Positions 1 to 64,000 are shown, counted from the first letter of the stretch. The stretch: DNA of 64,000 bases from Flavobacteriales bacterium (GCA_038108155.1 JAYNHP010000002.1:1067-65066), one strand, 5' to 3'. The notes: generated from the sequence alone by a model not told the origin. Made by a program: numbers and translations.

Positions 1-1
1 A

Positions 2-2350
2 GAAATTGCTCAAAAATTTGGATTTCCATTATGTATTAGACCTTCTTACACACTTGGTGGTTCTGGGGCTTCATTTGTTCACAGTGAAAAAGATTTTGAC
101 TCTTTATTAAATAGAGGACTTCATGCTTCACCAATTCATGAAGTAATGATAGATAAGGCAGTAATTGGATGGAAAGAGTTTGAGTTAGAATTATTAAGAG
201 ATAAAAATGATAATGTTACAATAATTTGCTCTATTGAAAATATGGACCCCATGGGAATTCATACTGGTGATTCTATAACAGTTGCTCCAGCCATGACCTT
301 AAGCGATAAAACATATCAGAAAATGCGTGATATGGCTATTAAAATGATGAGAGCCATTGGAGATTTTGCTGGTGGATGTAACGTTCAATTTGCTGTTAGT
401 GATGACGAAAATGAAGATATAATTGCTATCGAAATAAATCCTAGAGTTAGTCGATCTTCCGCATTAGCTTCCAAAGCTACAGGATACCCGATTGCAAAAA
501 TAGCTGCAAAACTTGCTATTGGTTATACATTAGATGAGTTAGATAATCAAATTACAAAATCCACATCTGCTTTTTTTGAGCCTACTTTAGATTATGTTAT
601 TGTTAAAATCCCAAGATGGAATTTTAATAAGTTCAAGGGTTCTGATAGAAAGTTGGGTCTTCAAATGAAATCTGTAGGTGAGGTAATGGGAATAGGAAGG
701 TCTTTTCAGGAAGCTTTACAAAAAGCCTGTCAATCTTTAGAGATAAATAGAAATGGTCTTGGAGCTGATGGAAAAGAGATAAAGAATCAAAATGAAATAT
801 TGAAAAGCTTGGAGTTTCCAAGTTGGAATAGGTTATTTCATATTTACGATGCAATTAAGTTAGGAATACCCTTTAAAAAGATTCAAGAAAAAACACGAAT
901 TGATGATTGGTTTTTAAGACAAATTCAAGAATTACTAGCTATTGAAGATAAGATTGAAGCATTCGATATTAACAATTTACCTAAGGAATTATTATTTGAA
1001 GCGAAACAAAAAGGTTATGCAGATAGACAAATTGGTCATTTACTTGGTTGCTTAGAAAGTGAAGTGTTCAAGAAAAGACATGATTTAGGAATTAAAAGAG
1101 TTTACAAATTAGTAGATACGTGTGCTGCTGAATTTAGAGCAGAAACACCTTATTTTTATTCAACTTTTGAGCAAGAAAACGAATCTATTGTTACCAATAA
1201 ACCAAAAGTAATTGTTCTCGGATCTGGACCTAATAGAATTGGTCAAGGAATTGAATTTGATTATTGTTGTGTTCATGGTGTATTAGCTGCAAAAGAATGT
1301 GGCTATGAGACCATTATGATAAATTGTAATCCAGAAACTGTATCGACAGATTTTGATACTGCCGATAAACTTTACTTTGAACCTGTTTTTTGGGAACATA
1401 TCTACGATATTATACTTCACGAAAAACCAGTTGGAGTTATTGTTCAACTTGGAGGTCAAACAGCTTTAAAACTTGCGGAGAAATTATCTAGATATGGTAT
1501 AAAAGTTCTTGGAACTTCTTACGAGGCTCTTGACTTGGCTGAAGACAGAGGAAGTTTTTCAAATCTATTAAAGGATAATAATATCCCTTATCCAAAATTT
1601 GGAGTTGTAGAGTCTGCTGAACAAGCCTTAGAGCTCTCCAAAGACTTGGGTTTTCCTTTGCTTGTTAGACCTAGTTATGTTTTAGGTGGAATGAAGATGA
1701 AGATTGTCATTAATGAAGAAGACTTAGAACATCATGTGGTCGATATACTAAAGGATATGCCAGATAATCAAATCCTTCTAGATCATTTTTTAGACGGGGC
1801 TATTGAGGCAGAAGCAGATGCTATTTGTGATGGTGACAATGTTAAAATTATTGGTATCATGCAACATATTGAGCCTGCTGGGATACATTCAGGCGACTCT
1901 TATGCTCTTTTACCACCTTATAATTTAGGTGATTTTATTATTCAACAAATTGAGGAATATACCCATACAATAGCAAAAGCATTAAAAACAGTTGGATTAA
2001 TAAATATACAGTTTGCTATTAAAAATGATACTGTTTATATAATTGAAGCTAATCCTAGAGCTTCAAGAACGGTTCCATTTATTGCAAAAGCATATAAAGA
2101 ACCATATGTAAATTATGCTACCAAAGTAATGCTGGGTAAAAAGAAAATAAAAGACTTTGATTTTAAACCAGAAAAAAATGGTTATGCTATAAAAATTCCA
2201 GTTTTTTCATTTGATAAATTTCCAAATGTAAATAAAGAATTAGGCCCTGAAATGAAATCAACTGGAGAAGCAATAAGATTTATCAAAGACTTGAAGGATC
2301 CCTTCTTTAGAAAGATATATTCTGAAAGAAACTTATACTTAAGTAAGTAA
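2..2350 (+). CDS. carB: carbamoyl-phosphate synthase large subunit (5' end outside window)
   Basis: The frame is open from base 2 ([22 protein letters not shown]...), upstream of the first Met of the 146..2350 ORF. ATP-grasp motifs are present, including the second synthetase module [23 protein letters not shown] and [12 protein letters not shown]. The protein ends about 25 aa after MKSTGEA. Confidence 0.95.
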
Positions 2351-2391
2351 GTCTTAATTAATAATAAGTTATATTTTATTAATAAGCTTGT

Positions 2392-2399
2392 TATATTTG
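2392..2399 (+). promoter_or_regulatory. putative Bacteroidota -7 promoter box (TATATTTG) upstream of the YfhO-like gene
   Basis: TATATTTG matches TAnnTTTG and lies 18 nt upstream of the ATG at 2418. I saw no clear -33 TTTG. Confidence 0.3.
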
Positions 2400-2417
2400 A
2401 ATATATAAACTCTATTT

Positions 2418-5180
2418 ATGAATTATAATTTTAAAGAAAACTACCCTCATTTAGTAGCAGTTTTATTTTTCTTAATCGTATCTATTACTTATTTGTCACC
2501 TGTTTTAAATGGTTATGCTTTAAAGCAAGACGATATTGACAATCATAAAGGAGTAGCTAAAGAAATAAGAGATCATAGAGAAGAATATAATGAAGAGCCT
2601 TTATGGACCAATTCTATGTTTGGAGGAATGCCAGCTACACAAGTTTCTGTAAAACATGATGCAAATTTATTAAGTTACGCCCAAAAAATAATTTCACTTG
2701 GATTACCACATCCAATTAGTGTTCTTTTTTTATACTTATTAGGTTTCTACATACTTTGTATTTGTATGAGTATAAAACCTTGGTTATCTATTGTAGGATC
2801 AATTATGTTTGGTTTAAGCTCTTTCTTTTTTATTAGTTTGTCAGTAGGGCACAATTCAAAGATAATGGCAATGGCGTTTATGCCAATGATTCTTGGGGCA
2901 TTTATATATTCCTATAGGAAAAAAGCTATTGTAGGTTCCATATTAATGGCTTTGTTTCTTGGTTTAGAGTTGAAATCTAATCATGTTCAAATTACCTATT
3001 ACACCTTCATGATTTTGATTCCTCTAGGATTTAGTGAGCTAATTAGATTTTATAAAGCCAAAAGAATGCCTTCATTTTTTAAAACTACAGGTTTGTTAGT
3101 TGTTGCTGGTTTATTAGCAGTTATGTGTAATTCTGGAAATTTATTTATGACTTACGACTATTTACCTGATTCTCAAAGAGGCCCATCCGAGCTAACCTCA
3201 AAAACCCTTGGGGATAATGAAAAGGCTAAAACAGGTGGCTTAGACATCAATTATATGACCAATTGGAGCTACGGAGTTGGTGAAAGTTTAAATTTTATAA
3301 TTCCTAATGTCAAGGGAGGTGGCTCAGGCCCTTACTTGTTAGACGAAAATTTAATGGAAAATAATAATGTGAGCACTAGACTAAAGAATTTTGTTAAAGA
3401 TGCTTATCAAAAAGGATGGACTATAAGTTCTTATTGGGGTAACCAGCCTTCAACTGCTGGTCCGGTTTATATTGGTGCTACTATCTTTGTTTTATTTTTT
3501 CTTGGTCTTTTCTTTTTAAGAGATAGGATAAAGTGGCCTCTATTTTTTATACTATTAATTTCAATCTTTCTATCCTGGGGACACAACTGGATGTTTCTAA
3601 CCAAATTATTTGCTGATTTTTTCCCTGGTTATTCAAAATTTAGATCAGTTACTATGATTTTAGTCATAGCAGAACTAATCCTTCCTCTAATAGGAATACT
3701 ATGGTTGTTTCAGTTAATTGAAAAAAAATCAGATTTTTTGAATAAAGAAGTAGATTTAAAATTTACAAAAATTGAAAACCTAAATTTATTTTATATACTT
3801 TGCTCAATTACAATCCTATTCTTTTTGAGTTTGGTAATTAGTCCAGATTTATTTCTAAATTTTATATCGCAAAATGAACAACAAATAATTAATCAATTAT
3901 CCGTGATGGATCCTCAAACTGGATCTTATGTAAGTGAGTTAATTGATTTCAGAATCGGCATTCTTTCTCAAGATGCTTTACGTTCTTTGATTTTGGTTTC
4001 CATAGTTTTATTATTTCTATTCTTATTTATAAAAAATAAAATATCAAAGCACATTTTAATTGTTTCTATTGGGTTGACAGTTATGTTCGATATGTGGGGT
4101 GTTAGTAAAAGATATTTGAACAATAATGACCATTCAGATCTTGAAACACAGCTTACTAGACAAAGTGGATTAAAGTATTGGCAAGATTATGAGCTTAAGT
4201 TTTATCCACATTCTCCCAAAGCTGCCGATTTGGCAATTAGAGATTATGAAATTGCTCAAAATAATGATTTAAGACTAGGTGTTCAAAACACAATGAGAGA
4301 TGTCTTAAATGAGTTTGAAGACAGTGATTATAGAAATAGAATTGCCAATATTCAATCTTTTAAAGCTCTTAACTTAAACACCAATTACCGTGTTTTAGAA
4401 ATGGGTAATCCTCTTAACACTGCTAGAACCTCCTTTCTTCATAAATCTATTGGAGGATATTCAGCAGTTAAAGTTAAGAGAGTCCAAGAACTTATTGATT
4501 TCTATTTTCAAAAAGAGTATAATAATTTGAATAATTCTTTGAAGAGCAATGAGTTTGATTTACTAAAATCAAATCATTTCTTTAATATGCTAAATACAAA
4601 GTATTATATTTTTAATCCAGAAGGCAATGCTGTTGTAGATTTTGTGAATCCAAATAGGGACAAAACTCCGGGAGTTTTAAAAAATCCATATACATTAGGA
4701 AATGCTTGGACAGTCAAAGAAATTAAATGGGTCCCTAATGCTGATGCAGAAATTTCCTTTTTAAACGATTCCTCTTTTGACCCATCCAATATTGCTGTAA
4801 TTGATGAAAGGTATAAGGATATAATTGGAGATGTTTCCATGTCAGGAACTTCTGAAGTTAATCTTTTAAGTTACAGAGCAAATCAGTTAGAATATCAGAT
4901 ACAATCCCAGTCTGAAGAGTTAATTGTTTTTTCGGAAGTTTTTTACGATAAGGGATGGAAAGCTTTTGTAGATGGAGTTGAAACTCCTCATGTAAGAATA
5001 AATTATATTTTAAGAGGATTGAAAGTTAGTTCTGGAACTCACCAAATTTTATTTAAGTACGATTTACCAATTTTTAAGTACGCTTCAATAGTTTCATTTT
5101 CAAGTTCAATTATTGTACTTCTTTTATTTCTATTAATGTTGTTTTTTAAATTAAAGGAAAGACAATTCCCAGAAATATGA
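2418..5180 (+). CDS. large polytopic membrane protein, YfhO-like (GT-C-type glycosyltransferase-like)
   Basis: 920 aa with many hydrophobic helices across the N-terminal ~560 aa, a large soluble C-terminal region and a terminal TM helix. The N-terminus (PHLVAVLFFLIVSITYLSPVLNG...DDIDNHKG) resembles Bacteroidota YfhO-family proteins from memory; not searched. Confidence 0.6.
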   Translation: MNYNFKENYPHLVAVLFFLIVSITYLSPVLNGYALKQDDIDNHKGVAKEIRDHREEYNEEPLWTNSMFGGMPATQVSVKHDANLLSYAQKIISLGLPHPISVLFLYLLGFYILCICMSIKPWLSIVGSIMFGLSSFFFISLSVGHNSKIMAMAFMPMILGAFIYSYRKKAIVGSILMALFLGLELKSNHVQITYYTFMILIPLGFSELIRFYKAKRMPSFFKTTGLLVVAGLLAVMCNSGNLFMTYDYLPDSQRGPSELTSKTLGDNEKAKTGGLDINYMTNWSYGVGESLNFIIPNVKGGGSGPYLLDENLMENNNVSTRLKNFVKDAYQKGWTISSYWGNQPSTAGPVYIGATIFVLFFLGLFFLRDRIKWPLFFILLISIFLSWGHNWMFLTKLFADFFPGYSKFRSVTMILVIAELILPLIGILWLFQLIEKKSDFLNKEVDLKFTKIENLNLFYILCSITILFFLSLVISPDLFLNFISQNEQQIINQLSVMDPQTGSYVSELIDFRIGILSQDALRSLILVSIVLLFLFLFIKNKISKHILIVSIGLTVMFDMWGVSKRYLNNNDHSDLETQLTRQSGLKYWQDYELKFYPHSPKAADLAIRDYEIAQNNDLRLGVQNTMRDVLNEFEDSDYRNRIANIQSFKALNLNTNYRVLEMGNPLNTARTSFLHKSIGGYSAVKVKRVQELIDFYFQKEYNNLNNSLKSNEFDLLKSNHFFNMLNTKYYIFNPEGNAVVDFVNPNRDKTPGVLKNPYTLGNAWTVKEIKWVPNADAEISFLNDSSFDPSNIAVIDERYKDIIGDVSMSGTSEVNLLSYRANQLEYQIQSQSEELIVFSEVFYDKGWKAFVDGVETPHVRINYILRGLKVSSGTHQILFKYDLPIFKYASIVSFSSSIIVLLLFLLMLFFKLKERQFPEI

Positions 5181-6442
5181 AAAAGGTTTTGGTCATCACT
5201 TACTATTGGCCACCTAGCGGTGGAGCAGGAGTTCAACGATGGGTTAAGTTTATAAAGTATTTTAAAGATCAAAATATTAATCCTTTTATTATAAGTGTAG
5301 ATCCAGATTTTGCTTCATATCCATTAATTGATAATTCATTAACAAAAGATATACCAGATAATACAAATGTTTATTTAACTAAAACAAATGAACCATACTC
5401 TCTTTACAAGAAAATTAATAATAATCAAACTCCTTATGCTGGTTTTGCCAATGAAGGAAGGCCTAATTTTTTTCAAAAAATAGCACGATTTATTAGAGGA
5501 AATTTTTTTATTCCAGACTCGAGAAAAGGTTGGAATAATTTTGCTTACAAAAAGGCTGTTGAGATATTAGAAAAAGAAAATATTGATACCGTAATTACTA
5601 CAAGTCCTCCGCATTCTACCCAACTTATTGGCTTAAAACTAAAAGAAACACAAAATATTAAATGGATTGCGGATCTAAGAGATCCGTGGACAGATATATA
5701 TTATTACAAATCAATGCTTCATACTAAATGGGCTAAGCAAAAAGATTTAAATTATGAAAAAAGAGTCATTGAAAAATCAGATAAAGTTGTGGTAGTTAGT
5801 GATTCTATTAAACAACTTTTATTAAATAAATCTAATCTAGTTCAAGAATCAAAAATTCACATAATTCCGAACGGCTTTGACGAAGACGATTTTTTAGTTT
5901 CATCAAAAAATAATAACAGTAAATTTTTACTTTCCTATGTTGGAACTATTACTAAAGATTATCCTTTAGACTCCATTAAAAAGTCAATTTCCAATCTCAA
6001 TATTAATCTTGAGTTTACTGGTAAAGCAGACCAACCAACCAAACATTTACTTAATGAAGTTGCTAGTTTTAATAATCATGTGAAACATAAAGAATCCATT
6101 AATCTTTTACTAGCTAGTGATATGCTCCTTTTAGTAATTCCTAAAATATCTAACAATAAAGGAATATTAACTGGAAAACTTTTCGAATATTTAGGAGCTA
6201 GAAAGCCAATTTTATGTATTGGTCCAACAGATGGTGATGCTGCTAAAATTATTAAGGAGTGCAAAGCGGGAAAAACATTTGATTATTCAGATGAAAATGG
6301 GATATATGATTTTATAGAAACTTATATGTCAAATGAATTTATATTTGAAAATAAAAATTATCTAAATTACTCAAGAAGAAACCTTACAAAAAACCTATCA
6401 AAAATTTTAACTGATATGGCAGAGAATAAAAAGCTGTTATGA
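5177..6442 (+). CDS. glycosyltransferase, GT-B fold (family 4-like)
   Basis: N-terminal VLVITYYWPPSGGAGVQRW motif and a C-terminal Rossmann half (GILTGKLFEYLGARKPILCIGP). ATGA overlap with the upstream gene. Confidence 0.75.
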   Translation: MKKVLVITYYWPPSGGAGVQRWVKFIKYFKDQNINPFIISVDPDFASYPLIDNSLTKDIPDNTNVYLTKTNEPYSLYKKINNNQTPYAGFANEGRPNFFQKIARFIRGNFFIPDSRKGWNNFAYKKAVEILEKENIDTVITTSPPHSTQLIGLKLKETQNIKWIADLRDPWTDIYYYKSMLHTKWAKQKDLNYEKRVIEKSDKVVVVSDSIKQLLLNKSNLVQESKIHIIPNGFDEDDFLVSSKNNNSKFLLSYVGTITKDYPLDSIKKSISNLNINLEFTGKADQPTKHLLNEVASFNNHVKHKESINLLLASDMLLLVIPKISNNKGILTGKLFEYLGARKPILCIGPTDGDAAKIIKECKAGKTFDYSDENGIYDFIETYMSNEFIFENKNYLNYSRRNLTKNLSKILTDMAENKKLL

Positions 6443-7602
6443 TAAATTTTGATGATACTAAACCTGTATTTGCCCATAAGTCCAACTGGGAACTAAGAAA
6501 ATCGTATTATCTTTTTTCAATCCTCCAACATTCACTTTTAGTTAAAATTGGAAGTTTATTATTGAAAATTTCATTCTTTCTGAGAATACCTATTAAGAAA
6601 CTCATAAAAATGACCATTTTTAATCAATTTTGTGGAGGAGAGAATATTCAAGATTGTTCCAAGAAAATTAATGAACTTTATGAATTTGGAATAGGTACTA
6701 TTCTAGACTACTCAGTTGAGGGAAAAGAAAATGAGTCTGATTTTGAAAAAACAAAAGAAGAAATAATTCAAACCATTCTTTTCTCAGCAAACAACAGTAA
6801 AATCCCATTTACTGTTTTCAAAATTACAGGTTTAGGTAAATCATCTTTAATTGAAAAAGCAAGTCTAGATTTTAAAAGTCTAGATGATAATGAGCTTGAA
6901 GAACTAAATTTAGTTACCAGAAGAGTAGATGAAATTTGTAAAGCTTCGAGTGAAAATAGAGTTCCTATTTTTGTAGATGCTGAAGACAGTTGGTACCAAG
7001 ATTATATTGATGATGTGGTGGAAAGTATGATTTTTAAGTACAATAATGAATTTCCAATTGTGTATAATACTATACAGCTATACCGTCACGATAGACTCCG
7101 ATATATGAAAGATTTAATTTCAAGATGTAACTCAAATGGGAAGAATCTAGGTCTAAAATTAGTTCGTGGTGCATATATGGAAAAGGAACGAGAGCAAGCA
7201 AGTAAGAAGAACTATCCAGACCCAATTCAAAAAGACAAACAAGCAACCGATAATGACTTTAACAAGGCTGTAGAGTTTTGTATTGAAAATATTAAGACTG
7301 TAAGTCTTTGTGTAGGGACCCATAACGAAAAAAGTGTTTTACATTTAACTAATCTCATGAAAAAAAAGGCATTTAAAAACAACGATTCTAGAATTTGGTT
7401 TGCCCAACTTCTTGGCATGAGTGACCATATAAGTTTTAATCTTTCAAAAGAAGGCTATAATGTTGCTAAATATGTTCCCTATGGCCCTGTGAAGGAAGTT
7501 ATTCCTTATCTTATAAGAAGAGCTGAGGAGAATACTTCGGTTTCCGGGCAAACAAGTAGAGAACTTTCTTTAATTAAAATTGAACTAGAAAGTAGGAATT
7601 AG
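6439..7602 (+). CDS. proline dehydrogenase (monofunctional PRODH family)
   Basis: Motifs LVRGAYMEKER, GTHNEKS, FAQLLGMSD and VPYGPVKEVIPYLIRRAEENTS. ATGA overlap with the upstream GT gene. Confidence 0.85.
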   Translation: MINFDDTKPVFAHKSNWELRKSYYLFSILQHSLLVKIGSLLLKISFFLRIPIKKLIKMTIFNQFCGGENIQDCSKKINELYEFGIGTILDYSVEGKENESDFEKTKEEIIQTILFSANNSKIPFTVFKITGLGKSSLIEKASLDFKSLDDNELEELNLVTRRVDEICKASSENRVPIFVDAEDSWYQDYIDDVVESMIFKYNNEFPIVYNTIQLYRHDRLRYMKDLISRCNSNGKNLGLKLVRGAYMEKEREQASKKNYPDPIQKDKQATDNDFNKAVEFCIENIKTVSLCVGTHNEKSVLHLTNLMKKKAFKNNDSRIWFAQLLGMSDHISFNLSKEGYNVAKYVPYGPVKEVIPYLIRRAEENTSVSGQTSRELSLIKIELESRN

Positions 7603-8420
7603 TCTAAGTAACTCATAGGTACTTTGGTTCCTTTTATATTTTTAGAGAAAACTCTAATAGAACCCACAAGTATCTCTGCTTCTACATAAATTGGGATTCT
7701 ATTGATATCATCACTTACAAAAACATCCATAGTCTCATTGGCTTTGAAAATAGTTCCTTCAATTAGGTTAATTTGAAAGTGGATGCAATCAATAGTTTTT
7801 TTGTTCTGATTAGTTATCTTATTCTTACCCTTGTAAATAATATTTATATTTTCGAAAACCTGTTTGTCTAAAACTATATTTAAAGGAATAGTATCGTTTT
7901 TTTGGTATGTAGTAAAGTTTATAGCTCTAGAAAAATATACAGAGCTCATGATATCAAAACTGCAATTTATTATATCTAAAGTGTCTTGTATATGTTCTTT
8001 ATCCTTGAAATCTGAAATATAAGCTAGATTTCTATCATAGTCAAAATCATACTCATAATCTAGTTTGAAATCACCTTCTCTTACCCTTCTTGTAAAGTGA
8101 AGGGGTAGTAAAGTTTTTTTTGAAATAAAGGATGCATATTTATCCCTAACTTTAAAAAACCAATCATAGTTTTTCAAGGTTCTTCCTTTTCCTTCTAAAT
8201 ATAGACATGGTTGATTTTTATATATTGAATCTTCTACTTTGAACCTTACTTTACCAGCAGAAACCCATGTTTTGCTCATTAAATATTCAATATCATATAT
8301 AACTTCTTCACCAGCAATGAATGGAAGATTATTGGAAATGCAGTTTGTTTGGGCCGATAAATCAAAGACTAATAAAACAAATAAATATTTAAATAAATTA
8401 TTCAGCTGTTTTATTAACAA
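7599..8420 (-). CDS. DUF3108-like exported protein
   Basis: Signal peptide (LFVLLVFDLSAQ) followed by GEEVIYDIEY...AGKVRFKV, typical of DUF3108. The stop codon overlaps the stop of the convergent PRODH gene. Confidence 0.6.
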   Translation of the reverse strand: MLIKQLNNLFKYLFVLLVFDLSAQTNCISNNLPFIAGEEVIYDIEYLMSKTWVSAGKVRFKVEDSIYKNQPCLYLEGKGRTLKNYDWFFKVRDKYASFISKKTLLPLHFTRRVREGDFKLDYEYDFDYDRNLAYISDFKDKEHIQDTLDIINCSFDIMSSVYFSRAINFTTYQKNDTIPLNIVLDKQVFENINIIYKGKNKITNQNKKTIDCIHFQINLIEGTIFKANETMDVFVSDDINRIPIYVEAEILVGSIRVFSKNIKGTKVPMSYLD

Positions 8421-8949
8421 AAGCAGTTATTTTAAGAATTGTATTTTCAGGGGATGTGTTTGCAGAAACCGTAACAGTTTTAGTTTGCTTGCTACCAGCT
8501 TGACCTTTAGATGGTCTAAAAACAACATCAATTTTACCACTTTCACCAGGAAGAATTGGTTCTTTTGGCCAGTTAGGTACAGTACATCCACAAGATCCTT
8601 TCGCATTTGAGATTTTAAGAGGTTCATTTCCTGAGTTTTTAAAGGTAAATGAGTATTTATTCTCAGAATTAACCTCCACATTTCCAAATTCGTGAAGATC
8701 GGTTGTGAATTTAATTGCTGTTTTAGGTAATTTTGAAGAGCCATCCATTGTAGGAGTAAATGGATTTTCTCGCATGTTTTTTTCTACATTGTCTATATTT
8801 CTTTTGGCTGCAGGATCAGGAGATATGTATGTTTTATTTGGTGATTTAGAGAAAATATCCTCATTATCAGTTGTTGAAGTTAGACTGTAAAGAGAAATGA
8901 AAAATGCAAATAAAGAAATTGCAATTGCTATATTAGACTTGTCTTTCAT
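8398..8949 (-). CDS. DUF1573 domain protein (membrane-anchored or exported)
   Basis: N-terminal hydrophobic anchor and a C-terminal FGNV..G....F.F.N.G...L.I....SCGCT.P.W....I.PG..G.I pattern characteristic of DUF1573. Confidence 0.7.
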   Translation of the reverse strand: MKDKSNIAIAISLFAFFISLYSLTSTTDNEDIFSKSPNKTYISPDPAAKRNIDNVEKNMRENPFTPTMDGSSKLPKTAIKFTTDLHEFGNVEVNSENKYSFTFKNSGNEPLKISNAKGSCGCTVPNWPKEPILPGESGKIDVVFRPSKGQAGSKQTKTVTVSANTSPENTILKITAFVNKTAE

Positions 8950-8958
8950 AACTAAATT

Positions 8959-11028
8959 TTAGTTTGCTAAATTAATAAACCCTTTGTCATCTTTCAAAAT
9001 TTCAAGAGATTTTTGTAATGGAGCATTTAATTCATTGATTATTTCATAAAATCTTTTGTAATCAAATAAGTCTTGGGCAATATTTGCTTTAAGTCTAATT
9101 TCAATGGTTTTTTTAGATTCTTCAAATTGGGGCTTGTCAAATTCTACTCCTTCTTTTTTCGCAAAATTTATTAATTCGTCAGTTATAGTTTTACTGTTAA
9201 AATCCTTTTTATACTTTTCAAAATTTGTATATTTTTTTTCTAGTGAAGGTCTATTTTTATTAACCCAATACAATGCAAATTGATTAAATATTCCTTTTCT
9301 AATAAGTTTGCTGAAATAATCACTAGTTCCAGTTGTGTCCAGTGGGACGAAATAATCGGGGACAATACCACCCCCACCATACACTATTCTATTTTTTAAG
9401 AGTGTAGAGAATTCTTCATTTTTATTGTTTTTTATGCTGTCTTTGTTAAAAGATTCTCCAGATTTATATCTGCTATACTTTTCTTTTCTATAGGCCATAG
9501 ATCCTTTGTTATAAGGTTTCTGAATGCATCTCCCACTTGGTGTATAATATTTAGATGTTGTAATTCTTACTTGGGTTCCGTCTGGCAATTGAATTGGTTT
9601 TTGAACAAGCCCTTTTCCAAATGTTCTTCTCCCCACAATTAGTCCTCTGTCCCAGTCTTGTATTGCACCACTTACGATTTCACTTGCACTTGCACTACTT
9701 TCATTTACTAAAACAATAACTTTTCCTTTTTCAAGTAACCCTGTTTTATTTCCTGCATATGTTTTTTCTGGAAATTTTCTCCCTTTAGTAGAAACAATTT
9801 TTCTATATCCTGGTAAAATTTCGTCAGATAAATCAACAGCTGTCTTTAGATATCCTCCTCCATTGTTTTGTAAATCTAGAACAAGATTTTCCATTCCCTT
9901 ACTTTTTAACTTGAATACAGCAGTTTTTATTTCATTTATACTTGTCGAAGAAAAATTATTGAGCTTAATATATCCCGTATTGTCATTAACCATGTAAGAA
10001 GCATCTACACTGTAAATTGGGATTTTATCTCTTGTAATTTCAAAATCTAAAATCTCTTTATTATTCCCTCTTACTATCCCAATTTGAACTTTTGTACCTT
10101 TTGCTCCAAGAAGTCTATCTCTTACTCCCTTATTTTTAATTCCATTGCCTGCAACTAATTCATCTTTAATTTTAATAATTTTATCACCAGCCATCAGACC
10201 TACTTTTTCTGAGGGTCCACCAGGGATAGCTTGGACTATTAAGATAGTATCTTTAAATATTTGAAATCTTATTCCAACCCCAGTAAATGACCCTTTTAAT
10301 GGTGCATTCATATCGTGAATATCTTTTAAAGATATGTATGTAGAATGTGGATCTAATTGTTCGAGCATATACCTTATTGCATGTTCTGTTATCAAGGTAT
10401 TTTTAACAGAATCAGGATAGATGAGATCGAAAAATTTAATTCCTTGAAAATAATTATTAATGGTATTTTTTGAATTAGATTTATTAGATGGAATTGGTAT
10501 GGTACTTAGATTTGGTATTCTTTTCCTAATAACATCAAGAACTAAGGTGTCTTTTTCTCTAACTAATTTAACTTCACATTTAGAATTTTTATCACCGCAC
10601 AATAACTCATTAAATTCAGAATAATAGTAAACCTCTTTTAAATTATTATTATTAATTTCTAGTACTTGATCATTTTTTTTAATCTTTGAGATATCTGCAC
10701 CACTTCCTTTGAATACACTATCAACAAGAATTTTCCCTTTTTTGAATTTAATTGAAAAACCTAGAGAGGCTTTTTCAGATGGTGTAATACCAAGCATTTC
10801 AAATACAGAGTCTGGTTGGTAAAGTGCCATTGGTCTTAGATAGTTATACATACCTAATACTAAATCACTTTGTAATTTATTTTCGTCTACTTCCTCTACA
10901 TACATTTGTTCGATAAGAAACAATAACCTTTCAATTTTGACATCTGTAGATCTAGATTCTAAATTCTGCCCAATAATATTAAAAGTTAAAAATGTTAGTA
11001 TAGGTAATATTAAATGTCTGATTGGCAA
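8959..11028 (-). CDS. S41 family C-terminal processing peptidase with PDZ domain
   Basis: PDZ segment (GLMAGDKIIKI) plus the catalytic Ser/Lys region NESSASASEIVSGAIQDW...RRTFGKGLVQ. TTG start and a signal peptide. Confidence 0.85.
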   Translation of the reverse strand: MPIRHLILPILTFLTFNIIGQNLESRSTDVKIERLLFLIEQMYVEEVDENKLQSDLVLGMYNYLRPMALYQPDSVFEMLGITPSEKASLGFSIKFKKGKILVDSVFKGSGADISKIKKNDQVLEINNNNLKEVYYYSEFNELLCGDKNSKCEVKLVREKDTLVLDVIRKRIPNLSTIPIPSNKSNSKNTINNYFQGIKFFDLIYPDSVKNTLITEHAIRYMLEQLDPHSTYISLKDIHDMNAPLKGSFTGVGIRFQIFKDTILIVQAIPGGPSEKVGLMAGDKIIKIKDELVAGNGIKNKGVRDRLLGAKGTKVQIGIVRGNNKEILDFEITRDKIPIYSVDASYMVNDNTGYIKLNNFSSTSINEIKTAVFKLKSKGMENLVLDLQNNGGGYLKTAVDLSDEILPGYRKIVSTKGRKFPEKTYAGNKTGLLEKGKVIVLVNESSASASEIVSGAIQDWDRGLIVGRRTFGKGLVQKPIQLPDGTQVRITTSKYYTPSGRCIQKPYNKGSMAYRKEKYSRYKSGESFNKDSIKNNKNEEFSTLLKNRIVYGGGGIVPDYFVPLDTTGTSDYFSKLIRKGIFNQFALYWVNKNRPSLEKKYTNFEKYKKDFNSKTITDELINFAKKEGVEFDKPQFEESKKTIEIRLKANIAQDLFDYKRFYEIINELNAPLQKSLEILKDDKGFINLAN

Positions 11029-11100
11029 TTTTTTTATGAATTTGATTTTATAGGTTGTTAAATTAGCTTAATTCAACCAAAAAAAGGTAAATGTTAAAAT

Positions 11101-11748
11101 TTATTTTTTGTGTAGGTATAAAATTGATTTACTCTCAAAAAAAGCATCTTCAAAATAATTAATAATATTCTCGATTCTAAAATTGTACCTTTTAGATACT
11201 TTTTGAATTTCTTCTTTTAAATCTCCCCCCTTTAAATAAATAATTCCATTTTGAATTTCATTTTTGTTGGATTTGGCAATGTTTTGTTCTACCCAAGGAC
11301 AAAACCTTTCTAGTTGGGTTACTGCTCTACTAACAATAAAGTCAAATTTCTCAGAAATATTTTCAGCTCTTTCAATTTTTGATTTTACGTTTCTAATTTC
11401 CAAGTCTTCAACTATTTTATCGACAACCCTTATCTTTTTGCCAATTGAATCAACCAATGTAAATGAAGTATTCTTAAAATATATTGCTAACGGAATACCA
11501 GGAAAACCACCCCCAGTACCAACATCTAATATTTTTGTGTTGTTTTTAAAATTAATAAATTTCGCAATAGACAAGGAGTGTAGCACATGTCTTGTATAGA
11601 AGTTCTCTGTATCTTTTCTACTAATAACATTAATTTTAGAATTCCAATCCAAGTAAATATCTTTAAGACTTTCAAATTGATGGATTTGATTTTGATCTAA
11701 GTTTGGAAAATAATATTGAATTATTTTTGCGGAATCAGATGGTTTCAA
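11101..11748 (-). CDS. rsmG: 16S rRNA (guanine527-N7)-methyltransferase
   Basis: 215 aa with the SAM-binding motif ILDVGTGGGFPGIPLAI and overall GidB-like layout. Overlaps the sigma factor gene by 14 nt. Confidence 0.9.
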   Translation of the reverse strand: MKPSDSAKIIQYYFPNLDQNQIHQFESLKDIYLDWNSKINVISRKDTENFYTRHVLHSLSIAKFINFKNNTKILDVGTGGGFPGIPLAIYFKNTSFTLVDSIGKKIRVVDKIVEDLEIRNVKSKIERAENISEKFDFIVSRAVTQLERFCPWVEQNIAKSNKNEIQNGIIYLKGGDLKEEIQKVSKRYNFRIENIINYFEDAFFESKSILYLHKK

Positions 11749-12352
11749 AACTATGTTTCATAATGTTATATAAAAACTCTCTTGCTCTAAAGAGTTGAGC
11801 TTTAACTGTTCCTAATGGCAGGTTTAACTCTATAGATATTTCCTCATAGCTCATTTCTTTAAAATATCTCATTTCAACTAAGATTTCGTATCTGGGTTTT
11901 AATTTTTTCACATACTGTCTCATTAATTGTATTTTTTGCTCATTCATAGCAATTTGCTCAGGAGTCATTCCATCTGATTTTATTTCGAACATATATTCCT
12001 CGCCATCATTATTGGAGACACGATTATCTATAGACATTACGTTTTTCTTCTTTTTTCTAAGAAAATCGATACAGTTATTTGTTGCAATTTTAAATAGCCA
12101 AGTGCTAAATGCAAAATTTGGAGTGTATTGGTTTAATCTGTTGAACGCTTTTCCAAATGCTTCTAATGTTAAATCTTCTGCATCATCATTATTATTCACC
12201 ATCTTTAATAACATATAGTATATTGGATCTTTATACTTATCCATTAAATCAGAAAATGCTTGTTGGTCTTTGTCCTTTGTTGCTCTTAGGACTAATTCAT
12301 AATCTTTTTGAGCTTTTTCCGAAAGGTGTGATAACGTTTTTTCTTTCTCCAT
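11735..12352 (-). CDS. RNA polymerase sigma-70 family factor (ECF-type)
   Basis: Region 2 (DAEDLTLEAFGKAF...FSTWLFKIATNNCIDFLRK) and region 4 helix-turn-helix (MSYEEISIELNLPLGTVKAQLFRARE). Confidence 0.85.
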   Translation of the reverse strand: MEKEKTLSHLSEKAQKDYELVLRATKDKDQQAFSDLMDKYKDPIYYMLLKMVNNNDDAEDLTLEAFGKAFNRLNQYTPNFAFSTWLFKIATNNCIDFLRKKKKNVMSIDNRVSNNDGEEYMFEIKSDGMTPEQIAMNEQKIQLMRQYVKKLKPRYEILVEMRYFKEMSYEEISIELNLPLGTVKAQLFRAREFLYNIMKHSFETI

Positions 12353-13443
12353 TAAAGTCTAATTCTTCTATTTATTTGAAAGATAGGTTGGCAAAATAGT
12401 AAGATGATTTCATAAATTGGAAATGCCCAAAGAAGATCTTTGCACATCATAATCTTGAAAGCTTTGTAATTTATCGCTATAATTAATAAATACCTTACTG
12501 TAAAAAGAAGTAGGCCAATCTTTATATAATTAATTGAAAAGAATGAAAACATTAACAAAAAGTAAAAAGCCAATGCACTTAAATATTGCATTCCTAATAA
12601 AATTTTGTGCTTTTTTTTGTATTTAAAATTTGTAGTATGGTGCCTTCTTTTTTGATATACCCAGTTTTTAAATTCTTTTTTGGGCTTTGATATTGTCATA
12701 CTTTTAGAATTGAAAATGACTTGTGTATTACTAACATTGGATGCCTGATTAACAAATAAATCATCATCTCCAGATTCAATATGGTAGTGGGATTTAAATC
12801 CATCGTTTAAATAATATACATCCTGATGATAAGCTAAGTTTCTACCAACTCCCATGTAGGCTAATTTTGCTTTTGCATATCCTAAAGAGTTTATTGCTAT
12901 TTGAACAGAATCAAATCTTATTATTTTATTTAAAAATCCTTTTTCTTTTTCGTATATTCCTACGCCAATTACTATTTGTTTTTCCTTTTCAAATCCTTTA
13001 CTCATTTCATTAATCCAATATTTTGACAATGGTTGACAATCTGCATCTGTAAACAATAAATAGTTGTTTTTAGCCGCCTTAATCCCAATAGTAATTGCAA
13101 GTTTTTTTCCAAAATTGTCAATGTTATTGTCTGGAATATCTACTATTTTAAGTTTGGAGTACTGAGCTTTAAATTTGTTTAATGTTTCAATACTATTGTC
13201 CCAAGATCTATCATTAACAACAATGACCTCAAAGTCTTCATATTTTTGATTAAGTACTAATGGGAGATTTTTTTTAAGATTTTCGTTTTCATTTCTTGCG
13301 CAAATTATTACGGATATTCCTTTTTTCTTTACACTTTTATTTTCCTTTATAAAGGCTACTCTTGCACTGAAATAAAACAAATAAAAACATTGAATTAAAA
13401 AACTAACAGTAAGAAAAATAAATCCAATTTCAGAATAGGTCAT
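12352..13443 (-). CDS. membrane-bound family 2 glycosyltransferase
   Basis: N-terminal TM helix, GT-A core ISVIICARNENENL...VIVVNDRSWDNS...FTDADC, a YQKRRH motif and C-terminal TM helices. TAATG junction with the sigma factor gene. Confidence 0.8.
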   Translation of the reverse strand: MTYSEIGFIFLTVSFLIQCFYLFYFSARVAFIKENKSVKKKGISVIICARNENENLKKNLPLVLNQKYEDFEVIVVNDRSWDNSIETLNKFKAQYSKLKIVDIPDNNIDNFGKKLAITIGIKAAKNNYLLFTDADCQPLSKYWINEMSKGFEKEKQIVIGVGIYEKEKGFLNKIIRFDSVQIAINSLGYAKAKLAYMGVGRNLAYHQDVYYLNDGFKSHYHIESGDDDLFVNQASNVSNTQVIFNSKSMTISKPKKEFKNWVYQKRRHHTTNFKYKKKHKILLGMQYLSALAFYFLLMFSFFSINYIKIGLLLFTVRYLLIIAINYKAFKIMMCKDLLWAFPIYEIILLFCQPIFQINRRIRL

Positions 13444-13527
13444 ATATATTAAAACATTTAAACATTTAAAAGTATTGCTTAATTAAGATGTTATATATTT
13501 GTTCTACAGCAGTTTATCCACAGTTTT

Positions 13528-14658
13528 ATGAACTTTACTCTATCAAAAAAAGATAAGAATTCAAATGCTAGATCAGGTATTTTAAAAACAGACCACGGTG
13601 AGATAAAAACACCAATATTTATGCCTGTTGGAACTGCAGGAACGGTTAAATCAGTCTCACAAAGAGATTTAGAAGATCAAGTTAATGCACAAATAATTTT
13701 AGGTAATACTTATCATTTATACTTAAGACCAGGAATTGAAACTCTTGAGAGGATAGGAGGATTACATAAGTTTATCTCATGGAACAAACCTATTTTAACG
13801 GATTCTGGAGGTTACCAAGTCTACAGTCTTTCAGGAAGAAGGAAAATTATTGAAGAAGGCGTTAAATTTAAATCTCATATAGACGGATCTTCTCATTTTT
13901 TCACACCAGAAAATGTTATGGAAATTCAAAAATCTATTGGTGCAGATATTATAATGGCTTTTGATGAATGCACACCATATCCTTGTGATTATTCCTATGC
14001 TAAAGATTCTATGGAAATGACCCACCGATGGTTAAAAAGATGTGTAGATGGATTTAATTCAACTCCGTTTAAATACGACTATTCACAAGTTCTTTTTCCT
14101 ATTGTCCAAGGAAGTACATATTCAGACCTAAGAAAAAAAAGTGCAGATGTAATATCATCTTTTGATTTACCTGGAAATGCAATTGGAGGTCTTTCTGTTG
14201 GTGAGCCACATGATTTAATGTATAAACATACGGAGGAAGTTTGTGCTATTTTACCATTGGATAAACCAAGATATTTAATGGGTGTGGGAACACCATCTAA
14301 TTTATTGGAATGTATTTCCTTGGGAATTGATATGTTTGATTGTGTTATGCCATCACGAAATGCAAGAAATGGAATGTTATTCACCAGTGAGGGAATTATT
14401 AATATAAAAAATAAAAAATGGGAAAATGATTTTAATCCAATTGATCCCAATGGTGTTTCTAGTGTTGATAAACGTTACTCGAGATCCTATCTTAGACATT
14501 TATTTGTATCCAAAGAAATGCTTGGTCCTCAAATTGCAAGTATCCATAATCTTTCTTTCTATCTGTGGTTAGTGAATGAATCTAGAAACAGAATTGAGGA
14601 TGGAACTTTTAGGGAATGGAAAAATAAAATGGTTGTCAAACTCGTTGAAAGACTGTAA
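13528..14658 (+). CDS. tgt: tRNA-guanine transglycosylase (queuine tRNA-ribosyltransferase)
   Basis: Motifs TPIFMPVGT, LTDSGGYQV, YLMGVGTP and YSRSYLRHL...SIHNL. The zinc CxCxxC motif is replaced (see findings). Confidence 0.92.
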   Translation: MNFTLSKKDKNSNARSGILKTDHGEIKTPIFMPVGTAGTVKSVSQRDLEDQVNAQIILGNTYHLYLRPGIETLERIGGLHKFISWNKPILTDSGGYQVYSLSGRRKIIEEGVKFKSHIDGSSHFFTPENVMEIQKSIGADIIMAFDECTPYPCDYSYAKDSMEMTHRWLKRCVDGFNSTPFKYDYSQVLFPIVQGSTYSDLRKKSADVISSFDLPGNAIGGLSVGEPHDLMYKHTEEVCAILPLDKPRYLMGVGTPSNLLECISLGIDMFDCVMPSRNARNGMLFTSEGIINIKNKKWENDFNPIDPNGVSSVDKRYSRSYLRHLFVSKEMLGPQIASIHNLSFYLWLVNESRNRIEDGTFREWKNKMVVKLVERL

Positions 14659-14666
14659 AGTTTAAT

Positions 14667-15758
14667 ATGAAAAAGTTAGATTGGTTTATTATAAAAAAAT
14701 TCCTTGGAACATATGTTTTTATGATAGGTGTGGTTATGAGTATTTCCATAATTTTTGATGTTTCAGAAAAGTTAAAAGACTTTATCAATCCCGAAAACAA
14801 TCTTACTTTTTATAAAATAATTACTGAATACTACCCTTATTTCTTTATCCACTACGCAAATTTATTTTCTTCCTTAATTATTTTTTTATCAGTATTATGG
14901 TTTACAAGTTTTATGGCACAAAGATTAGAAATTGTAGCCATTTTAAGTAATGGGGTTAGTTTTTGGAGATTTTCCAGACCATATATTATCGCTTCTTCTT
15001 TTTTATTAGTTATTTCAGTTTTAATGAATCACTATGTTGCACCTTATGCAAATAAGAATAGGTTGGATTTTGAAAATAAATTTACAAAATACAATGTTAA
15101 TTTTAAAGATGTTCATTTAGAGGTTAGTCAAGGAACAATTGTTAGTTATCGTCAGTTTATTGGCAATACCACCACTGTAAGACGGCTTTGGGTGGAGAAT
15201 TGGAAAGAAAATGAAAATGGACAATGGGAGCTAGAAAGCGATATGCAAGTAGAGCGGGCTGAGGGAGATAGTGTGTTATACAACTGGAAGCTTAAAAATA
15301 CTTTTATTAGAAAAATTGGCAAAATCAACGATGAACTTATAACTAGAAAATTAATTGATACTGTTCTATCTTTTAACATTAGCGATCTTGGTCAACGTTC
15401 TGCAATTACTTATGCTATGACCACTCCAGAACTTATTAAGTATAGAGAGAAAGAGGAAAATAAAGGAAACTCTATTGCTCAAATTGACATAAGTAGACAT
15501 GAAAGAACAGCTTACCCATTTGCTGCATATATTTTAACGGTTATAGGAATATCTGTTGCTTCTCGAAAATCTAGAGAGGGGGTTGGCAAGAATTTAGTTA
15601 TAGGTCTTTGTTGCGGTCTGGTCTACGTTTTTTTTATGAAAATGACTACAGTTGCTGCAGTAAATATTGGTTGGAATACAATTTTGGCAGTCTGGTTCCC
15701 AAATATTTTCTTTTCTATAGTAGCTATCTTTTTATTTTATAAAAGATTAATCTCTTAA
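14667..15758 (+). CDS. LptF/LptG family (YjgP/YjgQ) permease
   Basis: 363 aa with an N-terminal MKKLDWFIIKKFLGTY start, 3+3 TM layout and a central periplasmic domain. Confidence 0.8.
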   Translation: MKKLDWFIIKKFLGTYVFMIGVVMSISIIFDVSEKLKDFINPENNLTFYKIITEYYPYFFIHYANLFSSLIIFLSVLWFTSFMAQRLEIVAILSNGVSFWRFSRPYIIASSFLLVISVLMNHYVAPYANKNRLDFENKFTKYNVNFKDVHLEVSQGTIVSYRQFIGNTTTVRRLWVENWKENENGQWELESDMQVERAEGDSVLYNWKLKNTFIRKIGKINDELITRKLIDTVLSFNISDLGQRSAITYAMTTPELIKYREKEENKGNSIAQIDISRHERTAYPFAAYILTVIGISVASRKSREGVGKNLVIGLCCGLVYVFFMKMTTVAAVNIGWNTILAVWFPNIFFSIVAIFLFYKRLIS

Positions 15759-16432
15759 TGATTTATTTTTTTTAATCTTTTAAATCTTATTTTCTTGTTG
15801 CCTTTTTCCATGGAGATTTCATAATCTAATCCTTCAATATTAATTTTTACTACATAGAAAGGATTTGGTATCTTAAATCCATTAGATTTATTCCAGTTTA
15901 CATTAACTGTTTTAAAGTTATTCTCAATATCTAATTTATTTAAATGAAAATTCTCTAAGTCATTAATGAATTCTTTACTATACTTTTTTTTCAATTTTTC
16001 TACAACCTTATAAAAGTTGAAATTATCCATATAAATATTGGTATCTATATGGTTTAAGGATTGATGTCTTGAAAAATTTTGATTATTGAACGAGGTGAAT
16101 CTACAGCTAGAATCATTAAATGAAACATCAATAGAAATTGTATCGTTGTTATATTCAAAGAAATAGTTTTTTGTATCGGTTTTGGTTTCACTTTTAGAGA
16201 AAAGTATATTGCCATTTAATAAAATATCGAAAACTTTTTTAGAAAAACTCTCGTTAATATTTACAACCTCAGATTTTTCAATATTAATTTTTATTGGATT
16301 GACCAAAAGGAAATTTTTTATTTTGTTATCTGGTAGCCAATTCCATTCTCTATCGTTGAAAAGAGAATAAACCAAAAACAGACCTAAAATAAAACCTACA
16401 AGGTAAAATTTAAGTCTGTTTAGAAAGTTCAT
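15755..16432 (-). CDS. hypothetical membrane-anchored protein
   Basis: 225-aa ORF with a single N-terminal TM helix (LKFYLVGFILGLFLVYSLF). No family recognised. Confidence 0.5.
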   Translation of the reverse strand: MNFLNRLKFYLVGFILGLFLVYSLFNDREWNWLPDNKIKNFLLVNPIKINIEKSEVVNINESFSKKVFDILLNGNILFSKSETKTDTKNYFFEYNNDTISIDVSFNDSSCRFTSFNNQNFSRHQSLNHIDTNIYMDNFNFYKVVEKLKKKYSKEFINDLENFHLNKLDIENNFKTVNVNWNKSNGFKIPNPFYVVKINIEGLDYEISMEKGNKKIRFKRLKKINH

Positions 16433-16454
16433 TAGAACACCCCCTATGGGCTAA

Positions 16455-17765
16455 TTAATATCTGTAATATTCAGGCTTGAATGGCCCTTCAACTTTAACA
16501 CCAATGTATTCAGCCTGATCTTCTCTTAAAGTCTCTAGTTCAACACCAATTTTTGCAAGATGCAAAAGAGCAACTTTTTCATCAAGATGTTTTGGTAACA
16601 TATAAACTTCATTTTTATAATTCTCACTATTTTTCCAAAGTTCAATTTGTGCTAATGTTTGATTGGTAAATGAGTTACTCATTACAAAAGATGGATGACC
16701 TGTTGCACAACCCAAGTTAACTAGTCTTCCTTCGGCTAGTAATATAATATCTTTACCATTTATGGAGTACATGTCTACTTGTGGTTTGATAGTAGTTTTA
16801 GTAGCCCCATGGTTGTTATCAAGCCAAGCAACGTCTATCTCGTTGTCAAAATGACCAATATTGCAAACAATTGTTTTGTCTTTCATCATTTCAAAATGCT
16901 TTCCTTTAATGATGTCTTTATTTCCAGTTGCTGTAACCACTATATCTGCTTCGGCTACTGCATTTTCCATTTTCTTCACTTCGAAACCATCCATTGCGGC
17001 TTGAAGTGCGCAAATAGGATCTATTTCTGTGACTATTACTCTAGCTCCTGCACCTTGAAGAGAAGCTGCCGACCCTTTACCAACATCTCCATAACCTGCA
17101 ACTATAGCTACCTTACCTGCCATCATTACATCGGTAGATCTTCTTATGGCATCAACTAATGATTCTTTGCAACCGTATTTGTTGTCAAATTTTGATTTTG
17201 TTACAGAATCATTAATATTAATAGCTGGCATTGGAAGTGTTCCGTTTTTCATTCTTTCGTATAGTCTGTGTACACCAGTAGTTGTTTCTTCAGAAAGGCC
17301 TTTAATGTCTTTTACTAGTTCTGGATAGTTGTCCAAAACCATATTTGTTAAATCTCCTCCATCGTCTAAAATCATGTTCAAGGGTTTGTTGTCTTCAAAG
17401 GCAAATAGAGTTTGTTCGATACACCAATCAAATTCTTGGTCATTCATTCCTTTCCAAGCAAAAACTGGAATTCCTGCTTTGGCAATAGCCGCTGCAGCAT
17501 GATCTTGTGTAGAGAATATATTACAAGAAGACCAGGTAACTTCTGCCCCTAAATCAATCAAAGTTTCTATAAGAACTGCAGTTTGAATAGTCATGTGGAG
17601 ACATCCAGCTATTCTGGCTCCTTTAAGGGGAAATTCTCCTTTATATTCTTCTCTTAGAGAAATTAATCCTGGCATTTCTGCTTCTGCTAACCTAATTTCT
17701 TTTCTTCCCCAGTCAGAAAGACTGATGTCTTTAACTTTAAAATTTTCTTTAACTGTATTAGTCAT
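16455..17765 (-). CDS. ahcY: adenosylhomocysteinase
   Basis: 436 aa with [14 protein letters not shown], the NAD-binding [12 protein letters not shown] motif and GHFDNEID. Confidence 0.97.
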
Positions 17766-17781
17766 ATTTAATATTTTTTGG

Positions 17782-17813
17782 CAAATGTAGTTTTTAGAGT
17801 TATAAAAAACAAG
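17782..17813 (-). promoter_or_regulatory. putative Bacteroidota promoter for ahcY (-33 CTTG, 20-nt spacer, -7 TACATTTG)
   Basis: The minus strand reads cTTG-N20-TACATTTG, ending 16 nt upstream of the ahcY ATG. This matches the TTTG/TAnnTTTG consensus. Confidence 0.45.
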
Positions 17814-17847
17814 ATTAAATTACTTTGTCTAAAGTTTAATTATTTGC

Positions 17848-19506
17848 TTAGAAATAACTTGTGAATCCAAGGTGAATTTTACCAGTTCTAATTAGAAATG
17901 GATTATCAATTTTTCTACCCAAACCATAAATCAAGGTTAGAAGACCATTTGGCATAGAGATATTTGTTCCAAACCCAAAACTTTGAAAATAATCTTCTCT
18001 TAAAAAATCATAAATTTTACTTTCAGTCCATGCAAAATCTGAGAAAAGAAAAACATTAGATTTCTCATCTAAAAGGTACCTAAATTCAAAATTCCCGAGA
18101 ATAAAGGAACTTACCCAAATAGATTCTTCATCAAACCCTCTAATAGTTTTATAGCCCCCTATCCTGGTTAATTCATTTTCGTAAAGAATATTATTTTGGA
18201 TAGTAGATGTAGAAAGTTTAATTTTAAAAGTAGTTCTATTTATTAGGCTTAGATAACTCGAAAAAGATAAATTTCCGTTAAAATTTGGAGATTTTAGGAT
18301 ATTACTAGACGCTGCGTCTATTGCATAAGTTTCTTTCCATCCATAAGCAATTTCACTTTTTATTTTAAATCCTCTTTTAGGGTTGAATGGATTGTCTAGT
18401 TTTTTAAAATCGGTTACAAATCCAAAACTATTAATTGAAGTGGAACTATAATCATCTTCTAAAAGATTCGTGGAGTTATTGTTAGTAAATAAAAAGCCAT
18501 TAGAAAAATTGGAGCTAGATTTATAATTTATAATCAGCTTTGAATTAAAATTAAAAAACGAACTATCTTTCTTTATCATATCTATTCCACCTTTAATCTC
18601 GAAATTTGTATTGAATAGGAAAGGATAGCTAAGTTCAGCAATAAGATTTTGTGAAGAGTTAAACATTCTTCTCCAATTAATTTTAAGTACTTCACCATAG
18701 CTCAAAGCATTTTGAAAATTTAGAGCTACATTTCCTGTGAATTGTACAGTTTCATTTTCACCAGGTTGAATACCAACAAGACCATTTATGCTATTTTTAG
18801 ATTGTGGTTTAAAATAGGTATATAAAGATGCTTTGTTGTCAATGAACTCATATGCAGGCGGTCTAATTTCTTGAATGAATCCTGTGTTTTTAATATTTTC
18901 ACTTATTTTATAAATTTTATTTAGTTCAAATAAATCTCCATTTCTAATGTCTGAAAATTTATATATAAGTTGAAGTTCTTTTTTTGTTATTTCTGGATTT
19001 ATAATAGAATCAATTTTAACTAAAGGCCCCGTAATTAAGTTACATATTAAATTAATTTTTGAATTTATAATTTCACTTTTTTGAAATTCAAACTCTGCAA
19101 ATGGAAATCCGTTGTTGTTCATTAGAATAATCCATTTTTTTATTCTTTTAGAAAAATCATTGGCATTAAAATAAGTTTTCTCGCTATTGAAATCTTCTCT
19201 AAGTTTAAGATTTAAAGAATTTGGTAAATTTACTTCTATACTGTTTACAGAAATAAGATTTCCAGTCTGTAGATATATTTTTAATCTTTGATTTTTTAGA
19301 TTTACAGAATCAACATTGCATGTAAAGTATCCACTTTCTATTTCTTTAAGTAAAATATTATTTACTAGTTCTCTAACATTATTAGAACTAGTTTTTTCAG
19401 CTTTAAAAAGTTCTAGATTCTTATAAATCTCTAAGAAATTTACTTGTTGCCCAAAAAGTAATATTGGAAATAAAAAGATTAACACTATTATTTTCTTTGA
19501 ATCCAT
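17848..19506 (-). CDS. Omp85/BamA-like outer-membrane protein (bacterial surface antigen family)
   Basis: Signal peptide, N-terminal POTRA-like region, a C-terminal beta-barrel with alternating pattern and a terminal ...GFTSYF. I prefer the ATG at 19506 to the TTG at 19515. Confidence 0.65.
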   Translation of the reverse strand: MDSKKIIVLIFLFPILLFGQQVNFLEIYKNLELFKAEKTSSNNVRELVNNILLKEIESGYFTCNVDSVNLKNQRLKIYLQTGNLISVNSIEVNLPNSLNLKLREDFNSEKTYFNANDFSKRIKKWIILMNNNGFPFAEFEFQKSEIINSKINLICNLITGPLVKIDSIINPEITKKELQLIYKFSDIRNGDLFELNKIYKISENIKNTGFIQEIRPPAYEFIDNKASLYTYFKPQSKNSINGLVGIQPGENETVQFTGNVALNFQNALSYGEVLKINWRRMFNSSQNLIAELSYPFLFNTNFEIKGGIDMIKKDSSFFNFNSKLIINYKSSSNFSNGFLFTNNNSTNLLEDDYSSTSINSFGFVTDFKKLDNPFNPKRGFKIKSEIAYGWKETYAIDAASSNILKSPNFNGNLSFSSYLSLINRTTFKIKLSTSTIQNNILYENELTRIGGYKTIRGFDEESIWVSSFILGNFEFRYLLDEKSNVFLFSDFAWTESKIYDFLREDYFQSFGFGTNISMPNGLLTLIYGLGRKIDNPFLIRTGKIHLGFTSYF

Positions 19507-19508
19507 AT

Positions 19509-20174
19509 TTACCAAATAATCTCTTTTAAATGATTTGATTTTAAGAACTTATTTGCCTTAGAAAAATGTTTGCAACCAAAAAAACCTCTGTAGGCAGAAA
19601 GAGGGGATGGGTGAGGTGCCTTCAATATAAGATGCTTTTTAAAGTCTATTAAAACTTCCTTTTTCTGGGCATAATTTCCCCATAGTATAAAAACCACTTT
19701 ACTTTTTAATAACGAAATTTGTTTTAAGATAGTATTTGTAAATAAATCCCATCCTAAATTATTATGAGAGTTTGCAGTTCCTAACCTTACAGTTAATGAA
19801 GAATTTAATAAAAGAACACCTTGATTTGCCCAAGATTCAAGATTTTTTTTAGTTTGAGGATTGTATTTCAAATCGTTTTTAATTTCTTTAAATATATTTT
19901 TTAAAGAGGGAGGAGTATTTTGATTTTCGTTAACTGCAAATGCAAGTCCATTAGCCTGATCTTTGCCATGGTAGGGGTCTTGCCCTAAGATTACTATTTT
20001 CAAATCAGTAAAATTTGTTTTCTCAAATGCTTTGAAGATATTTTCTTTTTTTGGACACAATAGTTCTTTAGAGCTACAATTTTTTACTTCGCTATTTATT
20101 TTTTGAAAATATTTTTTTGAAAACTCTTTTTCAAATATGGTTATCCATTCTTTATGTAATTTTTTTGTATTCAA
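19509..20174 (-). CDS. ung: uracil-DNA glycosylase
   Basis: Motifs GQDPYHG, GVLLLN and HPSPLSA. Confidence 0.95.
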   Translation of the reverse strand: MNTKKLHKEWITIFEKEFSKKYFQKINSEVKNCSSKELLCPKKENIFKAFEKTNFTDLKIVILGQDPYHGKDQANGLAFAVNENQNTPPSLKNIFKEIKNDLKYNPQTKKNLESWANQGVLLLNSSLTVRLGTANSHNNLGWDLFTNTILKQISLLKSKVVFILWGNYAQKKEVLIDFKKHLILKAPHPSPLSAYRGFFGCKHFSKANKFLKSNHLKEIIW

Positions 20175-20270
20175 TTTATTTCTAATTTTACAACAATTAA
20201 ATAAAAGTCATTTGATTTCATTGTTGGTATTTCTTTTTTAATAATTTTGTTAATAGATATTTTGAAAATC

Positions 20271-20447
20271 ATGAAAAAATTATTCACTTACTCATTTGCA
20301 ATTATTGTTTTATCCTCTCTTTCTTCTTGTTTTGTATTTCAACCACCGCAGAAAACTTGTCCAGCTTACAGCTTAAACCCTCAAGAGGAAAATCCTAAAG
20401 AGTTAATTACATTGCAAGATAAAAAAACTAAAAAAGCCAACTTTTAA
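20271..20447 (+). CDS. small putative lipoprotein (58 aa)
   Basis: MKKLFTYSFAIIVLSSLSSC lipobox followed by a short polar tail. The internal ATG is preferred to the TTG at 20247. Confidence 0.4.
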   Translation: MKKLFTYSFAIIVLSSLSSCFVFQPPQKTCPAYSLNPQEENPKELITLQDKKTKKANF

Positions 20448-20523
20448 CTAAAGTCTTTTATTTGTTTTAAACTTTCCTTTAAACAATTCTTTTTATTCTA
20501 CATTTTCTCTATTTTTGCTATTC

Positions 20524-21276
20524 ATGTGTAGAATAGCAATATTAACTTTATTACTTATTTTTCAGTTATTTTCTGCTTCAATGTTTTCTCAGATTCCTGT
20601 AAATGAGAAATTAATGGTGAGAATAACTAAAGAGATATGGTTGGGAGCTACTGTTCACTCTAGCGGTTTTGCGTTGAACTATGGTATGTCAAAGTTTAAG
20701 ACTTTTAAGAAAAAATCGTTAATTAACGTAGATTTAGTAAGTATAAATCATGACAAGGAGTACAAAATATTTGGATCCTTTGACGAAAATGCAAAGAAAT
20801 TTATTTTCGGCAAATTTAACTCTCTTTACACTGTAAGATTTGGTTTTGGTAATAGAAAAATTTTATACGAAAAGTTAAGAGAAAATGGTTTACAGATTTC
20901 AATGAATTATACTGTAGGACCATCTTTAGGTTTAGTAAAGCCAGTTTTTTTAGAAGTTTTTAAATACGATTTTTCTGGCAGAATTGCAGGAATTGCTACT
21001 GAAAGATACGATCCCGAATTACATAATTTTTACAATATTTATGGTAGGGCATCTTGGACAGCTGGTTTAATGGAAACAAAAATTAATCCAGGTATGTTTT
21101 TTAAGTTTGGTCTTGATTTTGATTATTCAAGTAATCGAGATATCATAAATTCTTTGGAGGTTGGAGCTTGTCTGGATGTCTTTTCTAAGCCTGTGATTTT
21201 AATGGTAGAAAATAACAACTACAGGTTTTATCCTAGTGTATATATTAATTGTTCTATTGGAAATAAATTTTATTAA
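20524..21276 (+). CDS. hypothetical exported protein, possible outer-membrane beta-barrel
   Basis: Signal peptide ([20 protein letters not shown]), alternating hydrophobic pattern and a C-terminal aromatic residue (..NKFY). TAATG junction with lipA. Confidence 0.5.
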
Positions 21277-22136
21277 TGAGTGTTAACGCTGCTGTAAAAA
21301 CTAAAAAGCCAAAATGGCTTAAAGTAAAATTACCTACTGGGGAATCTTATAAAAAAGTAAGAAATCTTGTTACCGAACACAAACTACATACAATTTGTGA
21401 AAGTGGAAATTGTCCAAATATGGGTGAATGTTGGGGAGCAGGCACTGCTACTTTTATGATTTTAGGTAATGTTTGTACAAGGTCTTGTGGCTTTTGTGCA
21501 GTTGCTACTGGGAGACCTGAAGCTGTAGATGTCTTTGAGCCAGGTAGAGTAGCTAACTCTGTTAAATTGATGAAAGTTAAACATGCGGTTATTACATCTG
21601 TAGATCGTGACGACTTGTCTGATGGAGGTTCTAATATTTGGGTCAGTACTGTTAAAGCTATTCGAAGACAATCTCCTACTACTACATTAGAGACTTTAAT
21701 TCCAGATTTTGCTGGGATTTGGGAAAATTTAAATAACATAATAGAAGTTGCTCCAGAAATTGTTTCTCATAACATTGAAACTGTAAGAAGACTTACAAAA
21801 ACAATTAGAGTTCAAGCAAAATACAACAGAAGTTTAGAGGTTTTGTTGCGTCTTAAACAAGGTGGGATGAAAACGAAGTCTGGTTTAATGCTGGGATTAG
21901 GAGAGACCGAAGAAGAAGTTTTTGAAACACTTGAAGATTTAAGATCTGTAAAAGTTGATATTGTAACTATAGGTCAGTATTTACAACCAACTCCAAAACA
22001 CGCTCCTGTTAAAGATTTTATTACTCCAGAGCAGTTTACAAAATATAAAGAATTTGGTCTAAAAGCTGGGTTTAGATTTGTAGAAAGCGGTCCTTTGGTA
22101 AGGTCTAGTTACCATGCTGAAAAACACTTATTTTAA
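21276..22136 (+). CDS. lipA: lipoyl synthase
   Basis: Auxiliary cluster motif [12 protein letters not shown], radical-SAM CTRSCGFC and C-terminal RSSY. Confidence 0.97.
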
Positions 22137-22223
22137 TTTGTTTAATTTATTTTTAAAAAAATTCATTCAACAACTGCTTGAATAATTTAATAATTTGTAT
22201 TTTTCGGTATAATTTTGAAATCC

Positions 22224-25200
22224 ATGAAAAAAATAGTTTTATATCCGTTGATGTCCTTAGGTGTTATATTATTTCTCTATACTTTTTCAAGAAATGAAAA
22301 CAATACCTCTAGAAAATATACTTTTAAACAAATTTCAGATACCAAAGCCTTTGCTGGTGCTAAGGGAGCCCAAGAGTATGCAGAATTAATGTATAAGGAT
22401 GTAGTTACTGGAAAAGTTGAATTAGCCAAATTGGCAGCGGCAAAAGACGAAGTTCTTCAAAGAATGCAGTCAAGATCGACTAATTTAAGTTTTATTGAAG
22501 AAGGACCAGACAATGTTGGTGGTAGAACAAGAGGAATTGCCATTGATCCAAATGATGACAATGTAATGTATGCAGGTTCTGTTTCAGGTGGTCTTTTCAA
22601 AACTGTAAATGGTGGTTCGAATTGGACAAGAGTCCAAGAATTTGATAATGCCATGGTTAATAGTGCTGGTGGTGTGGGTTCGCTTGGTATTTCATCTATC
22701 GCTTTTTCTGCAAATGGTAACATTTTATATATTGCCACTGGAGGTTCGAGGTTTGGTGAAGGTCTCATCGATGGTGATGGAGTTTGGGTAAGTTCAAACA
22801 TCAATACTAGTTCCCCAACTTTTAATCAAATCCCAGGCACAGATAATAAAGATATTTTGAAAGTAGTTACCAACCCAAACGACCCTAATGGTGCTTACTT
22901 TGTTGGTATGGGTGTTGGATTAAATAAAATTGAACAGGGAATGAATGTTATCCCTGAAGCTAATACTATTTCTGGAATTCCTACTAACGCTACAATTGGT
23001 GACTTCAAAGTTTCAGAAGATGGCCAAGTTATGATATTAGGTTTAGACCAAGGTGGTATAAGATCATGGATTAGCCAAGATGGAGGTGTTAATTGGACTG
23101 ATTTGCATTCTAATGGTGAATTATCAGGAACTGGTACAATTAGAGGAGAATATGCAATTTCTAAGAACAAAAATGACGCAAATAACTACACTCTTTATGC
23201 TCTATTTGCATCTTCTGCTGGTACACTTGGCGGAGTTTACAGATCTGTAGATAATGGAACTACCTGGTATCAAATAGCTCCAGGTGCTACTGGTAATTTT
23301 ACTCCTCTAACATCGAGAAGCGGTCAAGGTAACTATGATTTGGTCGTTATATCTAGACCCGATGGCGAAGAATGTATTATTGGTGGAATTGACTTATGGT
23401 CTTGGGTACATACTCCAAATTCTGCTGATCCCGAAAATGGCCAATGGTATGCAGTTTCTGCTTGGTATGTAGATCCATCTGTTCCTATTTACATTCATGC
23501 TGACAACCATCGTCTCTTATGGAAAAATGATTACACGTTACTAGTTGGTAATGATGGTGGTGTTCAAGTAAGAACAGGTAGTTCTGGTACTAATCAATTC
23601 GGATCTGTAATAAACAAAGGTTACAATGTCACTCAGTTTTACTCGATGGCTTTTGGTGGTAATGGCTCTGTAATTGCAGGTGCTCAAGATAATGGTACTC
23701 AGTACAAGGATAACTCTTTACCTTGGTCTAAAGAATTTGCCGAGGTTTCTGGTGGAGATGGTTTCGAATGTGAAATTTCCTATTTAAACAGCAATGCGTT
23801 TGTGACTACTGTATATAATGGTTCCATCTCTAGATCAAGCGATAGAGGAACTACTAGTCAATCTGTTCCTGCTCCATGTACAGGAATTGTTGGAGAAAAC
23901 TGTGGACCTTTTTACAACGCCATTGCACTTATGGAAAATCCTGAAGATTTAAATACTAAAGATTCTGTAGTATATGTTCCTAATGAAGATAAATTAATTG
24001 GAGATACCATTACTTACTACAGTAAATCATTTGGGATTCCTATCAAACATGTTTTAACCCAAAGCCTAAATGTATATGATACAATGAATATCGTTGGTAC
24101 TGATACATTTGTAACAGTTACTGGTGCTGACACTCTTACTCTACCAGATTATGTTCAATCTTATTTTATAACTCAAAATGACGCTTCAGTTTACGTTACA
24201 AGAGATATGATGAGATTTACTACTGTTCCCGAATGGTGGAGAATTTATAATTTATCAAGTTCAATAAGAAGCTTTGAAATTTCACATGACATGAACTATG
24301 CTTGGTGTGGTTCTTACAATGGAAGCCTCGTTAGGATAACAGGCTTAGGAAATGCATATTCCAAACAAGAAGCTGATATTGCATATAGACCATCAGCAAC
24401 TGATACTTTGATAGAAATTGCTACTGGTAATATTGTAACTGGTTCTTTAGTCAATCAAATTAATTTTGCTCAGGACGGAAATCTATATACAAAACAAAAT
24501 GGTTCAGAAATTTTATATAAAGTTCATTACGAAAGTGTATCTAACTTCCCAGGAACTATAACTGACATTTCTGTAGACCCAAACAACCCAGACAATGTAT
24601 GCGTAGTTACTTCTGGAACATCAACCAATCATGTATATTATTCAACCAATGCAACATCCTCAAATCCTTCATTTAATTCTATTGATGGTGATTTACCAGA
24701 TATGCCGGTTTTTGGATGTATTATTGAGAGAGATCCTGCTACAGATGTTATTATAATTGGAACTACATACGGCGTCTTTTCAACCGACAACATTGCTGGA
24801 TCTAGTACAAATTGGGTATCTAATAACACTGAGATTGGGACTATTCCAGTTTATGATATTTGTCAACAGTGGAGAGATTGGGAAGATCCTATGGAAGGCG
24901 GATACAGACAAGTTAATAATCCTGGAGCAATTTATGCATGTACTTATGGAAGAGGAGTTTGGAGAGCAGATAATTTACTTTCTTTTTCTGAACCAATAGT
25001 TCAAAATGAAGTTTCTGAAAATATATCTTCTACTAAAATTTATCCTAACCCTGTAGTCCAAAACGCGAATCTTTCATTTGAACTAAATCGTTCTAGTCTT
25101 GTAAATATTTCAATCTACAATTTGAATGGAAGTTTAGTTAAGACACTATATGACAATGTCAGAATGAATAAAGGAAATAATATTTCCCAAATAAATGCTT

Positions 25201-25280
25201 CCGAACTATCCATGGGAACTTATATAGTTGTTATGAAAGCCGATGAAGAACAAGAAGTAGTCAAATTTATAAAGTACTAA
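22224..25280 (+). CDS. BNR/Asp-box repeat (sortilin/VPS10-like) secreted protein with T9SS C-terminal sorting domain
   Basis: Signal peptide, Asp-box motifs (SQDGGVNW, SVDNGTTW, NGGSNW) and a C-terminal ~80 aa (IYPNPV...LSF....ISIYNLNG.LV.....GTYIVV...) typical of the type A Por/T9SS sorting domain. Confidence 0.8.
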   Translation: MKKIVLYPLMSLGVILFLYTFSRNENNTSRKYTFKQISDTKAFAGAKGAQEYAELMYKDVVTGKVELAKLAAAKDEVLQRMQSRSTNLSFIEEGPDNVGGRTRGIAIDPNDDNVMYAGSVSGGLFKTVNGGSNWTRVQEFDNAMVNSAGGVGSLGISSIAFSANGNILYIATGGSRFGEGLIDGDGVWVSSNINTSSPTFNQIPGTDNKDILKVVTNPNDPNGAYFVGMGVGLNKIEQGMNVIPEANTISGIPTNATIGDFKVSEDGQVMILGLDQGGIRSWISQDGGVNWTDLHSNGELSGTGTIRGEYAISKNKNDANNYTLYALFASSAGTLGGVYRSVDNGTTWYQIAPGATGNFTPLTSRSGQGNYDLVVISRPDGEECIIGGIDLWSWVHTPNSADPENGQWYAVSAWYVDPSVPIYIHADNHRLLWKNDYTLLVGNDGGVQVRTGSSGTNQFGSVINKGYNVTQFYSMAFGGNGSVIAGAQDNGTQYKDNSLPWSKEFAEVSGGDGFECEISYLNSNAFVTTVYNGSISRSSDRGTTSQSVPAPCTGIVGENCGPFYNAIALMENPEDLNTKDSVVYVPNEDKLIGDTITYYSKSFGIPIKHVLTQSLNVYDTMNIVGTDTFVTVTGADTLTLPDYVQSYFITQNDASVYVTRDMMRFTTVPEWWRIYNLSSSIRSFEISHDMNYAWCGSYNGSLVRITGLGNAYSKQEADIAYRPSATDTLIEIATGNIVTGSLVNQINFAQDGNLYTKQNGSEILYKVHYESVSNFPGTITDISVDPNNPDNVCVVTSGTSTNHVYYSTNATSSNPSFNSIDGDLPDMPVFGCIIERDPATDVIIIGTTYGVFSTDNIAGSSTNWVSNNTEIGTIPVYDICQQWRDWEDPMEGGYRQVNNPGAIYACTYGRGVWRADNLLSFSEPIVQNEVSENISSTKIYPNPVVQNANLSFELNRSSLVNISIYNLNGSLVKTLYDNVRMNKGNNISQINASELSMGTYIVVMKADEEQEVVKFIKY

Positions 25281-25300
25281 AATTTATATAAATTTTATTT

Positions 25301-25332
25301 AAAAAAAGACCCTGAATTATCAGGGTCTTTTT
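25301..25332 (+). terminator. rho-independent terminator
   Basis: AGACCCTG-aattat-CAGGGTCT stem-loop flanked by an A-run and a T-run, located 21 nt after the stop codon at 25280. Confidence 0.85.
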
Positions 25333-25352
25333 ACATTTACAAAAAAATTAAT

Positions 25353-26354
25353 ATGAGCAAAGTTAAAATTGGAATAAACGGTTTTGGAAGAATAGGTAGA
25401 ATGGTTTTTAGATCATGCCTAAAAAGAGACAATGTTGAAGTTGTTGCGATTAATGATTTACTAGATATAGAGCATTTAGCATATTTACTAAAATACGATT
25501 CTGTGCACGGTATTTGCGATGCAGAAATTTCTGTAAAAAATAACCAATTATATGTGAATGGAAGGCATATTAGAATAACTGCAGAACGTGATCCTAAACT
25601 TCTCAAATGGAATGAAGTTGACGTAGATGTAGCTGTAGAGTGTACTGGAATATTTACAACTTTGGAACTTGCTCAGTACCATATTGATGGAGGAGCAAGA
25701 AAAGTAGCTATCTCCGCACCTTCAAAAGATGCTCCTATGTTTGTAATGGGTGTTAACCATAATGATATTAAGTCATCTGATTTAATTGTTTCTAACGCTT
25801 CTTGTACGACAAATTGTTTAGCTCCACTCGCTAAAGTTTTAAATGATTCATATGGTATAGATGAAGCTTTAATGACTACAGTTCATGCGGCAACTGCTAC
25901 TCAATTTGTTGTAGATGGTCCATCAAAAAAAGACTATAGAGGAGGAAGAAGTTCCTTGGTTAATATTATACCAGCTTCTACAGGAGCTGCTAAAGCTGTA
26001 ACTAAGGTTATTCCAAGTCTTGTAGGTAAAATAACAGGGATGGCTTTTAGAGTACCAACTGCAAATGTTTCTGTGGTAGATCTTACTGTTAAGCTAAGTA
26101 AAAATACGTCTTATGATCATGTTATGGAGACATTAAAAAAGGCTTCTGAAAATGAGCTAAATGGAATTTTAGGATACACAGAAGAGCTAGTCGTATCACA
26201 AGATTTTGTTGGAGATGCTAGAACTTCAATAGTAGATGCAAAAGCTGGTATTCAACTTAATGAATCTTTCTATAAAATTATTAGCTGGTACGATAATGAA
26301 GCTGGCTATTCAAATAAACTGATTGATCTTTCTGCTCTTATAAGCAGTATGTAA
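25353..26354 (+). CDS. gap: glyceraldehyde-3-phosphate dehydrogenase
   Basis: [12 protein letters not shown] motif, active site [12 protein letters not shown] and WYDNE. Confidence 0.97.
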
Positions 26355-26364
26355 TTTACTGATA

Positions 26365-27108
26365 TTAAAACTTCTTAAGCTCGGTAGTTTTTCCATCATA
26401 AACTGCGTAAGTGAAGTGGTTTATCCAATCGCCTAAATTTATATACGTACAATCTTTATCTAATTTGTGTTCTATAGGGAAATGTCTATGGCCAAAAATA
26501 AAATAATTAATTTCTTTATTTTTTTGATATTCTTCTTTACTAAATTGAATTAACCATTCCTTTTCTTCTCCCATAAATGAAGGACTACCCTCTTTTTCAT
26601 TTTCTCTGCTTTTCCTAGACCAATACTTTGCTAATGAAAAACTTAAATTAGGGTGAATTTTAGAAAATAACCATTGACAAAATGGGTTAGTAAAAAACTT
26701 TTTAATGATTTTATATTTGTTATCTCCTGGTCCAAGTCCATCTCCGTGTCCAATAAAAAAAACAGTACCATCTATATCCCTTGAAATTGGGTTTTTATGT
26801 ACTGTTACTCCAATTTCTTTTTCTAAGTAACCAAACATCCACAGGTCGTGATTTCCAGTAAAAATATGGATGTCAATACCATTATCTTTTAAGGCTGCAA
26901 GCTTGCCAAGAAACCTAGTGTTTCCCTTTGGAATAGTATGCTTGTGTTCAAACCAAAAATCAAAAATATCTCCAACAAGAAAAATTTCTTTTGCTTCGTT
27001 TTCAATAGAAGATAACCAACGGATTATTTTATCCTCTCTTTCTTTAGTATCATTATGACTTCCTAAATGGAAATCAGATGTAAAATATATTTTAGTTCTA
27101 TTTTTTAT
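26365..27108 (-). CDS. lpxH: UDP-2,3-diacylglucosamine diphosphatase; start codon non-canonical or uncertain
   Basis: Metallophosphoesterase motifs DFHLG, GDIFD, GNHD and GHRH lie in one continuous frame. The first ATG (26838) falls after motifs I-III. The proposed ATA start at 27108 forms ATAA with the upstream stop codon. Confidence 0.8.
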   Translation of the reverse strand: MKNRTKIYFTSDFHLGSHNDTKEREDKIIRWLSSIENEAKEIFLVGDIFDFWFEHKHTIPKGNTRFLGKLAALKDNGIDIHIFTGNHDLWMFGYLEKEIGVTVHKNPISRDIDGTVFFIGHGDGLGPGDNKYKIIKKFFTNPFCQWLFSKIHPNLSFSLAKYWSRKSRENEKEGSPSFMGEEKEWLIQFSKEEYQKNKEINYFIFGHRHFPIEHKLDKDCTYINLGDWINHFTYAVYDGKTTELKKF

Positions 27109-30100
27109 GGCTTTATAGTTTTTTTAATCGTGAAGGGATTTAAACTCTTTAGATTAAATATGAAATTTATTCTTTGCAATACTTTAAAATCGTTCAATGT
27201 CTCTCCAATATTATCAGAATACAATATAGGAAGATAAATTCCTATAATTTCTTCATTTACAAAGACACTGGCATATATTCCAGCATTGTATTCCCATTTA
27301 ACTTTATTTTCACCTGAACTAGAGCTGAAAACTCCAAAATCAGCAAATACACCAATAGGAAGTTTTGGAATATCAATTTTAAAATTATTAGAAATCATCC
27401 AGTTGTCACTTCTTAAAGTGGTATCCATTACCTTAAATCCACCATAAGAATTATCATTTTGTCTTGATAATAGATATTTTTGGTTTGAATAATTTCTCGC
27501 TAAATAAATATTGTCATATAAATAATCTGTTCGTCCATTTTTCCCACTAAGATAAAATGAATACTGTTTGGTAATGTCTTTATTGAAATGGTAGCCGGTA
27601 AAAAATCGCCATCTAATTTTGTCCGAGTTTTTGTTGTAAGATTTTTCTATTTTAGAGGTTAATTGTAAACAATTTACTAGGTTGCTTTTCTCATTAAAGC
27701 CATATATATAGTTTAATTTTAGTTCTTTAGGTTTTAGGATTTGTCTACTTTTTAAATTGTATTCTATTTCACCATAATAAGCGGTCTTTCTCCTTGGTGT
27801 TACTGGCCATATTAATATAACATCAGGTTCAAAGTCATCTACTTTTATAGCTCTTAATTTCAAATTTTGAAATGGGGAGCTTCTTAAGTTTTTTGATTTA
27901 AATCTCAAGTCTGTAAATATTTCTTGTTTGGTCCATCTTTGTTCTTTATATAAATTATCATGTTCGTTATGATAACTTCTAATTTTATAGCCTAGTTCAA
28001 TTCTTGGGAAAAGTCCATTTGTATTGATATTGGTTTGAATTTTTCCTGATCCAATCAATTTCTTAGAACCAAAACCATAAAGAGGATTTACCAACCATTC
28101 TACTTTTTTATCGTTTATGCTAGAATTATAAAGTGCTAGTCCAGCCATTGTTTTATCATAAGCATTTCCAGCTATAACAGGGGAGTAGTAAATTATATTT
28201 TCTTTATTATTATTGATACTTATTGGCAGAAAATTGAATTTTATTGGTTTGTAAAATTTAAATAAGCCATTTGATTTTGCTATATGATTTTTATAATTAT
28301 AATCTGTGGTTATCACATCATAATCTAAAGCAATTCTTGATGGATTTCCCCTTGTTTTATATACAAACGTTGTGTCTTTTTTAAATCCTTTAATCCATTT
28401 TTCATATATTATTTCGTTAGAATCATTAATCATCTGAACTGGAATAGGAGATTTAAAGCCTGTCAGATTTTTTAATTTAATTAAATATTCTTGGTCATTT
28501 ATTTTTGATATCTTTTTTAAACAATAGTCTGTTTTTTTGGTGGTTTTTATGTAATCTTCAAAAAACCAATCCAAATTTTCTCCACAAACAGTTTCAAATA
28601 CTATTTTAATATCATCCGGATATGGATGTTTAAATTTCCATTGGTTGAAATATTCGTTCATACAATTGTCAAAAAGCTCTTCTCCTAGGTATGCTTTTAA
28701 GTAATGAAATCCAATGCCAGTTTTTGAGTAGACCATCGCTCCATAATTCATTTGGGTAAAATCCTTAGATCCCATTACAAGGGGTTGGTCGTAATTCCTA
28801 GAGGCATTAAATTGATAGGCAATATGTTGCAATTCTTTATCTTCCAATGATATGTTTAATGATATCCCTCTTGATTTATTTTCAGTGGTGTCTTTTTTTC
28901 TAAAATATCCATTTGGATATTTTTCTTCCATGTATCTTATTTCAATATATGTATTGAGGCCTTCATCCATCCAAGCATTGTCTCTCTCATTACTTCCTAG
29001 AATACCATAATACCAGTTGTGTCCAACTTCATGAACAATTACTGTTTCTAGCGATTTACTGTCTCCAGAACGACCTATTACTGTGATATTTGGATATTCC
29101 ATCCCACCTCCTGCACTAATAGTTCCATCGACAGCTGTTACATGGTTGTATGGATATTCTCCAACCCATTTTGAGAAATATCGAGTTGCATCGTTGATAT
29201 ATTCTATAGATCTTGCCCATAGCTTAGCTTCGTTATTAGTGAATAATGCCCAAGATGTTATTTTTCTATTATTTAAATCTACTTCCCCCTTTAATACATG
29301 ATACCTTTTGTCTGTGAACCATGCAAAATCATGAACATTCTTTTGAATGAATCTTAATGTTTTTTTCTCTGTGCTACTCTTTGGAAAACTCATATCTTTT
29401 CTACCAAAAGAATCTCTTACTGGAAGTTTATTTTCTTTAATAAGTTGAGATGTTAGTTTTGCTTTTTTGTTAAGAAAATCAAGTTCTTCTGCGTTTTGTA
29501 AATCTCCTGTTGCCATAAGTATGTAATTTTTTGGAATCGTAATACTTACATCGTAATTCCCAAATTCAGAGTAAAATTCTCCTTGATCTAAATACGACAT
29601 TGGATGCCATCCATTTTTATCAAATACTGCTGGTTTGGCAAACCACTGAGTAATTTGATAGGATTGACCAATATGTCCAAGTCTTGAAAATTTACCTGAA
29701 GGAATCTTAACTCTAAATGGAGTTGTTATAACGATTGAATCTCCTGGATTTAAAGGTTTTTTAAGATAAATTTCAGAAATATCTATTTTTTTATTTAAAA
29801 ATTCCCACTCTACTTTATAGCCATTTACTTTAAAATCAAGTGAGTCTATATAGCCTAAATCTATTGAGTCTGCATATTTAAATGAAGTACTACCATCAGA
29901 ATATTTTTGTTTTGCTAGGTTTGTGTTATTATTCTTGTAAGCATTTGGCCAAAGATGAATAATAATCTTATTTAAATCTGAGGGTGAGTTATTATGATAT
30001 ACTATTTTTTCAAACCCCCTTAAAATATGGTTTTTATCATCCAATTCAACGTCTATATAAGTATCTACTTTTTGTTGGAAGTAATCTTGACTATTATAAA

Positions 30101-30146
30101 TAAGTACAATAAAACAGGAAGTTATTGTTATGAATAGACGCTTCAT
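27105..30146 (-). CDS. M1 family (gluzincin) metallopeptidase, exported
   Basis: Signal peptide and the zinc motif VIVHEVGHNWYY...NAWMDEGLNTY (HExxH + E). 1013 aa with a long C-terminal extension. Confidence 0.85.
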   Translation of the reverse strand: MKRLFITITSCFIVLIYNSQDYFQQKVDTYIDVELDDKNHILRGFEKIVYHNNSPSDLNKIIIHLWPNAYKNNNTNLAKQKYSDGSTSFKYADSIDLGYIDSLDFKVNGYKVEWEFLNKKIDISEIYLKKPLNPGDSIVITTPFRVKIPSGKFSRLGHIGQSYQITQWFAKPAVFDKNGWHPMSYLDQGEFYSEFGNYDVSITIPKNYILMATGDLQNAEELDFLNKKAKLTSQLIKENKLPVRDSFGRKDMSFPKSSTEKKTLRFIQKNVHDFAWFTDKRYHVLKGEVDLNNRKITSWALFTNNEAKLWARSIEYINDATRYFSKWVGEYPYNHVTAVDGTISAGGGMEYPNITVIGRSGDSKSLETVIVHEVGHNWYYGILGSNERDNAWMDEGLNTYIEIRYMEEKYPNGYFRKKDTTENKSRGISLNISLEDKELQHIAYQFNASRNYDQPLVMGSKDFTQMNYGAMVYSKTGIGFHYLKAYLGEELFDNCMNEYFNQWKFKHPYPDDIKIVFETVCGENLDWFFEDYIKTTKKTDYCLKKISKINDQEYLIKLKNLTGFKSPIPVQMINDSNEIIYEKWIKGFKKDTTFVYKTRGNPSRIALDYDVITTDYNYKNHIAKSNGLFKFYKPIKFNFLPISINNNKENIIYYSPVIAGNAYDKTMAGLALYNSSINDKKVEWLVNPLYGFGSKKLIGSGKIQTNINTNGLFPRIELGYKIRSYHNEHDNLYKEQRWTKQEIFTDLRFKSKNLRSSPFQNLKLRAIKVDDFEPDVILIWPVTPRRKTAYYGEIEYNLKSRQILKPKELKLNYIYGFNEKSNLVNCLQLTSKIEKSYNKNSDKIRWRFFTGYHFNKDITKQYSFYLSGKNGRTDYLYDNIYLARNYSNQKYLLSRQNDNSYGGFKVMDTTLRSDNWMISNNFKIDIPKLPIGVFADFGVFSSSSGENKVKWEYNAGIYASVFVNEEIIGIYLPILYSDNIGETLNDFKVLQRINFIFNLKSLNPFTIKKTIKP

Positions 30147-30155
30147 TGTTAAAAA

Positions 30156-31298
30156 TTACAGTATTTCAGAAAGTTTTTTTTCTAAATCAGTTCCTCTTAA
30201 ATCATAGGCTATTATCTTTCCATTTGCATCAATTAAAAATGTTTTAGGAATACTTGAGACGCCATATTTATTTCCAGCTGAAGATTTCCAGCCGGTTAGC
30301 TCACTGACATGGTTCGACCAGGTCAATTGGTCCTGAGTTATTGCAGCCATCCATTTGTCTTTGTTTTGGTCTAGAGATACACTGTAGACTGTAAACCCTC
30401 TGTCTTTGTACTTATTATAGAGTCTCACAACATTTGGATTTTCAGCCCTACAAGGTCTACACCACGAAGCCCAAAAGTCTAAAAGCACTACTTTACCTTT
30501 AAGCGAGCTTAAAGCTATCAACTTCCCATCGGGACTTTTAAGATTTATTTCAGGTGCAATTGCTCCAATATTTATTCCTAATTGTTCTCTTAAATTTTTC
30601 TCTTCGTTTACTCTATTTTTTTGTTGAAATAGATAATCCTCTTGTTGTTTCGCTTTTTCTATTATTTTGACTACCTCATTCAAATATTTTTGTTTTTCAA
30701 ATTTTTCTTGAACTACATTTTTAATTACTAATAACTCGTTCTTGAACTCCATTGGGTTTTGAATTTCACCAAGAAGCATTATTATACATGGTGAGTTTTT
30801 ATTCTCATTAATAAACTTTTTTAAATATGATTGATAGTTTGTCAGGATGCTATTTCTAGCTATTATTCTTTCTTCTTCGCTGGAAGTATTTATACTTTGT
30901 ATCTGACTAATAATATTATTTCTAAACTTAAAGTATTTTTGCAATAATACGTTGGTGGAATCACCTGTGACAACTAATTCATTATATTCTCCATTTGTAA
31001 AAAGAAATTTATTGCTTTCATTCGGGCTACCTATAAAAAGAACACTTTTTTCTGGTGAAGTACCAACTAAAAAAATATCCGATTTAAGCAAGCTAATGTT
31101 AAATTGATGAGTACCTTTATTAGATTTGGAGGAATCAATTTTTAAGGGGTTGTTTCGATCAATTTTATATAAATAAATATACTGATCGGTTTGTTGAATA
31201 AATTCTAAAAAATAATTATTATCATTATTTATAGATGCTTTTTCACCTTTGCAGCTTATTATAACTAAAATCAGTAAAATAGAAATAACTTTTTTCAT
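30156..31298 (-). CDS. TlpA-like thiol:disulfide oxidoreductase (thioredoxin fold) lipoprotein
   Basis: Lipobox (LVIISC) and a C-terminal thioredoxin domain with VLLDFWASWCRPCRAENP. Confidence 0.85.
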   Translation of the reverse strand: MKKVISILLILVIISCKGEKASINNDNNYFLEFIQQTDQYIYLYKIDRNNPLKIDSSKSNKGTHQFNISLLKSDIFLVGTSPEKSVLFIGSPNESNKFLFTNGEYNELVVTGDSTNVLLQKYFKFRNNIISQIQSINTSSEEERIIARNSILTNYQSYLKKFINENKNSPCIIMLLGEIQNPMEFKNELLVIKNVVQEKFEKQKYLNEVVKIIEKAKQQEDYLFQQKNRVNEEKNLREQLGINIGAIAPEINLKSPDGKLIALSSLKGKVVLLDFWASWCRPCRAENPNVVRLYNKYKDRGFTVYSVSLDQNKDKWMAAITQDQLTWSNHVSELTGWKSSAGNKYGVSSIPKTFLIDANGKIIAYDLRGTDLEKKLSEIL

Positions 31299-31300
31299 TT

Positions 31301-32756
31301 TTAATTGATTAATTGGTTGAGTAATTGATTTATTTTTTTTGGATCTGCTGTTCCATTGGAGGCTTTCATTATTTGGCCAATGAAAAAACCAGTAAGTTTT
31401 TTTTCTCCATTTTTAAATCTTTCTTTTTCTTGTGGATTTTTATCCAGTATTTCTTTAATCAAGACTTCTAAATTACTTTCGTTTTGATGATTGATCCACT
31501 GGTTTTTTTCAGCTATTGAATTTATTTTTTCGTGGATATTTTAACATTTCTGGAAATAATTTTTGGCTAGCCAAGGAATGAGTAATTATTCCATCATCAA
31601 TCATATTTATAAGCATACCAATGCTTTCAGCCTTAATTGGAAAATTTGTTATTTCTATTGCCTTTTGATTTAAGTAGGATTTAATACTTCCCATTAGCCA
31701 ATTGGTTGCTCCTTTATAGTTTTTGGTGTATTCTAAAATACTTTCGTAATAAAAGGCAATTTCTTTTTGCTCAATGATTACTAAGGCATCGTAATTAGAC
31801 AGTCCATATTTGGTAGTAAATTTTTCAAATAAATCATTTGGAAGATTAGGCATAGATGATTTAATATCCATGAGTAATTTTTCTTCAATTTTTACTGGGC
31901 TCAAATCTGGTTCTGGAAAATATCTATAATCGTGTGCAGCTTCTTTCTTTCGCATAGCACTTGTTTTACCACTAGGTGCATCAAAAGTTCTAGTTTCTAC
32001 ATTAACTTTTTTATTATCATCTAATAATTTTGCCTGTCTAACAATTTCATAATCAATAGATCTTTGAACATTTCTAATGGAATTTAGATTTTTAATCTCT
32101 ACTCGATCTCCAAATTGGTTTTTTCCAATGGGCATGATTGAAATATTAACGTCACATCTCATACTCCCTTCTTCCATATTACCATCACATATATCTAAAT
32201 ACCTGAGAAGTTTTCTTATTTCAGAAACATATTGATAGGCTTCATTAGAAGTTTTAATTACTGGTTCAGTGACTATTTCCAAAAGTGGAACTCCTGCTCT
32301 ATTTAAATCAATAAGGGTGTTAAATGGGTCTAAATCGTGAATGCTTTTTCCAGAATCTTCCTCCATATGGATTCTAGTTAATTTAATATACTTGGTTTTG
32401 TTATTTTCTAACCTAATTAAAATTTTACCATTTTTACAAATTGGTTTTTTATCTTGAGTTATTTGATATCCCTTAGGTAAATCTGCATAGAAATAATTTT
32501 TTCTATCAAAATGCATTTCTCTGGTAATATCACAATCTAAAGCTAAGCCTAATTTTACAGCGTGATTTAATATTTCTTTATTAAATTTTGGTAATGTTCC
32601 TGGGTGACCTAACGATACTGGTGAAGTAAGGGTGTTAGGAGAGGCTCCGAATTCATTTTTATCGCCACAATATGCTTTTGAATTGGTTTTAAGCTGAGCA
32701 TGAATTTCAATTCCTATAACAGGTTCGTATTTTGATAGTGCATTTTCTAGCTCCAT
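31301..32756 (-). CDS. gatB: Asp-tRNA(Asn)/Glu-tRNA(Gln) amidotransferase subunit B, interrupted by a +1 frameshift
   Basis: The 415-aa ORF (31509..32756) is the GatB core (VIGIEIHAQL, MEEGSMRCDVNIS). The GatB/YqeY C-terminal tail (KINSIAEKNQW...FFIGQIMKASNGTADPKKINQLL) continues in the +1 frame to the TAA at 31301. The frames switch at the A6 run (T6 on the plus strand, 31525..31530). Confidence 0.9.
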
Positions 32757-32758
32757 TT

Positions 32759-33571
32759 CTAAATTGATTCTAAGAGTTTTTTTATAAGCTTTGTCAAGTT
32801 TTGTTCTGATTTAGAAGCAACATTTTGAACATCTTGGTGGGTTACTTTTACAATTTTTCCTGGAACTCCTAAATCGGTTATTATAGATAATCCAAAACAC
32901 GGTATTTGCATATGTCTAGCTGCTATAACTTCCGGAACAGTACTCATTCCAACTGCATCAGCACCTATTTTTCTAATGTAGGAGTATTCTGCTGGTGTCT
33001 CTAGCGTAGGTCCAGTCAGGCCTGCATAAATTCCATTTACAGTTTTAATATTCAAATATTTAGAAAGTGATTGGGCTAGGGCAATGAGACTTTGGTCGTA
33101 TGCATCGCTCATGTCTGGAAATCTAGTTCCTAGTTCTTCAATATTCGGTCCAATCAAAGGGTTGGTTGGAAAAAGATTTATATGGTCATTTATTATCATA
33201 ATATCTCCAATTTCAAAATTGGGATTAACACCTCCAGAGGCATTGCTTACAATTAATTTATTGATGCCCAAAAATTTCATTACTCTTATTGGAAATACAA
33301 TTTGACTCATTGTATAGCCCTCATAAAAATGAAATCTACCTTGCATTGCAATTACTTTTTTATTCCCTAATAAACCAAATATTAATTTCCCTTGGTGTCC
33401 TTCTACTGTAGAAACAGGAAAGTTGGGAATATCTTTGTAAGAGATGGATTTTTCTGTTTTAATTTCATCAACTAAACCTCCAAGCCCTGTACCTAAAATA
33501 ATGCCAATTTCAGGTTCAAAGTCAGTTACTTTTTTTAAATACTCAATGCTGTCATGAATGAGATTTAACAT
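32759..33571 (-). CDS. purine nucleoside phosphorylase (trimeric PNP type)
   Basis: Motifs GIILGTGLGGL, MQGRFHFYEGY, SNASGG and DAVGMSTVPEVIAARH. Confidence 0.9.
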   Translation of the reverse strand: MLNLIHDSIEYLKKVTDFEPEIGIILGTGLGGLVDEIKTEKSISYKDIPNFPVSTVEGHQGKLIFGLLGNKKVIAMQGRFHFYEGYTMSQIVFPIRVMKFLGINKLIVSNASGGVNPNFEIGDIMIINDHINLFPTNPLIGPNIEELGTRFPDMSDAYDQSLIALAQSLSKYLNIKTVNGIYAGLTGPTLETPAEYSYIRKIGADAVGMSTVPEVIAARHMQIPCFGLSIITDLGVPGKIVKVTHQDVQNVASKSEQNLTKLIKKLLESI

Positions 33572-34583
33572 ATTTCAAAATTTTTTCTTCAAATTTATCT
33601 TTATTCCTTATAAAATCAATACTAACTTTCAAATAGTATACAGGAAACTTCGATAATTCTTCAAATACCTTCATTTTCTGAGCATCTTTCTCTGTTGTCA
33701 ATATTATTATTTCGCTGATTTCTCTTTTATAAATATCAATAATTTTATTTATATCCTTTTTTTGATAATGAAAGTGGTCTTTATATTTAATATGTTTAAT
33801 TTGAATATTTAACTTTTCTAAATATTCAATAATTGGACTAGAATTTGCAATTCCAGTAACCAACAATACCTTCTTTATGGATGATTTTTTAATGGTTTTA
33901 TTTCCATTTAAAGAAACAATTTTATCATAAACTACTTTACTAAAAAAAACCTCTTTTGTGAATTTTAGTTTTTTCTTTATTCTATTAGATTCTTCCAAGG
34001 TTAAATTTTCAGGACACTTAGAAATTACTAAACAATCTGCTCTTTTGATTCCTTTCTTAGATTCTCTAAGAAGGCCAACTGGCATCATATAATCTTTATA
34101 AATAGGGTTGTTGTAGTCACAAAGTAAAATATTAAATCCAATTTTAACAGATCTATGTTGAAATGCATCGTCAAGAATAATACAGTTTACTTCAGGATGC
34201 TCCTTAATGATTTTATTTACCCCATTTACTCTTTTATGGTCTACTGCAACAATTTCTTTTGGTAAATTTTTTTTCATTTGAAGAGGTTCGTCTCCAACTT
34301 CGTTACAATTGCTATTTATGTTTACATATTTAAATTCTTTTGTTTTTCTTCCATATCCTTTGGATAAAATAGCAATCTTAAATTTTTTTTGTAATAATTC
34401 AGAAATATATTGTGAATGAGGTGTTTTTCCAGTTCCTCCAACTGTTATATTTCCAACTCCAATAATGGGAATATTAAATTTATTCTCTTTGAATATACCA
34501 ATATCAAAAAAAATGTTTCTAATACTAGTAATTATCCAATACACCAATGATATTGGAAATAATATCCAATTGTACCATTTCAT
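33552..34583 (-). CDS. lpxK: tetraacyldisaccharide 4'-kinase
   Basis: P-loop VGNITVGGTGKTP after an N-terminal membrane helix. By comparison with typical LpxK N-termini I prefer the start at Met10 (34583). The ORF is open to 34610. Confidence 0.88.
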   Translation of the reverse strand: MKWYNWILFPISLVYWIITSIRNIFFDIGIFKENKFNIPIIGVGNITVGGTGKTPHSQYISELLQKKFKIAILSKGYGRKTKEFKYVNINSNCNEVGDEPLQMKKNLPKEIVAVDHKRVNGVNKIIKEHPEVNCIILDDAFQHRSVKIGFNILLCDYNNPIYKDYMMPVGLLRESKKGIKRADCLVISKCPENLTLEESNRIKKKLKFTKEVFFSKVVYDKIVSLNGNKTIKKSSIKKVLLVTGIANSSPIIEYLEKLNIQIKHIKYKDHFHYQKKDINKIIDIYKREISEIIILTTEKDAQKMKVFEELSKFPVYYLKVSIDFIRNKDKFEEKILKYVKSHS

Positions 34584-34588
34584 TGTTT

Positions 34589-34596
34589 TATATTTG
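34589..34596 (+). promoter_or_regulatory. putative -7 promoter box (TATATTTG) for the Nif3-like operon
   Basis: Matches TAnnTTTG and lies 17 nt upstream of the ATG at 34614, inside the 30-nt (or 3-nt) divergent gap with lpxK. Confidence 0.35.
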
Positions 34597-34613
34597 AATT
34601 CATTTTTCAAATT

Positions 34614-35702
34614 ATGATAGTCAAAGATGTAACAAAATATTTAGAAAAAATAGCTCCTTTGCATTTACAAGAGAGTTACGACAATTCTGGACTCCAAGTT
34701 GGGGATTACAAAAGTGAAGTTAAAGGGATATTGGTATCTTTAGATGTAACCCTGGAAGTTATTGACGATGCTATCAATCAACAATGTAATCTGATAGTAG
34801 CTCATCATCCGATTATTTTTGGAGAAATTAAAAATGTAACTAAAAGCTCATTAACCGGCTCTATTGTTTTTAAAGCAATTAAGAACAACATCAACATTTA
34901 TGCTATCCACACTAACTTGGATAATGTTCCAAATGGAGTAAATTCTAAAATTGCTGAGGTTATTGGTCTAAAAAGAAAAAAAATTCTTTTGCCAAAGCAA
35001 AATCTTTTAAAATTGGTAGTTTTTGTTCCAGAATCTCATTCAGAAAAAGTTTCTCAAGCTCTTTTTAGATCAGGAGCAGGAAATATAGGTAATTATAAGA
35101 ATTGTATTTTTTCTTCAACTGGAGAAGGAAGTTTTCTTCCTAAATCAGGTTCAAACCCTTATATGGGAAAAAAAGGTAAGTTAGAAAAAGTAAAAGAAGA
35201 AAAATTAGAGGTTATTTTCCCAGATTATCTTCTTTCTAACATAATTCAATCTATGAATAGCGCTCATCCTTATGAAGAAGTTGCTTACGATATTTTTAAA
35301 CTTCTAAATAATTCAAACACAGGCTCAGGTATGTTAGGTGAATTAGAAAAGCCTACAGATGAGCTAGAATTTTTAAACTTAATTAAGAAAAAGTTTCATG
35401 CAGCAGGTCTTAGACATACTAAATTGATTAATAGACCTATTAAAAAGGTTGCTATTTGCGGAGGTTCTGGAAGTTTTTTATTGAAAAATGCTATGCTAGA
35501 AAATGCAGATATTTTCATAACTTCTGATTATAAATACCATCAGTTTTTTGAAGCTGAAAATAAAATTTTAATTGCCGATATTGGTCATTATGAGTCGGAA
35601 CAATTCACAATAGATTTAATAAGTGAATTTTTAATGAAAAAATTTACTAATTTTGCAATCCGTTTAACAACAGTTAATACTAATCCAATTAATTATTTAT
35701 AA
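34614..35702 (+). CDS. Nif3-like dinuclear metal centre protein (GTP cyclohydrolase 1 type 2 homologue)
   Basis: Motifs YDNSGLQVG, VAHHPIIF, IHTNLD, an inserted PII-like domain and a C-terminal GHYESE. Confidence 0.88.
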   Translation: MIVKDVTKYLEKIAPLHLQESYDNSGLQVGDYKSEVKGILVSLDVTLEVIDDAINQQCNLIVAHHPIIFGEIKNVTKSSLTGSIVFKAIKNNINIYAIHTNLDNVPNGVNSKIAEVIGLKRKKILLPKQNLLKLVVFVPESHSEKVSQALFRSGAGNIGNYKNCIFSSTGEGSFLPKSGSNPYMGKKGKLEKVKEEKLEVIFPDYLLSNIIQSMNSAHPYEEVAYDIFKLLNNSNTGSGMLGELEKPTDELEFLNLIKKKFHAAGLRHTKLINRPIKKVAICGGSGSFLLKNAMLENADIFITSDYKYHQFFEAENKILIADIGHYESEQFTIDLISEFLMKKFTNFAIRLTTVNTNPINYL

Positions 35703-35704
35703 AA

Positions 35705-36496
35705 ATGGCCAGAACAAAAAAATACACACCAGAAGAAACTTTAAGATCACTTTTTAATCTTCAATTCATTGATTCTAGAATAGACAATATGAGAGAGGTA
35801 AGAGGAGAATTACCTATGGAAGTTAAAGATTTAGAGGACGAAATGGTTGGTCTTAACAAAAGATTAGAAAAGGTTGAAGAAGAAATTGAAGGACTCAATC
35901 AATTAATTTTAGAAAAGAAAAATATTATTGAGGAATCTAAGTCTTCCATCAAAAAATACTTAGAGAAGCAGAAAAATGTCAGAAATAATCGAGAATTTGA
36001 TTCGTTAAGTAAAGAAATTGAGTATCAAGAGTTGGAAGCTCAATTAGCAGAAAAAAGAATAAAAGAAAATTCTGCTAGTATTGATGGTAAAAAAGAAATT
36101 TTAGAAGAAATTCAAAACCTTCACAAGGCAAAAGAAGAAGCTCTAGAAGCTAAGAAAAAGGAATTGAAAGAAATTATTTCAGAAACAGAAAGAGAAGAAA
36201 AGATATTAATGGAAGAATCTCTTAAGGCTTCTAAATCCATTGATGAAAGATTTTTAAAAGCATACAATAGGATAAGAGGAGCCTCAAAAAATGGTTTGGC
36301 TGTAGTTCCTGTAGAGAGAGGAGCCTCTGGAGGTTCTTTTATAAAAATACCACCTCAAGTTCAGCTTGACATAGCAGCTAGAAAGAGAATTATAGTTGAT
36401 GAACATAGTGGTAGAATCTTAGTAGATGCTTTACTCGCTGATGAGCAAAGCACAAAGATGAATAGAAAAATAAATAAAGTTTTAAGCGCCAAATAA
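35705..36496 (+). CDS. coiled-coil protein of the DUF164 / C4 zinc-ribbon family (cysteine-less variant)
   Basis: Long Glu/Lys-rich coiled coil followed by ..VPVERGASGGSFIKIPPQ......IIVDEHSGRILV, the zinc-ribbon module pattern with Cys replaced by Ser or Asp. It sits next to Nif3, which is the usual position for this family. Confidence 0.7.
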   Translation: MARTKKYTPEETLRSLFNLQFIDSRIDNMREVRGELPMEVKDLEDEMVGLNKRLEKVEEEIEGLNQLILEKKNIIEESKSSIKKYLEKQKNVRNNREFDSLSKEIEYQELEAQLAEKRIKENSASIDGKKEILEEIQNLHKAKEEALEAKKKELKEIISETEREEKILMEESLKASKSIDERFLKAYNRIRGASKNGLAVVPVERGASGGSFIKIPPQVQLDIAARKRIIVDEHSGRILVDALLADEQSTKMNRKINKVLSAK

Positions 36497-36566
36497 GGTA
36501 TTTATTTTCTATTCCTTCTCACATATCCCCTCAAATTGGTAATTTAGGCTGTCAAATATATATTAT

Positions 36567-38042
36567 ATGTCGTCAAAGGGTATTGTTAAAAGAAGTGAAG
36601 ATTTTTCAAAATGGTATAATGAGTTAGTTCTAAAAGCCGACTTAGCAGAGCACTCTGATGTAAGAGGATGTATGATTATTAAACCTTATGGTTATGCTAT
36701 TTGGGAAAAAATCAAAGATCAATTGGATTTAATGTTCAAGGAAACAGGACATCAAAATGCTTACTTCCCATTACTAATTCCAAAATCTTATTTAAGTAAG
36801 GAAGCTGCTCATGTAGAAGGCTTTGCAAAAGAATGTGCTGTAGTTACCCACTACAGACTAAAAAACTCTGAGGATGGTGCTGGAGTTGTTGTTGATCCAG
36901 CTGCCAAGTTAGAAGAAGAATTAATAATAAGACCAACCTCAGAAACAATTATTTGGAATACGTATAAAAAATGGATTCAATCATATAGAGATTTGCCAAT
37001 TTTAGTTAACCAGTGGGCAAATGTTGTTAGATGGGAAATGAGGACAAGACTTTTCCTTAGAACATCAGAGTTTTTATGGCAGGAAGGACACACAGCTCAT
37101 GCTACTAAATTAGAAGCTATTAAAGAAACTGAACAGATGCTAGATGTTTATGCAAATTTTGTTGAAAATTTCATGGCAGTCCCAGTTGTTAAAGGAGTTA
37201 AATCTGAAAATGAAAGATTTGCAGGTGCGGAAGAAACCTATTGCATTGAAGCTCTTATGCAAGACGGTAAAGCCTTACAAGCAGGTACTTCGCATTTTTT
37301 AGGTCAAAACTTTGCCAAAGCATTTGATGTTACTTTTGCAGATAAAGAAGGAAAAAAGAATCATGTTTGGGCAACTTCTTGGGGTGTTTCAACTAGACTT
37401 ATGGGGGCTTTAATTATGACCCATTCAGATGATAAAGGTCTCGTTTTGCCACCTAAATTGTCTCCAATTCAAATAGTAATAGTTCCTATTTATAAAAATG
37501 AAGATCAACTTAATATTATTTCTGATTATGCTCATAAATTAATAAAAGAACTTTCAGAACTTAATATTTCAGTAAAATTTGACAACGATGATAACAAAAA
37601 ACCTGGGTGGAAGTTTGCAGAATATGAAATGAAAGGGGTTCCTCTTAGAATTTCTGTTGGCCCAAGAGATATGGAGAACAAAACTGTAGAACTTGCAAGA
37701 AGAGATAATTTAACTAAATCTACAGTTTCTCAAGAAGGTTTGCCGAAGTTATTGTTAGATACTCTGAATAAAATTCAAGAAGAATTATTTTCAAAAGCTA
37801 GTTTGTTTTTAAATGAAAATACTTTCCAAGTAGATTCAATTGATCAAATGAACCAAGTTCTAAATACTAAAGGTGGTTTTGTTGAAGCTTTTTGGAATGG
37901 AGATTCTAAATCAGAACAAAAAATTAAAGATTTAACAAAAGCTACTATCAGGTGTATTCCTCTTGAGGAGTCTGAAAAAGGAAATTGTGTCCTCACTGGG
38001 GAGCCAAATTCTAAGAAAGTTATATTTGCTAGAGCATATTAA
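36567..38042 (+). CDS. proS: proline-tRNA ligase (archaeal/eukaryote-like type)
   Basis: 491 aa with class II motifs ([41 protein letters not shown]) and a C-terminal ...FARAY ending in the conserved Tyr. Confidence 0.95.
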
Positions 38043-38051
38043 AAATAATCA

Positions 38052-38741
38052 ATGGATTATAAAAAAAATCAAGAATTACTTTTCAATTTAATTAAGGATA
38101 AGAGTGTACTTAAGCAAGATGTTTTTAGTAATATAATTTTAAATTTTAAAGTCCTCAAAGGTGTCTTAAAGGAAATAGGAGATGATTTAAATGATAAGCT
38201 TTCGGATGTCGATGAAAGAATTATAATTGAATATAAAGATTCTGGAGAATTTGAAGCTCAATTAAGAGTTTCGGGTGATTTATTGGTTTTTCAAATGCAT
38301 ACCAATGTTTTTAAATTTGATCCAGAAAATAGTCTTTGGAAGACAAGCTATATTTCAGAAAATTCAAATAGAGGTTATTGTGGTTTAATTAATATATATA
38401 ATTTCTTAAACGATTCTTTTAAATACAATAGATCCAACGATTTAGGTTATTTAATTGGAAGATTATTTATTAATCATGAAAATCATTTCATGGTTCAAGG
38501 CAAAAGACAATTGGGGTTTTTATACAACGATTTTATTAATTCAACTGTAGATAAAGACAAATTAAAATCTATTGTCCAGTCTGCTATATTATATTCCTTA
38601 GACTTTGACCTTTTAGTGCCAAGTTATGATCTTGTAAATAAAGTCTCTGTCAACGAGGTAAAACAAGTTGGCGACCATCATAAATTAAGAACTGCTAAAA
38701 GATTAGGCTTTATATTTGAGAGCAATAATGATGAAATTTAA
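38052..38741 (+). CDS. hypothetical protein
   Basis: 229-aa ORF, 9 nt downstream of proS, with no signal peptide. No family recognised. Confidence 0.5.
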   Translation: MDYKKNQELLFNLIKDKSVLKQDVFSNIILNFKVLKGVLKEIGDDLNDKLSDVDERIIIEYKDSGEFEAQLRVSGDLLVFQMHTNVFKFDPENSLWKTSYISENSNRGYCGLINIYNFLNDSFKYNRSNDLGYLIGRLFINHENHFMVQGKRQLGFLYNDFINSTVDKDKLKSIVQSAILYSLDFDLLVPSYDLVNKVSVNEVKQVGDHHKLRTAKRLGFIFESNNDEI

Positions 38742-38762
38742 TTTTATTTAATTTGATTTTTT

Positions 38763-38792
38763 TTTGCCTAACTAAAAAAAAAACTAAATTTG
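38763..38792 (+). promoter_or_regulatory. putative Bacteroidota promoter for tRNA-Glu/rpsT (-33 TTTG, 18-nt spacer, -7 TAAATTTG)
   Basis: TTTG at 38763..38766 and TAAATTTG at 38785..38792. The tRNA starts 20 nt downstream. Confidence 0.5.
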
Positions 38793-38811
38793 CGCTCCAT
38801 TTAATGAAAAT

Positions 38812-38883
38812 GGCCCGTTCGTCTAGGGGTTAGGACGCCAGGTTTTCATCCTGGAAACAGGGGTTCGATTCCCCTACGGGCTA
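38812..38883 (+). tRNA. tRNA-Glu (anticodon UUC)
   Basis: Hand-folded cloverleaf: acceptor GGCCCGT/ACGGGCT, D arm GTCT/GGAC, anticodon stem CCAGG/CCTGG with loop TTTTCAT (anticodon TTC), T arm AGGGG-TTCGATT-CCCCT. 72 nt; no CCA is encoded. Confidence 0.93.
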
Positions 38884-38898
38884 CTAAAATAAAATAAT

Positions 38899-39150
38899 AT
38901 GGCAAACCATAAATCTGCAATAAAAAGAATTAGGTCTAATAAAGACAAGACGTTGAGAAACAAGTACCAGCATAAATCTGCTAGAACAGCTATTCAGAAG
39001 CTTAGAGAGACCACTGATAAAAAAGAAGCTAGTTCTCTTTTAGTATTTGTATCTTCAATGATTGATAAGTTAGTGAAGAAAAATATTATTCATAAAAATA
39101 AAGCTTCCAACCTCAAATCAAAACTTACTAAAAAAGTTAACGCTTTATAA
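38899..39150 (+). CDS. rpsT: 30S ribosomal protein S20
   Basis: 83 aa, highly basic, with the MANHKSAIKRIR... N-terminus. Confidence 0.93.
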   Translation: MANHKSAIKRIRSNKDKTLRNKYQHKSARTAIQKLRETTDKKEASSLLVFVSSMIDKLVKKNIIHKNKASNLKSKLTKKVNAL

Positions 39151-39175
39151 GATTAGTAATTCATAAAAAAAATTT

Positions 39176-39202
39176 AAAGAGCTGTGACAGCTCTTTTTTT
39201 TT
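39176..39202 (+). terminator. rho-independent terminator
   Basis: AAAGAGCTG-tga-CAGCTCTTT stem-loop followed by a T9 run, 26 nt after the rpsT stop. Confidence 0.85.
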
Positions 39203-39322
39203 GCAGAATAAATCATGAAATTTAACTTTAACCCCAAAAATTACTTATTCATTAAGTTGTATAATAAGTTCCTTAAATAGAAGTTTGTTATATTTAATGG
39301 TCTTGAAAATTTAATTTGTTAA

Positions 39323-40465
39323 ATGAGAATTATAACTGTAATAGGGGCTAGGCCCCAAATTATAAAAGCTGCAGCTTTATCCAGAGTAATTTTAAATGAC
39401 TTTCAGGAAATTGAAGAAATAATAGTTCATACTGGTCAGCATTATGATAAAAATATGTCTGATATTTTCTTTACAGAACTAGAAATTCCCAAGCCACAAA
39501 TTAATTTAAAAGTAGGTTCTTCTTCTCATGGAGCTCAAACAGCCTTAATGATTGAGAAAATTGAAAAAGTAATGCTAGAGTATTCTCCGAATGCTGTAGT
39601 TGTTTACGGAGATACTAATTCTACTTTAGCTACTGCCGTAGCTGCTTCAAAGCTTCACGTTCCTATTGTCCATATAGAGTCTGGTCTTAGATCATTTAAT
39701 AAAAAAATGCCAGAGGAAGTAAATAGAATTTTGTGTGATCATGTTTCCACATTACTTTTTTCGCCAACTAAAAGTGGTTATAACAATTTACTTAAAGAAG
39801 GTTTTTCAAAAGAAAAATCAAATAATGCATCTGCAGATTTCCCAAATATTTACCATTGTGGTGATATTATGTATGATAATAGTCTATATTTTTCTAAGCT
39901 TAGCGATGAAAATTCAGATATTATAGAAAAATTAAATGTTCAAAATGAAAAATTCATTTTAGCAACAGTCCATAGAAATGACAATACCGATTCTAAAATT
40001 AAGTTAAAAGATTTATTTTCTACTTTTTTACAGATTACCGAAATTCATCAGCTAAAAATCATTCTTCCATTGCATCCAAGAACTTCTAAAATGATGGAGC
40101 AGCTTTTAGATTCTAAACTTTTAAAGAAAATTCAAGAATCTAATTTACTTACCATTATTGATCCAGCTAGTTTTCTAGATATGATTGCTCTTGAGAAAAA
40201 TGCTGAATTAATAATAACAGATAGTGGAGGAGTTCAAAAAGAGGCATATTTTTTTAAAAAACCATGTATTATTCTAAGACCTCAAACAGAGTGGGTAGAA
40301 ATTGTTGAAACTAAAAGTGCAGTTATTTCAGATACCAATTCTAAGATAATTTTAGAAGCTACAGAAAGATTCTTATCAAATCCAGATTTAAAGTTCCCAG
40401 AAGTCTTTGGTGATGGGAACGCAGCTTCATTTATAGCTAAAGAAATGCTTAATCAATTTTCATGA
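39323..40465 (+). CDS. wecB: UDP-N-acetylglucosamine 2-epimerase (non-hydrolysing)
   Basis: Motifs VIGARPQIIKAA, VVVYGDTNSTLA, HIESGLRSFN..MPEEVNR and TDSGGVQKEAYFF. Confidence 0.92.
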   Translation: MRIITVIGARPQIIKAAALSRVILNDFQEIEEIIVHTGQHYDKNMSDIFFTELEIPKPQINLKVGSSSHGAQTALMIEKIEKVMLEYSPNAVVVYGDTNSTLATAVAASKLHVPIVHIESGLRSFNKKMPEEVNRILCDHVSTLLFSPTKSGYNNLLKEGFSKEKSNNASADFPNIYHCGDIMYDNSLYFSKLSDENSDIIEKLNVQNEKFILATVHRNDNTDSKIKLKDLFSTFLQITEIHQLKIILPLHPRTSKMMEQLLDSKLLKKIQESNLLTIIDPASFLDMIALEKNAELIITDSGGVQKEAYFFKKPCIILRPQTEWVEIVETKSAVISDTNSKIILEATERFLSNPDLKFPEVFGDGNAASFIAKEMLNQFS

Positions 40466-41742
40466 TTACAGTATATTCTTCTATAAAAAGTTCTAGATTG
40501 GAATATGTACTCAATTTTATTTTTAAAAATTTACTAGAAATTGAATTTAAATGGACTCAAGATTCCAAAAATTTAGACGGAGTTATTATTAATTATTCAG
40601 ATGAAAATTTTCCATTTAAAAATTATCAAATAAGGCCATCAGGATTTCTTGTAGATGGCAACTGGGATTTTAAAAAATATATTTTTTTAAAAAACAAGTC
40701 AAACTATTTTTTCCCTCAAAAAAAAGGCGACCACGATTTTGATATTTTAAGTTCTATTTTTTTTATTGTTTCTAGAATGGAAGAGTACCACAATGAGGAT
40801 TATGACGAGCACCATAGATTTATATCTAGTAATTCTATCCTAGTGAAATTAAATTTAGAGCAGAATCCTATAGTTGATCAGTGGTGTTTTTCGCTATTAA
40901 GTCAATTAAACGCAAAATTTAATGTAGAATTAACTTCCCCAAGAAAATTCCATCAGTTTTCTACTTTTGATATTGATAATGCTTATGCTTTCAAGGGTAA
41001 GAGTTTGTCGAGGTCCTTAGGTTCGTTTTTTAAAGATTTAATAAGTTTTAGATTTTATAAGTTAAAACAAAGACTTGAATTCCTTTTAGGGAAAACTAAA
41101 GATCCATATGATAACTATGATTACATTCTTGAATTTTTAAAAACAAATCAATTAAAATCAATCTTTTTCTTTTTGTTAGGCGATTATGCTAAGATGGATA
41201 AAAATATCCACCACAACCATCCTTATATTTTAAATTTAATACGATCTATATACAAGAATCATTTAATTGGAATTCACCCATCTTACAAGTCATTTAATAA
41301 TTTAGAGACCTTAAAGATGGAAATTTCTAGACTAGATAAAATTACTAGCAAAACAATTATCTCTAGATTTCATTATTTAAAATTCACCCTTCCAAAATCC
41401 TACCAGATTTTATTAAAATCTGGAATTAAGCAGGATTATAGCATGGGTTTTTCTGATAGAATAGGCTTTAGAGCTGGAACGTGTACACCATTTTATTTTT
41501 ATGATTTAGAGAATGAATGTACTACGGATTTAAAAATATTTCCATTTGCATATATGGATGGTGTTTTAAATGATAAATTAAAATTCACTCCAGAATATTC
41601 ATCGAAACTAATTTCTAAAATTAAGCAAGAAGTGAAAAAAGTTAACGGTACATTTAATGCTGTTTGGCATAATGAATCTTTAAGTAATCAGGACAGGTGG
41701 AAAGGTTGGAGGTTAGTCTTTGAGACAACTTGGTTAGATTAA
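40462..41742 (+). CDS. hypothetical protein, possibly polysaccharide-deacetylase-like
   Basis: 426 aa with an ATGA overlap with wecB. The FDIDNAYAF and HPSY motifs are reminiscent of NodB-type deacetylase relatives in Bacteroidota. This is a weak assignment from memory. Confidence 0.4.
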   Translation: MITVYSSIKSSRLEYVLNFIFKNLLEIEFKWTQDSKNLDGVIINYSDENFPFKNYQIRPSGFLVDGNWDFKKYIFLKNKSNYFFPQKKGDHDFDILSSIFFIVSRMEEYHNEDYDEHHRFISSNSILVKLNLEQNPIVDQWCFSLLSQLNAKFNVELTSPRKFHQFSTFDIDNAYAFKGKSLSRSLGSFFKDLISFRFYKLKQRLEFLLGKTKDPYDNYDYILEFLKTNQLKSIFFFLLGDYAKMDKNIHHNHPYILNLIRSIYKNHLIGIHPSYKSFNNLETLKMEISRLDKITSKTIISRFHYLKFTLPKSYQILLKSGIKQDYSMGFSDRIGFRAGTCTPFYFYDLENECTTDLKIFPFAYMDGVLNDKLKFTPEYSSKLISKIKQEVKKVNGTFNAVWHNESLSNQDRWKGWRLVFETTWLD

Positions 41743-41769
41743 TCCACTTTTGTTCGTTAAATTCATACT

Positions 41770-42426
41770 ATGAAAATTTATAATTTTAGTCAGTATTCAT
41801 CTCTTTACAATAAGTTTTTATCTGAGCTTAGAGATGAAAATATTCAAAAAGACAGTATGAGATTCAGAAAGAATCTTGAGCGCTTAGGTGAAATATCTGC
41901 TTATGAAATAAGCAAAACTTTACAGGAGAATTCTCAATTGACTAAAACTCCTCTAGGTACTTCAAAAACTAATGTCCCGTCTGAAAACTTGGTTTTGGCT
42001 ACTGTTTTAAGAGCTGGGTTGCCTCTTCACAACGGATTATTAAAATATTACGACAACGCTGAAAATTGTTTTATTTCAGCATATAGGAAACATACTAGTA
42101 AAGAAGAATTTGAAGTGGAGATTCAATATATGGCAAGTCCTAACTTATCCGATAAAATTGTTTTGCTTTCAGATCCAATGTTGGCTACTGGACGTTCTAT
42201 GGTTTTAGCTTACAAGGCACTTTTAAAAAAAGGCATTCCTTCAAAAATTCATATTGTTTGTGTTATTGGTAGTGAACAAGGTGTAGAATATATTTCCAAA
42301 AATTTTCCTGAAGATACTACTCTTTGGATTGGAGGAATTGATTCTAAAATGACTAGTGAGTCTTATATTGTTCCAGGATTAGGAGATGCTGGAGATTTGG
42401 CGTTTGGAAAAAAAGAAGATGAATGA
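41770..42426 (+). CDS. upp: uracil phosphoribosyltransferase
   Basis: PRPP motif VLLSDPMLATGRSM and C-terminal YIVPGLGDAGDLAFG. Confidence 0.93.
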   Translation: MKIYNFSQYSSLYNKFLSELRDENIQKDSMRFRKNLERLGEISAYEISKTLQENSQLTKTPLGTSKTNVPSENLVLATVLRAGLPLHNGLLKYYDNAENCFISAYRKHTSKEEFEVEIQYMASPNLSDKIVLLSDPMLATGRSMVLAYKALLKKGIPSKIHIVCVIGSEQGVEYISKNFPEDTTLWIGGIDSKMTSESYIVPGLGDAGDLAFGKKEDE

Positions 42427-42869
42427 GTTGGGATGTCTATGTATATGTATTTTTTTTAGCACATGTTAAGTTTTTATTTGCTGCATCAATTGCAGAGGCA
42501 ACTACAGACTTAAATTTTCTTGAAATTTTATTATCATCTACCCTCGGCGCATTGTTTTGTTACAATGTTTCTTATTTGGTTGGACGACTTATTTTTTTTA
42601 AAAATAATCCATCTAAAGACAGGTTTTTTCTTAAAAAGAACAAAAAAAATTTCAAGAAAAGAAATAGGATAATAATCAAAATAAAAAATTCAAAATTGGG
42701 ATATTTAATCTTGTGCTCATTAGCACCAGTTTTTTTAACAATTCCAATAGGCACGTTTGTGGTTCTTAAATTTTATGGAAACAGAAAATTGACTTACTGG
42801 TTAGTCTTTATATCTCTTGCTTCAATTTCTTTTATTTTAACCTTTATAAATCACTTTATTTTTAATTGA
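42423..42869 (+). CDS. small integral membrane protein with a highly basic loop
   Basis: 148 aa with about 4 hydrophobic helices and a Lys/Arg-rich loop (FFLKKNKKNFKKRNRIIIKIKNSK). ATGA overlap with upp and TGATG overlap with the next gene. Confidence 0.5.
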   Translation: MSWDVYVYVFFLAHVKFLFAASIAEATTDLNFLEILLSSTLGALFCYNVSYLVGRLIFFKNNPSKDRFFLKKNKKNFKKRNRIIIKIKNSKLGYLILCSLAPVFLTIPIGTFVVLKFYGNRKLTYWLVFISLASISFILTFINHFIFN

Positions 42870-43564
42870 TGGAGATAAAACATTTGTTCTTTGATTTAGA
42901 TAGAACTTTATGGGACTTTGAGACCAATTCTTTTAATGAACTGATTAGCTTATACCACTGTCACAATTTGCATCAAAAAGGAATTTCATTAGCTGAAGAA
43001 TTTGTGAAAGTTTATAAAAAAATAAACGAAAAATGCTGGGAAAGATATAGGTCAAACCAACTAAGTAAAGAAAATTTAAGATTTGAGAGGTTTAAAGAAA
43101 CACTTGAATATTTCGGTATTTATAATTTAGAGCTTTCCATTAAAATGGGGAATGATTATGTTAAAAACTCACCTTACAGAACAATTTTAATTCCAAATAC
43201 TATAGAATTACTTACTGAGCTTCAGCATAACTATCAATTGCATATAATTACTAATGGTTTTCAAGAAGTTCAACAAATTAAAATTGACCAGTCTGGGCTT
43301 TCTAAATTTTTTAAAATAGTTGTAACGTCAGAAATGGCAGGAGCAAAGAAGCCAAGTCCTTTAATATTTAACTATGCTTTAGAAAAATCCGGGGCAACTG
43401 TACAGAATTCTGTAATGATAGGTGATGATTTAAATACAGATATTCAGGGTGCTTTAAAAGTGGGAATGAAGGCTATATATTTTAATCCTGATCAAAAATC
43501 AAATAATACAAATGTGTGGAAAGAAGTTTCCAGCTTAACAGAAATTATAAATATTCTTCGATAA
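42869..43564 (+). CDS. HAD-superfamily hydrolase, YjjG-like nucleotidase
   Basis: Motif I FFDLDRTLWDF, motif II ITNG and motif III/IV KKP...MIGDDLNTDIQGA. The ATG at 42869 is preferred to the TTG at 42866. Confidence 0.8.
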   Translation: MEIKHLFFDLDRTLWDFETNSFNELISLYHCHNLHQKGISLAEEFVKVYKKINEKCWERYRSNQLSKENLRFERFKETLEYFGIYNLELSIKMGNDYVKNSPYRTILIPNTIELLTELQHNYQLHIITNGFQEVQQIKIDQSGLSKFFKIVVTSEMAGAKKPSPLIFNYALEKSGATVQNSVMIGDDLNTDIQGALKVGMKAIYFNPDQKSNNTNVWKEVSSLTEIINILR

Positions 43565-43615
43565 ATCGGCTCTTTTTTATTTAAGATTTTTTTCTTTAAT
43601 ATTGACCAAACTATC

Positions 43616-43646
43616 TTTGTTACTTCGCTCAAATTCAGTAAATTTG
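43616..43646 (+). promoter_or_regulatory. putative Bacteroidota promoter for acnB (-33 TTTG, 19-nt spacer, -7 TAAATTTG)
   Basis: TTTG at 43616..43619 and TAAATTTG at 43639..43646, about 80 nt upstream of the acnB ATG. Confidence 0.5.
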
Positions 43647-43726
43647 TAACCTAAAAATTTTAGATTATAATCTGTTAGGTAATTTATAATCTCCAAAGTT
43701 TTAAAAAATTTAAAAGTCTTTAAAAT

Positions 43727-46504
43727 ATGAGTTTATACCAGGATTACTTAAAAGAAATTGATTTGCGAAAAGAAGATGGGCTTCACCCAAAGCCAATTGA
43801 AGATGGAGAATTACTCAGTGAAATTATAGACCAAATAAAAGATGAAACTCACCAGTACCGAGACGATTCAATTAATTTCTTTATCTACAACGTCATTCCT
43901 GGAACTACAAGTGCGGCAGCAGTTAAAGCTAAATTTTTAAAACAAATCATCCTTAAAATCTTCTCCTTAGAAGAAATTACTCCAGCTTTTGCCTTTGAAC
44001 TATTGTCTCACATGAAAGGAGGTCCTTCTATTGAAGTACTTCTAGATTTAGCTTTGAGTAACGATTCATCAAATGCCAAACAAGCAGCTACAGTACTTAA
44101 AACTCAAGTTTTTCTTTATGAAGCGGATATGTCTCGATTGGAGGATGCATATAACAATGGAAATTCATTAGCCAAAGAGATTTTAGAAAGTTATGCAAAT
44201 GCTGAATTTTTCACCAAACTACCAGCAGTTGAAGAAGAAATCAAAGTGGTTACCTATGTAGCCGGAGTTGGAGATATATCTACAGATTTATTATCTCCTG
44301 GAAGTGATGCCCATTCTAGATCAGATAGAGAATTACATGGTAAATGTATGTTTGAGCACAATGTAGAACGTCAAAATGAACTACTAGCTTTAAAAGAAAA
44401 ACATCCTGATAAAACTATCATGTTGATAGCTGAAAAAGGTACTATGGGTGTTGGATCATCAAGAATGTCTGGTGTGAATAATGTTGCTCTATGGATTGGA
44501 AAGCAAGCAAGTTCTTATGTTCCATTCATTAATATTGCTCCTGTAGTTGCTGGAACCAATGGAATATCTCCAATTTTTCTTACAACTGTTGGTGTAACTG
44601 GAGGAATAGGATTAGATTTAAAAAACTGGGTTAAGAAAAAAGATGCAGATGGAAATACTGTGGTAGATTCAGATGGAGAGCCAGTATTAGAAGAAGTATA
44701 TTCTGTTAAAACTGGAACCGTTCTCACCATAAATACAAAAAAGAAAAAACTATATAATGGACCAACAGAACTAAGTGATGTTTCTGCCGCTTTTACTCCT
44801 CAAAAAATGGAGTTTATGAGAGCAGGAGGTTCATATGCAATTGTATTTGGAAAAAAATTACAAACATTTGCAGCCAAGACTTTAGGTATTGATATGCCTG
44901 TAGTGTTTGCTCCGTCCAAAGAAATTTCACATCCCGGTCAAGGATTAACAGCTGTAGAAAAAATATTTAATAAAAATGCTGTTGGAACAACTCCAGGTAA
45001 AGTATTACATGCTGGTTCTGATGTTCGTGTTGAGGTTAATATTGTAGGCTCACAAGATACTACCGGACTAATGACTTCGCAAGAACTGGAGTCCATGGCC
45101 GCGACAATTATTTCGCCTATTGTTGATGGAGCCTACCAGTCTGGATGTCACACTGCATCTGTATGGGATAAAAAAGCACAGGAAAATATTCCTAAACTAA
45201 TGAGGTTTATGAACGATTTTGGACTTATTACCGCTCGTGACCCGCTTGGAAAATACCATGCAATGACAGATGTGATTCATAAAGTCTTAAACGATCTTAC
45301 TGTAGATGATTGGGCAATTATTATCGGTGGAGATTCTCATACTAGAATGTCTAAGGGAGTTGCTTTTGGTGCTGACTCAGGAACTGTTGCTCTTGCACTC
45401 GCCACAGGAGAAGCTTCAATGCCCATTCCAGAATCTGTTAAAGTTACTTTTAAAGGAGAAATGAGGCCTCATATGGATTTTCGAGATGTCGTTCACGCTA
45501 CACAATCTCAAATGCTAGATAGGTTTGACGGAGAAAATGTTTTTCAAGGAAAAATTATTGAAGTCCATATTGGTACTCTTCTTGCAGATAAAGCCTTTAC
45601 TTTTACAGATTGGACTGCAGAAATGAAGGCAAAAGCCTCAATTTGTATTTCTGAAGATGATACCTTGATAGAATCATTGGAGGTTGCTAAAAGTAGAATT
45701 AGCATAATGATAGAAAAAGGAATGGACAATAAATTACAAGTCCTTCAAAGTCTTTTAGACCGAGCAAATAAAAGAATTTCAGAAATTAAATCAGGAAAAA
45801 AACCTGCATTAAAGCCAGATTCTAATGCTAAGTACTATGCTGAATTTGAAGTAGATTTAGATATTATTGCTCAACCAATGATAGCAGATCCAGACGTTAA
45901 TAACGAAGATGTTTCTAAGAGATATACCCATGATACTATTAGACCACTTTCATATTACGGTGGAGATAAAAAAGTTGATCTTGGATTTGTAGGCTCTTGT
46001 ATGGTTCATAAGGGTGATCTTAAGATTCTTGCCCAAATGCTTAGAAACTTAGAAGATATTCACGGTAAAGTTGAATTTCATGCCCCACTGGTAGTAGCAG
46101 CTCCTACTTACAATATTATTGATGAATTAACAGCAGAAGGTGATTGGGATGTATTACAAAAATACTCGGGTTTTGTATTTAACGATAGTGCTCCTAAAAA
46201 TACTGCTCGTAAGAAATATGAGAATATGATGTATTTGGAGAGGCCAGGATGTAATCTTTGTATGGGAAATCAAGAAAAAGCTGAAAAAGGAGATACTGTT
46301 ATGGCCACATCTACGCGGTTGTTTCAAGGACGTGTTGTTGCTGACTCTGACAGGAAAAAAGGAGAGTCCTTGTTGGCTTCTACACCAGTAGTTGTTCTTT
46401 CTGCAATTTTAGGTAGAACACCTACCATGGACGAGTACGAAAGTGCAGTAGTTGGTATCAATTTAACAAAGTTTGCACCACCTCAAAAAAGTTTGTGTTC
46501 TTAG
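43727..46504 (+). CDS. acnB: bifunctional aconitate hydratase 2 / 2-methylisocitrate dehydratase
   Basis: 925 aa with an N-terminal HEAT-like plus swivel arrangement, GGDSHTRM, and Fe-S cysteines in GFVGSCM and PGCNLCMGNQ. Confidence 0.95.
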   Translation: MSLYQDYLKEIDLRKEDGLHPKPIEDGELLSEIIDQIKDETHQYRDDSINFFIYNVIPGTTSAAAVKAKFLKQIILKIFSLEEITPAFAFELLSHMKGGPSIEVLLDLALSNDSSNAKQAATVLKTQVFLYEADMSRLEDAYNNGNSLAKEILESYANAEFFTKLPAVEEEIKVVTYVAGVGDISTDLLSPGSDAHSRSDRELHGKCMFEHNVERQNELLALKEKHPDKTIMLIAEKGTMGVGSSRMSGVNNVALWIGKQASSYVPFINIAPVVAGTNGISPIFLTTVGVTGGIGLDLKNWVKKKDADGNTVVDSDGEPVLEEVYSVKTGTVLTINTKKKKLYNGPTELSDVSAAFTPQKMEFMRAGGSYAIVFGKKLQTFAAKTLGIDMPVVFAPSKEISHPGQGLTAVEKIFNKNAVGTTPGKVLHAGSDVRVEVNIVGSQDTTGLMTSQELESMAATIISPIVDGAYQSGCHTASVWDKKAQENIPKLMRFMNDFGLITARDPLGKYHAMTDVIHKVLNDLTVDDWAIIIGGDSHTRMSKGVAFGADSGTVALALATGEASMPIPESVKVTFKGEMRPHMDFRDVVHATQSQMLDRFDGENVFQGKIIEVHIGTLLADKAFTFTDWTAEMKAKASICISEDDTLIESLEVAKSRISIMIEKGMDNKLQVLQSLLDRANKRISEIKSGKKPALKPDSNAKYYAEFEVDLDIIAQPMIADPDVNNEDVSKRYTHDTIRPLSYYGGDKKVDLGFVGSCMVHKGDLKILAQMLRNLEDIHGKVEFHAPLVVAAPTYNIIDELTAEGDWDVLQKYSGFVFNDSAPKNTARKKYENMMYLERPGCNLCMGNQEKAEKGDTVMATSTRLFQGRVVADSDRKKGESLLASTPVVVLSAILGRTPTMDEYESAVVGINLTKFAPPQKSLCS

Positions 46505-46549
46505 ATTTAGTGACTATTACTTTGCTTTTTTTCTTTAAATTACGTTGGA

Positions 46550-47980
46550 ATGCTATATGTTTTTAATATAAATTTTTTGAAGAATTATTTTCCAATCTTT
46601 TTTCTTAGATTCTCTGCTGTAATCTTACTTTCTCTAAATATTCCCTTATTGAATGCACAAAATCCTTCTCTAGAAAATAATTCCTATGATTCTCTTTTTG
46701 TAAAATGGAACAATACTTTGGATGAAAACAAACATGCTCTTGCATTAAGCTGTCCAAAAATTGATACAGTTAGAATTGCTGTAATAGGACTGGGAAACCG
46801 TGGACAATCTGCATTAGCTAGACTCCCAAATATTCCAGGAGTTAAAATAGTTGCTATAGCCGATATTGACTCAAGTAAAGTAAATAATTCACACGAAAAA
46901 TATTTTAAAAATTACCAACATAAAAAACCAGTAAAGTATTATGATAAAGAGGATTGGAAGATTATTTGTAAAAGAAATGATGTCGATTTAATTTATGTCT
47001 GTACCCATTGGGAATTGCATACTCCAATAGCAATTTATGCAATGAAAAATGACAAACACGTAGCAGTAGAAGTTCCAGCAGCGATGACAGTAAAAGATTG
47101 TTGGAAGTTGGTCAAAACAGCAGAGAAGACAAGAAAACACTGTATTCAATTAGAAAATTGTATGTATGATTTTTTTGAAATTACAGTATTAAATATGTCT
47201 CAAAACAATTTATTTGGTGATTTAGTCCATACAGAGGGTGCTTATATTCACGATTTACGAGCTTTAAATTTTAGCAATACCTATTACTGGAATCATTGGA
47301 GATTGAAGAATTTACAAAAAACAAATGGTAATACTTATCCAACCCATGGTTTGGGACCATTAGCACATTTACTAGATATTCATAGAGGAGATAAAATGAC
47401 TTATTTAGTGTCTATGTCTAGTAATCAATATGGGTTAACTAAATATTCTGAAGAAAATTTTGCTCCTGAAAATAAATGGAATAAAAATAGTTTTGAAAAG
47501 GGAGATATGAACACAACATTAATTAAAACAAACAACGGAAAGACTATAATGTTGCAACACGACGTGACCAGTCCTAGACCTTATTCAAGACTATTTACTA
47601 TAAGTGGAACTAATGGCTTTGTTCAAAAATATCCAGTTAAATCTATGGCCTTTGAGCCCAAAGCTCATCGATCAATTAGTGTGGAGGACATCAACGATAC
47701 ACTTTCTAAATATGAACCTGCTGTAATCAAACAAATTAAAGATAAAGCAAAGGAAATAGGAGGCCACGGGGGAATGGATTACATAATGGATTATAGATTA
47801 ATTTACTGCCTAAGAAATGGACTCCCACTAGATCAAGATGTCTACGATGCAGCTGAATGGTCTTCGATTGTTGAGTTATCTAAAAAGTCAGTAAATAAGG
47901 GAAGTAAGCCAATAAAAATTCCAGATTTTACCAAAGGAAATTGGAAGTTATTGGATAAAGTAAATTATTTTTTGAAGTAG
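46550..47980 (+). CDS. Gfo/Idh/MocA-family NAD-dependent oxidoreductase, GH109-like, exported
   Basis: Signal peptide, Rossmann motif RIAVIGLGNRGQ, ENCMYDFFE and HGGMDYIMDYRLIYCLRNGLPLDQDVYDAAEWS, resembling GH109 alpha-N-acetylgalactosaminidase relatives. Confidence 0.7.
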   Translation: MLYVFNINFLKNYFPIFFLRFSAVILLSLNIPLLNAQNPSLENNSYDSLFVKWNNTLDENKHALALSCPKIDTVRIAVIGLGNRGQSALARLPNIPGVKIVAIADIDSSKVNNSHEKYFKNYQHKKPVKYYDKEDWKIICKRNDVDLIYVCTHWELHTPIAIYAMKNDKHVAVEVPAAMTVKDCWKLVKTAEKTRKHCIQLENCMYDFFEITVLNMSQNNLFGDLVHTEGAYIHDLRALNFSNTYYWNHWRLKNLQKTNGNTYPTHGLGPLAHLLDIHRGDKMTYLVSMSSNQYGLTKYSEENFAPENKWNKNSFEKGDMNTTLIKTNNGKTIMLQHDVTSPRPYSRLFTISGTNGFVQKYPVKSMAFEPKAHRSISVEDINDTLSKYEPAVIKQIKDKAKEIGGHGGMDYIMDYRLIYCLRNGLPLDQDVYDAAEWSSIVELSKKSVNKGSKPIKIPDFTKGNWKLLDKVNYFLK

Positions 47981-47984
47981 CAAA

Positions 47985-48545
47985 TTAAGCTTTAGTAACC
48001 TTAACATTTAATGATAGTATAGATAAATTATCGTCAATAGAAAAAGTTTTATAGTCAATTTTATTTTTTGACTTCATTGCCATAATTATAATACCCAGAC
48101 CTGCTCCTCCTTTTTCGGATATTTGTCCATTAGTCAAAGTTTCTAAATAAAGTGTTTTTAGTTCTGGTCTTTCAAGAGTATTTAAATGATCAATGTTTTT
48201 AGATATCTTTTCAATATAATTGTTATCAATTAAATTGGAGAAATTACAAATAAAAGAATCTTCCATGTCATACATGTGAAAAAAAGAAATCTGATTGTTT
48301 TGTGGGCTAAATTCGCCATGATTTTTGATATTTTGAAGTCCCTCTATTAAAATATTAAAAATATTTTTAATATTTTTTTTTGCAGCGCTAATTTCAAAAA
48401 GTTTGGACTCTGCTTTTTCACTGAGATTGGTGATGGTATCTGGTTTCATTTCTCCCAAATATGTAAGAAGAAGTTTTCCAGAAGCATCTTGAATTGCTTT
48501 TATGGAATTATTATATACATTATCTATAGATCCGTCAAAATCCAC
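47985..48545 (-). CDS. small GHKL-ATPase-like protein, SiaB-family kinase-like
   Basis: 186 aa. The pattern LLTYLGEM...NIFNILIEGLQNIKNHG...GGAGLGIIIMAMKS (N-box-like and G2-box-like) recalls SiaB-type or anti-sigma-type kinases. Confidence 0.5.
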   Translation of the reverse strand: MDFDGSIDNVYNNSIKAIQDASGKLLLTYLGEMKPDTITNLSEKAESKLFEISAAKKNIKNIFNILIEGLQNIKNHGEFSPQNNQISFFHMYDMEDSFICNFSNLIDNNYIEKISKNIDHLNTLERPELKTLYLETLTNGQISEKGGAGLGIIIMAMKSKNKIDYKTFSIDDNLSILSLNVKVTKA

Positions 48546-48619
48546 TATTAATCTATTTTAATTAAATATATATAATGTTTGTTAATGTTGCTATCTTTTT
48601 AATGATGAACTGCTAAAAT

Positions 48620-49498
48620 TTAATGATAAAGAGCAATGATTTCTTTAATATCACTTTTTAAAAGAACATTATCAGATTTTTTATAGCTAAAATTAAGATT
48701 GGTTAAAATTCTTTTGGTAATATGGCTGTATGGACAAGGTATATAGTAATATTCATTATTAATAACATTAATTTCTTGAATAAAGTCTTGAACATCATCG
48801 TGTTTTAAAACAACACCTTGGCTGAAGGGGTTTATATAAAACTTAACATCTTTTTTTGAGAATTTATAATTGTTTGGATATTGATGGTTTTCTTTAGAAT
48901 TTAAATAACCTACTATAAAATGATTGGGTAAATTTATTCCCATTATCGGTAGATTTAATAGTCTTGCAAGTTCTATATACAAAATAGAATTAGTTAAGGG
49001 ATTTCCTTTTTTGGTTTGTAATAACTTTCCAAAAGAAGAATTTTCTGGTGAATGGTAATTTTTTTTGTCCCCTCTAAAATTGTAATTATCATACAAAATA
49101 TCATTTATAACACTTACTTTTTCAATTGGACTCATGCTGTCAGATAAATGTTTGGAAATATCTGATGCTATCATACTTAATTCGTTTTGAATGTAAGATT
49201 TGGTAATATTTGGAAAAAAGTATTGATCAATTTGATTGACTCCATCAATTAAGTTTACTGGATGATGTATCCAATCTTTGTGTTCCTTTAAAATTTTTGA
49301 AAGGCTTATTTCATGGGTTATTCCACTTATTCTAGATTTAAATACAGGGCCGTACTTATTTTCAAAATTTGCTTTTTCTAGGTAAGGTATACAATCTGGA
49401 CCAAGTTCTAATAATTGACTTTTAATCTGGTTAAATATCATTTCATCAGGATCGTCAAGCAAGCTAACCAATGCATCTATTTCATTTCTACTTTTCAT
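48620..49498 (-). CDS. transglutaminase-like superfamily protein (SirB1/UPF0162-like)
   Basis: NFRGDKKNYHSPENSSFGKLLQTKKGNPLTNSILYIELARLLNLPIMGINLPNHFIV matches the Transglut_core2-type pattern. Confidence 0.55.
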   Translation of the reverse strand: MKSRNEIDALVSLLDDPDEMIFNQIKSQLLELGPDCIPYLEKANFENKYGPVFKSRISGITHEISLSKILKEHKDWIHHPVNLIDGVNQIDQYFFPNITKSYIQNELSMIASDISKHLSDSMSPIEKVSVINDILYDNYNFRGDKKNYHSPENSSFGKLLQTKKGNPLTNSILYIELARLLNLPIMGINLPNHFIVGYLNSKENHQYPNNYKFSKKDVKFYINPFSQGVVLKHDDVQDFIQEINVINNEYYYIPCPYSHITKRILTNLNFSYKKSDNVLLKSDIKEIIALYH

Positions 49499-49560
49499 AC
49501 AAAGAATTAAAACTATCTAGTTGTACGCTATTTTTCTATAAAAGTTGTCAGAACTTAGAT

Positions 49561-50451
49561 TTAAATTCTTTTCAGTACTTTTTCTACCAAGTTTGCAACT
49601 GTTTTCTTGTAGTCCTCCGAAAACGTATTGGTAAATCTATTTCCTATCACTGCACAAACTGTGCATGAATGATGTCCGAGTAAAGCACTCAATCCATACA
49701 AAGCAGATGTTTCCATTTCAAAGTTTAAAATTTTATGATTTTTATGTTCAAACCTTTTAAGAAATTCATTCATATCTGGAACCCTAGTATCCAATCTTAA
49801 ACTTCTGCCTTGAGGTCCATAAAATCCATTTGCAGTTGCAGTAATTCCTTTATACATTCCCTTCCCAATTTTATTTGCTAGTAATTCACTTCCCTTTACA
49901 AAGTAGGGTTTATTAGCATCATTTGGCCAAGGAGTCTGTTGTAAAAATGCCTTTTGAAGTGCTTTTTCTTCAGGTTCATACACTGGTTTGTAAAAGGAAA
50001 GTAATCCATCAAAACCCAGTCCAAAAGTAGATAAAACAAAAGTATCTACTGGAATTTCGTTTTGTAAAGCACCACATGTTCCTATTCTTATTATTTCTAA
50101 GGAAGTATGTTTTCTTTTTATATTTTTTTTATAAAAATCTATATTAACTAGAGCGTCCAGTTCATTAATTACAATATCTATATTGTCACAACCAATGCCT
50201 GTAGAAATTACAGAGATTCGCTTATTATTAATTAGTCCAGTATGAGTTACAAATTCTCTTTTAGATCTCTTAAATTCTATTCTATCAAAATATTTTGAAA
50301 TAGTTGGTACTCTTTCTTGGTCACCCACTAAAATAATTGTATGACCAATTTCATCGGGTTTCAAGTCTAAATGATAAATTCTTCCTTCCTCAGTGATTAT
50401 AAGCTCAGTTGGGGGAATAGCTTTATAGTTTGTATTAGCTTCTTGAAGCAT
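49561..50451 (-). CDS. nucleoside phosphorylase, NP-I (DeoD/Udp-like) family
   Basis: Motifs RIGTCGAL and FEMETSALYGLS. 296 aa. Confidence 0.75.
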   Translation of the reverse strand: MLQEANTNYKAIPPTELIITEEGRIYHLDLKPDEIGHTIILVGDQERVPTISKYFDRIEFKRSKREFVTHTGLINNKRISVISTGIGCDNIDIVINELDALVNIDFYKKNIKRKHTSLEIIRIGTCGALQNEIPVDTFVLSTFGLGFDGLLSFYKPVYEPEEKALQKAFLQQTPWPNDANKPYFVKGSELLANKIGKGMYKGITATANGFYGPQGRSLRLDTRVPDMNEFLKRFEHKNHKILNFEMETSALYGLSALLGHHSCTVCAVIGNRFTNTFSEDYKKTVANLVEKVLKRI

Positions 50452-50477
50452 TAACTAAATTTAGAAAAAATAACTTC

Positions 50478-51242
50478 TCAAGGGTCTAAACTGCTGAAAA
50501 CTTTTTTCAAAATATCTGTGGTTCTTTTCAATGGATTTTTTCTTATTTCCTTTTCTTGAATTGCTACCAATTTAAATAGCCCAAGAATTGCTCTCTCAGT
50601 AACATATTTATTTAAATCTGTTTCAATAGATTCTTTTCCTGATATTCTAGTGGATTGATTGTATTTTTTTACAAGAGGTTCCCAATAAGCAGTTAGTTTT
50701 ACTTTTTCAATTGCCATTTTTACCTCAGGTAAAAATAACTTATATAGTTGGGTGTTGGTTTGTTCTTTTAAATAATTGGTTGCTGCATTATCACTTCCTT
50801 TTAGTATTTTAAAACCATCACTTACTGACATATTTTTAATTGCATTTATAAAAATTGGCGCAGCTGTTTTACAAGCTTCTTCTGCTGCTTCATTAAGAGT
50901 TCTTTCAAATTTTTCCACTTTTGTATCTAAACCCCACTGCATAGCTTTATCTCTTACAGCTTTTGCTTCTGGCGGAAATGGTATTCTTATTAAATCGTTT
51001 TTTAGAAATCCACCAATTGAAGAAGCTTGCTCGGAACCTTTGTTTACACCAACATTTAATGCTTCTTTAAGACCTTTTATAACTTGATCATTACTTAAAG
51101 TATTAGATACTTCTTTGTCTTGAGTCTGGATTTGAGATTTTACCTTATTGGATATCTTATTGATATTTATCTGTCCAATACAATGGCTAAACATGAAAAT
51201 TGCACATGTTATTACCAAGGAAGATTTAATATTACTTTTCAT
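50478..51242 (-). CDS. DUF4197 family exported protein
   Basis: Signal peptide followed by LSNDQVIKGLKEALNVG...LNEAAEEA...NAATNYL...DLNKYVTERAILGLF...EKEIRKNP..RTTDILKKVF, the characteristic DUF4197 pattern. Confidence 0.7.
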   Translation of the reverse strand: MKSNIKSSLVITCAIFMFSHCIGQININKISNKVKSQIQTQDKEVSNTLSNDQVIKGLKEALNVGVNKGSEQASSIGGFLKNDLIRIPFPPEAKAVRDKAMQWGLDTKVEKFERTLNEAAEEACKTAAPIFINAIKNMSVSDGFKILKGSDNAATNYLKEQTNTQLYKLFLPEVKMAIEKVKLTAYWEPLVKKYNQSTRISGKESIETDLNKYVTERAILGLFKLVAIQEKEIRKNPLKRTTDILKKVFSSLDP

Positions 51243-51321
51243 AAATTATTATTTAATGTTAAATATCAAAAATTTTGCCAAACTAATTCTTATTATGAAA
51301 ACTTAATTTTAATTTAACAGA

Positions 51322-52569
51322 ATGAAGTGCGAATTAATTTCTATAGGAGATGAATTGTTAATTGGACAAACAATTAATACCAATGCTTCTTGGCTTGGAA
51401 AGCAACTAAATAATCTTGGTTTTACTATTGCGCATGGCTTGGTTATTTCTGATCAAAAAATAGATATTATTAATGCTCTTAATCAAGCGGAAAAAAGATC
51501 TGATATTGTTATAATTACTGGTGGTCTTGGACCTACAAATGATGATATTACCAAATATACTTTAACAGAGTATTTTAATACCACTTTAGAACTTGATAAA
51601 GAAATTGAACAAAATATAATTGATTATTTTACTAATAGAAATCTTCCAATTTTACAGACCAATAAAGACCAAGCTCTTTTACCAAAAGCTTGCCAAGTTT
51701 TACCCAACAGTAGAGGATCTGCTAGTGGAATGTGGTTTGAAAAAAACGGAGTAATTTTTATTTCTTTGCCTGGAGTTCCTTACGAAATGAAAGGAATTAT
51801 GAAAGAACATGTTTTTACTAAGCTATTGGCTCTTAAAGGAGAAGGTAATGTAGTAATTAATAGAACTGTAAGAACCCATGGAATGGGAGAATCTTTTTTA
51901 GCTGAGGTAATAAAATCTTGGGAAAATAATTTGATAAAAGACGATTTAAAACTTGCTTATTTACCATCTCCAGGAATTGTTAAATTGAGAATTTCAATTG
52001 TAGGAAAAGATAAATCTTCCTCTGAAAAAAAGTTAAATTATTACGTCTCAGAACTTATTAAGCTTATTCCAGATCAAATATATGGTTATGGAAATGATTC
52101 TATGGAAGGCATTGTTGGAGAATTACTAAAAGAAAATAACAAAACCCTTTCTACAGCTGAGAGTTGTACAGGTGGTAATGTTTCTAAAATGCTTACAAGT
52201 ATCAGCGGAAGCTCTTCATTTTTTAATGGAAGTATTATTTCTTATTCCAATCAATCAAAATCAGATTTATTGGATGTAAATGAAAAAAACATTGAAAAGT
52301 ATGGTGCAGTAAGCAAGCAAGTGGTGGAGCAAATGGCAGTAAACGTTAGGTTAAAGTTTAAGTCTGACTTTGGAATTTCAACATCTGGAATTGCAGGGCC
52401 AAGTGGGGGGACTAACGAAAAGCCAGTTGGAACTGTGTGGATAGCTGTAGCTAATAAAGATAAAGTGATTTCTAAAAAATTAAATTTAGGTTACAATAGA
52501 GAAAGAAACATTCATGTGTCATCACTTTCTGTTTTGAACTTGTTAAGATTAGAACTGTTAAAAAACTAA
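51322..52569 (+). CDS. cinA: CinA family protein (MoCF-like domain plus nicotinamide-mononucleotide amidohydrolase PncC domain)
   Basis: N-terminal LISIGDELLIGQTINTNASWL and GGLGPTNDD; C-terminal TAESCTGG...ISTSGIAGPSGG. Confidence 0.9.
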   Translation: MKCELISIGDELLIGQTINTNASWLGKQLNNLGFTIAHGLVISDQKIDIINALNQAEKRSDIVIITGGLGPTNDDITKYTLTEYFNTTLELDKEIEQNIIDYFTNRNLPILQTNKDQALLPKACQVLPNSRGSASGMWFEKNGVIFISLPGVPYEMKGIMKEHVFTKLLALKGEGNVVINRTVRTHGMGESFLAEVIKSWENNLIKDDLKLAYLPSPGIVKLRISIVGKDKSSSEKKLNYYVSELIKLIPDQIYGYGNDSMEGIVGELLKENNKTLSTAESCTGGNVSKMLTSISGSSSFFNGSIISYSNQSKSDLLDVNEKNIEKYGAVSKQVVEQMAVNVRLKFKSDFGISTSGIAGPSGGTNEKPVGTVWIAVANKDKVISKKLNLGYNRERNIHVSSLSVLNLLRLELLKN

Positions 52570-53747
52570 AACTTTCTTAACCAAGAAATCATTGGAACTG
52601 GTGCAGAATTCAATCCGTTTATTTCATCATAATTAATGAATCCAGCTAAGGCAACTTGGAATGCTTTTTCATACGATTGATTAAACCTCATAGCTGGCAT
52701 TAATATAAAAGTAATATTTCGAGTAGTTTCTTTACTCAAAAAACCTTGTCCGTATGTTGCGATAAATGGAGTAGGCATGCCATTAGAATATCGGTTATAA
52801 ATAATTGTTTTTTCTTTAGTTTCATAATCAACCTTTTGTTTTTCTGCAATAAAAATCATAGAATCAAATATAAAACTTGCTTTTTTCCCAATAGGAGCAA
52901 TTCCAGAAATACCAATTACAGTTGCTAATTGTTGGTTTCTATAAAGATATCTGTCGTTAAAATTAGAAGTCCAGTTATAAAGCCCTAACGAATCTTCAAA
53001 AGCCATTTGAGCATTATAATCATCTTCAGGGATGAAATATGGATGATTTTGGTCATAAAAACTATAGGAATATTTGTCACCAATTTCTCTAGCACCGCTC
53101 ATAAAATCTGTGTTATTGGTTGGCCAATTAATATGAGCCAAACCAGCAGAAAAACTAATGTTAGAGGTTCTGTCACCAATTGTAATTGTCCCCCAATGCA
53201 AACCACCATAGGTCTGGCCTTGGTTGATATATCCGGAAGAACCCAATATACTTCCAATGGAAATGTGGAATTTATTTTTACTATAGATTTGTTGCTTCAA
53301 AACCAACCCTATCGGACTTGCTATCCAACTTGCCATTACACCCAATGAAGTTTTATTTCCTACACTAAAATGAACTTCTGGTCCATAAATATGAACTAGA
53401 GCATAGTTTTCATTTTTTTTAATTGGAAGAGCGTTGTTGGTAAAATAATATCTTGTAGTAAATGGTCCAGATGCTCTAAACTCTCCATTTTTATTACTTT
53501 TTACATTCTCATCTACTTTAGAAATAGAAGAAATTTCGGACTTATTTATATAAATTTTTCCAATAGTTTTTGTGATTAAAAGAATTTCTCTACCATCATC
53601 AGAAACTATTTCTCCAATATATTCACCCCCACTATTTTTTATTATAAGAACTAAGTTTTCTTTTTTTTCTTCAGACTCATTGGGAGTTTGTGCAGAAATC
53701 TGAAATGTTAAAAAAAGTAATATAATTAATGTGGTTAAATTTTTCAT
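52566..53747 (-). CDS. hypothetical exported protein, possible outer-membrane beta-barrel
   Basis: Signal peptide (LIILLFLTFQISAQ), Gly/Ser/aromatic-rich alternating segments and a terminal ...WLRKF. No family recognised. Confidence 0.5.
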   Translation of the reverse strand: MKNLTTLIILLFLTFQISAQTPNESEEKKENLVLIIKNSGGEYIGEIVSDDGREILLITKTIGKIYINKSEISSISKVDENVKSNKNGEFRASGPFTTRYYFTNNALPIKKNENYALVHIYGPEVHFSVGNKTSLGVMASWIASPIGLVLKQQIYSKNKFHISIGSILGSSGYINQGQTYGGLHWGTITIGDRTSNISFSAGLAHINWPTNNTDFMSGAREIGDKYSYSFYDQNHPYFIPEDDYNAQMAFEDSLGLYNWTSNFNDRYLYRNQQLATVIGISGIAPIGKKASFIFDSMIFIAEKQKVDYETKEKTIIYNRYSNGMPTPFIATYGQGFLSKETTRNITFILMPAMRFNQSYEKAFQVALAGFINYDEINGLNSAPVPMISWLRKF

Positions 53748-53823
53748 ATGGTGTAAATATACGCAATATACTAGGAAGGAGTGGTGTTGGAACTTAAAAA
53801 CACCATCTTTAAGGTATTCAATA

Positions 53824-54393
53824 TCATTTATTTAATGACCATTTTTCAATTTCATTTATGGCATCTAATTTGTCTCCCCAACCAATAAATTTCATCTTAT
53901 TAGGCCCTTTGTAATTACAAAACCAAGTTTTAATAATTGTTTTGACTGAATTTGGTAAAGAGTCTTTTGAAAAGTTGACTTTGCTATTATTTAAAGTGGC
54001 AATAACTTTATGATCTTGCTGCCCGCTATCTAATAATTTAAGAATCGCTACTGGGTTTATTTCTATTTTTTTTCCTTGTTGAACTGATTCAGAAATTATT
54101 AAAACATCTAACGCATCTCCGTCTCCCCCAATTTCAGGATCCATATAGGTATTGGATATAAATCCATAATTTCCAGGATATGGAATATAATTTATGGTGC
54201 GTTCTACTCCGTTTATAATCTCAATTTCAAAAGACTTTGTCTTGTAATTATATTCAAACTTTTTATTAGTACCAGCTGGTATCTCTACTATTGCAGTATA
54301 ATTATCAGAAAAGTTTATTAATTCTTTTTTTTCAGTTGAGCAGCTAGAAACCATCCAACATATTAAACAAATTGAAATAATTTTTTTTACCAA
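53824..54393 (-). CDS. ppa: family I inorganic pyrophosphatase with lipoprotein signal peptide
   Basis: Active-site pattern EIPAGTNKKFEY, YPGNYGFI, GDGDALDVLII and DHKVIA, preceded by MVKKIISICLICWMVSSC (lipobox VSSC). Confidence 0.85.
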   Translation of the reverse strand: MVKKIISICLICWMVSSCSTEKKELINFSDNYTAIVEIPAGTNKKFEYNYKTKSFEIEIINGVERTINYIPYPGNYGFISNTYMDPEIGGDGDALDVLIISESVQQGKKIEINPVAILKLLDSGQQDHKVIATLNNSKVNFSKDSLPNSVKTIIKTWFCNYKGPNKMKFIGWGDKLDAINEIEKWSLNK

Positions 54394-54394
54394 T

Positions 54395-54997
54395 TTAATC
54401 TCGGTTATAATAAATGGTAACTGCTGCAGTATCTCTTAAAAAGTCTATTTTTTCTACTTTTACTTCGTGAATTGGCAATCCAGTTCTCTCTTTTAAGTCT
54501 TTAATAAGCTCTTGTTTATTCTCAGGTTTTATAAGTTCTATTTTCTCATATACAATGTTTTTCTTTTCCTCAATAGTTTGAAACCACAATCTATCTATTA
54601 AATAAGTTATTAGAGTAATTAAACCATTGGTGAACAACACTTCGAAAATACTCACAGATTTATTTGAAAGGGCATTGATCATAGAAATTCCAATAACAAT
54701 GAACAAATAAGTCATTTGCCTTATAGGAATGGCTTCTGTACGGTACCTAAGAATACCGAAAACTGCAAATAATCCCAAAGCAAACCCCATTTCCATAGGA
54801 ACTTTCCTTAGAAGAAAACAAATAAAAAAAGTAAGTATATTGAACATTATGTAAGTAAATACATAATCTTTATCATCTTTTACTCTATAATAAATGAGTC
54901 TTACAATTATGATTAGAAAAATGAAGTTTATTCCAAACTTGAATAACAACTTTGAAAAGTCTTCTAAATCAAATAAATCAATTCCATACAATTCCAT
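54395..54997 (-). CDS. DUF4956-like polytopic membrane protein
   Basis: 200 aa with about 5 hydrophobic helices and a ~60-aa soluble C-terminus. It overlaps the VTC gene by 20 nt, which is the usual partner arrangement. Confidence 0.6.
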   Translation of the reverse strand: MELYGIDLFDLEDFSKLLFKFGINFIFLIIIVRLIYYRVKDDKDYVFTYIMFNILTFFICFLLRKVPMEMGFALGLFAVFGILRYRTEAIPIRQMTYLFIVIGISMINALSNKSVSIFEVLFTNGLITLITYLIDRLWFQTIEEKKNIVYEKIELIKPENKQELIKDLKERTGLPIHEVKVEKIDFLRDTAAVTIYYNRD

Positions 54998-55745
54998 TCT
55001 TACTTATTTTATTAATGAATAATAGTTTTCTTTTAAAATTATTGTATTTCAATTTTGGATTTAAAATACAAGAACCAATAGTGTATTTGCTGAACCTAGT
55101 CGGTCTAATTCTTTTAAGCTTTAATATTGAGAGTATCTCAGACTTTCTATTTCCTTTTTCCCTCTTTACTTCAATTATAGATATATTTTCTAATTCTTTA
55201 TTTGAATTATTAGAACTAAACTTCAAATTTAAATCTATTGTGACCCGTTCTTTTGTTTGAAAGTTAACCAAGGTAATTCTATCAAAATTATTTTTAATTG
55301 TTATTTCAAAATCCTTTAACGAGTAAGGTGTTTGTTCCTCCAAAAATTTTATATTTTTTTTGTTTAAATCCTTCTCTTCAAAAGGAACACCAATTCTAGT
55401 TTTTTTAGTGACCCCTTTATTGGATTTAAATTTAACTTCTAAAAAAGTTTTCTTAGATTCTACGTAATCTCTAAATCTAATCTTATACCTGTTTAGCTTT
55501 CCATTTTGATGATTTTTAAAAAGTGTTTTATTCTCGTTGTCAAAATATTCTGTTTGATAATTAAAAAGTCTCTTTCCATCTATTTCAAGGCAGTAATATT
55601 TATCGCTAATTTTTGATAAAACTTCTAAAGTATCTTTAAGAGAAACTGTAAATTTTTCATCTACTCTTTCCATCAATGCAACTTCATCCATAGCTGCTAA
55701 ACTAATAGGTTGATAATTATCTAATATGGATTGAATTTCAGACAT
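54978..55745 (-). CDS. VTC-domain (polyphosphate-polymerase-like, triphosphate-tunnel) protein
   Basis: 255 aa. The motifs L..R.DEKF, YQTEYFD, NRYKIRFRDY and FLEVKFK, with alternating basic residues on beta strands, are typical of the VTC/CYTH tunnel fold. Confidence 0.7.
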   Translation of the reverse strand: MSEIQSILDNYQPISLAAMDEVALMERVDEKFTVSLKDTLEVLSKISDKYYCLEIDGKRLFNYQTEYFDNENKTLFKNHQNGKLNRYKIRFRDYVESKKTFLEVKFKSNKGVTKKTRIGVPFEEKDLNKKNIKFLEEQTPYSLKDFEITIKNNFDRITLVNFQTKERVTIDLNLKFSSNNSNKELENISIIEVKREKGNRKSEILSILKLKRIRPTRFSKYTIGSCILNPKLKYNNFKRKLLFINKISKNGIVWN

Positions 55746-55761
55746 TTAAAATTTTAATCTT

Positions 55762-57450
55762 TTAGTTTTTCTTAAAAGTAGCTTTACCATACTTTTTACC
55801 GTAAAGATAATCTATTACATTATTTTGAAAAACTCTAATTTTTTCTCCATCACAAGTGAGATTAGAATTATACTCTATGAGATTATTTAATAAACAATTG
55901 GTAATCTCATCACTAGTAGATAAAATCTCCGCAGGGCCAAACTCCCCCTTTTTTTGAAAAGCACAATAACCAATTTCACAATCCAATAATTTATTTTCAA
56001 TAGATTCTACAAATGATAAATCTTTTGATATAATTCCCATTGAAGAATTTTGAATCATACAATTAGAAGCCTTTAATTTGCTTTCTTCTCCGGCACTTAT
56101 AGCCTTGTCTTTAATATTTAAAAACTCACTTTCTGATATTTCTAATCTTCCACCTGAAATATCAACACCATCATTTCCGCAATTTGTAAAGCTGCAGTTT
56201 TTCATAAAACCACTACAAAAATCTGCATCAAATGCATCTGAAAATGTATTTTCTATTTTAATATTTTCTATTTTGAATTTACATCTAAATAAATTCACAG
56301 CATCTTCACTTTTTAGATCTTTAAAGTCACTATTCTCAATAGTTACTTTTCCACCATATACCGTAAATGCACTTGGTAGGCTCTGGTGATTATATTTCAA
56401 AGTGTCGTACAATGAAAATTGATTGGAAAAATCTAGGTAATTAATATTACTTGAATCCTTATTTTGAAGGATGTGAATTCCCTCTCCAGTACTATCGGAA
56501 GATGTTACTTTCACCATTTTACCAATTTCTCCGTTTATATTAATGGCACTGTAGGATAAAATACTACTAGAACTAATCAAGTCAATGGTCTCTCCTGCAT
56601 TTAAAACAACCCTAAGTCCTTTGGGAATAATAATCTTCTTTGAGATAGTGGTGTTTTTCTTTTTAAGAAAAATCGAATTCGAGTCTTTAGAATATTTAAA
56701 ATAGTTTAAAAAATCTAAGGATATTTCAGGTCTTAATATTTCAGGAACAATAGATGGAAAAACATCTATTTTCATGCCAGAAAAAATTGGTTCTAACTGA
56801 AAGGTTACTGGATTTAGATAATAATAATTAGGATTTAAATTTTTAAAATATTTTTTAGTTAGATCATTAAATTTTATCCAATCTAATACATTAAAATATT
56901 TATCATTGAGTTTATTTGTTTTGACAAGATCTTCTATTGAGTTTACAAATTTTGGATGAATGATTTCTCCTTTTGTATTTTCTACTTTTATAGAATCGTT
57001 AATTTCAATTTTTAAAATTTCACCTTCTCTCCTTGAATTGGACTCAATAAGTCTTTTTCCTATTTCTTCTTGAAATAAATAATCTTTGTTTTCAATGGTA
57101 ATTAATTTAGAATAAACTCCAATAAGATCGTTTGATTTTAAATCTTCATTAAACGCAATAATTGATCGGGCTAATTCTAAATACTTGCTATCATTAAGAG
57201 CGTATAATCTAAACTTTTTTTTCCTGTAGATTCTTTTTCCGTTTTTACAATGAAAGGAAATATATTCTTTGGTTTTAAATACTTTTACTTTGATAGTATC
57301 GCTTTCAAAATATAAATTGACCAGTTCATTATTTCCTATATTCAATATTGGTTTTTCAAATGAAAAGTTGTTGGTTACTTGGTTTTTATTTTCCTGACAA
57401 GAATTTAAAAATAAAGCTAGAAATAGAAATATGAGAATTTTATTATTCAT
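55762..57450 (-). CDS. lipoprotein with C-terminal right-handed parallel beta-helix repeats
   Basis: Lipobox (LFLNSC). The C-terminal ~230 aa contain repeated short beta-helix turns (NCSFTNCGNDGVDISGGRLEISESEFLNIKDKAISAGEESKLKASNCMIQNSSMGII...). The ATG at 57450 is preferred to the TTG at 57465. Confidence 0.6.
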   Translation of the reverse strand: MNNKILIFLFLALFLNSCQENKNQVTNNFSFEKPILNIGNNELVNLYFESDTIKVKVFKTKEYISFHCKNGKRIYRKKKFRLYALNDSKYLELARSIIAFNEDLKSNDLIGVYSKLITIENKDYLFQEEIGKRLIESNSRREGEILKIEINDSIKVENTKGEIIHPKFVNSIEDLVKTNKLNDKYFNVLDWIKFNDLTKKYFKNLNPNYYYLNPVTFQLEPIFSGMKIDVFPSIVPEILRPEISLDFLNYFKYSKDSNSIFLKKKNTTISKKIIIPKGLRVVLNAGETIDLISSSSILSYSAININGEIGKMVKVTSSDSTGEGIHILQNKDSSNINYLDFSNQFSLYDTLKYNHQSLPSAFTVYGGKVTIENSDFKDLKSEDAVNLFRCKFKIENIKIENTFSDAFDADFCSGFMKNCSFTNCGNDGVDISGGRLEISESEFLNIKDKAISAGEESKLKASNCMIQNSSMGIISKDLSFVESIENKLLDCEIGYCAFQKKGEFGPAEILSTSDEITNCLLNNLIEYNSNLTCDGEKIRVFQNNVIDYLYGKKYGKATFKKN

Positions 57451-57503
57451 TTGATTATGTAACAATTGATAATTTTTCCAAACAAAACTTTACAAATGTA
57501 AAA

Positions 57504-58874
57504 TTACTTTGAGATTAATTGCATACTAGATATATCTATTTGGTATAAATCTGTATCTCCCATATTTTCGATATTATAATAGCCACCAACATAAGCTGTA
57601 TTACCATCTTTTGAAATACATATTGTTTTTTCCTCCATAGTGGTATTAATAGGGCTTCCTATGTTAATAGGTGAACTCCAATTTTCATGACCGCCGGTAC
57701 AATAGTATATATCGTAACTTCCAACACTTTGTTTTCTTCCATTTGATGTAAAGAAAAGTAAGTTTCCACTTGGGTGAATAAAAACACATTTTTCATCTCC
57801 CGGAGTATTAATTTCGTTCCCTAGGTGAATTGGTTCTGAATAAGTTTTATTAGTTTTTTTAACATAGTATATATCTGTTTTGCCTAAACCAGTTGGTCTT
57901 TCAGAAACAAAATATATGTAAGATTCATCCTCTGTAATACTAGCAGAACTTTCGAAATAGGAGCTATTTATTTTGTTGCTGATTTTTTTGTCTTTATTTA
58001 AAATTGGTTTTGGTGAAGACCAACTACCAGATTTTGTGTACGCAGCTTCGTATATATCTCCACTTCTAGTTAAATATGGAATATTTCTATAAATTATTAT
58101 TGAATTATCAGCTTTGAAACTTAAAGAGGCATCGTGAAAATCAGTATTTATTTTTCCCAATTTATTGGATGGATTTAACCACTTTTCCCCAATACTGTCC
58201 CATTTAGATAAGTATATATCTGAAAAATACTGATGGTCAAAATACTGATCAACATTTCCTCCTTTGGTATCAGCTCTTCTGGAGGTGAACATTAAATATT
58301 TTCCGTTATTGCTCAACGAAGGTGCAAAATCAGATCCTTTTGAATTAAGGACTGGACCCATATTTGAAATAATTATTTTATTATTTGTTTTCTTCAACTC
58401 TAACTCTGCAAAAGCCAATTGACTAATTTTTAAATCTATCGAGTAGTCTTTAATTTTTTGTTTGGATTTTATTTCAGAAACAAATTTTTCATAACTGGTT
58501 TTAGACTTTTTTAATTCTTCTAGTCTAAAGTAAATTTCTCCCATTAAATAATATAAATCTTCATCTACTTTTGGATCGTTCTTTTCTGCAATTTCTGCAT
58601 GGTATTTTGCCTTTTTGTAGTCATGTAATTTGTAATAACATCTCGAAATTCCAAAATGAGCTTTTGCGCTTGAGGGATTTAAAGCAATAATTTCTTTATA
58701 ATTTAAAAGTGCAGTTTTAATATTACCTTGTAAATAAAGTTGTTTTGTTTCTGTAAGTTTTATTTGAGATTTAGTTTTGTTTAAAAGACCTTCCTCCTGA
58801 GATAAAGCAGATTTTACATTGAATATTACAAGAAACAATAGAACTAACTTGAAAATAAATTTTTGGTGTTTCAT
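57504..58874 (-). CDS. exported TPR plus PD40 (TolB-like beta-propeller) repeat protein
   Basis: Signal peptide, N-terminal TPR-like helices (YKEIIALNPSSAKAHFGISRCYYKLHDYKKAKYHAE) and repeated PD40-like units (GSDFAPSLSNNGKYLMFTS, ESSASITEDESYIYFVSE, DEKCVFIHPSGNLLFFTS). Confidence 0.65.
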   Translation of the reverse strand: MKHQKFIFKLVLLFLVIFNVKSALSQEEGLLNKTKSQIKLTETKQLYLQGNIKTALLNYKEIIALNPSSAKAHFGISRCYYKLHDYKKAKYHAEIAEKNDPKVDEDLYYLMGEIYFRLEELKKSKTSYEKFVSEIKSKQKIKDYSIDLKISQLAFAELELKKTNNKIIISNMGPVLNSKGSDFAPSLSNNGKYLMFTSRRADTKGGNVDQYFDHQYFSDIYLSKWDSIGEKWLNPSNKLGKINTDFHDASLSFKADNSIIIYRNIPYLTRSGDIYEAAYTKSGSWSSPKPILNKDKKISNKINSSYFESSASITEDESYIYFVSERPTGLGKTDIYYVKKTNKTYSEPIHLGNEINTPGDEKCVFIHPSGNLLFFTSNGRKQSVGSYDIYYCTGGHENWSSPINIGSPINTTMEEKTICISKDGNTAYVGGYYNIENMGDTDLYQIDISSMQLISK

Positions 58875-58974
58875 AAGAAATATGTTTTCTAAAATTAAAT
58901 AAATATAATGGTATTGTCATAATTTTACTTTACTATCCACCATATTGTTAAATTTACAGTATTAAATAATAGAT

Positions 58975-60318
58975 ATGTCCAATTATTCTTTGAATGCCAT
59001 AAGCCCTATTGACGGAAGATACTTTGATAAAACAAAGGTCCTTAGTTCTTTTTTTTCTGAGTCCTCCTTGATTCGCTATAGAGTAAAAGTTGAAATTGAA
59101 TACTTTATATCCTTATGTGAATTACCTCTTCCACAATTAAAAAATTTTGACAGTAACCTTTTTCAAACCTTAAGATCTTATTACGAGAGTTTTGATGATA
59201 GCGATGCTCAAAGAGTAAAAGATATTGAATCTACAACCAATCACGATGTGAAAGCTGTGGAGTATTTTATTAAGGAAAGAATGGATAAAGATGGTATTGG
59301 TGATGCTAAGGAGTTTGTCCATTTTGGACTTACTTCTCAAGATATTAATAATACTGCTATTCCAATGAGTATAAAGGATGCATTAGAAAATATATATCAA
59401 CCAGCAATTGATAGTCTTATCAAGAATCTAGAAATACTTTCCAATCAGTGGTCCTCGATCCCAATGTTGGCTAAAACCCATGGTCAGCCAGCATCTCCTA
59501 CCAATTTGGGCAAAGAAATTTATGTATTTGTTGAAAGATTAAATCAACAGTTAGAGACCCTAAAGTCCATAATCCATGCTGGAAAATTTGGAGGAGCAAC
59601 TGGAAATTTTAATGCCCATCATGTTGCTTATCCGTCCATAGATTGGAAAAAATTTGCCAACGATTTCTTAGCAGATAAATTAAAATTGGTAAGATCCCAA
59701 ACAACCACCCAAATTGAACATTATGATCACTTGGCATCTTTATTTGATGTCGTTAAAAGAATAAATACAATAATATTGGACTTAAATAGAGATATGTGGA
59801 CCTATATTTCTATGGATTATTTTAAACAGAAAATTAAAAAAGGAGAAATTGGATCTTCTGCCATGCCTCATAAGGTGAATCCTATTGACTTTGAGAATTC
59901 TGAAGGAAATATTGGTATTGCCAATGCGATTTTAGAGCATTTAAGCGCAAAACTGCCAGTAAGTAGACTACAAAGAGATTTAACAGACAGTACAGTTCTT
60001 AGAAATATTGGTGTCCCTTTTTCACATGGACTAATTGCAATTTTATCTACCCAAAAAGGATTGGATAAGCTTCTTTTAAATAACGTTGCTATTGAAAAAG
60101 ATTTAGAAAATAATTGGGCTGTAGTTGCAGAAGCAATTCAAACTATTTTAAGAAGAGAGGGAGTTGAAAATCCTTACGAATTATTGAAAAATCTAACAAG
60201 GAAAAATGAGAAAATCACCCAAAAATCATTGAGAAATTTTATAGATAATTTGGATGTTTCTGAAGATTTAAAAACAGAGTTGAATCAAATAACTCCCTTC
60301 AATTACACAGGTATATAA
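58975..60318 (+). CDS. purB: adenylosuccinate lyase
   Basis: Fumarate-lyase signature GSSAMPHKVNP plus TSQDINNTA. 447 aa. Confidence 0.96.
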   Translation: MSNYSLNAISPIDGRYFDKTKVLSSFFSESSLIRYRVKVEIEYFISLCELPLPQLKNFDSNLFQTLRSYYESFDDSDAQRVKDIESTTNHDVKAVEYFIKERMDKDGIGDAKEFVHFGLTSQDINNTAIPMSIKDALENIYQPAIDSLIKNLEILSNQWSSIPMLAKTHGQPASPTNLGKEIYVFVERLNQQLETLKSIIHAGKFGGATGNFNAHHVAYPSIDWKKFANDFLADKLKLVRSQTTTQIEHYDHLASLFDVVKRINTIILDLNRDMWTYISMDYFKQKIKKGEIGSSAMPHKVNPIDFENSEGNIGIANAILEHLSAKLPVSRLQRDLTDSTVLRNIGVPFSHGLIAILSTQKGLDKLLLNNVAIEKDLENNWAVVAEAIQTILRREGVENPYELLKNLTRKNEKITQKSLRNFIDNLDVSEDLKTELNQITPFNYTGI

Positions 60319-60327
60319 TTTTAATAA

Positions 60328-61014
60328 TTAAAGTTTCATTATTGTCACTGCTGCTATACAAGCAGTTTCAGTTCTCAGTCTATTGTTTCCAAGACTAACC
60401 ATGTTGTATTTATTTACTTTTGCAAGTTCAATTTCCTCATATGTAAAATCTCCTTCGGGGCCTATGACTATAACTTGTGATTCTAAAGAGTTTGAAATTG
60501 TTTTTAATTGAATTTTGTCTTCTTTTTTGCAATGAGCTAGAAACTTTAATTTGCAAGAGTTTTTTTCAATAAAGTGGTTAAATTTTTCGACAGGATGAAT
60601 TGTTGGTAACCAAAACCTTTGTGACTGTTTAATAGTAGAAATTAAAACCTTTTCGAACCTTTCTATATTCCATTTTCTTCTTTCAGAATTTTGTGAAATA
60701 AGTGGAAAAAAGTCAGTAACACCAATTTCTGTAGCTTTTTCGATTATTAATTTATTTCTATCGTTATTTTTTGTTGGACAAAATGCTAGAGTTAATGGAA
60801 CAGGCTTTTTAAACTCTTTAAGCTTATGGATTTTTATTTTTATTTTTTTGGTGCTAGAGTCGATAATTTCTCCTTCACCATACAATCCATTACCATTAAT
60901 AATTGATAAATCATCTTTGTTCTTCATTCTTAAAACTTTAATGGCATGTCGAGATTCACTTTCGGTCAAAAAGCATATTCCATTTTCAATACTATCTGTT
61001 AAAAAAGTTGTCAC
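60328..61014 (-). CDS. rsmE: 16S rRNA (uracil1498-N3)-methyltransferase
   Basis: 228 aa with an N-terminal PUA-like region (ESRHAIKVLRMK) and a C-terminal SPOUT knot (IGPEGDFT..E.......LG...LR.ETA). Confidence 0.88.
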   Translation of the reverse strand: MTTFLTDSIENGICFLTESESRHAIKVLRMKNKDDLSIINGNGLYGEGEIIDSSTKKIKIKIHKLKEFKKPVPLTLAFCPTKNNDRNKLIIEKATEIGVTDFFPLISQNSERRKWNIERFEKVLISTIKQSQRFWLPTIHPVEKFNHFIEKNSCKLKFLAHCKKEDKIQLKTISNSLESQVIVIGPEGDFTYEEIELAKVNKYNMVSLGNNRLRTETACIAAVTIMKL

Positions 61015-61119
61015 TCCGTTATCATTTTAAGAATAATTCAATGTAAATATTTAAAATTGAAAAAAAATAATGTAATTTAGAATCAACTAATAACAAAATT
61101 AATAATCAAAACATATACC

Positions 61120-61686
61120 ATGAATTTTTTTAAATATCTTTTTTCAATTACGTTAGTTCTTACTTTTTTAACCATTAATGCTCAGACAAAAAAAATAGAA
61201 GATGTTGAATTTAGTTCTGTTCAAGAAATTAATGGTGAAGAAACTGTTTTAAATGGAGGGGGGTTAAGAGAAAAGTATGGATTTATGGATTTGTATGTTG
61301 GTGGACTATACATAAATAAAAAATCATCAGATGCAAATAAAATCATTATGGCTGATGAAAATATGGGAATTAGAATTGTTATTGTTTCTAGTTTAGTTAC
61401 AAGAGAAAGATTTATCGAAGCTTTGGAAGAGGGTTTTGTAAATACAACCGCAGGAAAATCATCTCCATCAGATCTAGAAAAGTTTAAAAAATTCCTAAGT
61501 GATCCTTTTATTGAGGGAGACGAAATTGTTCTTAATTACCATAAAGGCGAAGCAGTTCATTTATACAAAAACAATAAAGAAAGAGGAACTTTTGATGGTC
61601 TAGAGTTTAAACAAGCACTTTTTGGTATTTGGCTCGGTGGAAACCCTGCAGATGATAGTCTTAAAGAAGAAATGTTAGGACTTTAA
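61120..61686 (+). CDS. chalcone-isomerase-like family exported protein
   Basis: Signal peptide followed by LNGGGLREKYGFMDLYVGGLYI...ALFGIWLG, typical of bacterial chalcone-isomerase-like proteins. Confidence 0.65.
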   Translation: MNFFKYLFSITLVLTFLTINAQTKKIEDVEFSSVQEINGEETVLNGGGLREKYGFMDLYVGGLYINKKSSDANKIIMADENMGIRIVIVSSLVTRERFIEALEEGFVNTTAGKSSPSDLEKFKKFLSDPFIEGDEIVLNYHKGEAVHLYKNNKERGTFDGLEFKQALFGIWLGGNPADDSLKEEMLGL

Positions 61687-61690
61687 TTAG

Positions 61691-62527
61691 TTATTTTACT
61701 GCTTTTAAACTCAAGTCCATATTATTGACAGAGTGAGTCAAAGCTCCAACAGAAATATAGTCAACACCACACATTGCATAGTTTTTTATTGTATCTAAAT
61801 TTATACCACCGGAGGCTTCAGTTTCATATAGGCCATTGATTAATTCAACTCCTGTTTTTAAATCTTGATAGTTAAAATTATCCATCATTATTCTATGCAC
61901 ATTTCCACACTCTAAAACTTGTCTGACTTCTTCTAAATTTCTAGTTTCAATTTCAATTTTTATATCCAATTTTTTTTCATTTAAATAGTTATTGGTTTTT
62001 TCAATTGCTTGTTGGATTCCACCTGCAAAATCTATGTGGTTATCTTTTAACATAACCATATCGTAAAGTCCAAATCTATGGTTGAAACCACCTCCTATTT
62101 TAACAGCTTCTTTTTCTAGAAACCTGTTTAAAGGGGTAGTTTTTCTTGTGTCTAAAATTTTACAATTCAAACCCTTTAGTTTTTCAACATATTTATTAGT
62201 CAAAGTTGAAATGGCACTCATTCTTTGCATTACATTTAAAACCAATCTTTCAATAGTTAATATAGAACCAGATTTCCCACTAACAATAAAAGCAATATCT
62301 CCAATAGATACCTTTTGTCCGTCCTTTAGAATACTTTTAAAATCAATAGTTGGATCGTAGCAATTAAATATTTCTTTAGCTAAATTAATTCCAGAAATTA
62401 TTCCATTTTCTTTTACTAGCAGCTTTGCTGAACCTTTACTACTTTTTGGTATACAAGAAAGGGTAGAGTGATCCCCTTTTTTAACATCTTCTTGAATTGC
62501 TAATTTTACAAATTGATTTATTTCCAT
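61691..62527 (-). CDS. nadC: nicotinate-nucleotide diphosphorylase (carboxylating)
   Basis: 278 aa with DTRKTTP, DMVMLKDNH, IEIE, MMDNF, ASGGI and ISVGALTHS. Confidence 0.93.
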   Translation of the reverse strand: MEINQFVKLAIQEDVKKGDHSTLSCIPKSSKGSAKLLVKENGIISGINLAKEIFNCYDPTIDFKSILKDGQKVSIGDIAFIVSGKSGSILTIERLVLNVMQRMSAISTLTNKYVEKLKGLNCKILDTRKTTPLNRFLEKEAVKIGGGFNHRFGLYDMVMLKDNHIDFAGGIQQAIEKTNNYLNEKKLDIKIEIETRNLEEVRQVLECGNVHRIMMDNFNYQDLKTGVELINGLYETEASGGINLDTIKNYAMCGVDYISVGALTHSVNNMDLSLKAVK

Positions 62528-62530
62528 AAT

Positions 62531-63999
62531 TTAAAGTTTAGAAATATTTTTAAAATATTGAGTCATATTTTTTTTAAAATTTTCAGGCCTATTAAGACAA
62601 AATTTTTCTATAACATTTAATCCCTTTTTATATTTTTTTGTTCCACTTTCATAACCCCATCTATTGTAATGTTCTTTAACCATTGGGGAAAATGATTTTT
62701 TAAATTCTATAAAATGGGCCATTAAGTTTTCAGATGAAAGTTCATTTTCAAGAAGGTAATTAACTCTTTTAGTAAACAATATCTCGAACTCAGTTTGCTT
62801 TAGCAAATAATTAATTAATTCTCCTCCTAAAGCTGGAGACCAATCTCTTTGGACATAATCAAACATATTAAATTTTGGACTTCCAACACTTGCATCCATA
62901 TCTATCAAAACAGCATTCCAAGGCTTTTTGCCTTTTCTTTTTTTCCAAAAAAAAGTATTGTTGCAAGGCCAGTCATTATTTTGAAAAAATAGTTCAATTA
63001 TGAACCAATCTACAATAGAGCTCATATTGAAATTTTTTGCAATTTTTTCATAATCAGTTTTTGGGTTTTTCTTTATTTCAAGAAGTAGACTATTCAAATC
63101 TCCGTATCCCTTTTTTTTAGAATATCCCTTATCATCTGCATCAACTAATTTTTTTACTTTTATTTTATATTTATTAGAAATTGCCTTTAAGTCCATTCTT
63201 TCTCTTAATCCATGGATTCCCCAGTACTCTCCATTTAAATAGACCAAAACAGGTTTGTAGCTCATTACATCTACATTTAAATTTTCACATACTTTAGAAA
63301 TCCAACCATCGACAAATATTTCGTTTCCCCAACCTGAAAAAGAAGATCTCAAAATAATTTTATCAATTTCATGATTTACCTCTAAAAGAGTATTTACTTT
63401 GTTTTTTTGATTGATATAAAATCTAAGGCTTTTTTGGGGAGCTAAGGGAGTAATATATCCATGAATTCTAAAAGGAAAGCTGCCCTTTAAAAATATTTCA
63501 TTTTTGTTAAATATTTCAATCTCTCCAGCTTGTTTTCTCTTTTTAAACTTGTAGAAATTTCCAGATGTTTGGTCTTTTTCTTTAACGAAACTATTTCCTG
63601 GAACATAGCATCCTTCTTCAGGATCAAATAGAGTTTTGGAATCTACTTTTAAATTTACTACTGAAAAATTAAGTTCAGATTTTAACCCCAATAAATAATT
63701 ATATATAGAAGAATCCACAACTATATTATTTTTTAGTGCAATCACTTTAACTTGATGAAAAGAAGAAAATTCACCAATAGGTGCTTTCCAATTATTTACA
63801 TATTTACTGTAGTTTTCAATTGCTGTTGGTATCTTAATGAGTTTTGGAACTAATTTTTTTAAATGGTAAGTTATTTCATTAGATCCTGTAATTGTGTCCA
63901 GATTGTAAATCAATTTTAAATTTAAGTCACTCCCGGTTTTGAATGTAACTAAAATAGAATCTTCACTGTAGCTTCCAGAAATATAATTGCTTGATATTG
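62531..63999 (-). CDS. CotH kinase-like family protein (5' end outside window)
   Basis: Core motif VLVYLNGEYWGIHGLRERMD. The frame stays open upstream of the TTG at 63913 to the window edge (TISSNYISGSYSEDSILVTFKTGSDLNLK...). Confidence 0.75.
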   Translation of the reverse strand, partial: ISSNYISGSYSEDSILVTFKTGSDLNLKLIYNLDTITGSNEITYHLKKLVPKLIKIPTAIENYSKYVNNWKAPIGEFSSFHQVKVIALKNNIVVDSSIYNYLLGLKSELNFSVVNLKVDSKTLFDPEEGCYVPGNSFVKEKDQTSGNFYKFKKRKQAGEIEIFNKNEIFLKGSFPFRIHGYITPLAPQKSLRFYINQKNKVNTLLEVNHEIDKIILRSSFSGWGNEIFVDGWISKVCENLNVDVMSYKPVLVYLNGEYWGIHGLRERMDLKAISNKYKIKVKKLVDADDKGYSKKKGYGDLNSLLLEIKKNPKTDYEKIAKNFNMSSIVDWFIIELFFQNNDWPCNNTFFWKKRKGKKPWNAVLIDMDASVGSPKFNMFDYVQRDWSPALGGELINYLLKQTEFEILFTKRVNYLLENELSSENLMAHFIEFKKSFSPMVKEHYNRWGYESGTKKYKKGLNVIEKFCLNRPENFKKNMTQYFKNISKL

Positions 64000-64000
64000 T

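What the first reader, a model, noticed from the sequence alone, without database searches (positions are those of the whole stretch)
53824..58874. VTC-domain / DUF4956 / lipoprotein pyrophosphatase / beta-helix lipoprotein cluster: candidate split polyphosphate polymerase-translocase module
Five minus-strand genes sit head to tail with almost no spacing. In order they are the TPR-PD40 protein, then (38-53 nt) the beta-helix lipoprotein, then (16 nt) the VTC-domain protein, then (20-nt overlap) the DUF4956 membrane protein, then (1 nt) a lipobox-bearing family I pyrophosphatase. The VTC domain is the triphosphate-tunnel catalytic module of the eukaryotic vacuolar transporter chaperone. That complex makes polyphosphate from ATP and threads it through its own membrane domain. 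Here the tunnel domain is a separate soluble 255-aa protein, translationally coupled to a membrane protein of about 5 TM helices, and followed by enzymes predicted to work outside the cytoplasm. My inference is that this is a split bacterial analogue that polymerises a phosphoanhydride product and exports it, with PPi clean-up in the periplasm. As far as I know, bacterial VTC/DUF4956 pairs have no experimentally defined function. This is the least ordinary gene set in the window.
Basis: partly seen in the sequence, partly recalled or inferred. Interest (0 to 1): 0.7.

Follow-up and report, generated by a model that had tools for sequence, protein, structure and literature searches.

The report
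Bacterial Vtc4-like polyphosphate module with lipoproteins
A marine Flavobacteriales bacterium has a tightly packed gene set that pairs a yeast-type polyphosphate-making enzyme with a membrane protein and two exported lipoproteins, which suggests, without proving it, that bacteria can make polyphosphate by a third route and pass it out of the cytoplasm.

Summary
All five minus-strand genes, their gaps and their domain assignments check out.

The conserved unit is four genes, not five: beta-helix lipoprotein, VTC, DUF4956, lipoprotein pyrophosphatase. This block recurs in two clades whose VTC proteins are only about 45-47% identical and whose flanks differ. The TPR-PD40 gene is conserved only among close relatives.

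- **VTC:** it folds like the yeast Vtc4 catalytic tunnel. It keeps the Mn-binding glutamate and seven of the eight residues needed for polyphosphate synthesis, including the lysine that the inactive Vtc2/3 lack. The eighth, Tyr359, is Phe.
- **DUF4956:** it has five membrane helices and an ACT-like domain predicted to be cytoplasmic. It is unrelated to the yeast VTC channel.
- **Pyrophosphatase:** it keeps every catalytic residue and an invariant lipobox cysteine.
- **New finding:** the beta-helix lipoprotein is a CotH-kinase-derived remnant fused to a beta-helix. Its family sits almost always next to VTC.

The wider CotH/VTC/DUF4956 neighbourhood has been noted in the literature but its mechanism is unknown. 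Export of polyphosphate is the best-supported reading, but it is an inference. The "PPi clean-up" rationale is weak.

The parts
55762..57465 (-). Lipoprotein (562-567 aa; likely start is the ATG at 57450). It has an N-terminal CotH-derived remnant without the kinase motifs (about residues 49-235) and a C-terminal Asp-rich right-handed beta-helix (about residues 250-565; motifs FSDAFDADF, GNDGVDISG, DKAISAGE, FQKKGEFGP).
   Evidence: Pfam Beta_helix 4.4e-08. Lipobox conserved in 12 orthologs. hhalign of the N-terminal part against the CotH-bearing part of 42 long relatives: probability 99.2%, E 2.6e-19. 29 of 55 sampled relatives carry a Pfam CotH domain. VTC is the next gene in 47 of 56 metagenome loci found with this protein.
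54978..55745 (-). Stand-alone VTC-domain protein (255 aa), a Vtc4-like triphosphate-tunnel enzyme and candidate polyphosphate polymerase. It is cytoplasmic (no signal peptide).
   Evidence: PF09359 2.5e-21. AlphaFold pLDDT 89. Foldseek top hits are Vtc4 structures 3G3R/3G3Q, E 1.6e-12, TM 0.65. Profile against PDB hits Vtc4 at 4e-13. The alignment maps R196/K200, R264, R266, K281, R361, R373, E426, K428, S457 and K458 onto R27/K31, R90, R92, K105, R156, R167, E192, K194, S219 and K220. Y359 maps onto F154.
54395..54997 (-). DUF4956 inner-membrane protein (200 aa). It has 5 transmembrane helices, predicted N-terminus out and C-terminus in, a conserved cytoplasmic GILRYRT loop and a C-terminal beta-alpha-beta-beta (ACT-like) domain. 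Its start overlaps the VTC gene by 20 nt.
   Evidence: PF16316 3.7e-55. AlphaFold pLDDT 80 with helices at 11-40, 43-62, 69-86, 92-110 and 117-138, then strands at 142-199. Positive-inside counts over 49 sequences. Follows VTC in 108 loci, median gap -20 nt. No significant PDB fold match.
53824..54393 (-). Lipoprotein family I inorganic pyrophosphatase (189 aa), catalytically intact and predicted to act outside the cytoplasm.
   Evidence: PF00719 2.2e-29. Best PDB match 1QEZ, 8e-16. Far below NCBIfam equivalog cut-offs, 62 against 200 bits. Across 27 distinct orthologs the lipobox Cys18 and E37, K45, E47, R65, Y72, Y76, D91, D93, D96, D122, D127, K129, Y161 and K162 are invariant. It is the next gene after DUF4956 in 27 of 28 loci that have the short beta-helix gene.
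57504..58874 (-). TPR plus PD40 beta-propeller protein with a signal peptide (456 aa). It resembles the N-terminal two thirds of PorE/CHU_0125 but lacks the OmpA domain. It is adjacent; membership of the module is not shown.
   Evidence: Pfam PD40 and TPR. NCBIfam PorE 131 bits against a cut-off of 600. Present at position -2 only in the close clade, where all flanking genes are syntenic, and absent from the second clade (L013, L104, L128).
62531..64000 (-). CotH kinase-family gene, open to the window end, so its N-terminus is outside the window. It is a possible distal partner of the module, separated from it by four housekeeping genes.
   Evidence: PF08757 4.9e-34. The reading frame has no stop up to base 64000. 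The ortholog in L006 is 534 aa with a lipobox. CotH is fused to the same beta-helix domain in many relatives and sits next to VTC/DUF4956 in many other loci.
52566..53747 (-). 393-aa protein of unknown family with a signal peptide and a C-terminal Phe (outer-membrane-protein-like). It lies 76 nt downstream of the pyrophosphatase gene. Membership is doubtful.
   Evidence: No Pfam or NCBIfam hit. Present after the pyrophosphatase gene in only part of the close clade. No profile similarity to DUF2490.

Best explanation
The window carries a four-gene, probably co-transcribed module: beta-helix lipoprotein, VTC, DUF4956, lipoprotein pyrophosphatase.

The 255-aa VTC protein is a cytoplasmic, Vtc4-type triphosphate-tunnel enzyme. 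It most likely transfers the gamma-phosphate of ATP onto a growing polyphosphate chain. It is made together with DUF4956 by translational coupling and probably docks on it. DUF4956 is a five-helix inner-membrane protein whose conserved basic RYRT loop and ACT-like domain face the cytoplasm.

The product, polyphosphate or a short phosphoanhydride chain, is then passed to the periplasmic side. There two lipoproteins deal with it. The CotH-derived beta-helix protein, with its invariant Asp-rich and presumably metal-binding face, binds or processes it. The family I pyrophosphatase hydrolyses PPi or short chains, as soluble family I enzymes of acidocalcisomes do.

What is shown:
- The gene order and its conservation.
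- The Vtc4-like fold and catalytic residues.
- The topology prediction.
- The conserved lipoboxes.
- The intact pyrophosphatase active site.
- The CotH ancestry of the beta-helix protein.

What is inferred:
- Polymerase activity.
- Physical coupling of VTC and DUF4956.
- Translocation through DUF4956.
- The substrates of the two lipoproteins.
For: - Vtc4 is the best structural match. The Mn-binding Glu and 7 of the 8 residues whose mutation lowers yeast polyP are invariant in 17 diverse bacterial VTC proteins, including the K458 equivalent that is Ile/Leu in the inactive Vtc2/3.
- VTC and DUF4956 are adjacent on the same strand in 82 of 83 genome loci. Over 108 pairs the median gap is -20 nt.
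- DUF4956 is predicted N-out/C-in, so its conserved loop and soluble domain face the VTC protein.
- Every recurrent partner of the pair is an exported protein. These are the beta-helix lipoprotein, the lipoprotein pyrophosphatase, the DUF2490 outer-membrane barrel, CotH lipoproteins or CotH with a T9SS tail, and Cthe_2159.
- The reverse search starting from the beta-helix protein lands next to VTC in 47 of 56 loci.
- The four-gene block is kept in two clades with unrelated flanks, and the pyrophosphatase follows in 27 of 28 loci.
- The pyrophosphatase has a full catalytic set.
Against: - No bacterial VTC protein has been assayed. The Tyr359 equivalent is Phe in this clade, and Y359F lowers polyP in yeast.
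- DUF4956 has no fold similarity to the VTC channel or to any solved transporter. A five-helix monomer is unlikely to form a pore without oligomerising. Its 5-TM plus ACT layout resembles MgtC, which is a regulator, not a channel.
- Making polyP with ATP and then hydrolysing it outside looks wasteful.
- VTC chemistry does not produce PPi.
- No outer-membrane component is encoded in the block.
- Operon status rests only on spacing and the absence of terminator-like sites.
Confidence: 0.45

Rival explanations
1. Phosphoryl-supply line for surface kinases. The VTC/DUF4956 pair exports polyphosphate mainly as the phosphoryl or energy donor for extracytoplasmic CotH-family proteins, which have no ATP outside the cell. 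These proteins modify surface proteins or glycans. In this window the CotH-derived beta-helix lipoprotein would be the adaptor, the CotH lipoprotein at 62531-64000 the kinase, and the pyrophosphatase would remove the end products.
For: - CotH is the most frequent enzymatic partner of VTC/DUF4956 in Bacteroidota and Firmicutes.
- CotH is fused to the same beta-helix domain in 29 of 55 sampled relatives.
- CotH partners are lipoproteins, often with acidic stretches after the Cys, or carry a T9SS tail.
- Some trios lie inside glycan-synthesis clusters or next to pel operons.
- DUF4956 and CotH mutants of S. intermedius lower Pel-dependent aggregation.
- CotH is related to the Fam20 secretory-pathway kinases.
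Against: - No CotH enzyme is known to use polyphosphate. Bacillus CotH uses ATP inside the mother cell.
- The window's CotH gene is 3.6 kb away, behind four housekeeping genes, and no CotH was detected in the stretches held for the second clade (up to 6-10 kb each side).
- The beta-helix protein has lost the CotH motifs.
Confidence: 0.2
2. Cytoplasmic polyphosphate synthesis with a membrane regulator. VTC makes polyP that stays in the cytoplasm. DUF4956 only anchors or regulates it, through an ACT-like ligand-sensing domain as in MgtC. The exported neighbours act on something else.
For: - The 5-TM plus ACT-like architecture resembles MgtC.
- There is no fold match to any channel.
- The bacterial proteins lack the SPX regulatory domain, so another sensor is needed.
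- LytTR two-component genes accompany some loci.
Against: - It does not explain why essentially every conserved partner is exported.
- It does not explain why the beta-helix family is found next to VTC in 47 of 56 loci.
- Pfam MgtC is not hit even at E <= 1.
Confidence: 0.2
3. Not a polymerase. The tunnel enzyme is a hydrolase or cyclase like other bacterial triphosphate-tunnel proteins (ygiF, CYTH), for instance a tripolyphosphatase. The module then serves phosphate scavenging or signalling.
For: - ygiF and CYTH proteins are the next-best structural matches.
- Tyr359 is replaced by Phe.
- The clade keeps two extra invariant basic residues, R86 and K88, that Vtc4 lacks.
Against: - Vtc4/Vtc2/Vtc3 fill the first 13 ranks of the fold search. 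The sequence profile hits only VTC proteins in the PDB.
- The Lys458 equivalent and the SKY motif are invariant.
- Pfam assigns VTC, not CYTH.
Confidence: 0.1
4. Chance neighbours. The five genes are merely packed together in a streamlined genome and have no common function.
For: - The genome is compact.
- The TPR-PD40 gene and the CotH gene are conserved only within a syntenic clade.
Against: - The four-gene block recurs with different flanks.
- The pyrophosphatase follows in 27 of 28 loci with the short beta-helix gene, against 0 of 65 without it.
- VTC is next to the beta-helix gene in 47 of 56 loci in the reverse search.
- Overlapping start and stop codons are the rule across the family.
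Confidence: 0.03

Closest known systems
Eukaryotic VTC complex (yeast Vtc4/Vtc3 or Vtc2/Vtc1), a coupled polyphosphate polymerase and translocase
   Same: - Same Pfam domain (PF09359) and tunnel fold.
- Same Mn-binding Glu and same basic residues around the triphosphate, including Lys458.
- A cytoplasmic catalytic part next to a membrane part.
- Lumen and periplasm are topologically equivalent.

   Different: - No SPX domain.
- The catalytic domain is a separate 255-aa protein.
- No 3-helix DUF202-type membrane domain and no Vtc1. The membrane partner is the unrelated 5-helix DUF4956.
- Tyr359 is Phe.
Bacterial CotH / 'polyphosphate polymerase' (VTC) / DUF4956 accessory genes: Gram-positive pel loci, S. 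intermedius SIR_1592-1594, C. perfringens NELoc-2
   Same: Same VTC-DUF4956 pair, linked to exported CotH-family proteins and to extracellular polymer loci.
   Different: - Here the adjacent exported partner is a CotH-derived beta-helix lipoprotein without the kinase motifs.
- A lipoprotein pyrophosphatase is added.
- No pel, DUF4832 or diguanylate cyclase gene was seen among the genes profiled at 49000-64000; the rest of the window was not screened.
- The host is a Gram-negative marine Flavobacteriales bacterium.
Common Bacteroidota arrangement VTC-DUF4956-DUF2490, with or without CotH, Cthe_2159 or a LytTR two-component system (e.g. B. thetaiotaomicron BT3498-3499)
   Same: Same core pair with the same overlap, in the same phylum. 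All partners are exported.
   Different: - The window lacks the DUF2490 outer-membrane barrel.
- It has the beta-helix gene upstream and the pyrophosphatase gene downstream instead.
- The two arrangements are mutually exclusive in the 93 loci scored.
Family I soluble inorganic pyrophosphatases, including the acidocalcisomal enzyme of trypanosomes
   Same: Same fold family and a complete catalytic residue set. The acidocalcisomal enzyme also works on the far side of a membrane that carries a VTC polymerase (the acidocalcisome context is from general knowledge).
   Different: - It has a lipoprotein signal peptide.
- It is strongly divergent, at 62 bits against the 200-bit equivalog cut-off.
- Its substrate is untested.
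CotH atypical kinases (Bacillus spore coat; related to Fam20 secretory kinases)
   Same: [quoted passage not shown] A true CotH gene lies at 62531-64000.
   Different: The beta-helix protein does not hit Pfam CotH. It lacks the RLKGD..DH..KWS block and the residues after the LEPI motif that the long forms keep, so it is probably not a kinase.
MgtC/SapB family (5 transmembrane helices plus a cytoplasmic ACT domain)
   Same: Same overall layout, as noted for the streptococcal DUF4956 protein.
   Different: There is no sequence match to Pfam MgtC at E <= 1. MgtC is a regulator of other membrane proteins and has no partner polymerase.

Membership tests
Eukaryotic VTC polyphosphate polymerase (Vtc4-type catalytic subunit) | VTC/triphosphate-tunnel domain | tested here: met
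   PF09359 2.5e-21. Foldseek top hits are Vtc4 3G3R/3G3Q, E 1.6e-12, TM 0.65. Profile against PDB hits Vtc4 at 4.2e-13.
Eukaryotic VTC polyphosphate polymerase (Vtc4-type catalytic subunit) | Residues required for polyP synthesis: K200, R264, R266, K281, R361, S457, K458, Y359, plus the Mn ligand E426 | tested here: met
   K31, R90, R92, K105, R156, S219, K220 and E192 are invariant in 17 diverse bacterial VTC proteins. The exception is Y359, which is F154 in this clade.
Eukaryotic VTC polyphosphate polymerase (Vtc4-type catalytic subunit) | Lys at position 458 (Ile/Leu in the inactive Vtc2/Vtc3) | tested here: met
   K220 lies in the invariant SKY motif.
Eukaryotic VTC complex | N-terminal SPX regulatory domain | tested here: not met
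   The 255-aa protein has only the VTC domain.
Eukaryotic VTC complex | C-terminal 3-helix membrane domain and Vtc1 subunits forming a pentameric pore | tested here: not met
   The VTC protein has no membrane helices. The DUF4956 model gives no Foldseek hit to 7YTJ/8I6V membrane chains, and the best E-value overall is 0.1.
Eukaryotic VTC complex | ATP-dependent polyP synthesis coupled to translocation | not testable with these tools
   Needs enzyme and transport assays.
Bacterial CotH-VTC-DUF4956 gene cluster (pel accessory genes, NELoc-2) | VTC gene immediately followed by a DUF4956 gene | tested here: met
   20-nt overlap in the window. 82 of 83 genome loci.
Bacterial CotH-VTC-DUF4956 gene cluster (pel accessory genes, NELoc-2) | Adjacent CotH kinase gene | tested here: inconclusive
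   The true CotH gene is 3.6 kb away. The adjacent gene is a CotH-derived remnant fused to a beta-helix.
Bacterial CotH-VTC-DUF4956 gene cluster (pel accessory genes, NELoc-2) | Contiguity with a pel operon | tested here: not met
   No pel-like gene was seen among the genes profiled at 49000-64000. The rest of the window was not screened for pel genes.
DUF4956 (PF16316) | Match to the family model over its full length | tested here: met
   3.7e-55, model positions 1-169 of 169.
Family I inorganic pyrophosphatase | PF00719 match and the full set of active-site Asp/Glu/Lys/Arg/Tyr residues | tested here: met
   2.2e-29. Invariant E37, K45, E47, R65, Y72, Y76, D91, D93, D96, D122, D127, K129, Y161 and K162. 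Mapping onto the E. coli numbering is from general knowledge.
Family I inorganic pyrophosphatase | Housekeeping cytoplasmic enzyme (NCBIfam equivalog) | tested here: not met
   62.5 bits against a cut-off of 200. Lipobox Cys invariant in 27 sequences.
CotH kinase (PF08757), for the beta-helix lipoprotein | Match to the CotH model and retention of its conserved blocks | tested here: not met
   No Pfam CotH hit at E <= 1 in 8 orthologs. The RLKGD..DH..KWS block is absent. Homology to the CotH-bearing region of the long relatives is nevertheless clear.
MgtC/SapB, for the DUF4956 protein | Match to the MgtC model | tested here: not met
   Not among the hits at E <= 1.
PorE / CHU_0125 OmpA-like proteins, for the TPR-PD40 protein | Score above the family cut-off and a C-terminal OmpA domain | tested here: not met
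   131 and 119 bits against cut-offs of 600 and 620. The match ends at about model position 400 of 640.
Known anti-phage defence systems | Any PADLOC model hit | tested here: not met
   0 hits for six proteins.

The most novel reading that the evidence does not exclude
Bacteria have a third, VTC-type route to polyphosphate. It is wired to the cell envelope: polyphosphate is made at the inner membrane, handed across by DUF4956, and used outside the cytoplasm as the phosphoryl or energy donor for CotH-family proteins and their beta-helix partners. This would be an ATP-independent supply line for phosphorylating surface proteins or glycans. The window would show a reduced form of it, with a pseudokinase-beta-helix adaptor and a periplasmic pyrophosphatase.
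Probability: 0.15. Interest if true: 0.9.

Novelty: new variant of a known kind. Interest (0 to 1): 0.62.

Why it matters
Bacterial polyphosphate is thought to come from PPK1 and PPK2 and to stay in the cytoplasm. A Vtc4-like enzyme with an intact active site changes that picture. It is hard-wired across thousands of genomes to a membrane protein and to exported partners, which points to a different polymerase and to a use of polyphosphate outside the cytoplasm.

That would bear on three questions:
- How extracytoplasmic kinases such as CotH get a phosphoryl donor.
- How biofilm matrices such as Pel are modified.
- How polyphosphate is cycled in the ocean. This organism is very abundant in marine metagenomes: the identical DUF4956 protein was seen on 113 contigs.

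The window's four-gene form is small, has no paralog clutter, and would be a convenient system for reconstitution. The finding that the beta-helix partner descends from CotH ties the two known kinds of neighbourhood together.

Tried and rejected
- **Direct sequence searches against the PDB.** The VTC protein alone and a profile of 18 close relatives found nothing relevant. Only a profile that included distant VTC proteins reached Vtc4.
- **First homologue search with the DUF4956 protein.** It returned only near-identical marine sequences and was useless for alignment depth. A profile query fixed this.
- **DUF4956 model against the PDB.** No significant match. There were only weak ACT-like partial hits, so no relationship to Vtc1, MscS or any transporter can be claimed.
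- **Beta-helix protein against the PDB.** Nothing by sequence or by profile.
- **Profile comparisons that were negative.** These were the beta-helix protein against stand-alone CotH of the Bacteroidota loci, against Cthe_2159 and against DUF2490, and the 393-aa downstream protein against DUF2490. The CotH link appeared only through the long fusion relatives.
- **Sigma-70 promoter scan.** At background, 39 found against 39.4 expected, and not suited to Bacteroidota.
- **PADLOC.** No defence-system hit.
- **Literature searches.** No functional study of a bacterial VTC protein was found. The CotH structure paper (PMC4922149) is not held.
- **Considered and rejected.**
  - TPR-PD40 as a core part, because it is conserved only in the syntenic clade.
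  - "PPi clean-up" as the role of the pyrophosphatase, because the polymerase reaction does not release PPi.
- **Not done.**

Full report
**1. Observation**

They are TPR-PD40 (57504-58874), a beta-helix lipoprotein (55762-57465), VTC (54978-55745), DUF4956 (54395-54997) and a family I pyrophosphatase (53824-54393, TTG start).

Pfam confirms every assignment: PD40 9e-21, Beta_helix 4.4e-08, VTC 2.5e-21, DUF4956 3.7e-55 and Pyrophosphatase 2.2e-29.

The gaps are 38 nt, 16 nt, a 20-nt overlap and 1 nt. The first gap is 53 nt if the ATG at 57450 is the start, as the ortholog alignment suggests. Both putative lipoproteins have a signal peptide ending in a lipobox, and the cysteine is conserved in all orthologs. 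No terminator-like site lies on the minus strand between 52400 and 59100. The host is an uncultured, very abundant marine Flavobacteriales lineage with about 29% G+C, MED-G20- or Parvicellaceae-like.

**2. What is conserved**

I fetched 80 genome loci across Bacteroidota with a VTC profile, added three contigs, and clustered their ORFs.

- VTC is followed by DUF4956 on the same strand in 82 of 83 loci. Over all 108 pairs held, the median gap is -20 nt and 70 pairs overlap. Translational coupling is therefore a property of the family.
- The commonest third gene is DUF2490 (46 loci). It is a predicted outer-membrane barrel.
- DUF2490 is often followed by a CotH lipoprotein, a Cthe_2159 beta-helix protein or a LytTR two-component pair.
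- The window's arrangement is rarer. It occurs in a close clade (VTC 61-96% identical) where everything around is syntenic.
- It also occurs in a second clade (L012, L013, L024, L104, L105, L110, L128, L145; VTC about 45-47% identical), whose flanks are unrelated.
- In that second clade the block is beta-helix lipoprotein, VTC, DUF4956, pyrophosphatase, with no TPR-PD40 gene.
- Where a short beta-helix gene precedes the pair and there is room downstream, the next gene is the pyrophosphatase in 27 of 28 loci. Without it, the figure is 0 of 65.

The conserved unit is therefore four genes. TPR-PD40 membership is unproven.

**3. Reverse test**

Starting from the beta-helix protein, a metagenome scan gave 65 loci. 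Of the 56 with at least 400 nt downstream, 47 have VTC as the very next gene. This holds even for relatives only 27-40% identical over the matched beta-helix stretch. Those form DUF4956-beta-helix-VTC trios inside glycan-synthesis clusters with GT61, a C-methyltransferase and rml genes. This beta-helix family is a dedicated partner of VTC.

**4. The VTC protein**

The AlphaFold model has pLDDT 89. It matches yeast Vtc4 catalytic-domain structures first (E 1.6e-12, TM 0.65). Vtc4, Vtc2 and Vtc3 chains fill the first 13 ranks, followed by ygiF and CYTH proteins.

A profile of 17 diverse bacterial VTC proteins hits only VTC proteins in the PDB (Vtc4 at 4e-13). The alignment maps the yeast residues onto the window protein as follows:

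| Yeast Vtc4 | Window VTC |
|---|---|
| R196 / K200 | R27 / K31 |
| R264, R266 | R90, R92 |
| K281 | K105 |
| R361 | R156 |
| R373 | R167 |
| E426 | E192 |
| K428 | K194 |
| S457, K458 | S219, K220 |

All of these are invariant in the 17 sequences.

In yeast, K200, R264, R266, K281, R361, S457, K458 and Y359 are needed for polyP synthesis. E426 holds the Mn ion. K458 is the one residue that the inactive Vtc2 and Vtc3 lack. The window protein has that lysine. The one departure is Y359, which is F154 in this clade but Tyr in the distant bacterial forms. There is no SPX domain and no membrane segment.

**5. DUF4956**

The model has pLDDT 80 and shows five helices through the hydrophobic part, followed by a beta-alpha-beta-beta domain at 142-199.

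Counts of Lys and Arg over 49 sequences give 2.9, 3.2 and 3.6 for the loop between helices 1 and 2, the loop between helices 3 and 4, and the stretch after helix 5. The alternate segments give 1.35, 1.1 and 1.9, and the N-terminus is strongly acidic. The prediction is N-terminus out and C-terminus in. The invariant GILRYRT loop and the ACT-like domain therefore face the cytoplasm and the VTC protein.

Foldseek finds nothing significant. There is no Vtc1 or Vtc4 membrane domain and no transporter, only weak ACT-like partial hits. Pfam MgtC is not hit, although the layout resembles MgtC, as noted for the streptococcal homologue. A channel role is therefore an inference from context only.

**6. 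The pyrophosphatase**

It matches archaeal and bacterial family I enzymes (1QEZ, 8e-16) but scores far below NCBIfam equivalog cut-offs. Across 27 distinct orthologs the lipobox cysteine and the full catalytic set are invariant. It is probably an active enzyme tethered outside the cytoplasm.

Because the VTC reaction uses nucleoside triphosphates to extend polyP and does not release PPi, "PPi clean-up" is not a compelling role. Trimming or turnover of exported chains is more plausible, as with the soluble family I enzyme of acidocalcisomes. This is untested.

**7. The beta-helix lipoprotein is CotH-derived**

- A search of 1.84 billion representatives gave 5572 relatives at E <= 1e-3. Most are 850-1010 aa, with the window protein's residues about 250-565 at their C-terminus.
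- Of 55 sampled relatives, 29 carry a Pfam CotH domain in front of the beta-helix.
- It lacks their RLKGD..DH..KWS block and the residues after the LEPI motif, and it does not hit Pfam CotH.

It is thus a kinase-less CotH remnant plus an Asp-rich beta-helix. A real CotH gene lies at 62531-64000 and runs off the window end. Its ortholog is a lipoprotein. The fusion evidence links CotH and the beta-helix domain functionally. However, the window's CotH gene is separated from the module by four housekeeping genes, and no CotH was detected in the stretches held for the second clade (up to 6-10 kb each side).

**8. Literature**

- The trio CotH, "polyphosphate polymerase" and DUF4956 was noted next to Gram-positive pel operons and in C. 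perfringens NELoc-2.
- In S. intermedius, mutants of the DUF4956 and CotH genes reduce Pel-dependent aggregation, and the mechanism was left open.
- BT3498-3499 (DUF4956, DUF2490) appear in a B. thetaiotaomicron iron stimulon table.
- I found no assay of any bacterial VTC protein.

**9. Interpretation**

The best-supported reading is that VTC is a Vtc4-like polymerase working at the inner membrane with DUF4956, and that its product reaches the periplasm, where the two lipoproteins act on it. The strongest argument is contextual. A cytoplasmic enzyme and an inner-membrane protein are linked, across phyla, almost exclusively to exported proteins.

The weakest links are the untested polymerase activity (with Y359 replaced), the lack of any precedent for DUF4956 as a conduit, and the unclear benefit of exporting and hydrolysing polyP.

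The rivals are:
- a polyP supply line for CotH-type surface kinases (attractive but unproven);
- cytoplasmic polyP with DUF4956 as a regulator;
- a hydrolase rather than a polymerase;
- chance adjacency, which is excluded for the four core genes.

**10. Verdict**

The finding belongs to a recognised but functionally unexplained bacterial gene neighbourhood, and it represents a distinct variant of it. The link between the beta-helix partner and CotH is new as far as I could find. It is worth experimental follow-up. It is not categorically new.

Noticed in passing
window 62531-64000 (-): The CotH gene has no stop codon up to the window end, so the listed 460-aa ORF is truncated. Orthologs are 520-534 aa lipoproteins (L006, L008, L010).
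   Followed up: partly
window 52566-53747 (-): A 393-aa protein with a signal peptide, a C-terminal Phe and no family hit lies 76 nt downstream of the pyrophosphatase gene. It is present in only some close relatives. It could be an outer-membrane protein but shows no profile similarity to DUF2490.
   Followed up: partly
L130-L148 (e.g. L137:3429-7021): A distinct lineage has DUF4956 (205 aa), a beta-helix protein (about 789 aa) and a short VTC (about 198 aa) inside a glycan-synthesis cluster with GT61, a C-methyltransferase and rml-like genes. The gene order differs from the window, with DUF4956 first.
   Followed up: partly
L002:6703-9939 and L011: A 1078-aa CotH protein with LTD, CHB_HEX_C_1 and a T9SS sorting tail lies directly upstream of VTC-DUF4956, which points to secretion of CotH to the cell surface.
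   Followed up: no
L015, L022, L023, L028, L064 and others, position +3: CotH lipoproteins next to DUF2490 often have a run of Asp/Glu right after the lipobox Cys. This resembles the Bacteroidota signal for surface exposure of lipoproteins.
   Followed up: no
L107:5307-7888: The beta-helix gene is followed directly by DUF4956 with only 68 nt between them and no VTC gene, an exception to the rule.
   Followed up: no
L117:2-3561: A high-G+C contig from outside Bacteroidota has DUF4956 followed by an 857-aa relative of the beta-helix protein, so the pairing is not confined to one phylum.
   Followed up: no
L044 (NJBF01000097.1): A contig filed under 'Candidatus Heimdallarchaeota archaeon B3_Heim' carries a Bacteroidota-like VTC-DUF4956 pair (43% identity to the window VTC). 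This is probably a binning contaminant.
   Followed up: no
L003:6470-7348: A PPK2 gene lies three genes upstream of VTC-DUF4956-DUF2490 in one Bacteroidota contig. This may be coincidence.
   Followed up: no
window 54395-54997 (protein P0121): The identical DUF4956 protein was recorded on 113 contigs from several sources, including Tara. Hundreds of 97-100% variants exist, so the organism is very abundant in marine metagenomes.
   Followed up: no
L010 and L102, downstream of the module: A second, longer TPR-PD40 protein (614-665 aa, PorE-like length) lies on the opposite strand. The 456-aa TPR-PD40 protein of the window may therefore be a shortened paralog unrelated to the module.
   Followed up: no
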